Positions 1-40,628 are shown, counted from the stretch's first letter. The stretch: DNA of 40,628 nucleotides from Octopus sinensis (GCF_006345805.1 NW_021835346.1:1-40628), one strand, 5' to 3'. Program-made: numbers and translations. The notes: a model not told the origin generated them from the letters alone.

Positions 1-454
1 TCTTCAGTGCACGGCCATTCTCATTTAGCATGTTTAGTTAGGACAGTGCAAGAGTGGTAGGATTTCGCAAAGAAAATAGGAATTGTTCTCCTCTCGTATT
101 TAGATGTTTTTTATAAGGAAAACTGGTTTCGCAGTGCAAGTGGTCAATGAGCGTTGATTTCAGACACCCGGATATAATCCGCTTATCCTTGTTTTGAACT
201 GATCAGGTTGCCCGCTGGAACTTGCAGATAGATAGGGGTCCCAGCTCGGATTTTCGTAGCTTAGAACGGGGAGGATTTATTGTTTGTACATCCATGTTGT
301 ATTCTCCCGCTGAAGGGTCATCGAATGTCTTTTTGAACATTTCTTTTTCTTTCGGGGAGATTCCAACCTCCTGAAGAAAGGCAACAGACTCAATTTCAGA
401 GCGCGGAAGCTCGGAGTCCTTCAGTTTTGAATATTTCCCCATTAAAACTATCAC
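1..454 (-). mobile_element. Possible degenerate Merlin/IS1595-like transposase N-terminal remnant
   Basis: ORF 203-454 contains VAFLQEVGISPKEK, loosely like the Merlin N-terminal FLQExGL(L/I)P motif. Downstream frames are broken and no DDE motif is visible. Weak recognition only. Confidence 0.22.
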
Positions 455-599
455 TCATGTCCACAAGCCGGTAACAAATTCAAAATTTTATCTAAAAAAA
501 TTTATAATAATATTTAAAAAATCGTCATTGTTCATTTTTTTTAATTATCCAATCACTTACCAACCTCCCACTTCCAAAATGATTTTAAAACAGTGTATT

Positions 600-752
600 C
601 AACAACTACTCAATTAACAACGCTTTCCCAATTCGTTCTGGACGGGTTAAACGAGAAGAGGCCCCCAAAACGAACATTTCTAGCTTTCATCGACATTTTT
701 AAGGCTTTTGACAGCGTCTCTAGATGCGGTTTCAGACCGCCTAAATTTAAAC
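600..752 (+). mobile_element. Small non-LTR (LINE) reverse transcriptase remnant, cut off by the pogo terminus
   Basis: 680-750 translates LAFIDIFKAFDSVSRCGFRPPKF (RT motif FID-x2-KAFDSV). Nearby FPIRSGRVK resembles the RT FxVxSGVKQG motif. Confidence 0.45.
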
Positions 753-754
753 TA

Positions 755-2806
755 CAGTCCGACCTCTAAATGGGGCACTAAGTGCCTCAAATCAGAGGTT
801 TCCCCAAAAAAGAGGTTTTTCAAAAACCTCAATAAATAAAGAGAAGGAACATTATTTTTTAAAATAATCAGTTAATTTTTCTCCATATTTATATTTATTT
901 TTAATTCCTGACGACACTTTCTTTCTGAATTCATCCAATGGTTGAAGTATTGGTGTCGTATTTTTTGGTAAAAATAAAAAATCAACGTTGCTAAATGTCG
1001 ATATTTTATGGCAAGCAGCGTTATCTAATAACATTAAGATTTTTCTTTTTTGAATAATTATTTTTTCATTAATTTTTTTGAGCCAGGATATAAAAATGTC
1101 TCTTGTCATCCACGCATTTTTGGACGAAGAGTATAAAATTCCATAAATTTCGGGAGAAAATTTTTTGAAACATCTAGGATTTCTATATTTTCCGATTATT
1201 AATGGTTCAAATTTTTCTCCAGTGTAACTACAGCATAGATGAAGAGTAACTTTATCATTACTCCTTTTAAAGCCCCGTGCCGAATCACCAGTTTTCACGA
1301 ATAATTTACGTGGGGTAAGTTGATAAAAAGAGAAGTTTCGTCACAATTAAAAATGTTCTCCTTTTCATATTGTTCAACTTTGATATTTAATTCTGATAAA
1401 AAATTCAAAATTATCGCATGATCAGCAGATGCGGATTCGCCTGACAATGTTCGGAATTTTAATTCATGCCTCTGCTTGAATTTTTCTAACCATCCATTTG
1501 AAGCTTTAAACTTGTTTAAGCCCATTCTCGAAGAAACAGTTAGGGAAATTTTTTTTAAAGAGTTCCAGAAACTGGAACATTCTGATCCTTAGACGCTGAA
1601 AAATATCGAGGACTTTTTCATCAAATCCGTTTTTATTTTCACTAATGATGAGGAAAGAAATCCTTTTTTGATAAATGGAAGAATATCTTTTTTATACGAA
1701 AATAGTTCCCTTGCTAGTATTGTACATTATGGATAATCTCCTCTCAGAATGTTCCTTCTTTAAAAGATGATCAGCAATCTTCAACTGGTTAAAGCACTAC
1801 ATTCTGTGCTTTTCAAATGTGTGGATGAATCTAATGTTGATTTACCTGCATCCTCAGAATGGCTATCTAATGGAAATAATGGGCCACGAAGCGAAGCATT
1901 GTATTGTCTTTTGCAAGATCGAAACTTGTTCTTTGCATCCGCTGACTCATTATGCAATCATTTAAGAAAAGCAAGAAAATGTTGACCACATGGCTACTCA
2001 GTGTGGTAAAATGCTCAACAGTGATATCTCCGGAGACACAACGAAGTTGTGAAGTGTATTCACCTTAACTTGTGCCGAATGTATGGACTCAAAAAAGCAA
2101 GACGATTGAAGGGACATTCTGTTCAGTCAACACTGTCGACGGGAAAAGTTGAAATCAGGGTTGATTCTACAATCCTCCACCGAAACAAAAGTAGAATATA
2201 ACAGCCAGATATCTTTGTCCACGACAAAGTCAGAAACGAAAAATAAATCTAATTGAAGTGGGTATTACTTCACAGGATCGCCTCAAGCAAGTGGAGGTTG
2301 AAAAGTGTCACAAGTATGACCTATTGGCAAGTGAGCTTTCGCTTCTGTATAGCTGTCAAGTAAAAATAATTCCTGTGGTTATGACATGGGAGGGAGTTGT
2401 CTCGAAATGCTTCAAAAATTATATGAAGAAACTATCTATTGAAGCAGGAACGAGGACATACATCCAATCCGTTGTACTGAAAAGAAACGCTCGAGAGTAT
2501 GATGATCGAACACAAGCACGGAATGAAGGATCTGGTGAAGAATACGCTTCTGCTTCCAACCGGATGGGAGATGGCATGCCAAAATGAAGAAGACCAATGA
2601 ATGCTAAAGAAGATGCAATGGTTGAATCAGATGTGGTAGTGGGGAGTAAGAGGCAGCTGGAAGTAGACTCTTCTTCCAAGAGAAGGAGAGTGGATATCAG
2701 CGAGCTGGAGTGAGATCTGCTTAGTTTCTGGATTAACTATTAATTTATTATTGGTTTAATTAATTTTATCAGTTTAATAAAAAATCAATGCCCCAAATAG
2801 AGATGT
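755..2806 (-). mobile_element. pogo/Tigger (Tc1-mariner, DDE_1) transposon, copy A, internally deleted and interrupted
   Basis: TA + CAGTCCGACCTC terminus at 753-766. ORFs contain KFKASNGWLEKFK, FNCDETSL, SSKNAWMT, LLDNAACH and PKNTTPILQPLD. Degenerate opposite TIR AATGCCCCAAATAGAGATG at 2787-2805. Confidence 0.88.
1791..2784 (+). mobile_element. 5'-truncated non-LTR retrotransposon of the restriction-like endonuclease type (R2/R4/NeSL group), frameshifted
   Basis: Across frameshifts it reads C-x2-C...VDHMATQC...RRHNEVVKCIH...KPDIFVHDK...LIEVGIT...EK-x2-KYD...IIPVVMTWEG (CCHC knuckle, RH, PD..E..K). Stop at 2711-2713. Absent from copy B. Confidence 0.85.
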
Positions 2807-3749
2807 TAAAATTAATTGATTTTTTATAATTTGGTTAAAAAAATTTAATTAAACTGTAATGCTTAACTGTTTCTTTTTTAAACATTCTGGCGGTTTTTAA
2901 TCCTGGAAATACATTATTATAATTCAATTCAAATCGTCCTGCGTTTTGCCAGCACTTGGGTGTTTTGCCTCAAAGATGATAAAAATATCGATGGTCTTAA
3001 ACAATTATTCCAGGGTTGTTTTCGCCTGAAACTAGAATTTCGAACATATTTACTTTTGTCAATGGCCTGCTCGTCTATTCGATTCACTAATGCCAGGCAA
3101 CTTTTGTTTCCTGTTAATCTGGGGCCCTTAATTTGATGGTAAATTAGGAGGCTACCAGCCAATGTCTTTCCTAAACTGAGTCAGGAATTCATGCGTTTAA
3201 AATTGGATTTAGGGACCAAAAGAGCGTGTGAATTTCCTTTTCATAATATTCGCTTTAAAAAAAGTCGAACCCGCCGATTTTTTTCTTTTTCCTGAAGCTT
3301 GAACTTTTTTACGCTTTCAACTGGGTTAGGGGAGGTCAAATCACTTCAAAACGTTATCCTGAGTTACTCACAATCATTTTGCTGTGTATGGGCTACTAAG
3401 TTACTTTTATTTCTAGTCAAATTGTCATTTCGGTATCTGGAATTCAGCAGACTGATCCACTGGGACCCTTACTTTGTGCCATTTGGGAGTGCATCAGGAT
3501 CACGTGACGTTTTTTCGGTTTTACCGTGGTCTTAAGTTTGAATAATAATTCTGTGAATTGCATTGCTCGTAGTCTATTATTGCTAATAGATTATTAATAC
3601 TTTAACTATGTTACTCTTAATGGATTCATCAATCGCGTCGACGCTGACAAATTGTTTCAGGTTTTACAAATTCTCTGTTCTTCATTGTGCTGGCGAGCCG
3701 GTGATTGTCTTTTTGCCATTGACGGTGCGATCTTGGACACGCTTGCTTG

Positions 3750-4450
3750 ATCTTAAACATCAAGTTCGTGGGTAACAGTCAGGTCCATACAAGCTTATCG
3801 GTCCATTCTGGAGAATTCTGGAGAAATGTGCTCCGCATCTTTGCCGTATTACCTTTTTATTTTTCTTTTTTACAAATAACCTTTGTTCTTTCACATTTTT
3901 CAAAGATGTCAAGGTTACGGGATACCCAGAAGTGTTAGAGTCATAGAGTTCCTGCAGGTATCGGGTGGTGGAAAAGATCTCAATTTATACAGGTTTCGAC
4001 CAATGCGTCAGTAATCATCTTTTTATAAAAGTAAGATTACCAGTTGAGCTGGCATCATTTGCTTCCTTTTTCTAACCGCACTCATTTAATTGGCTTGACA
4101 CTTACGGGGTCTCCTCAGCGGCATCATTACTTTCTAATCAGTGTTTGTCAAAGGTTTAGTATTTTAAAATTGTCACCATATCCGGCTGCTAGGTTTATGT
4201 ACAGAACGCACTAGCTCTCATGCCGCATGATGAGTGCCGGCAGAATCCCGCGTCCCGCAACCATGTTGTAGAAATGACTTTCTACTAATTCCCCGCTGAT
4301 CATAAAACACACTGGAATTAACAGATGCGATCAAAAACCTCCAAATAGAATGACTATGTTTTCTTTCCATGGGGAAAATCTCATGTCTAGGCCGTTAGGT
4401 GCGCCAACATCTTTTCAGAATTCATGTTAACTTTGTCTACAACCGATGTC
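3750..4450 (-). pseudogene. Heavily degenerate PIF1-type (Helitron-like) helicase remnant, copy A
   Basis: Broken frames give VVDKVNMNSEKMLAYL (cf. IIDEISMVS), NIVILFGGF*LHLLIPV (cf. IILFGDLLQLPPV), LMRHE (cf. NMRQ) and RNLDI, in the expected order. Read mainly from copy B. Confidence 0.35.
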
Positions 4451-4702
4451 CGACAATCATGTTCTATTACTAAAACTAAAAAAATCGAAATACAGCAACA
4501 AAACTTAAAAAAATCGACACTCATGAAATAAAGTAAAATCCGTTCCATTTGAGTCTGTAAGTAATGGTTTCATCGGTAAGAAAAAATTCAGCATGATAAT
4601 TTTGAAACGCACACTAGAAAATAAAACTTTGTAAATAAAGTAACAAAGGAACTCAAATCAAATTAAAAACAAAAATAATTCAAATATACGTAAATAAAAA
4701 AA

Positions 4703-4775
4703 CGCCCATACTCGGATTCGAACCAAGAACCTTGTGGTTAACAGCCACACGCGCTAACCGTTGCACCATATGGGC
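4703..4775 (-). tRNA. tRNA-Asn(GTT), copy A
   Basis: Reverse complement folds as a 73-nt cloverleaf: acceptor GCCCATA/TATGGGC, anticodon arm TGTGG-CTGTTAA-CCACA, T-loop GGTTCGAATCC. An oligo(T) Pol III terminator follows. Confidence 0.96.
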
Positions 4776-6125
4776 TTGTATACCTTCGTGTTCTATATAT
4801 TAGACTCAACTATCTCTGTAATAACATGTGAAAAGTCTACGTTCTCTATTCTTCACAAGTGAATGAACGGACTATCTTATAATGAAAACAAATGACACTT
4901 TTGTTTATGTGTAGCAATTTTAAAAGCCGAAAATTTAAAGTAAATTCAGCTAGCTAAAATTGAAGAATTTCTTTATGAAAGATCTTAAACTAATAATATT
5001 TCAAGATGCACAATAAAATTGTGACGTGCTTTCATTTTTTCTTCTTTTACGAATTTCGTCTAAAGATCAAAAAAGAATTAAGACTTATTCTGTGCAATTG
5101 TAGTAACTCATGAATGTTTTGAAATAGGAGTGTAAACTTTAATAAAAACAGAGACGATAATACGATACAAAAACCTGATTTATTTGTGTAAGACTAAAAA
5201 ATCAGTAACATGTTTCTCGTTCACGTTTAAGTAACTTCTGCGGACATTTTACAAGTGGAGTTGAAAAAATTAAGAAAAATCGATCTACTCTAGAAAAAAC
5301 TAAAAATACGTCACGCAAAAGTGAAGATTATGTCAATTGTTCTACACAAATAAATTTGTGACACTTCATTTTCTGAAGTATCCTGAATCATTAAATATAG
5401 CCTAAGGACGTATGTGTATGTGCAATTTTTGTCACTGACGAAAACGTTAAAAAGCATTGCTGTTACAAGAAGAAACGAACCCGAGCCATAAAGACAATTC
5501 CTTTAGGAGATCTATGTTAAATGACACATTTCCGGAAACCTTTCAATAATCCTTAATTTGTATATTAATTATATTTTTATTATTTATTTGAATTAGTTTC
5601 AAAATAAATTTCTTCGGTACTAACATTTACTACAGTAAGTATTGTATCACTAAATAATTTTGCCGTAAATTAATATCAATAGGTGGTCAAGAACCCTTTG
5701 TATCTCTTGTGGTCCTGGGTTGGATTCTTAGCGGCTGGTAGCTCCGATCGAGTTTGACAGGTAAAGCCGTCATGGACGTCTCATCACACATGGAGTCTGC
5801 ATGGAACGGATTTTCGGATGGGATGTTGAGCTTCCTACCGTTTAATAACAACTGCACTACAATAAAAGAAACATAAGACAAGAGTAAGTAAAAGACTTCC
5901 TACCTCGGAAAAAATTAAAAATAATTTACTTTCTTATTCTCTTTTGATCATAAAAAACTTATATGGCTGCCACAAGCTAAACCATATACAAATGACAAAC
6001 CATATACAATATATCAAATGACAAGTCGCTTTTTCGTCCCATGTCAATTAAATAATAACGTGTTAAATTTAAAATAAATTTGTTTTGTATGAAAAATATA
6101 AAAAATATAATTATGTTATGGTACA

Positions 6126-6173
6126 TGACAAAAATTTTTTGTTTTTTTTTTGTTTTTTTTTTTTGACAAAAAT
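6126..6173 (-). mobile_element. Poly(A)-only retro-insertion (~28 nt T-run) with 10-bp flanking direct repeat TGACAAAAAT
   Basis: TGACAAAAAT at 6126-6135 and 6164-6173 flanks the T-run. The homologous site in copy B (~30865) has one copy and no T-run. Confidence 0.6.
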
Positions 6174-7080
6174 TATTATAATGTTATGGTACATGACAAT
6201 TTGTATCACCAAACCAGTAATCTCGTAAAATCAAATAATTTTTTAAATAGTTAAAGAAAGTAAATTTGAATTTGGATGTAAAAAATTAAGTCATAAAATG
6301 GATATTTGTGAAAATGGAGTTATATTTTAACTAAATTTACGAGTATTATAATGTTTTATACAGACTGTACACTGTTTACTGGTATATGGTATTTCAACCA
6401 ATAAAACAAAATTTATTTCATAGATATATTTATTTCTTCTAGATATATTTATTTCTTCTAACAAAATTTATTTCTTAATTTGATAAAATAATCTAATTTA
6501 TTTTTATACAATTCGACAAACTTGTTCTTTGTTTTTACTTATATTATGACAAAGGTGGATGATTCGGGAAATTTTAACATGTGTTTTTATTTTTCTTCTC
6601 TATCTCATCAAGCTCCTCTTTTGATCTTATGATTTTGGTTGCTGATGAAATAATAAAACCTATTGTAATTTTTTCTAGGTTAGAAATGATTTAAAATGTT
6701 ATTCATGGCAATATTGAGGAAGCAAGTGTTATGGAAAGAATTACTCTGATTAGGCTGTCAAACAATTTCAAATAAACAATCCTAGACTCGTTTTAGCTTA
6801 ACATTTGATTGAGTTAGAAAGCCTGACCAAATTATGTAACATGAACTGTTTGTATGAAAGTTGAGAATAAGTTTGTTGTATTTTTCACAAAATTAATTTC
6901 TAAGAAAATTAATATTTGAAGGAGTCCGATTCTGATTACGAAGTCAACCCTAACAACTTAACAGTTTAGAAGAAAATGGGATTATTGATAAACGTTGTTT
7001 ATAACTCGAATATCAGAAATAAAAATAATTTGATTTTTATTGTATATAAATTAAATTCTTAATAGATATATTGTGAGATC

Positions 7081-8415
7081 ATGTTTTATTCATGTTAGTT
7101 GTTATTTAATAATTTTAAGCACCTCATCATCCTATTAGGCCTGTAATTCTTACAGCTGCTATCGGAAATGAACTAAAATTTTTAACTAATGGAAAGCCTT
7201 ATTGTCTATTAAGAGTGATCAATCAACCTATAATCAACTTTCCAATTAAAATCTTAATAAATTCAAACTTTAATGGTATTTTTATACCAGTTTATTCCTC
7301 AGATATTATTATTGCTTGCTATGAAAGTGAGAGCAGTGAGATTTTCGAAAATATACATTCCGAATTTCAGAAAACCACTTTTACTATGTTCACTGTTCCC
7401 GACAACATTATTTCTGCAGTTAATATTCTGCTCGAAATCAATTCGAAATTTCCTAAAAATCAAATTCTGTTTCTTCCTTGCGACATTTTTGGAGATTTGG
7501 ATATTGGATCATTCATTGTAGACCATTTGACACACAATCCTACAATTTCAATGATTAGAGTGCCCCGACCTGAAGTAAATAAAATATCACTTCCTGCTCC
7601 CCACAAATATCGGAAACCAGAATTAGAAATTTGCTGTGTTGATTCTGTCGAACAAAAACATTTGATTATGTTTTGTGGCCAAACAAAATTCCTTGAAGAC
7701 GAAATGGTTCTCAAAAAACAATATCTTTGTCGGTAATGATTTATCTCTAGGATTTAGAACTCATTCCATACTCACTTTAGTTTCTCATGTTGACCCTCAG
7801 GTTTACATTTTTTCGGTTCTTGTCTTGACCTGATTCGTAAAAAATTCAGGTATTTTTAGTTTTAATATATGAATTATGATCTAGTCATTCGTTTGTATAA
7901 AATCAGAATTGCTACCACAATTCTCGATTTTATGGCAAATTTGATCCAAAAGAATTTCCTGGCACGTACAGTTGGATTCGTGCTCTCCCTTTAAATGCTG
8001 ATATATTCAGAATATCATCCATTTTCAACTATCTCAGGGCTCACAGATCTAATTTCGTGTCAAGTTCTGAGTAATAAGTTTATCAACATTGTATTAGGAA
8101 TTGTGTTTACGAAAATACTTTTTTGGGACCCGACTGTGTAGTGGGTGATGTGAGTCGACTGATTTGCTGCATTGTTGGTAGCAATGTTAGAATAGGCTCA
8201 AAGTATCCGTGTCTGATGTATATTCCAGTTGTATGTTGGATAATTGCATTATTTCTGATCATGTCAATATTGGGGATGGTTGTCAGATACGTAATTCTGT
8301 GATTTTTCCTTGTCAGACTCTGGACAGTAACTGTATAGTTTATATTTTTAAATTATAAGCTGTTAAATGCAACGATGTTATTGGTGAAGTTATCGATGAC
8401 GTACTTTTTAGATAA
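7081..8415 (+). CDS. EIF2B3: Translation initiation factor eIF2B gamma subunit, multi-exon, copy A (several 1-nt deletions relative to copy B)
   Basis: Spliced reading RPVILTAAIGNELKFLTNGKPYCLLRVINQPIINFP...LFLPCD...HVDPQVYIF...IKSELLP followed by left-handed beta-helix hexapeptides (CIVGSNVRIG, NCIISDHVNIGDGCQIRNSVI). Ends DDVLFR*. Diverged, so exon limits are approximate. Confidence 0.8.
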
Positions 8416-8554
8416 TCATTAATTTTTTTAATTTTATTTTTTTTCAATTTTGTAATATTTTATTTGATAATAAATTATTAATTTGTTTGATATCTGGTTG
8501 GTATTAAAGTCTTTTTTGTATCATTAAATAAATTACATTTAATTTATAGAATCA

Positions 8555-9293
8555 ATGACAACTGCTGGGCGCCCCACTTTTGATCACGCTAAAGGAAGCG
8601 GTTCTCGGATGGAGAATGATCTTGGTTCTCTGACGAGACAATTTTCCGCCAGAGACCTACCAAGTCAATTAAAGCTAAAATTTCGGTATTGTACAAATAA
8701 TTAACAAATATTAGTCAAAAAGGCCAATCTTGCAAAGAAGATTTGAAATCTATTGACATGAAACAAGTATTGGAAGAGAAGGAATTATTCCACAAACATA
8801 AAATTGATGGCCAATTGGAAGAAACTCTTGGCACTGAGAAGAGGCTAAAGTTGGAAGATGTGAATTTGGACGAAGATGATCCCATTGACGAGGGTGGGAT
8901 TGATTCAGACGATTCCTCTGACGGAGATGAAACAGCACAGTTAATGTCAGAACTTAATAAAATTAAAAAAGAACGAATGGAAGAGGCCAAGAAAATGGTT
9001 TAATAAAATTTGATCACTGTTTACAGAACATGGAGAAAGAGCTTGAGGAGCAGAAAATAAGGAATGAAAATATAATGCGGGGAAATCCCCTCATTTCACT
9101 TTCAGGCGATTTGGAAGGGAAAAGTGATTTTAGAGTCAAGGCAAAGTATTTGTGATTGTGTTATTTTAGATGGGATGATGACGTGGTTTTTAAAAATTGT
9201 GCAAAAGAGACAAATAAAACAAAGCCCGAATTCATTAATGATTGTATTCGCTCGGAATTCCACAAGAAATTCATGTCGAAATATTTTAAATAA
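8555..9293 (+). CDS. CWC15: Spliceosomal NTC/Prp19-associated protein CWC15, 4 exons, copy A
   Basis: [14 protein letters not shown]...[13 protein letters not shown] at the start and [13 protein letters not shown]...[20 protein letters not shown] at the end. Introns of 29, 29 and 24 nt. Confidence 0.95.
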
Positions 9294-9639
9294 TTTTTGT
9301 TTCTGATTTTTAAATTTTAATGTTCTCTTTACTCATTAAATCAATTTCTAAGAATTTAATAAAAAAATTAAAGACCATTCATGTTTCTTTGACTTTTTAA
9401 TACCCTCCATAAGAGGCGCTCTCAGGTTTGAGTCAATTGGATCTCTGCTCTATATTATGCTGTAAAATGGAAAAAACAATTTAAACGATGTACTTTTACA
9501 ATTTTTGGAATTATTGAAAAGTAAAGCTCGGAGAGGAAAACTGTTTCAGCCATTATGCCGTCAGGAAGTTAGTTTATAATCATGACAAGTATCCGGGTTT
9601 GGTATAATTCCCGTGGACGATTAGCTGGTTAAGTACGAT

Positions 9640-10400
9640 TAGCTGAGGGATGACTTTGAATAACATTTTTGAAAGCTGATGATGTTATTTGGACACACAG
9701 ATGGACTGCTGCCTTATGTCAAAAATACAAATAATGCACCGAGATACTCGGAATTGACATCCAGAGCATTCGATTAAGTTTACGGAATTAAACTCGTGAA
9801 AATACAACATTTTTAAGTGAGTATCATCTTAAAGCTCCTTCAAGACACTCAATTAGTAATCAATCTTGGCAAAACTGTGTCATACTTTTTTTACACATCA
9901 CGGGGCATACCACAGTGTGACTCGCTGTCCCTAATTCTGTTTATCGTCTACCTAAAAGCAGCACTTAGAGATTTAGATCTTTTGTAGTAAATACACCAAA
10001 ATAATATATGCCGACTATGCTGACTTCGTTTTTGACAATGCTAAAATCCTTTAGCACATTATCGAAACACTACCAAAAATATTTTCAAAATGGTTTTTAT
10101 AGTCAATCATAACAAAACGGAATACACGAAAATTTTTCGAGCTAAACGCATCTATGATAAAACTTGGAAAAGGCATAATAAAAAGTTGGATCACGGCTGG
10201 ATGACTCTGAAGATGTCACTCATATAATGATACTATCGATCACGGCGTATAATAAACTCGTAAATATCTGGCATCTAGAAATCAAAAATATATTGAAAAT
10301 GGTATATCTTGTATTTTTTAATTATCTGTCTTTCAGATAATTTTTTGTTCAACATCAATTTATTATTATGGCACTTTCACGAAAACCATTATGTTTATAG
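9640..10400 (+). mobile_element. Degenerate LINE (RTE/RTEX-like) RT remnant, plus strand, copy A
   Basis: W(T)HRWTAALCQKYK..ILGID, GIPQCDSLSLILFIVYLKAALRDL and IYADYADF correspond to RT motifs with many stops. Confidence 0.6.
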
Positions 10401-10429
10401 GGCAACACTCAAAAAAACAATATTTATAT

Positions 10430-11468
10430 TTAGTTTTTTTTCATCATCTTTTGTCGAGTGCGAGTGATCTCAATTCATCCAGATTGTCTCCTGTTTTTAG
10501 ATTTTTTCACAGGATTTAAGTCTTTGTTTAAGGCAGTCATGAATGTCGATTTAAATTGTCCGTGGAATGGTTTGTCGCAACTGTCAAAGTAATTTTTTAT
10601 CGCTTTGTTTTCTGGTGCGTCCGGGTTCATTCTTAGTACATGCCTAAATTACCTATACCACCAATCTATCACATTCTCGAACACATAATTGTAGATACTA
10701 TTAATTAATATTATACGTGGCCAATCTATTAAAGTAAGCTTCTTAGTTATTTTTATGGAACGAATCTAGTTTCAATAGTTTGTTGAAGAGACTTCCTTAT
10801 ATCTCAGCGTTGTAATGCCTGCGTCTGATGTCAATTCTAGGTCTTTTGGCTCTTATCCATCCTTTTCTTTAGTGTGGCCATTGCTTCATTTGCTAGTGTT
10901 TTCCTCTTTAATACATCTTCAGCGTTTTATATTAAATAGACAAGTTTATTAGTACGTCTCCATCTTACATGAGTGATATCGTCTTCTCTTTTGATTTCCG
11001 TAATTTCAGTTTTGATTACATTTACATAGAGAAATCATTTCTCAAGCTCCACTGGTGCATTTTCTAGTAGGTGTTTGAGTGCGGTCAAGTCCCGGGATAC
11101 AAAATCCATAATATGTCTCTTCAATGTCTTCTATAATAGTTTGATTATCCTAACCACGATTCATCCAATATTTGATCAAGAATATTCATTAATTTCTGCC
11201 AGTTTATTGAGTCGAAAGCTCTGGAAGAATCTATTCCCAACATTGTCGTTGCTCTCTTGAATCTTTTGTGGCTCCATACAATGTCTGCCGTAGACCTCTC
11301 TTTTCGGAACCCCTTTGACTTCCTGATAGGTATAGATCCGCCACACCCTTCATTCGAGTTAATGCAATGCTTGCCAGCACCTTAAGTATCGAATTCAGAA
11401 GTATTATCGTGGGGAGATTTTCTACAAAAATCCGACGGTTCTCCACTCCTGGGATCTGCCCTAATTCC
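10430..11468 (-). mobile_element. Degenerate LINE (RTE/RTEX-like) RT and C-terminal remnant, minus strand, copy A
   Basis: ENRRIFVENLPTIILLNSILKVLA...SQRGFRKERSTADIVW...LGIDSSRAFDSI. About 150 bp including the QGD-like motif is deleted relative to copy B. Confidence 0.75.
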
Positions 11469-12024
11469 GTCGGACTGTAGATAGTCTAAGAATTATGAAA
11501 GTTTGTTATTTTTATTATTTATGAATTAATATGAATTCTAAAGCTCAAAATTCAAATAATTAAATATTAGTTTGTAGCCAAATTCTATCTCCTTCTTCAC
11601 TTTGTTTTGTTGAACTTTTTCTTGTTAAAAATCGTTTAGATTAATTAATTCCATTCATTAGCTTTTAATCCCCTTTTGAATGCAATAAAATTTTCAAGTG
11701 AAATTCAAGAATTTAATATTATTCAAATAAAATATTATTTGTTAGATCCCTGTTTTTTCATGTCAGTCACATACATAATCAATATGATCATGAACAAAAA
11801 TTTTATTTACTTATTTGTTTTTATTAATAGTGAACAATTTTTTAGACCAATTCCCGTCAAATATATTTATTTTTTTGCCTATTGATACGTGTACGTGTTA
11901 TTCTAGTCTACTGCAGTAAAAGGTATAATAAACTAAAAATAGCGATTCTAAGAAAAAGACTAATCAGTTTTTATTATCTAAATAACACTTTCATTGAGAT
12001 AAAATTCAAATAAAATCGCACAGT

Positions 12025-14012
12025 TTAATTTGTATCGACCTCTCTACCGTGGTAAGATTTTTTCCGTTTTTTAGCATTCTGTATATGTCGAAACTTCTTA
12101 GGATCAAAGCCATAAGCAAATAGACGGTCATCATTCAACCCACCATTATTACTGATCTTTCTTTTTGTTTTCATATTCTTTTCAGCATTATTTGACTCAT
12201 TCTTGACCAGAGAAGCATCAATAGTGGAATCATGTTGGCCATTTCCAACAGCATCATCAACTTCTTGATTCTGTTCAATCCCTTTCAATGACTTAAATAT
12301 ATGTCGCTTCAGCTTATGTTTTTTCCGTCGTTTCTCGTACATCTTCTTATCATTATACTCCTCTTCATCAGTCCTATACTGAACCATCTTCTTTAAGGAA
12401 ACCCACTGATTCAACTCTTTATAATCCGCATTGAGAATTTCTTCGAGTGATAGACCGAAATCACATTCCGAAACATTTCTATAAGAAAATCTATTTGGAG
12501 GTGGAGGAATTATATCCTCAGGGACCATCATTCGAGTTTTAACAGCTTCTCTACGAAGTGCCCGTTTGCTCTGTAAATTTTCTAACGCTTCATCTTCAGA
12601 AGAAGAAAATTTTGGTTTTTTTTCTTTGAAAGGAATATTATAGAAATTATCACCAAAAATTTCCTAAAATTAGTAAAATGAAACCAAACATTCATTTGTT
12701 GGTCATGTTCTTCTGGATCAAAATCTCCAAACACATGACTCGTGTCAAAATTCTGATTTCCACTGAGAGACCTTAATTTGGATACTTTCGCAGCTTCTTC
12801 TTTCCGCTGAAGACTTCTGAGTCGTTTTAATTCTTCTCTTTTCTTATTTTCCCTTGTTTCTTTCCTCTCCTTTGCTTTCAAACGGGCTTCACTTCGACGG
12901 TGATCCACAGGACGGACAGAATCGGTGATTTTCCGTGGATAAGATTTAATCTGTAAAAGAAATTAATATCATAAATTAAAACTAGTCACAAAATATTCAC
13001 TTAATCTAGCCGCTAATAAACATAACGACAATCATAGAATAGAACGCGCAAAAAAGTATACCTGACAACCGTCTGGTTCTTCAAACCTGAAGTTATAATT
13101 TTTCTCGAATTCATCTTGCTTATCCTCCTCAGCGGAATCAGAGTCAGAAGAATTTAGTTTATATTCAGTATCATTGTCATCCTCATCCACGAGATACTTT
13201 CGATTAAGCAAATAATCTCTCAAAAATTTATCATTTTCAGATATTTTTTCGGACTGCCAATAGTCTCTTAAGGATTCCTACAGTAAACACACTGAGAAAA
13301 CCAGCTGACTGAATTTTCGAGAACAATCTGGACGCTCCGATTTTAGAAATTTTATATATTCTTCGTCATCTTTATTCTAATTTCTTTACTCAAAAATTAA
13401 ACACGGTTTTATCTTGATTTGGCTCTTTTTTGGTCAAAAAATCATCGTCGCTATCATCGACAAATTGTTTAATACTAAAAACAATATTATTAATTTATAG
13501 ACTTTTCCTTTAGTTTATTTTGTTCGTCAACATAGGATCCAGGCACTATTTCCGTCATGTAAGCATCTTGAGGTTCTTCTCCCTTCAAAATACGCCTTCT
13601 TTCGTAATCTTTGAAAAGCAGGGGCTTTTCACGTTTTTTGGTGGGTTTATGTTCATTTCCTTCACTTTTTTGTTTTTCTATGTTAAAAATTAGTTAAAAA
13701 ATAAATTACCGAAAAACTTAAGGTCTTTGTTGTAGAGTTCTGCTGTGGAAAACTTGGCAGTTGCATAAAGTCTCATCCATTCCTCGTCAACTTGTGGAGT
13801 CAATTGTGTGGCACAGTCATCTTCTGTTTCAGAGGATGTTTCATTTTCTGAAGGATTGCCGTAACGATCTTTTACTAGGAGTTTAATTTATGCTTTTATA
13901 TTTTACATTTCTGAAGTTCTTCCTTTTCTCTCCATTGATTGTAATTATTAGCGTACGATTCGTTTATATTTAAGTCTTCTTCATCAGAAATATCGAGATC
14001 GAGTTTACCCAT
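12025..14012 (-). CDS. KRI1: KRI1 homolog (40S ribosome biogenesis factor), multi-exon, copy A
   Basis: MGKLDLDISDEEDLNINESYANNYNQWREKEELQK..., FLRDYLLNRKY, QDEFEKNYNFRFEEPD, FSYRNVSECDFGLSLEEILNADYKELNQWVSLKK (KRI1 and Kri1_C motifs). Confidence 0.9.
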
Positions 14013-14178
14013 TTAATACCACAACATGGAAACTGTTTGAAAATTTTATTGGTAGTTAAATAAAAGTGAAATCATTGTAAATATTTTTAATTTATAACAA
14101 ACATAACTTGAAAATATTTGAAATTAAAAGAAAATTTAAAGACACGTCTAATAAACTACCCTCTGTGATTATGTAGAC

Positions 14179-14227
14179 CAGGGGTTCTCAACCTTTTTAG
14201 CTCAAGGGCCAAATCGATAATTAAGAT
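14179..14227 (+). mobile_element. Isolated 49-bp left end of a hAT (Buster-type) element
   Basis: Identical to 25215-25263 (CAGGGGTTCTCAACC...TTAAGAT). Preceded by ATGTAGAC, an nnnTAnnn target. Confidence 0.85.
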
Positions 14228-15560
14228 GTTCTTCCGAGTTCTTCATAAATTGTCAGGTTTTCGGATTTCTTCTTTCGCGCTAGAATCTTTACCGATGCAT
14301 ACATTTGCGCTTCGTGCTTGTACTTTTTTACTTCTTTTGAAAGGTTTTTTAGCTCTGTTTCGTGGTTTTTCTGACACTTTTTTCATATTTTTCGAATGAT
14401 TTTGTTTTTGCAATTTTGAACTCAATTGCTTTCATTTGGTTGTGAGTGTTTATACAATTGATACGTAGATTTTTTTGTAAATAAGAGAGCTGATCTATTT
14501 CAGGGCCGTGGATTCCTTTGAACGTTTTGGGAATTGTCTCAGTTGTGTGTTTAGTCGCTGCTTTTTTTGTTTACAAGTTCATTTCTTAAAGTTCCTAAAT
14601 TAAGATTAATCGGTTCTATGGCTTGCGATAATTTAGCGGAATAGTTAGTTTTTGAGATAAAATTGTTTCTTAGGAGTTTGACTGGGTATCTAATTTTTTT
14701 GTGTCTGTTTTTGACTTTGTTAATTCAAAATCTCCCCTTTATGAAAAGCTTGATTACCAGCTGTTTATGGTCACTCGATGTTTGCCTCTATATATTTGGG
14801 TATTTGAGAGTAAAGCTTTCTGTGATTGTCAACACAGAAAGTAGTCAATTTGGTTATATATTTTGATTACATGTCTTTCCGAGCTCAGACGTTCTCCATC
14901 CAGGTCGTGATATGAGATGCTGTGTTGAAAATGAATAATTTTTCATTGTTGGTGGAGTTGGCCGTGGTTGCTTCAGACATATTTCTCTGATTTCTTCTAT
15001 TGCTATCCATGAAGGTCAGTTCTTAGGTCCCTTTTCCAACCTGCCCACTCCAATCTCCGCCTTTGTAATGTAGATAGCTCGTGGATATCTCCATAAAGGC
15101 TGTGGATAGTAAACTGTAAAAATCTTTCAGTTCCGTTGGGTTTTAGACGCTTTTGTAGATGTAGGTCCATATACATTTATAATTGTAATTTTATAGTTAG
15201 ATTAAAATTCAAGTTGTATTACGCAAATTCTGTTATTCACTTTTCATATTCCTTTGATATATTCCCTTAGCCCATCGCGTACTGGTGATAGTCCGAACGT
15301 AACAAGATGAAGTAGTGGTAAGCATTTTGTTTGTTAAGTCCTTCTTTAACTTTGGTCTCTTGCAGGTCCGGAGATATTAATGTTGTATCCTTTCAGATCT
15401 TGGCAAAGTGGCCTCTTTTTACCGACGACTTTAACCTTCAAACGTTGAAGGAAGCCTGCGTAAACAGACAGTTTGAGAAGAGTGAAAATGACATTGTGCA
15501 AATTTGAGATGTGTCACCAGCCCCTTTCTCAATTGGTACTCTAAACGTTAGATGACTCAA
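14228..15560 (-). mobile_element. 5' part (APE endonuclease + linker) of a degenerate RTE-like LINE
   Basis: Broken frames give YNINISGLQETK, RICVIQL...ITIINVYGPTS, GDWSGQVG, YNQIDYFLC...SDHKQLV (EEP motifs). 14228-14395 matches 40221-40376. Confidence 0.78.
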
Positions 15561-15638
15561 CCCCATAAGCTTAATTTGATTTATAAAATGAATCAAATAA
15601 ATCTAAATTTATTATCCAAAAACTTAAATAAGTAAGTA

Positions 15639-16300
15639 CAGTGAAACCTTTTGAATCTGCCACTTCTCTAAGTAACATCTTCTCACATCTAGTAGCACAG
15701 TGGTCGACAGTCTTTCTATTTCATGCAGTAGGAACACATTGAGTTATGTTTTGTAAAGAATTAATTTTTATTTTGCACGAGACCGAATAAGCCTTCAGAT
15801 TGTGGGGAGTAGTTCGCTGTGGCTGGGCAGTATAGAGTTTTTAACATTCAGCAAATCCTTCTTAGCACTTTTGTATAGAGATATTTTGAAAAAAATTTTC
15901 TTAGTAGGTACTTGTTTTTGACTTTGGCTATCAGTTTTTTGTTAAGTAAAACTGATTCTTCAAGCAGATATTTGTGTTTCAAGTACTTTTCAATAGTGGT
16001 CAGATGAGTTTTTCCAGCACTTCAGTCTGAATAATCAAATCTTCTTTTGCAGAAACCACTTGTTTTAAGTGAATGAGGAATCCAAGAAGCATACGAGAAA
16101 TTAAACTCAATCCTTTTTCAAAATTGTTATGGGAGAAATATAATCTCTGTTTGTTCGCAAATCGGAGCTGTATCTTGTATTTTATTAATTTTGCCTGGAT
16201 TTTATCGTCCACCATTTCATATTCGAATGACTAGACATTGACTGGTTTAATTTAATAGTTTTACAGTGAGAGGCGGGTTCATTAATTTGCTTGAACAGAT
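15639..16300 (-). mobile_element. Possible old pogo-like remnant
   Basis: TA|CAGTGAAACCT Tigger-like terminus at 15637-15650. Weak DDE_1-like fragments (EIIFLP, ASWIPHSLKTSGF). No partner TIR found. Confidence 0.3.
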
Positions 16301-16449
16301 TCACCCTATTCAGTTTTTTTAATTGCTAACCTTTCAATTCGCGTAATTCTTTTTCTAAGAATTATTTTAAGCATGTCCGTTTTTTGGATTTTTCAGTTGA
16401 ATTCTTAAGTGTACAAATTATTTAATAAAATTATTAGAGGAGTTAACTA

Positions 16450-16730
16450 AATTAGATGAGTCGCCGAGCAGATAGACAGGCAATTTCCGCTGAAGATGCC
16501 AGCTCGTTTCTCGACTGTTGTGACTCCTCCTCGTGATGATTAAACCAATCTCTGAGAGGAGTTTGAGGGCTTTGGGTCCAACTGCCGGCACTGAGGCGAC
16601 AAGAGAGAAGATGTAAACCTCTCCTGTCGATGAGTTGTCCACATCTGCAATGGTGCGGCTGACAAATCTCTATGCCAAGCCGTAAACAGATTCCGATGCG
16701 GACTGATTGGCTTTCTTAGCCGTATCAAAA
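16450..16730 (-). mobile_element. Internally deleted fragment of a divergent CRE-like retrotransposon
   Basis: QSVRIGICLRLGIEICQPHHCRCGQLIDRRGLHLLSCRLSAG is joined to AVGPKALKLLSEIG...RETSWHLQRK. Both parts align by eye to the C-terminus of the 20.6-23.6 kb element. Confidence 0.78.
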
Positions 16731-17064
16731 ATATAGACCCTGGAGTTATAATATGGAGCATAAGGTATATTTAATTATTTAATGTTATCTACATTACAAT
16801 TGACTGAAAAAATATTTTTACTTTGTAAAAATACAAATATTTTTCAGAAGGATTTGTAATCATCGTTTAAAATAGTATAAAATATACTATTGAAATACGT
16901 TTAATCTTTTATTAGCTACCTAGGCGAATTTTTTCATCATGAAAATTTCCCCAAACATAGCTTTATTAAAATTCAAAAATGCAAATTTTATTGAACAAAA
17001 TAAATTATATAATAATATTAAGGGGTCTTATCAATACAAATTTTTTACCAATATAAATAATAGT

Positions 17065-18930
17065 CTAAAGAAATTTAACACTTCTTTCATTAAATTTTAA
17101 CTAACAAATTAGAAAATCAAAGGATACATTTTTATTAGAATTTTCTTCATTTGTCAATTTCGACCGTTTCTTAGATTTGGACTCAACGGCATTGTGTGAC
17201 TAAATTAATAAATACTCAACATTCATTACTTTTGGAGAGGACGGACATATTTTTATACGAATCTTGCAGTCAATGTTGTCACAAGTAACTTTCACAGAAT
17301 CCGACAATAAAGACGAAAAAAAATCACATTTTTCTGAATATTCAAACTTTTTAGGAGCACAATAATTCTAAATAATTGGCATAATTAACAATACATCATT
17401 CTGTAAATAATTCAAAATGACTGGCTCACCAGTTCTGATATAAAACAGTAAATACGGATTTGAATTCATTACAGTATTCAAAGTTATAACTTGAATCTAA
17501 AATTTTAATTTATTGAATTTCTTACATCACGGTCATTTGCCATGTACCAAACATCGGAAGCAGACCGAACATAAGAAAAATAATGTCCTTGTCTAATACC
17601 GCCTCCCTGATGTACAATCACAGCGTAAAGATTATAAAGCTCGGGAGCACCCTTAAAATATTAAAATGGAATATTACAATATTGTCACTCATATATGGTC
17701 TTATATCGAGTGTTTGATCAAAATTAATTTTCTTAGTTACTTTTTGAGAATTACTATTGTCATATGAAAATCTATTTTTTATTTAAAACGATTTAAACTT
17801 TTTTAGCTGGAATGTTAATAAATTCGGAGGCTGGTTGATCGACATTTTTTTGGTAGCAGGAACTGTCTTCTTACATCTATTAGATATTTTATTCAATAAT
17901 TTGGGTTGAATACTAATTAAGTGCATTATTTTTAAAATTCATAAAAATAAGATTAACCTACCGTTCACATGAGTAACTATTCTCTTCACTAAGATGTTCC
18001 TCAGAGAAAAAACTCCTTAGCCCATCAGCGAGAGAAGAATTAAGCTTTGAAATGAATTTTAGTCAAAATACTCGAATATCAGTCGCCAAGTCAAAGAAGG
18101 GGTCGTATGTATTTGAGATAGTTCCGCAAACATCGCAAGCAACTAATGTGATAATGGAAACATGAACACCTCGACTGCAGAGAAATCCACAGAAAATTCT
18201 ATAAATGATGCTTGTTATTTCAGATGATTTTTGCCTAAATTTTATTAATTTTTTGTAAAAATACAAATTTTTGTGTCCAAAAGTACAACATTTATGCATT
18301 TCCTCGAGCAAAAACCTTAGAAATTCGTGAGCATCTTGTTGCTGATTCAAATCAAAATTATGAGCAATTTCTATTAAAATAAAAATACTGATTAAACCAT
18401 GAAGATTTTTGACAATATTTTTTGGAAAAAAAGCATTTCCTTCCATTGTACGGATAAAATGATTTTTCATTTCGCACATTAAACAAAACAAATTCTCTCC
18501 ACGTTTTTTACCTTCAAACTGAGCAAATTAAAAGATAACAATAGTTAAAGTGCGAGTCTGTTTCAAGGTAATTAAACAAAGGCGGAGTGTATCTCAGACA
18601 TTGAAGAACGGAATTAATATAACAAGAGTTCCTCTGATTACATAGACCGACTCCCATTAAATTATCTGTTCGATAAGTCAACAAGACTTCTTCCGGTTTA
18701 CTCAAAACAATATCTTCTGTATTAATTTCAGAGAAAGGTCTTAGAGGAGAATAACTCTGAATAATTTCTTGTAATCGGGGATAATATTTTATCAGTTCCG
18801 AAGTTTCAAAGTCAGGGTCAAGTTTAGAATGCTTAAATTTAATTCTCTTCCAATGTCGATTTTTATCATTCTTGGAAGGTGAAGTAAATGACATATTGTC
18901 CTGTGGAGACTTGAAAGATCGACAGCTCAT
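17065..18930 (-). CDS. Ubiquitin-specific protease, USP36/USP42-like, multi-exon
   Basis: Cys box GLCNQRNSCYINSVLQCLRYTPPLFNYL, QQDAHEFLRFLL, IYRIFCGFLCS, CDVCGTISNTYDPFFDL, His box YNLYAVIVHQGGGIRQGHYFSYV..WYMANDRD, NPYLLFYIR. The 3' exon limit is approximate. Confidence 0.88.
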
Positions 18931-19339
18931 TCGATTACTGATAAATATTTTAAATTATAAAAAATGAATAATAATTTATTTTTATTAAAAAAGTGAATTT
19001 TATCACCTAATAATACTGATACGGTTTAACTAGAATAAGTAATTGGAAAATATTTTTAGAAATAATAAATAATTTCAAATATAATAATATAAAAATTATT
19101 AAGATGAAATGATTACTATGATAAATTTCGTATGATTTATATTACTATTACCTGATTTGGTAAAAAGTGTTAACAAAGTTTTGTACAAACAACAATGGAA
19201 TATTGCTTTTTAAATATTTAAAAAATAAGATTAAAAGTAAAATAAATCATTTACTCCTATTTTTGTAGATTATTAATTAAAGTCTAATCCAGTGATATCG
19301 AAAATCCTCTTCAGAGCCAACATTTCTTGGTGACAAGTT

Positions 19340-19785
19340 TTTTTTGGACTATTAATTTATTATTTGAAGACAGTTAGAAAAGGGAGAAAGATTGTTGAAA
19401 ACTACGTAGTTTAGGGCGCCCTCCCAGCCTGACGGATTACTTGCCGCGGATTACGGCAATGGAGAGGGGTTGAATAAGCAAAAAAGGACTCTTTCGGGTC
19501 GTCTCTTCTTTTGGCAATTCTTCTCCCCAAACCGCGTAGGAAACAAAGCGACTTGCGGCCAATGACCACGGGTCTCAACAGCGATGGGCGCGAAAACGAA
19601 GCTGGAGAGGTGACCGTATTTCAGGATTTTGAGATCTTGGAAGCAAAGCCTGGGTCGACGGCAGACCTGGCTAGGTTCCCGTTGGAGAATGTGTCACAGT
19701 AAGTGGAATCCCATATAAAGGATCTTCCCTGCCCAAAGGGGAATGTAGTTAAGCCGTCTGGGCGTTTGCCGTCACCTCAAGTTTC
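19340..19785 (-). mobile_element. 5'-truncated CRE-like retrotransposon (RLE domain only), frameshifted
   Basis: [32 protein letters not shown]...LKYGHL..FVFAPIAVETRG...GRRIAKRRDDPKE. GC-rich island. The 3' limit is approximate. Confidence 0.82.
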
Positions 19786-19954
19786 TTGCGTATTGTAAAT
19801 TTAATTGCGTATTGTAAATTTAATAATTAAAAACCATAATTATTAATTGATTTCATGCGTTACAATTTTTAATTAACCTTAATAAATTTTTATTTATTTT
19901 TTTATTAATTTGGTTAATAGTTATAAATTTTAAAAAGCAATTGATTTTATTCTG

Positions 19955-22900
19955 ATGTACAAAGTCTGTATTATTGGTTCCGGAAACTGGTGAATTTTTT
20001 GTTTAAATTAATTCTTAGGGGAAGCGCCATATCAGTAGTCATTGGAGAAAACGCTGCCAAAAATGAAATGTTTGACGATACAGTGAACATGTATGTACAC
20101 GAAGAAATAATAAATGGAGAAAAATTATCAGATATTATCAATCAAAAACATGAAAATGTAAAATATTTATTAGGGATAAAACTCCCTACGAACATTGTAA
20201 GCATGTTGTAAATTAAAATTTAGGTCGCAGTGCCGAATTTAGAAAAGACGGTGCGAGACGCAGATATCATTGTGTGGGTAGTACCTCACCAGTTTCTTCG
20301 TGGTCTTTGCACAGCTGCTAAGCCTTATATAAAGCCTACTACAATCAACGTCTCCTGCATCAAGGTTAATTAAATAGGTTATTCTGTTCATTTTGCAGTT
20401 ACTAAACTTATTTTTAGTGTATCATAAACTTATTTTTAGTGTTTCATAAACTTATTTTTAGTGTATCATAAACTTATTTTAGTGTTTCATAAACTTATTT
20501 TTAGTGTATCAGATTTTTTTTTTATTTTATTTTTTTTTTTAATTGTTAAAGTTTTGAAAAGTTATTATATCGAAAGAGAAGAGATTGATTTGAGAAATCA
20601 ATTGAGGAAGCCCGCTGCCTGTATGGAAAGCGAGTTCCCTCGGAGTATGGCTATTCCGATCCTTTGTCTTAGCCATACTCCTTCACGAGGATCATTCTTC
20701 TTTGTGGCGAGCATTCTTCCGAGTTCGCGCAAGAACTCGGCAGTCGCTGGGCCAACTGCTCCTGATGACTCAGCCGCAACAGGGGTGAATCTGTAGCGGT
20801 CCCCGAGGAAGGAATATTTTTTGGTTTTAAGGTTTTCCGCGATTGAGGCAGCTGCTCCAGGTGTCTGAACCGATTTAAGGAGATTCGTGCTTGAGTAAGT
20901 ATCGACGCAAGTTGCGTCCCAGACCAAAGATCGTCCGGAGTTGAAAGGGAAAGAGTCATCCCGTCAGGTCTCTTTCCATCACCTCGATCGAGACCCACTG
21001 GTTCAAGCTGTGCTGGGAAGCCTGCAGCCTTCAGAGCTCTGACGATCACGTCGTTCAGAGCGGCGTGACGTGGTCCTCTTCCGGCGGATCTCCTGCAGGA
21101 TAGCGGGTGCAATCCCTTCGCATCGACCGTTTTCCCGCAGCGGCATCGGTGCTCCTGGCAAACGTCTAGTCCAAGTCTTTGTCCGATTCCAATCCTCAAA
21201 GAATCGTCGTCCAAAAAAGTCCCGAGATTTGGGCAAGGGATTGCACCAAGCCATGCTCCGCTCCCTCCACTTGAGGCTGACACCAGGCAAGCAAGACGAT
21301 GTTGATTTGCTTCTTTTTTAAGCCCTTCTGAAATTTTGGAGCAGACAATGTTATCCCAGTTCCTTTGTTTCGTTGTGTCTTCGGGGATTTTGAGTCCTGA
21401 CCCGTTCCAATCCCGGCAAGCTTCATCAAATGACTCATTCCAGCGAAGTCCAATAGTGTGACGAAGGACTTGCCGTGTCAAATGGTTGCAGCTTGAGAGA
21501 GACGAAAGATATGCCGGGTACGCGACCTCCAGCGCCGATCTTAGACCGACACCCCCAAATCCAGAGGGAAGCTTACATTGCTTCCAACCGAGTTCGTCGA
21601 AGCGGACGTTGATTAGTGACTCAACAGTTTGTTTGAGAGATTTGTCTATCGAAAGTAGACTGTCGTAATGTTCGTGGCAGGGTGAACTTCGCAGTAGGTA
21701 TAAAAGCTTGGGTAGTCCGATGTTGTTTCTCATCAGGAAGAAGGATGTGTGAGAGTCGAGGCATGACAATCTTTTTGCGAGGCGAGATAATTCTTCATTT
21801 TTAGAAAGTAGATGGTTCCTGAGTTCGTCTTCACTGAGTGGACATCCAAGGAAATATAGTTTATCAACTGGCACAGTCGGGATCCCGGGAAGCAGTTCGT
21901 TGAAAAACTCCTTGATAGAGAGAAAGTCGGTGTTTGAGTATGAGACATTTATTAACTCTGATTTGTTAATATTGATGTCCAATCCCAAGTGTTTTAATGC
22001 GGGAAGTGCTTGACGTAAAGAGTTGTATGTTTCCTCGAATGATCCTCCAATTGTGGCATCGTCGAGATACCAGAGATTTAGTTGTGCGTCAATTGATCTC
22101 ACAACATCATCAATTGTCAGGGCAAATAAGAGGGGTCCGAGCGGATCTCCCTGCTGGACACCAGTTTTTGATTTAATGATTTCATCATCAAAAACCAGAG
22201 ACGTATCTTCTCCGTATGACAATTTAACAAGAGGGAAAAGCATGGGAGCCCTCTTCCAACACGTTTCCATAATGGAGTCTCTTCTGAGAGAATTGAATGC
22301 ATTGGTTATGTCCAATTTGATTCCAATGCATTCGTTTGCAGTATTCTTCTGTGTGAAGAAACGCCTTGCCGCATGAACCGCTGCCTCACATCCGTTCTGG
22401 ATACTAACACCCATTTGTTCTGGGAAGAACTCCGCACCGAGTGGGCGGCTCACGAGGGTCGAAGCAATCTTCGCTGCGAGTCTTCTGAAATAGTTTCCGA
22501 CCGCAATGGGGCGGATTCCTCCGTTGGGTTTTTTGAACGCGAGTAGCCTTGCGGAGAAGAGCAATTCTCTGGCATACTCCGGGATGTCGCCATTCACCAT
22601 TTTCCTTATTAGGTCCGTGATCGATTTAACAAGACAGCGTCCTGCTTCCGAGGTGTAGGTGGACGTTAGGTCCTTGATATGGCCGGGGCGTAACCCATCC
22701 AAGCCTCCGCTGCTGCTGGCGGCAAAAGAAGCGATTCCGCGCCGCACTTCTGATTCGGTAATCATAATCTCTTGGGTTCCTTCAGGATTCGAGAACTTTA
22801 CATAATCACTCGGTGCACTTGGGTGCTTCTGAGTTAAGGTATTCAGGACCTCGGGGGTGCTAGACAGCACGGTGTCATCGGACGTGATAACCCGTAGGGC

Positions 22901-24604
22901 TGCCCGCACATCGCCCTCCAGAAGTTTCCGATTCACTCGCTCCTTCAGTTTGTTGGGGGCATCTTTGGTGAATGCTCCTCTGGTTTTGACCGCATTGGCA
23001 ATAAGTGGCTGTTCAAGTATTGCGTGTATGCTATGACTGCCGAAATTCAATATTCTTCCTTTCAGTTTCCCGGTTAAGTTTAGCCGGGGGTTTGTTTCTT
23101 TACTCTGGTTATCAGATTCCGTTGTAGGTGTTCCGAGTGCAACAGGTGCGAAGCATATAAGTTTTAGCCAGGATTCCCAGCTGTCAGAGGACAGTGCGTT
23201 GTCAATGAGGTCTGAAAGGCACGTTGCTGCGGCAATACGTGCTCCTTTTGGATTTTTACTGGGATTTTCCTGGCTTTCCGGAGGTTCGAGATCTTCAAGA
23301 GAATGTGGTCAGTATGTGGTGATGTAAAGTTTGGCTGGGCTGTTGTTTCCCGCCTGGGGACCTCGTTTCCAATACAAGGGGGGCACTGCCAGCTTGACAG
23401 CGTCTCGGCGCAGGCTTTGCTCATTTTTATGCAGCCCAAATGGGCGAATGATTCACATGGCGTGCAGTTAATTCCAAATTTCCTGATATTCGACTGCCCA
23501 CAAAAGAGACATGCCCGAGTTGTCCTCAGTGGCTTTGTTCCTCGTACTTCGTCTTCGCTTCGTTCTTTATTACCATCTGAGGTTTCCGTTAATCACACCA
23601 CAGCACAGCACTTATTAAGATTTTTCTGGCATGACAACCGAAATAGTGTATCATAAACTTATTTTTAGTGTTTCATAAACTTATTTTTAGTGTTTCATAA
23701 ACTTATTTTTAGTGTTTCATAAACTTATTTTTAGTGTATCATAAACTTATTTTAGTGTATCATATTGATTAAAGTTGTTTTATGACATATAATTTTGACG
23801 TACCTAAAATCAATAAATTAGGGCTTTTCTGCCGGAAGTGGGAAAATAACCTTTTTTCAGAATTGATTTATGAAATTGTCGGTTCTGAATGCTATTGTCT
23901 CATGGGAGCTAACTTGGCTTATGAGGTTGCCACTGGTCTTTTTGCGGAATGTACACTCGGATGTGATGACCCCAAAAATGGAAAAATATTGAAATCTTTA
24001 TTCCACACTGATAATTTTAAAATAAATGTAGTTAGTGATAGAATTGCAGTTGAGCTCTGTGGAGCTCTCAAAGTTACTATTTTTAAGTTATTTTTGTAGA
24101 ATATGGTGGCTTTGGCCGCAGGCTTTGCCGATGGCCTGAAATATGGCGGGAATACCAAAGCTGCAATAATCCGACTTGGATTAATTGAAATAATAAAATT
24201 TGTTAAACATTTTGGAGGAGGTTGACAATTCAAAAAAATATTTTCAGGACATCAAACGGAGGTTTTTCTAGAAAGTTGCGGAATCGCGGATTTGGTAACA
24301 ACTTGCTATGGAGGAAGAAATCGATCTTGTTCAGAGAAGTTTGTAATCACTGGGAAGGTTGTATTTTATATAAAACGAAAAATAGAGTTTTGATGAGATT
24401 GAAGAAGAGTTCATGAACGGACAAAAACTTCCCGGCCCACAAGTTGCTAAGGAAGTATTCGAATATTTACAAACTGAAAATTTGCTTGGGAGGTGAGAAA
24501 GGTTCAAACATTTTACTAGTTTTCCTTTGTTCGAAACTATCTACAAAATTTCTATAAAAGAAATCCAACCTCAAGACTTGATTAAATCTCTCAGAAAAAT
24601 GTAG
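19955..24604 (+). CDS. GPD1: Cytosolic NAD-dependent glycerol-3-phosphate dehydrogenase, 8 exons; intron 3 (20365-23821) contains the tandem array and retrotransposon
   Basis: [16 protein letters not shown]...HENVKYL...VPHQF...SCIK|GFSAG...LMGANLA...VELCGALKN...[11 protein letters not shown]...[20 protein letters not shown]...FPLFETIY. One apparent 1-nt homopolymer deletion near 23851. Confidence 0.94.
20404..20511 (+). repeat. Tandem array of 22-bp unit AAACTTATTTTTAGTGT(A/T)TCAT, ~5 units, downstream (3') flank of the retrotransposon
   Basis: Units start at 20404, 20426, 20448, 20470 (21 nt) and 20491 (truncated at ...TAGTGTATCA). The variable base runs A,T,A,T,A. Confidence 0.97.
20512..23643 (-). 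mobile_element. Full-length CRE-clade non-LTR retrotransposon (PHD finger-RT-CCHC-RLE) with poly(A) tail and 10-bp apparent TSD
   Basis: T-rich tail at 20514-20540. TAGTGTATCA at 20502-20511 and 23644-23653. Visibly more GC-rich than the host. One long coding region. Confidence 0.93.
20598..23592 (-). CDS. Retrotransposon polyprotein, ~990-1000 aa after correcting 2-3 one-base homopolymer deletions
   Basis: PHD C4HC3 at 23374-23511; [11 protein letters not shown]...SW..L..FA; RT motifs [27 protein letters not shown]; knuckle [17 protein letters not shown]; RH; [21 protein letters not shown]; KTKKY. Frameshifts at ~23250 (CC for CCC) and ~20951 (TTT for TTTT). Confidence 0.9.
23644..23763 (+). 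repeat. Tandem array of the same 22-bp unit, partial unit + 5 units, upstream (5') flank of the retrotransposon
   Basis: Partial TAGTGTATCAT at 23644-23654, then units at 23655, 23677, 23699, 23721 and 23743 (21 nt). The variable base runs A,T,T,T,A,A. Confidence 0.97.
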
Positions 24605-25214
24605 TCATTTTTCTCTAAAAAATAATTTGATTCTGTTCTAATTAATAAAGTCTTAACTCTGATCATTAATAAATTTTTATTTAGGAAGAAAAAACATTTT
24701 ATAAATTTAACTCAAGTACTTTAAATAATTTAGTTAGCGGGATAAATTTGTTGTGTTTAAAGAAGATTGTCCCGTTGGCTAAAGAGTATACTTGGGATGC
24801 TTGAGTACGCCTGTCGTGAGTTCGACCTCAAAGAGGGCTACGTTTGAGCTGGGTCAACGTTCTCCACCCGTGAGGCGACGAGTTCTTCTGGCATGACAAA
24901 GTAGTTAAAAGAGGATCTTCTACTTTTCCTGATTTACATTACTAGTGAAAACTTTTCATTATGCAAAACTTTTCCGAAAAACAAATTTGGTCAGCGACAA
25001 TGGGAGGCTGATACAAATGAAAACCGGGCCTCTATCATCTCCAGATCTCTTCTTATGTAACTTGACTAATCTCATTTTACGCTAAATGTGGATACGCACT
25101 TTAAAGGCAAACTTTTATAAACATAAAGGTATTGAATCGCGATTCTATTTATCCAAAATATTTGACAACTTCTCTTTCAAAAGTTTGGATTTTAGATTAC
25201 AGCTTGATCTAAAT

Positions 25215-25999
25215 CAGGGGTTCTCAACCTTTTTAGCTCAAGGGCCAAATCGATAATTAAGATTAGCTTCGCGGGCCGCAAAAAAAATATTTTTATATTT
25301 TCCAAGCAGTAACTCGCTTACAATCCGAAGTGCAGCCACTGCTGATGCGTAATGAGTTTTTTTACTCTTTTTGTTTCTTTTTTAATTTCCATTTCCTTTA
25401 TAAAGAAAGAAAAGCTAAAAAATCTACAAAAGGCGTTGTAACTAAAAAGAAAGTATTATTTGTTTATTAAGTTTTTGAAATCCGGAATAAGTAAAGTCGA
25501 AGAAGTTCGTAAAAGCTGACTCAAGTGATTATCCGTGAGCTTGTTACGATATTTATTTTTTATTCGAATCATTTTACTAAATATTGATTCGCATAAATAT
25601 GTAGATTTAAACATTGATATGTTCATATATGCATTGTGTGTTATTAATAATTCGTAAAAATTAATAATAGACGCATTTTTGAACAATGCCGCCAGTTCTA
25701 TATCATGTTGTAAATTAATGAGTTCTAGTTGAATTTTGCAGGCGCATCCTTAATTTCCACGCTGAATGGAGTTGCAAATATTTTCATTAAAGGAAGGAAT
25801 TCTTTAAAATTCTAAAAATTAAATTTATATAAATGTACCCCAAAACGTGCTTCAAATTGATTAATTAAATCACCAATTATGGATATGTTTAACCTTAAGA
25901 ATAAATAATTAAATTTTAACATTATTAAAAAATTAAAAAAGTTAGTTACTCTAGAGGGGCCGCAAAAAAAATCCTGGGGGCCGCATTTGAGAACCGCTG
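25215..25999 (-). mobile_element. Non-autonomous hAT (Buster/SPIN-type) element, 785 bp, with transposase C-terminal remnant
   Basis: TIRs CAGGGGTTCTCAA / TTGAGAACCGCTG. Perfect 8-bp TSD ATCTAAAT (25207-25214, 26000-26007) with central TA. ORF 25456-25686 reads STYLCESIFSKM...KYRNKLTDNHLSQLLR (hAT dimerisation region). Confidence 0.92.
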
Positions 26000-26013
26000 A
26001 TCTAAATGCTGTA

Positions 26014-27576
26014 CAGTCCGACCTCTAAATGGGGCACTAAGTGCCTCAAATCAGAGGTTTCCCCAAAAAAGAGGTTTTTCAAAAAGCTCAATAAATAAAG
26101 AAAAAGAACATTATTTTTTAAAATAATCAGTTAATTTTTCTCCATATTTATATTTATTTTTAATTCCTAACGACACTTTCTTTCTGAATTCATAAAAATC
26201 ATGAAGAGAATCTGGAATCAAATCAAAGATGTTTGTCTCTAATTTTTCCATCAAACTTAAAATTTGTGATATTGATGGTTCGCAGCTTATATTCTCATAG
26301 ATATTTGGATCATTATCTTTTATTTCATCAAAACATTCATCAATAACATTATTAAATATTTCTTCAGATGATTCATTTATGCAACTCGAGTCTGATGGAG
26401 ATTGTCGAAAAACCTTTTGCCAGCAGTTATAAATAATATCCGCAGATACATTATTCCAAGCATCTGAGATTATTGTTACCACTTGCCGCAAATTTAATTT
26501 GGATAAAGACTCTATAAACAAATCCTGGTCGTCTTGAAAACATAAAAAATCAATTAGACAATTCAAATAATTATCCTTGAAATTTTTAATGATTCCAGCA
26601 TCCAATGGTTGAAGTATTGGTGTCGTATTTTTGGTAAAAATAAAAAATCAACGTTGCTAAATGTCGATATTTTGTGGCAAGCACGTTATCTAATAACATT
26701 AAGATTTTTCTTTTTTGAATAATCATTTTTTCATTAATTTTTTGAGCCAGGATATAAAAATGTCTCTTGTCATCCACGCATTTTTGGACGAAGAGTATAA
26801 AATTCCATAAATTTCGGGAGAAAATTTTTTGAAACATCTAGGATTTCTATATTTTCCGATTATTAGGTTCAAATTTTTCTCCAGTGTAACTACAGCATAG
26901 ATGAAGAGTAACTTTATCATTACTCCTTTTAAAGCCCCGTGCCGAATCACCAGTTTTCACGAATGATTTACGTGGGGTAAGTTTGATAAAAGAGAAGTTT
27001 CGTCACAATTAAAAATGTTCTCCTTTTCATATTGTTCAACTTTGATATTTAATTCTGATAAAAAATTCAAAATTATCGCATGATCAGCAGATGCGGATTC
27101 GCCTGACAATGTTCGGAATTTTAATTCATGCTCTGCTTGAATTTTTATAACCATCCATTTGAAGCTTTAAACTTGTTTAAGCCCATTCTCGAAGAAACAG
27201 TTAGGGAAATTTTTTTTAAAAGAGTTCCAGAAACTGGAACATTCTGATCCCTTAGACGCTGAAAAATATCGAGGACTTTTTCATCAAATCCGTTTTTATT
27301 TTCACTTAATGACGAGGAAAGAAATCCTTTTTTGATAAATGGAAGAATATTCTTTTTTATACGAAAAATAGTTCCCTTGCTAGTATTGTACATTATGGAT
27401 AATCTCCTCTCAGAATGTTCCTTCTTTAAAAGATGATCAGCAATCTTCAACTTGGTTTCATAATTCAAAGGCATTACACAAGAAATTTGAAATGAAACGT
27501 GTCTTAAAATATTTATTTTTTAAATTGGTATAATTAATTTTATTTAATAAAAAATCAATGCCCCAAATAGAGATGT
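26014..27576 (-). mobile_element. pogo/Tigger transposon, copy B, full transposase span with frameshifts
   Basis: ATG at 27474 (MPLNYETKLKIA...; psq and CENP-B-type HTH, NVPVSGTLLK, ASNGWL), then DETSL, LLDN, QPLDAGIIKNFK, ending TDYFKK* at 26111. TA|CAGTCCGACC TIR. Eroded opposite TIR at 27557-27575. Confidence 0.9.
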
Positions 27577-28499
27577 TAAAATTAATTGATTTTTTATAAT
27601 TTGGTTAAAAAAATTTAATTAAACTGTTAATGCTTAACTGTTTCTTTTTTAAACATTCTGGCGGTTTTTAAATCCTGAAAATACACTTATAATTTCAATT
27701 CAAATCGTCCTGCGTTTTGCCAGCACTTGGGTGTTTTGCCTCAAAGATGGTAAAAATATCGATGGTCTTAAACAATTATTTCCAGGGTTGTTTCGCCTGA
27801 AACTAGAATTTCGAACATATTTTACTTTTGTCAATGGCCTGCTCGTCTATTCGATTCACTTAATGCCAGGCAACTTTTGTTTCCTGTTAATCTGGTGGCC
27901 CTTAATTTGATGGTAAATTAGGAGGCTACCAGCCAATGTCTTTCCTAAACTGAGTCAGGAATTCATGCGTTTAAAATTGGATTTAGGGACCAAAAGAGCG
28001 TGTGAATTTCCTTTTCATAATATTCGCTTTAAAAAAGTCGAACCCGCCGATTTTTTTCTTTTTCCTGAAGCTTGACTTTTTTTACGCTTTCAACTGGGTT
28101 AGGGGAGGTCAAAATCACTTCGAAACGTTATCCTGAGTTACTCACAATCATTTTGCTGTGTATGGGCTACTAAGTTATCTTTTATTTTCTAGTCAAATTG
28201 TCATTTCGGTATCTGGAATTCAGCAGACTGATCCACTGGGACCCTTACTTTGTGCCATTTGGGAGTGCATCAGGATCACGTGACGTTTTTTCGGTTTTTA
28301 CCGTGGTCTTAATGTTTGAATAATAATTTCTGTGAATTGCATTGCTCGTAGTCTATTATTGCTAATAGATTATTAATACTTTAACTATGTTACTCTTAAT
28401 GGATTCATCAATCGCGTCGACGCTGACAAAATTGTTTCAGGTTTTACAAATTCTCTGTTCTTCATTGTGCTGGCGAGCCGGTGATTGTCTTTTTGCCAT

Positions 28500-29220
28500 T
28501 GACGGTGCGATCTTGGACACGCTTGCTTGATCTTAAACATCAAGTTCGTGGGTAACAGTCAGGTCCATACAAGCTTATCGGTCCATTCTGGAGAAATTGT
28601 GCTCCGCATCTTTGCCGTATTACCTTTTTTATTTTTCTTTTTTTACAAATAACCTTTGTTCTTTCACACTTTTTCAAAGATGTCAAGGTTACGGGATACC
28701 CAGAAGTGTTAGAGTCATAGAGTTCCTGCAGGTATCGGGTGGTGGAAAAGATCTCAATTTATACAGGTTTGGACCAATGCGTCAGTAATCATCTTTTTAT
28801 AAAAGTAAGATTACCAGTTTGAGCTGGCATCATTTGCTTCCTTTTTCTAACCGCACTCATTTAATTGGCTTGACACTTACGGGGTCTCCTCAGCGGCATC
28901 ATTACTTTCTAATCAGTGTTTGTCAAAGGTTTAGTATTAAAAATTGTCACCATATCCGGCTGCTAGGTTTATGTACAGAACGCACTACCTCTCATGCCGC
29001 ATGAGTGCCGGCAGAATCCCGCGTCCCGCAACCATGTTGTAGAAATGACTTTCTACTAATTCCCCGCTGATCATAAAACACACTGGAATTAACAGATGCA
29101 ATCAAAAACCTCCAAATAGAATGACTATGTTTTCTTTCCATGGGGAAAATCTCATGTCTAGGCCGTTAGGTACGCCAACATCTTTTCAGAATTCATGTTA
29201 ACTTTGTCTACAACCGATGT
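28500..29220 (-). pseudogene. Heavily degenerate PIF1-type (Helitron-like) helicase remnant, copy B
   Basis: Same motif fragments as 3750-4450. Confidence 0.35.
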
Positions 29221-29455
29221 CCGACAATCATGTTCTATTACTAAAACTTAAAAAAATCGAAATACAGCAATATCCGAAATAAAGTAAAATCCGTTCCATT
29301 TGAGTCTGTAAGTAATGGTTTCATCGGTAAGAAAAAATTCAGCATGATAATTTTGAAACGCACACTATAGAAAATAAAACTTTGTAAATAAAGTAACAAA
29401 GGAACTCAAATCAAATTAAAAAGAAAAATAATTCAAATATACGTAAATAAAAAAA

Positions 29456-29528
29456 CGCCCATACTCGGATTCGAACCAAGAACCTTGTGGTTAACAGCCA
29501 CACGCGCTAACCGTTGCGCCATATGGGC
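29456..29528 (-). tRNA. tRNA-Asn(GTT), copy B
   Basis: Same cloverleaf as 4703-4775 with one D-stem difference (GCGC here, GTGC in copy A). Oligo(T) terminator follows. Confidence 0.96.
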
Positions 29529-31789
29529 TTGTACACCTTCGTGTTCTATATATTAGACTCAACTATCTCTGTAATAACATGTGAAAAGTCTACGTTCTCT
29601 ATTCTTCACAAGTGAATGAACGGACTATCTTATAATGAAAACAAATGACACTTTTGTTTATGTGTAGCAATTTTAAAAGCCGAAAATTTAAAGTAAATTC
29701 AGCTAGCTAAAATTGAAGAATTCTTTATGAAAGATCTTAAACTAATAATATTTCAAGATGCACAATAAAATTGTGACGTGCTTTTTTTTTTTTTTCTTTT
29801 ACGAATTTCGTCTAAAGATCAAAAAGAATTAAGACTTATTCTGTGCAATTGTAGTAACTCATGAATGTTTTGAAATAGGAGTGTAAACTTTAATAAAAAC
29901 AGAGACGATAATACGATACAAAAACCTGATTTATTTGTGTAAGACTAAAAGATCAGTAACATGTTTCTCGTTCACGTTTAAGTAACTTCTGCGGACATTT
30001 TACAACAAGTGGAGTTGAAAAAATTAAGAAAAATCGATCTACTCTAGAAAGAACTAAAAATACGTCACGCAAAAGTGAAGATTATGTCAAATGTTCTACA
30101 CAAATAAATTTGTGACACTTCATTTTCTGAAGTATGCTGAATCATTAAATATAGCCTGAGGACATATGTGTATGTGCAATTTTTGTCACTGACGAAAACG
30201 TTAAAAAGCATTGCTGTTACAAGAAGAAACAAACCCGAGCCATAAAGACAATTCCTTTAGGAGATCTATGTTAAATCTGACACATTTCCGGAAACCTTTC
30301 AATAATCCTTAATTTTGTATATTAATTATATTTTTATTATTTATTTGAATTAGTTTCAAAATAAATTTCTTCGGTACTAACATTTACTACAAGTAAGTAT
30401 TTGTATCACTAAATAATTTTGCCGTAAATTAATATCAATAGGTGGTCAAGAACCCTTTGGTATCTCTTGTGGTCCTGGGTTGGATCCTTAGCGGCTGGTA
30501 GCTCCGATCGAGTTTGACAAGTAAAGCCGTTATTGACGTCTCATCACACATGGAGTCTGCATGGAACGGATTTTTGGATGGAATGTTGAGCTTCCTACCG
30601 TTTAATAACAACTGCACTACAATAAAAGGAACATAAGACAAAAACTTCCTACCTCGGAAAAAATTAAAAATAATTTACTTTCTTATTCTTTTCTTAAACT
30701 TATATGGCTGTCACAAGCTAAACCATATACAAATGACAAACCATATACAATATATCAAATGACAAGTCGCTTTTTCGTCCCATGTCAATTAATAATAACG
30801 TGTTAAATTTAAAATATTTGTTTTTGTATGAAAAATATAAAAATTATTATAATGTTATGGTACATGACAAAAATTATTATAATGTTATGGTACATGACAA
30901 TTTGTATCACCAAACCAGTAATCTCGTAAAATCAAATAATTTTTTAAATAGTTAAAGAAAGTAAATTTGAATTTGGATGTAAAAAATTAAGTCATAAAAA
31001 TGGATATTTGTGAAAATGGAGTTATATTTTAACTAAATTTACGAGTATTATAATGTTTTGGTACAGACTGTACACTGTTTACTGGTATATGGTATTTCAA
31101 ACCAATAAAACAAAATTTATTTCATAGATATATTTATTTCTTCTAGATATATTTATTTCTTCTAACAAAATTTATTTCTTCTAATTTGATAAAATAATCT
31201 AATTTATTTTTATACAATTCGACAAACTTGTTTCTTTGTTTTTTACTTATATTATGACAAAGGTGGATGATTCGGGAAATTTTAACATGTTTTTTATTTT
31301 TCTTCTCTATCTCATCAAGCTCCTCTTTTGATCTTATGATTTCGGTTGCTGATGAAATAATAAAACCTATTGTAATTTTTTCTAGGTTAGAAATGATTTA
31401 AAATGTTATTCATGGCAATATTGAGGAAGCAAGTGTTATGGAAAGAATTTACTCTGATTAGGCTGTCAAACAATTTCAAATAAACAATCCTAGACTCGTT
31501 TTAGCTTAACATTTGATTGAGTTAGAAAGCCTGACCAAATTATGTAACATGAACTGTTTGTATGAAAGTTTGAGAATAAGTTTGTTGTATTTTTCACAAA
31601 ATTAATTTCTAAGAAAATTAATATTTGAAAGGAGTTCTGATTACGAAAGTCAACCCTAACAACTTAACAGTTTAGAAAAGGAAAATGGGATTATTGATAA
31701 ACTTTGTTTATAACTCGAATATCAGAAATGAAAATAATTTGATTTTTATTGTATATAAATTAAATTCTTAATAGATATATTGTGAGATC

Positions 31790-33129
31790 ATGTTTTATCC
31801 ATGTTAGTTGTTATTTAATAATTTTAAGCACCTCATCATCCTATTAGGCCTGTAATTCTTACAGCTGCTATCGGAAATGAACTAAAATTTTTAACTAATG
31901 GAAAGCCTTATTGTCTATTAAGAGTCATCAATCAACCTATAATCAACCTTCCAATTAAAATTTTAATAAATTCAAACTTTAATGGTATTTTTATACCAGT
32001 TTATTGCTCAGATATTATTATTGCTTGCTATGAAAGTGAGAGCAGTGAGATTTTCGAAAATATACATTCCGAGTTTCAGAAAACCACTTTTACTATGTTC
32101 ACTGTTCCCGACAACATTATTTCTGCAGTAAATATTCTGCTCGAAATCAATTCGAAATTTCCTAAAAATCAAATTCTGCTTCTTCCTTGCGACATTTTTG
32201 GAGATTTGGATATTGTATCATTCATTGTCGACCATTTGACACACAATCCTACAATTTCAATGATTAGAGTGCCCCGACCTGAAGTAAATAAAATATCACT
32301 TCCTGCTCCCCACAAATATCGGAAACCAGAATTAGAAATTTGCTGTGTTGATTCTGTCGAACAAAAACATTTGATTATGTTTTGTGGTCAAACAAAATTC
32401 TTTGAAGACGAAATGGTTCTCAAAAAACAATATCTTTGTCGGTAATGATTTATCTCTATGATTTAGAACTCATTCCATACTCACTTTAGTTTCTCATGTT
32501 GACCCTCAGGTTTACATTTTTTCGGTTCCTTGTCTTGACCTGATTCGTAGAAAATTTAGGTATTTTTTAGTCTTAATATATGAATTAAAATTTAGTCATT
32601 CGTTTTGTATAAAATCAGAATTGCTACCACAAATTCTCGATTTTATGGCAAATTTCGATCCAAAAGAATTTCCTGGCACGTACAGTTGGATTCGTGCTCT
32701 CCCTTTAAATGCTGATATATTCAGAATATCATCCATTTTCAACTATCTCAGGGCTCATAGATCTAATTTTGTGTCAAGTTCACAGTAATAAGTCTATTAA
32801 CATTGTATTAGGAATTGTGTTTACGAAAATACTTTTTTGGGACCCGACTGTGTAGTGGGTGATGTGAGTCGACTGATTTGCTGCATTGTTGGTAGCAATG
32901 TTAGAATAGGCTCAAAGTATCCGTGTCTGATGTATATTCCAGTTGTATGTTGGATAATTGCATTATTTCTGATCATGTCAATATTGGGGATGGTTGTCAG
33001 ATACGTAATTCTGTGATTTTTCCTGGTCAGACTCTGGACAGTAACTGTATAGTTTATATTTTTAAATTATAAGCTGTTAAATGCAACGATGTTATTGGTG
33101 AAGTTATTGATGACGTGCTTTTTAGATAA
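31790..33129 (+). CDS. EIF2B3: eIF2B gamma subunit, copy B
   Basis: Homologous to 7081-8415. The middle exons read in frame here (YIFSVPCLDLIR, IKSELLPQILDFMANFDPKEFPG). Confidence 0.82.
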
Positions 33130-33266
33130 TCATTAATTTTTTTAATTTTATTTTTTCAATTTTGTAATATTTTATTTGATAATAAATTATTATTTTGTTT
33201 GATATCTGGTTGGTACTAAAGTCTTTTTTGTATCATTAAATAAACTACATTTAATTTATAGAATAA

Positions 33267-34005
33267 ATGACAACTGCTGGGCGCCCCACTTTTGATCATG
33301 CTAAAGGAAGCGGTTCTCGGATGGAGAATGATCTTGGTTCTCTGACGAGACAATTTTCCGCCAGAGACCTACCAAGTCAATTAAAGCTAAAATTTCGGTA
33401 TTGTACAAATAATTAACAAATATTAGTCAAAAAGGCCAATCTTGCAAAGAAGATTTGAAATCTATTGACATGAAACAAGTATTAGAAGAGAAGGAATTAT
33501 TCCACAAACATAAAATTGATGGCCAATTGGAAGAAACTCTTGGCACTGAGAAGAGGCTAAAGTTGGAAGATGTGAATTTGGACGAAGATGATCCCATTGA
33601 CGAGGGTGGGATTGATTCAGACGATTCCTCTGACGGAGATGAAACAGCACAGTTAATGTCAGAACTTAATAAAATAAAAAAAGAACGAATGGAAGAGGCC
33701 AAGAAAATGGTTTAATAAAATTTGATCACTGTTTACAGAACATGGAGAAAGAGCTTGAGGAGCAGAAAATAAGGAATGAAAATATAATGCGGGGAAATCC
33801 CCTCATTTCACTTTCAGGCGATTTGGAAGGGAAAAGTGATTTTAGAGTCAAGGCAAAGTATTTGTGATTGTGTTATTTTAGATGGGATGATGACGTGGTT
33901 TTTAAAAATTGTGCAAAAGAGACAAATAAAACAAAGCCCGAATTCATTAATGATTGTATTCGCTCGGAATTCCACAAGAAATTCATGTCGAAATATTTTA
34001 AATAA
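33267..34005 (+). CDS. CWC15: CWC15, copy B
   Basis: Same exon structure and translation as copy A. Confidence 0.95.
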
Positions 34006-34349
34006 TTTTTGTTTCTGATTTTTAAAATTTAATGATCTCTTTACTCATTAAATCAATTTCTAAGAATTTAATAAAAAAATTAAAGACCATTCATGTTTCT
34101 TTGACTTTTTAATACCCTCCATAAGAGGCGTTCTCAGGTTTGAGTCAATTTGGATCTCTGCTCTATATTATGCTGTAAAATGGAAAAAACAATTTAAACG
34201 ATGTACTTTTACAATTTTTGGAATTATTGAAAAGTAAAGCTCGGAGAGGAAAACTGTCCCAGCCATTATGCCGTCAGGAAGTTAGTTTATAATTATGACA
34301 AGTATCCGGGTCCCGTGAACAATGTGTTGGTTAAGAACGATTAGCTGAG

Positions 34350-35100
34350 TGATGGCTTTGAATAACATTTTAGAAAGCTGATGATGTTATTTGGACACAC
34401 AGATGGACTGCTGTCTTGTGTCAAAAATACAAATAATGCACCGAGATATTTAGAATTTACATCCAGAGCATTCGATTCAGTTTACGGAATTAAACTCGTG
34501 AAAATACAACATTTTTAAATCAGGACGAAATGAGTATCATCTTAAAGCTCCTTCAAGACACTCAATTAGTAATCAATCTTGGCAAAACTGTGTCAAACTT
34601 TTTTAAACATATTACAGTGTGACTCTCGCTGTCCCTAATTTTGTTTATCGTCTACCTAAAAGCAGCACTTAGAGATTTAGATCTTTTGTAGTAAATACAC
34701 CGAAATAATATATGCCGATTATGCTGACTTCGTCTTTGACAATGCTGAAATCCTTTAGCACATTATCGAAACACTACCAAAAATATTTTCCAAATGGTTT
34801 TTATAGTCAATCATAACAAAACGGAATACACGAAAATTTTTCGAGCTAAACGCACCTATGATAAAACTTGGAAAAGGCATAAAAAGTTGAATCACAGCTG
34901 GATGACTCTGAAGATGTCACTCATAGAATGATACTATCGATCACGGCGTATAATAAACTCGTAAATATCTGGCATCTAGAAATCAAAAATTATATTAAAA
35001 ATGTCAGAATTGAACTGAAAATGGTATATCTTGTATTTTTTAATTATCTGTCTTTCAGATAATTTGTTGTTCAATATCAATTTATTATTATGGCACTTTC
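34350..35100 (+). mobile_element. Degenerate LINE RT remnant, plus strand, copy B
   Basis: Homologous to 9640-10400. Confidence 0.6.
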
Positions 35101-35149
35101 ACGAAAACCATTATGTTTATAGGCCAACACTCAAAAAAACAATCTTTAG

Positions 35150-36336
35150 ATTTAGTTTTTTTTCATCTTCTTCTGTCGAGTGCGAGTGATCTCAATTCAT
35201 TCAGATTGTCCCCTGTTTTTAGATTTTTTCACAGGATTTAGGTCCTTGTTTAAGGCAGTTATAATGTCGATTTAAATCGTCCGTGGAAGGTTTGTCGCAA
35301 CTGTCAAAGTAATTTTTATATCGCTTTGTTAGCTGGTGCGTCCGGGTTCATTCTTAGTACATGTCTAAATTACCTCCACCACCAATCTATCACATTCTCG
35401 AACACATAATTGTAGATACTATTGATTAATATTCTACTTGGCCAATCTATTAAAGTAAGCTTCTTAGTTATTTTTAAGGAACGAATCTAGTTTCAATAGT
35501 TTGTTGAAGAGACTTCCTTATATCTCAGCGTTGTAAAGCCTGCATCTCATGTCAATTCTAAGTCTTTTGGTTCTTATCCATCTTTTTCTTTAGTGTGACC
35601 ATTGCTTCATTTGCTAGTGTTTTCCTCTTTAATACATCTTCAGCGTTTTATATTAAAGAGACGAGTTTATTAGTACGTCTCCATCTTACATGAGTGATAC
35701 CGTCTTCTCTTTTGATTTCCGTAATTTCAGTTTTGATTACATTTACACAGAGAAATCATTTCTCAAACTCCACTGGTGCATTTTCTAGTAGATGTTTGAG
35801 TGCGGTCAAATCCCGAGATACAAAATCCATAATATGTCTCTTCTATGTCTTCTATATAGCATTTACGGAAGTCGAAGAGTGGAGATTCAAGGTATATGGT
35901 GAATAGTAAATGGGAAAGGGAATCACTCTTTGGTGTCCCTATTGTTTCGAAACTGCAGGAAGTTGCTCCTTCTGTCCTCACAGATAGTCTTTTGTTTACA
36001 AATAATAGTTTTATTATCCTAACCACGATTCATCCAATATTAGATCAGGAATATTTATCAATTTCTGCCAGTTTATTGAGTCGAAAGCTCTGGAAGAATC
36101 TATTCCCAACATTGTCGTTGCTCTCTTGAATCTTTTGTGGCTCCATACAATGTCTGCCGTAGACCTCTCTTTTCGAAACCCTTTTGACTTGCTGGTAGGT
36201 ATAGATCCGCCACACCCTCCATTCGAGTTAATGCAATGCTTGCCAGCACCTTACGTATCGAATTCAGAAGTATTATCGTGGAGAGATTTTCTACCAAAAT
36301 CCGACGGTTCTCCACCTCTGGGATCTGCCCTAATTC
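35150..36336 (-). mobile_element. Degenerate LINE RT remnant, minus strand, copy B
   Basis: Homologous to 10430-11468 and retains GTPKSDSLSHLLFTIYLE (cf. GTPQGDSLSP.LF.IYLE). Confidence 0.78.
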
Positions 36337-36888
36337 GGTCGGACTGTAGATAGTCTAAGAAGTATGAAAGTTTGTTATTTTTATTATTAATGAATTAATA
36401 GGAATTCTAAAGCTCAAAATTCGAATAATTAAATATTAGTTTGTAGCCAAATTCTATCTCCTTCTCCACTTTGTTTTGTTGAACTTTTTCCTGTTAAAAA
36501 TCGTTTAGACTAATTAATTCCATTCATTAGCTTTTAATCCCCTTTTGATTGCAATAAAATTTTCAAGTGAAATTCAAGAATTTAATATTATTCAAATATT
36601 ATTTGTTAGATCCCTGTTTTTTCACGTCAGTCACATACATAATCAATATGATCATGAACAAAAATTTTATTTACTTATTTGTTTTTATTAATAGTGAACA
36701 ATTTTTTAGACCAATTCCCGTCAAATATATTTATTTTTTTGCCTATTGATACGTGTACGTGTTATTCTAGTCTACTGCAGTAAAAGGTATAATAAACTAA
36801 AAATAGCGATTCTAAGAAAAAGACTAATCAGTTTTTATTATCTAAATAACACTTTCATTGAGATAAAATTCAAATAAAATCGCACAGT

Positions 36889-38876
36889 TTAATTTGTATC
36901 GACCTCTCTACCGTGGTAAGATTTTTTCCGTTTTTTAGCATTCTGTATATGTCGAAACTTCTTAGGATCAAAGCCATAAGCAAATAGACGGTCATCATTC
37001 AACCCACCATTATTACTGATCTTTCTTTTTGTTTTCATATTCTTTTCAGCATTATTTGACTCATTCTTGACCAGAGAAGCATCAATAGTGGAATCATGTT
37101 GGCCATTTCCAACAGCATCATCAACTTCTTGATTCTGTTCAATCCCTTTCAATGACTTAAATATATGTCGCTTCAGCTTATGTTTTTTCCGTCGTTTCTC
37201 GTACATCTTCTTATCATTATACTCCTCTTCATCAGTCCTATACTGAACCATCTTCTTTAAGGAAACCCACTGATTCAACTCTTTATAATCCGCATTGAGA
37301 ATTTCTTCGAGTGATAGACCGAAATCACATTCCGAAACATTTCTATAAGAAAATCTATTTGGAGGTGGAGGAATTATATCCTCAGGGACCATCATTCGAG
37401 TTTTAACAGCTTCTCTACGAAGTGCCCGTTTGCTCTGTAAATTTTCTAACGCTTCATCTTCAGAAGAAGAAAATTTTGGTTTTTTTTCTTTGAAAGGAAT
37501 ATTATAGAAATTATCACCAAAAATTTCCTAAAATTAGTAAAATGAAACCAAACATTCATTTGTTGGTCATGTTCTTCTGGATCAAAATCTCCAAACACAT
37601 GACTCGTGTCAAAATTCTGATTTCCACTGAGAGACCTTAATTTGGATACTTTCGCAGCTTCTTCTTTCCGCTGAAGACTTCTGAGTCGTTTTAATTCTTC
37701 TCTTTTCTTATTTTCCCTTGTTTCTTTCCTCTCCTTTGCTTTCAAACGGGCTTCACTTCGACGGTGATCCACAGGACGGACAGAATCGGTGATTTTCCGT
37801 GGATAAGATTTAATCTGTAAAAGAAATTAATATCATAAATTAAAACTAGTCACAAAATATTCACTTAATCTAGCCGCTAATAAACATAACGACAATCATA
37901 GAATAGAACGCGCAAAAAAGTATACCTGACAACCGTCTGGTTCTTCAAACCTGAAGTTATAATTTTTCTCGAATTCATCTTGCTTATCCTCCTCAGCGGA
38001 ATCAGAGTCAGAAGAATTTAGTTTATATTCAGTATCATTGTCATCCTCATCCACGAGATACTTTCGATTAAGCAAATAATCTCTCAAAAATTTATCATTT
38101 TCAGATATTTTTTCGGACTGCCAATAGTCTCTTAAGGATTCCTACAGTAAACACACTGAGAAAACCAGCTGACTGAATTTTCGAGAACAATCTGGACGCT
38201 CCGATTTTAGAAATTTTATATATTCTTCGTCATCTTTATTCTAATTTCTTTACTCAAAAATTAAACACGGTTTTATCTTGATTTGGCTCTTTTTTGGTCA
38301 AAAAATCATCGTCGCTATCATCGACAAATTGTTTAATACTAAAAACAATATTATTAATTTATAGACTTTTCCTTTAGTTTATTTTGTTCGTCAACATAGG
38401 ATCCAGGCACTATTTCCGTCATGTAAGCATCTTGAGGTTCTTCTCCCTTCAAAATACGCCTTCTTTCGTAATCTTTGAAAAGCAGGGGCTTTTCACGTTT
38501 TTTGGTGGGTTTATGTTCATTTCCTTCACTTTTTTGTTTTTCTATGTTAAAAATTAGTTAAAAAATAAATTACCGAAAAACTTAAGGTCTTTGTTGTAGA
38601 GTTCTGCTGTGGAAAACTTGGCAGTTGCATAAAGTCTCATCCATTCCTCGTCAACTTGTGGAGTCAATTGTGTGGCACAGTCATCTTCTGTTTCAGAGGA
38701 TGTTTCATTTTCTGAAGGATTGCCGTAACGATCTTTTACTAGGAGTTTAATTTATGCTTTTATTTTTTACATTTCTGAAGTTCTTCCTTTTCTCTCCATT
38801 GATTGTAATTACTAGCGTATGATTCGTTTATATTTAAGTCTTCTTCATCAGAAATATCGAGATCGAGTTTACCCAT
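36889..38876 (-). CDS. KRI1: KRI1 homolog, copy B
   Basis: ORF-track segments are identical to copy A. ATG at 38876. Confidence 0.9.
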
Positions 38877-39897
38877 TCAATACCACAACATGGAATCTGT
38901 TTGAAAATTTTATTGGTAGTCAAATAAAAGTGAAATCATTGTAAATATTTTTAATTTATTACAAACATAACTTGAAAATATTTGAAATTAAAAGAAAATT
39001 TAAAGATACGCCTAATAAACTACCCTCTATGATTATGTAAACTTTTTGTCATATATTTTATCTTAATTACTTTTTTAGGATAATTAAAAATTTTAAAACA
39101 TTGAAATAGCCAACCATTCGGAATTTTTAAATAAATAAAAAATAGTAAAAGAAATGACAATTTGCAGACAATTTCATTGAACACAAAATAATGAAAAGGT
39201 ATAATTTTAAAAATACCTGAAATTTTTTTTCTAATATTTATAAAATATTCAAAAAATTTTGAGAAATTCAGCAATGTTTTAATCCAATCGTATTTATTTT
39301 GAAAAAATACTAATTTCTGCAATCAATTTTTTATTTAGTGTTAGGATTTCATTTATTCCAATTCCGTAAATTTTAAATCAACTAATCTACTTAACCTGTT
39401 TTACATGTGTTTTTGGCTTTAAAATTTCTAATCGAATTGTATACGTCATCTAATTAGAAATTCAATAAGTTTAACTTTTTCCACTAACAGGAAATCAAAG
39501 TAATTCGGTTTTCCTTGTGCCACGATTAGTATTCTTCCACACGTGCGTTTCTATGCCCCCTCCATTATTTTCTATTGTTTGTAGATTGTTTGTAGTGAAT
39601 CGAGAACTTTGCCATTTTTGTTTATTCCCGCTATGTCTTCGTTTAATCTGATAGGCAGAGTGGCTCTAGGCCTTCCACGGAATCTCATTGGTTGAAGTAG
39701 TGACGTTCTTCTTTTGCACGAATTTCTTTCCCACGCTTGGTATCCGCTAATCCGTTCTCAAATTATTATTAGTATTGATAAGCATGTCGTCAAAACAACT
39801 TTCTCAATAGTTCCCTCAGAAGCTCCAAATCGTCTGCTGATATTCAGCCCTTTTCCAATCAAAACGCAAAATCTTTAATAGTTCTAGAAAGAATTCC

Positions 39898-40376
39898 TTA
39901 TTCCTTTTCCGTTTTATGTATGGGGAATTTTTCGATTTTGATGTTAACTCTAAAGTGTTCCTCAAAAATTTTGTTCAGAATATGATTAATGAGTTTATGA
40001 AACTCTTCAGGGACGTATTTCATGAGTTCTGTAGTAACAGTGTCTGGGTCCGGTGCTTTTGAGTTGTTTAGTCTGGTTACAGCCTTCATAACTTCCAATA
40101 AAGTTATTTCTGGTGACAGTTTTCTCGGAACTCCATCGACTGGATGGACAGTTTCCTCTTCCAAAATTGAAGTATTTTTCGAAGTGATTAGGTATGAGTT
40201 TGTTCCTGTTTGTTGTATATATTTCTTCCGAGTTTTTCATAAATTGTTAGGTTTTTGGATTTCTTCATTCTCGCTAGAATCTTTACCGATGCATATATTT
40301 GCGCTCCGTGCTTGTACTTTTTTACTTCTTTTGCAAGGTTTTGTAGCTCTGTTTCGTGGTTTTTCTGACACTTCTT
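39898..40376 (-). mobile_element. RTE-like LINE fragment (linker to start of RT)
   Basis: EITLLEVMKAVTRLNNSKAPDPDTVTTELMKY (L.N.KAPGPD.I..E.LK motif). Overlaps in sequence with 14228-14395. Confidence 0.8.
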
Positions 40377-40393
40377 AATAATAAAATGGTATG

Positions 40394-40462
40394 GTGTGTG
40401 TCTGTCTGTCTGTCTGTCTGTGTGTCTGTCTGTGTGTCTGTCTGTCTGTCTGTCTGTGTGTG
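40394..40462 (+). repeat. Compound (GTCT)n/(GT)n microsatellite
   Basis: Directly visible run. Confidence 0.95.
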
Positions 40463-40484
40463 CACACCAACTTCAAATTGGCAA

Positions 40485-40628
40485 TACGATGTCCTCGACT
40501 TACATGATGAGGTCCTTAAAACCTTCCCCCCAAAAAAAATTAAAAAAAATTTTTCTGCGTTTTGGTCAAAATGAACAACTACGATGTCCTCGACTTACAT
40601 GATGAGGTCCTTAAAACCTTCCCCCAAA
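40485..40628 (+). repeat. 95-bp tandem repeat (at least 1.5 units, runs off the window end)
   Basis: TACGATGTCCTCGACTTACATGATGAGGTCCTTAAAACCTTCCCCC starts at both 40485 and 40580. Confidence 0.9.

What the first reader, a model, noticed from the sequence alone, without database searches (positions are those of the whole stretch)
20404..23763. Near-intact CRE-clade retrotransposon inserted at a defined position within a 22-bp tandem array: candidate new minisatellite-targeting family
Seen: the element is flanked on both sides by ~5 units of AAACTTATTTTTAGTGT(A/T)TCAT in the same orientation. Its poly(A) end abuts ...TAGTGTATCA and its 5' end abuts TAGTGTATCAT..., giving a 10-bp duplication (modulo 22) at a fixed register. 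Known: CRE-clade RLE elements are often sequence-specific. CRE1/SLACS/CZAR target spliced-leader arrays, and MoTeR and Cnl1 target telomeric repeats. Inference: this unit is not a telomere repeat, rDNA or any target I recognise, so it may be an undescribed target specificity. The array occurs nowhere else in the window.
Basis: partly seen in the sequence, partly recalled or inferred. Interest (0 to 1): 0.8.

Follow-up and report, generated by a model that had tools for sequence, protein, structure and literature searches.

The report
PHD-finger LINE copy inside an intronic minisatellite
One full-length copy of an R2-like retrotransposon sits in a 22-bp repeat array in a gene intron, but its closest multi-copy relatives insert at scattered sites, so this one copy does not show that the family targets the repeat.

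Summary
A 3,132-bp element lies on the minus strand at 20512-23643 (GC 48%, host 32%). It splits a seamless 10-unit, 22-bp array inside an intron of a GPDH gene. It has an A-rich tail and a perfect 10-bp target-site duplication, TAGTGTATCA.

It encodes one protein: PHD finger, reverse transcriptase, CCHC knuckle and restriction-like endonuclease (RLE). As assembled the reading frame is broken by two single-base frameshifts, and no in-frame ATG lies before the PHD finger. The architecture is R2-like, but CRE-clade membership could not be tested and the N-terminus is not CRE-like.

No second copy of this family or of the 22-mer could be reached. Three multi-copy relative families insert in unrelated sequences with 9-16 bp duplications. 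The closest of them is 47-50% identical in protein. A neighbouring subclade does sit in (TAA)n microsatellites.

The array is therefore most likely where this one copy landed, not proof of a dedicated specificity. I put true specificity at about 0.2. This is a new member of a known kind, of modest interest.

The parts
20403..20511 (+). Left block of the 22-bp minisatellite (5.0 units). It lies on the 3' side of the element.
   Evidence: Tandem Repeats Finder; pattern search.
20502..20511 (+). Target-site duplication, left copy: TAGTGTATCA. Its 3' end is the inferred first-strand nick (TCA^TAAAC on the + strand).
   Evidence: Identical to 23644-23653.
20512..23643 (-). The retrotransposon: 3,132 bp, GC 0.48 against 0.32 in the local host DNA.
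20512..20597 (-). 86-nt 3' UTR. It ends in an interrupted A-rich tail (20514-20541) followed by a terminal TC (20512-20513).
20598..20963 (-). C-terminal part of the RLE in the third reading frame. It carries the WDATC motif (20907-20921), the K-KY motif and the TGA stop (20598-20600).
   Evidence: 47% identical to residues 853-962 of P0001.
20940..20959 (-). Frameshift 2: a single-base length difference at a short T/C homopolymer, between the RPD and WD motifs of the RLE.
20672..23308 (-). Main open frame of 879 codons. It holds the RT (RVT_1; YLDD at 22055-22069), the thumb/linker, the CCHC knuckle (CRCG..H..C) and the RPDG motif (20960-20971).
   Evidence: Pfam E=5.9e-18.
23238..23265 (-). 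Frameshift 1: a single-base length difference beside short A/C runs, between the PHD region and the conserved IPKGAR motif.
23374..23514 (-). N-terminal PHD-type zinc finger (C4HC3: C-x2-C-x11-C-x2-C-x4-H-x2-C-x15-C-x2-C). No in-frame ATG lies upstream of it.
   Evidence: Pfam PHD E=5.2e-5, 23.6 bits against a cut-off of 24. A family profile hits the PHD fingers of BPTF, PHF2 and CFP1 in the PDB.
23554..23643 (-). 5' end of the element. It carries a terminal motif (TTTC...CAGAAAAATCTTA...TAAGTGCTG) shared with relative families, so the copy is complete at its 5' end.
   Evidence: Alignment A2.
23644..23653 (+). Target-site duplication, right copy: TAGTGTATCA.
23644..23764 (+). Right block of the 22-bp minisatellite (5.5 units). 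It lies on the 5' side of the element.
20224..20364 (+). Host GPDH exon upstream of the intron that holds the array.
   Evidence: The concatenated exons hit animal GPDH at up to 55% identity.
23822..24075 (+). Host GPDH exon downstream of the intron. The exact acceptor site is uncertain.

Best explanation
**What it is.** This is one copy of a single-ORF non-LTR retrotransposon with R2-like architecture: PHD finger, reverse transcriptase, CCHC knuckle and a PD-(D/E)XK restriction-like endonuclease.

**How it got there (inferred from the anatomy).**
- The endonuclease nicked the window's + strand after ...TAGTGTATCA.
- The freed 3'-OH primed reverse transcription from the A-rich RNA tail.
- The other strand was cut 10 bp away, which produced the 10-bp duplication.
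- The copy is full-length at both ends. It lies antisense in a GPDH intron, where it is probably harmless.

**Why the array.** The 22-bp array existed before the insertion and is simply where this copy landed. The lineage as a whole selects dispersed, AT-rich sites and makes 9-16 bp duplications. Its N-terminal module is a PHD finger, a histone-tail reader type, not a sequence-reading Myb or C2H2 module. The array location is therefore most likely incidental, or at most reflects a loose preference for AT-rich or repeat DNA. It does not indicate a dedicated minisatellite specificity.

**State of the copy.** As assembled it is inactive: two frameshifts and no start codon.
For: **Anatomy and junctions.**

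**Domains.**
- RVT_1, E=5.9e-18.
- PHD finger.
- RT profile matches R2 best, E=2.9e-19.
- The AlphaFold model of the intact relative P0001 (pLDDT 87.7) aligns over about 890-990 columns with R2 cryo-EM structures. E=2e-24, TM 0.5-0.6, better than LINE-1 ORF2p.

**Dispersed insertion in relatives.**
- Family C: 97-98% identical copies in one assembly, 47-50% protein identity to the window element, and its neighbour in a rough tree.
- Its duplications are TTTTGTAGAAC, AATTTAACC, AATTGATCAAT, ATTAATTGCAT and ATTTTTAACCGT, all in different non-repeat DNA.
- Family A1: at least 5 independent copies with unrelated flanks, and only L042 lies in an array.
- Family B: 7 copies with variable 5' truncation and unrelated flanks.
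- The five closest single-copy relatives (L001-L005) share no sequence between their two flanks.
Against: - No second copy of this particular family was available, so its own behaviour is unknown.
- Landing inside the only sizeable array in the window has a naive chance of 1-2%.
- The neighbouring subclade is associated with (TAA)n. L008 and L016 are flanked on both sides. L007, L012 and L019 have it on the 3' side.
- RLE elements are often target-specific (PMC4640811).
- Specificity can differ between related families, as in Utopia (PMC4640811).
- Two of about 16 copies in the 'dispersed' relative families touch tandem repeats (L042, L087). This hints at some repeat bias.
Confidence: 0.55

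Rival explanations
1. **Dedicated minisatellite targeting.** The family recognises the 22-bp unit AAACTTATTTTTAGTGTWTCAT and always nicks at TCA^TAAAC. Copies would then accumulate in such arrays at a fixed register, as Dong does in (TAA)n or R2 in 28S rDNA.
For: - The insertion is clean and in register, in the middle of a 10-unit array, with a perfect 10-bp duplication.
- Chance of hitting an array in this window is about 1-2%.
- A neighbouring subclade is flanked by (TAA)n.
- Most RLE clades are target-specific, and microsatellite-specific families are known (PMC4640811, PMC3636483).
Against: - There is only one copy, and the case was selected because it lies in an array.
- The closest multi-copy relative (family C) and two further families are dispersed.
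- One copy of dispersed family A1 sits in an array by itself (L042).
- The N-terminal module is a PHD finger, not a DNA-sequence reader.
- The RNA 3' end (…A(n)UC) has no homology to the target.
- The 22-mer was found nowhere else: not in the window, the 91 fetched loci, the JGI metagenome contigs or the GTDB genome contigs.
Confidence: 0.2
2. **Chromatin-guided insertion.** The PHD finger tethers the retrotransposition complex to histone H3 tails, for example H3K4 methylation states near the 5' ends of active genes. Site choice would then be regional, and the local sequence, here an array about 0.5-1 kb into a housekeeping gene, would be incidental.
For: - A PHD finger is conserved at the N-terminus across the window element and families C, A1 and A2. 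Many database relatives also carry it (PF00628 precomputed).
- The profile's best PDB matches are H3K4me-reading PHD fingers: BPTF, PHF2 and CFP1.
- Relatives insert at sites with no shared sequence.
- The window copy lies in an early intron of GPDH.
Against: - No histone binding was tested.
- The window copy has F-A-H where H3K4me3 readers usually have W-[FY]-H. Relatives such as P0015 do keep WFH.
- The genomic context of the relatives' insertions relative to genes was not analysed.
- PHD-like fingers can also have other roles.
Confidence: 0.15
3. **General bias toward simple or tandem repeats.** DNA structure, AT-richness or break-prone repeats, rather than a specific sequence, would make arrays of many kinds favoured landing sites for this lineage.
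For: - Among relatives with both flanks available, L008 and L016 lie in (TAA)n and L042 in a degenerate AACCT-type array.
- Several others have a microsatellite 60-300 bp after the ORF: L007, L012, L019, L020, L067, L069 and L073.
- L087 carries a 23-bp x3 repeat at its 5' junction.
Against: - Many 3' microsatellites may be the elements' own tails rather than targets.
- Most copies with resolved duplications in families C and A1 lie in non-repeat DNA.
- The L087 repeat contains element sequence, so it arose at or after insertion.
Confidence: 0.1

Closest known systems
R2 (28S rDNA-specific, RLE-bearing non-LTR retrotransposon; cryo-EM structures 8GH6, 9NL2, 9NL3, 9DOU)
   Same: - A single ORF with RT, then linker, CCHC knuckle and C-terminal PD-(D/E)XK endonuclease.
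- The model of an intact relative aligns end-to-end with R2 structures.
- R2 is the best PDB match by sequence.
- Hallmarks of target-primed reverse transcription.
   Different: - Only distant in sequence: E=7e-9, and over the RT only.
- No Myb or C2H2 N-terminal DNA-binding module. A PHD finger takes its place.
- The target is not rDNA.
- It makes a 10-bp target duplication, whereas most R2 elements make target deletions (PMC3636483).
CRE clade (CRE1/CRE2, SLACS, CZAR; relatives MoTeR, Cnl1)
   Same: - RLE-bearing, with a single ORF.
- Forms target-site duplications, as all known CRE elements do (PMC3636483).
- Inserted in a tandemly repeated sequence.
   Different: - The target is not a spliced-leader gene or a telomere repeat (sequence).
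- The N-terminus is a PHD finger, not C2H2 (own knowledge of CRE).
- RT phylogeny against CRE references could not be run.
R4 clade / Dong ((TAA)n-specific) and other microsatellite-specific RLE elements (Togen in (TG)n; some HERO families)
   Same: - RLE element inserted in a tandem repeat with a duplication.
- A neighbouring subclade of the window element (L008, L016, L007, L019) is associated with (TAA)n, exactly like Dong (PMC3636483, PMC4640811).
   Different: - The repeat here is a 22-bp minisatellite, not a microsatellite.
- Specificity of this family is unproven.
- Its nearest multi-copy relative is dispersed.
- Relationship to Dong and R4 was not tested by phylogeny.
HERO / YURE-type RLE elements without strict target specificity
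   Same: Known RLE elements that insert at non-specific sites include HEROFr, HEROTn, HERODr, YURECi and EhRLE3 (PMC3636483). Families A1, B and C, examined here, behave the same way.
   Different: Membership was not tested. As far as I know, a PHD finger has not been described for these elements.

Membership tests
RLE-bearing (R2-group) non-LTR retrotransposons | Reverse transcriptase domain with a Y/FxDD catalytic motif | tested here: met
   Pfam RVT_1, E=5.9e-18. YLDD at window 22055-22069.
RLE-bearing (R2-group) non-LTR retrotransposons | C-terminal CCHC knuckle followed by a PD-(D/E)XK restriction-like endonuclease, with no APE domain | tested here: met
   - Motifs CRCG..H..C, RPDG, WDATC and K-KY are all present.
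- They are invariant across 24 homologs.
- The model of intact relative P0001 aligns over its whole length with R2 structures.
- No APE hit in Pfam.
RLE-bearing (R2-group) non-LTR retrotransposons | Hallmarks of target-primed reverse transcription: 3' A-rich tail, target-site alteration, no terminal repeats | tested here: met
   A-rich tail at 20514-20541, a 10-bp duplication, and a seamless reconstructed empty site.
CRE clade | RT-domain phylogeny groups the element with CRE1/CRE2/SLACS/CZAR | not testable with these tools
   No CRE reference sequences were reachable. Database hits carry no transposon names, and the PDB holds only R2.
CRE clade | N-terminal C2H2-type zinc finger(s) (from my own knowledge of CRE/SLACS/CZAR) | tested here: not met
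   The N-terminus is a C4HC3 PHD finger.
CRE clade | Insertion into spliced-leader genes (or telomere repeats for MoTeR and Cnl1) | tested here: not met
   The array has no Rfam match at E<=10. The unit is not a telomere-type repeat (read from the sequence).
CRE clade | Makes target-site duplications | tested here: met
   A 10-bp duplication. PMC3636483 states that all known CRE and R4 elements make duplications, so this feature does not separate the two.
R2 clade | N-terminal zinc finger(s) plus Myb, and insertion at the conserved 28S rDNA site | tested here: not met
   No Myb or C2H2 hit. The target is an intronic minisatellite. Sequence similarity to R2 is confined to the RT.
Target-specific (site-specific) retrotransposon family | Independent copies of the same family flanked by the same target sequence at the same position | not testable with these tools
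   - There is one copy in the window.
- No protein above 50% identity exists in the database.
- No hits for the array or the element's 3' UTR in metagenome or genome contigs.
- In relatives the feature was tested and not met for families A1, B and C.
R4 / Dong-like microsatellite-specific elements | Flanked on both sides by the target microsatellite, (TAA)n for Dong | tested here: not met
   The window element is flanked by a 22-bp unit, not (TAA)n. Relatives L008 and L016 do meet the feature. Phylogeny against Dong and R4 was not testable.

The most novel reading that the evidence does not exclude
This family, unlike its dispersed relatives, has evolved recognition of the 22-bp unit itself and always cuts at TCA^TAAAC. 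That would make it a minisatellite-specific LINE inside a PHD-finger lineage that switches between dispersed, (TAA)n-specific and minisatellite-specific targeting. It would add a new target class, and a natural set of related proteins for learning how RLE elements change specificity.
Probability: 0.2. Interest if true: 0.5.

Novelty: new member of a known kind. Interest (0 to 1): 0.27.

Why it matters
RLE-bearing LINEs are being mined as tools for site-specific DNA insertion, so every new natural target specificity is of practical interest. If this family really read a 22-bp minisatellite, it would widen the known target range beyond RNA genes, microsatellites and telomeres.

What was actually shown is more modest:
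- A widespread animal lineage of R2-like elements carries a PHD finger in place of the DNA-reading N-terminal module.
- In the three multi-copy families examined, this lineage inserts at scattered sites.
- A neighbouring subclade is associated with (TAA)n.

This makes the lineage a reasonable place to study how N-terminal module swaps relate to target choice. It also gives a caution: a single array-flanked copy does not establish specificity.

Tried and rejected
1. **More copies of the family or the 22-mer.** None in the rest of the window. None in JGI metagenome contigs, GTDB genome contigs or the 91 fetched loci. No protein above 50% identity in the 5.8-billion-protein database.
2. **Array derived from a multicopy RNA gene (spliced leader, U2, tRNA, rRNA).** No Rfam match at E<=10. 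Rejected.
3. **Array as part of a MITE or other transposon.** No inverted repeats flank it. Rejected.
4. **Array created by the insertion.** Rejected. At least 5 units lie on each side, the tail lies between the element and the array, and no unit-like sequence occurs inside the element.
5. **HDV-like ribozyme or other RNA family at the 5' end.** No Rfam hit in 20200-24000.
6. **The 945-bp insert at 1790-2735 as a second, truncated copy in non-array DNA.** This would have refuted specificity, but there is no protein similarity, so it is a different family.
7. **Host identification from GPDH.** The best hit is only about 55% identical, so the host remains unidentified.
8. **Clade assignment from the literature or supplementary files.** No usable reference protein sequences were found.
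9. **The host USP gene at 18063-18930 as part of the element.** Some relatives do fuse a USP domain after the RLE. Rejected here: GPDH exons on the opposite strand lie between, and the composition is host-like.
10. **3' boundaries of single-copy relatives L001, L003, L004 and L005.** Their boundaries could not be fixed, so only the test for sequence shared between the two flanks was used.
Full report
**1. What is in the sequence**

The region was read directly. On the + strand, a 22-bp tandem array (unit TAAACTTATTTTTAGTGT[A/T]TCA) runs from 20403 to 20511. It is followed by 'GA', a T-rich run (20514-20541) and about 3.1 kb of DNA at GC 0.48. The surrounding host DNA is at GC 0.32. The same array resumes at 23644 and runs to 23764.

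The 22-mer occurs eight times in the window, all in these two blocks, against 0 expected from shuffles. The left block ends ...TAGTGTATCA and the right block begins TAGTGTATCA.... Deleting 20512-23653 gives a seamless array of 10.1 units with 95% matches.

So a pre-existing intronic minisatellite of about 220 bp was split in its fifth unit by a minus-strand element (20512-23643) with a perfect 10-bp target-site duplication. A 32-bp duplication would require two mismatches at the A/T variant position.

The array lies between two exons of a glycerol-3-phosphate dehydrogenase gene on the + strand. The element is antisense to that gene.

**2. Anatomy of the element**

The coding capacity on the minus strand is spread over three reading frames. 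A blastx comparison with the intact 968-residue relative P0001 covers its residues 9-962. Identity is 47% in the RT and RLE segments and 35% in the N-terminal segment.

That comparison needs exactly two frame changes and shows no other stop codons. The frame changes lie within 23238-23265 and 20940-20959. Both are single-base length differences at short homopolymers, so they could be real mutations or assembly errors. No in-frame ATG lies upstream of the first zinc-finger cysteine.

| Feature | Window coordinates | Evidence |
|---|---|---|
| PHD-type C4HC3 finger | 23374-23514 | Pfam PHD E=5.2e-5, just under the cut-off; a 24-sequence family profile hits the PHD fingers of BPTF, PHF2 and CFP1 |
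| Reverse transcriptase, YLDD motif | 22055-22069 | RVT_1 E=5.9e-18 |
| CCHC knuckle (CRCG..H..C) | within the main frame | |
| Endonuclease motif RPDG | 20960-20971 | |
| Endonuclease motif WDATC | 20907-20921 | |
| K-KY motif and TGA stop | stop at 20598-20600 | |
| 3' UTR, A-rich tail, terminal TC | 20512-20597 (86 nt) | |

The first 50 nt share a terminal motif (TTTC...CAGAAAWATCTTA...TAAGTGCTG) with two relative families. The copy is therefore complete at its 5' end.

An AlphaFold model of P0001 (pLDDT 87.7, pTM 0.82) aligns over about 890-990 columns with the cryo-EM structures of R2 proteins. E is 2e-24 and TM 0.5-0.6, clearly better than LINE-1 ORF2p. The element is thus an RLE-bearing, R2-architecture non-LTR retrotransposon with a PHD finger where R2 has its Myb and zinc-finger DNA-binding module.

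**3. Which clade?**

By sequence, R2 is only a distant relative: E=7e-9, over the RT only. No CRE, R4, HERO or NeSL reference sequences could be reached, because database hits carry no transposon names and the papers consulted held no usable sequences.

According to PMC3636483, all known CRE and R4 elements make target duplications, whereas NeSL and most R2 elements make deletions. The 10-bp duplication therefore fits CRE or R4 but does not separate them. The PHD finger and the non-spliced-leader target do not fit classical CRE. 'CRE-clade' remains an untested label.

**4. Is the family minisatellite-specific?**

The direct test needs other copies of this family, and none could be found:
- none in the rest of the window;
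- no protein above 50% identity in the protein database;
- no match to the array in JGI metagenome contigs or in GTDB genome contigs;
- no match to the element's 3' UTR in GTDB genome contigs.

The host itself is absent from the database. Its GPDH is at most 55% identical to any animal protein.

I therefore examined relatives. I fetched 91 loci. For each I compared the DNA upstream and downstream of the ORF, with the window as positive control. I then resolved the junctions in the multi-copy families.

| Family | Loci | Identity between copies | Protein identity to window element | Insertion sites |
|---|---|---|---|---|
| C (one long-read assembly) | L002, L086-L091 | 97-98% | 47-50% | Five copies with resolved duplications, each in different non-repetitive AT-rich DNA |
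| A1 | L024, L041, L042/L044, L043, L059, L066 | about 88-91% | about 32% | Unrelated flanks; only L042 lies in a degenerate AACCT-type array |
| B | L046, L050, L051, L053, L061, L062, L080 | 97-99.7% | about 29% | Variable 5' truncation, unrelated flanks |

- **Family C** is the closest multi-copy relative and the window element's neighbour in a rough NJ tree. Its five duplications are TTTTGTAGAAC, AATTTAACC, AATTGATCAAT, ATTAATTGCAT and ATTTTTAACCGT.
- **Family A1** junctions are. L041 has a duplication of about 16 bp.
- **Family B** junctions are.

Duplication lengths of 9-16 bp in the relatives match the window's 10 bp.

On the other side, a neighbouring subclade is associated with (TAA)n, as Dong is. 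L008 and L016 are flanked on both sides. L007, L012 and L019 have the repeat on the 3' side. The lineage therefore contains both behaviours.

The L042 case shows that a dispersed family can place one copy in an array. N-terminal modules are swapped often in the lineage: PHD, a CxC-rich module, and other zinc motifs.

**5. Most likely explanation**

Shown:
- a complete copy, frame-broken as assembled, of a PHD-RT-CCHC-RLE retrotransposon;
- an A-rich tail and a 10-bp duplication;
- insertion into a pre-existing 22-bp array in a GPDH intron.

Inferred:
- first-strand nick on the + strand at TCA^TAAAC;
- reverse transcription primed from the A-rich tail, whose last two bases, TC, are either templated or added;
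- second-strand cut 10 bp away.

Because the nearest multi-copy relatives are dispersed and the N-terminal module is a histone-reader type, I judge the array location to be incidental or the result of a loose preference (0.55).

Rivals:
- true 22-mer specificity (0.2);
- PHD-guided regional targeting near the 5' ends of active genes (0.15, which overlaps with the main explanation);
- a general bias toward tandem repeats (0.1).

The naive 1-2% chance of hitting an array cannot be taken at face value, because the case was selected for lying in an array.

**6. Novelty and verdict**

RLE elements that insert in tandem repeats are known: Dong in (TAA)n, Togen in (TG)n, some HERO families, and YURE in U2-derived satellites (PMC4640811, PMC3636483). 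Non-specific RLE elements are also known.

This is a new family of a known kind, in an unidentified, fast-evolving animal genome. The claim of a new minisatellite-targeting family is not refuted. It rests on one copy and gets no support from the closest available proxies. Interest is modest at 0.27. It would rise to about 0.5 if a survey of the source genome showed fixed-register insertions in the 22-bp array.

Noticed in passing
window 753-14379 and 26012-40373: A large segmental duplication at 96-98.7% identity flanks the unique GPDH/USP region. It includes tRNA-Asn(GTT) genes at 4703-4775 and 29456-29528, and KRI1-like and NTP-transferase-like host ORFs. It could be a true tandem duplication or uncollapsed haplotypes.
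   Followed up: partly
window 852-1298, 26111-26605, 27145-27474: Fragments of a pogo/Tigger-like DNA transposon (DDE_1 and the HTH_Tnp_Tc5 DNA-binding domain) lie at the start of both duplication copies. The two copies are arranged differently.
   Followed up: partly
window 1790-2735 (against 27457-27507 in the other copy): Copy 1 holds 945 bp where copy 2 has about 50 bp. The insert carries an ORF (2258-2587) with a PD...ExK...KY-like motif. It looks like a 5'-truncated fragment of a second RLE-type retroelement, unrelated to the main one and sitting in non-array DNA. There is no protein similarity to the main element and no Pfam hit.
   Followed up: partly
window 18063-18930 (-); proteins P0013, P0016, P0074, P0085: Exons of a host ubiquitin-specific protease gene lie just downstream of the element. 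Separately, some database relatives of the element carry a USP domain, and in P0013 the sequence shows it fused after the endonuclease. Others carry an OTU domain. Here the proximity looks coincidental, but protease capture in this lineage is notable.
   Followed up: partly
window 19945-24600 (GPDH gene): - Host introns are about 27 nt. The one holding the array is about 315 bp without the element.
- GC is 32%, and GPDH is at most 55% identical to any animal protein in the database.
- This fits an unidentified, fast-evolving animal with tiny introns, reminiscent of dicyemids (D. japonicum: mean intron 38 bp, GC 36.7%; PMC6736024).
- The nearest named relatives of the element are Octopus sinensis proteins, and dicyemids live in cephalopods.
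- Host-parasite transfer is a lead only.
   Followed up: partly
window 23554-23643 (-); L042:255-350; L066:5630-5725; L086:3706-3800; L089:3868-3962: A 5'-terminal motif (TTTC(T)ATTT..AAGTTTCAGAAATATCTTA..TAAGTGCTG) is shared by families that are only 32-50% identical in protein. This suggests a functional 5' UTR element, such as a promoter or an RNA signal.
   Followed up: partly
L087:3850-3945 and 6510-6560: A 5'-truncated family C copy has a 23-bp unit repeated three times at its 5' junction. The unit consists of the target duplication plus the first bases of the truncated element. Small tandem arrays can therefore be generated at 5' junctions in this lineage.
   Followed up: no
L008, L016 (both flanks); L007, L012, L019 (3' flank): A subclade neighbouring the window element is flanked by (TAA)n microsatellites, the target known for Dong. 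L007 and L008 carry a CxC-rich N-terminal module instead of a PHD finger, but the dispersed family B has the same module.
   Followed up: partly
L042:198-254 and 3987-4122 (same locus as L044): One copy of the otherwise dispersed family A1 is embedded in a degenerate AACCT/AAACCC telomere-like array. L024 has a TTAGG-like array about 1 kb upstream in the opposite orientation.
   Followed up: no
window 40395-40461: A (TGTC)n / 12-bp microsatellite lies at the end of the window.
   Followed up: no
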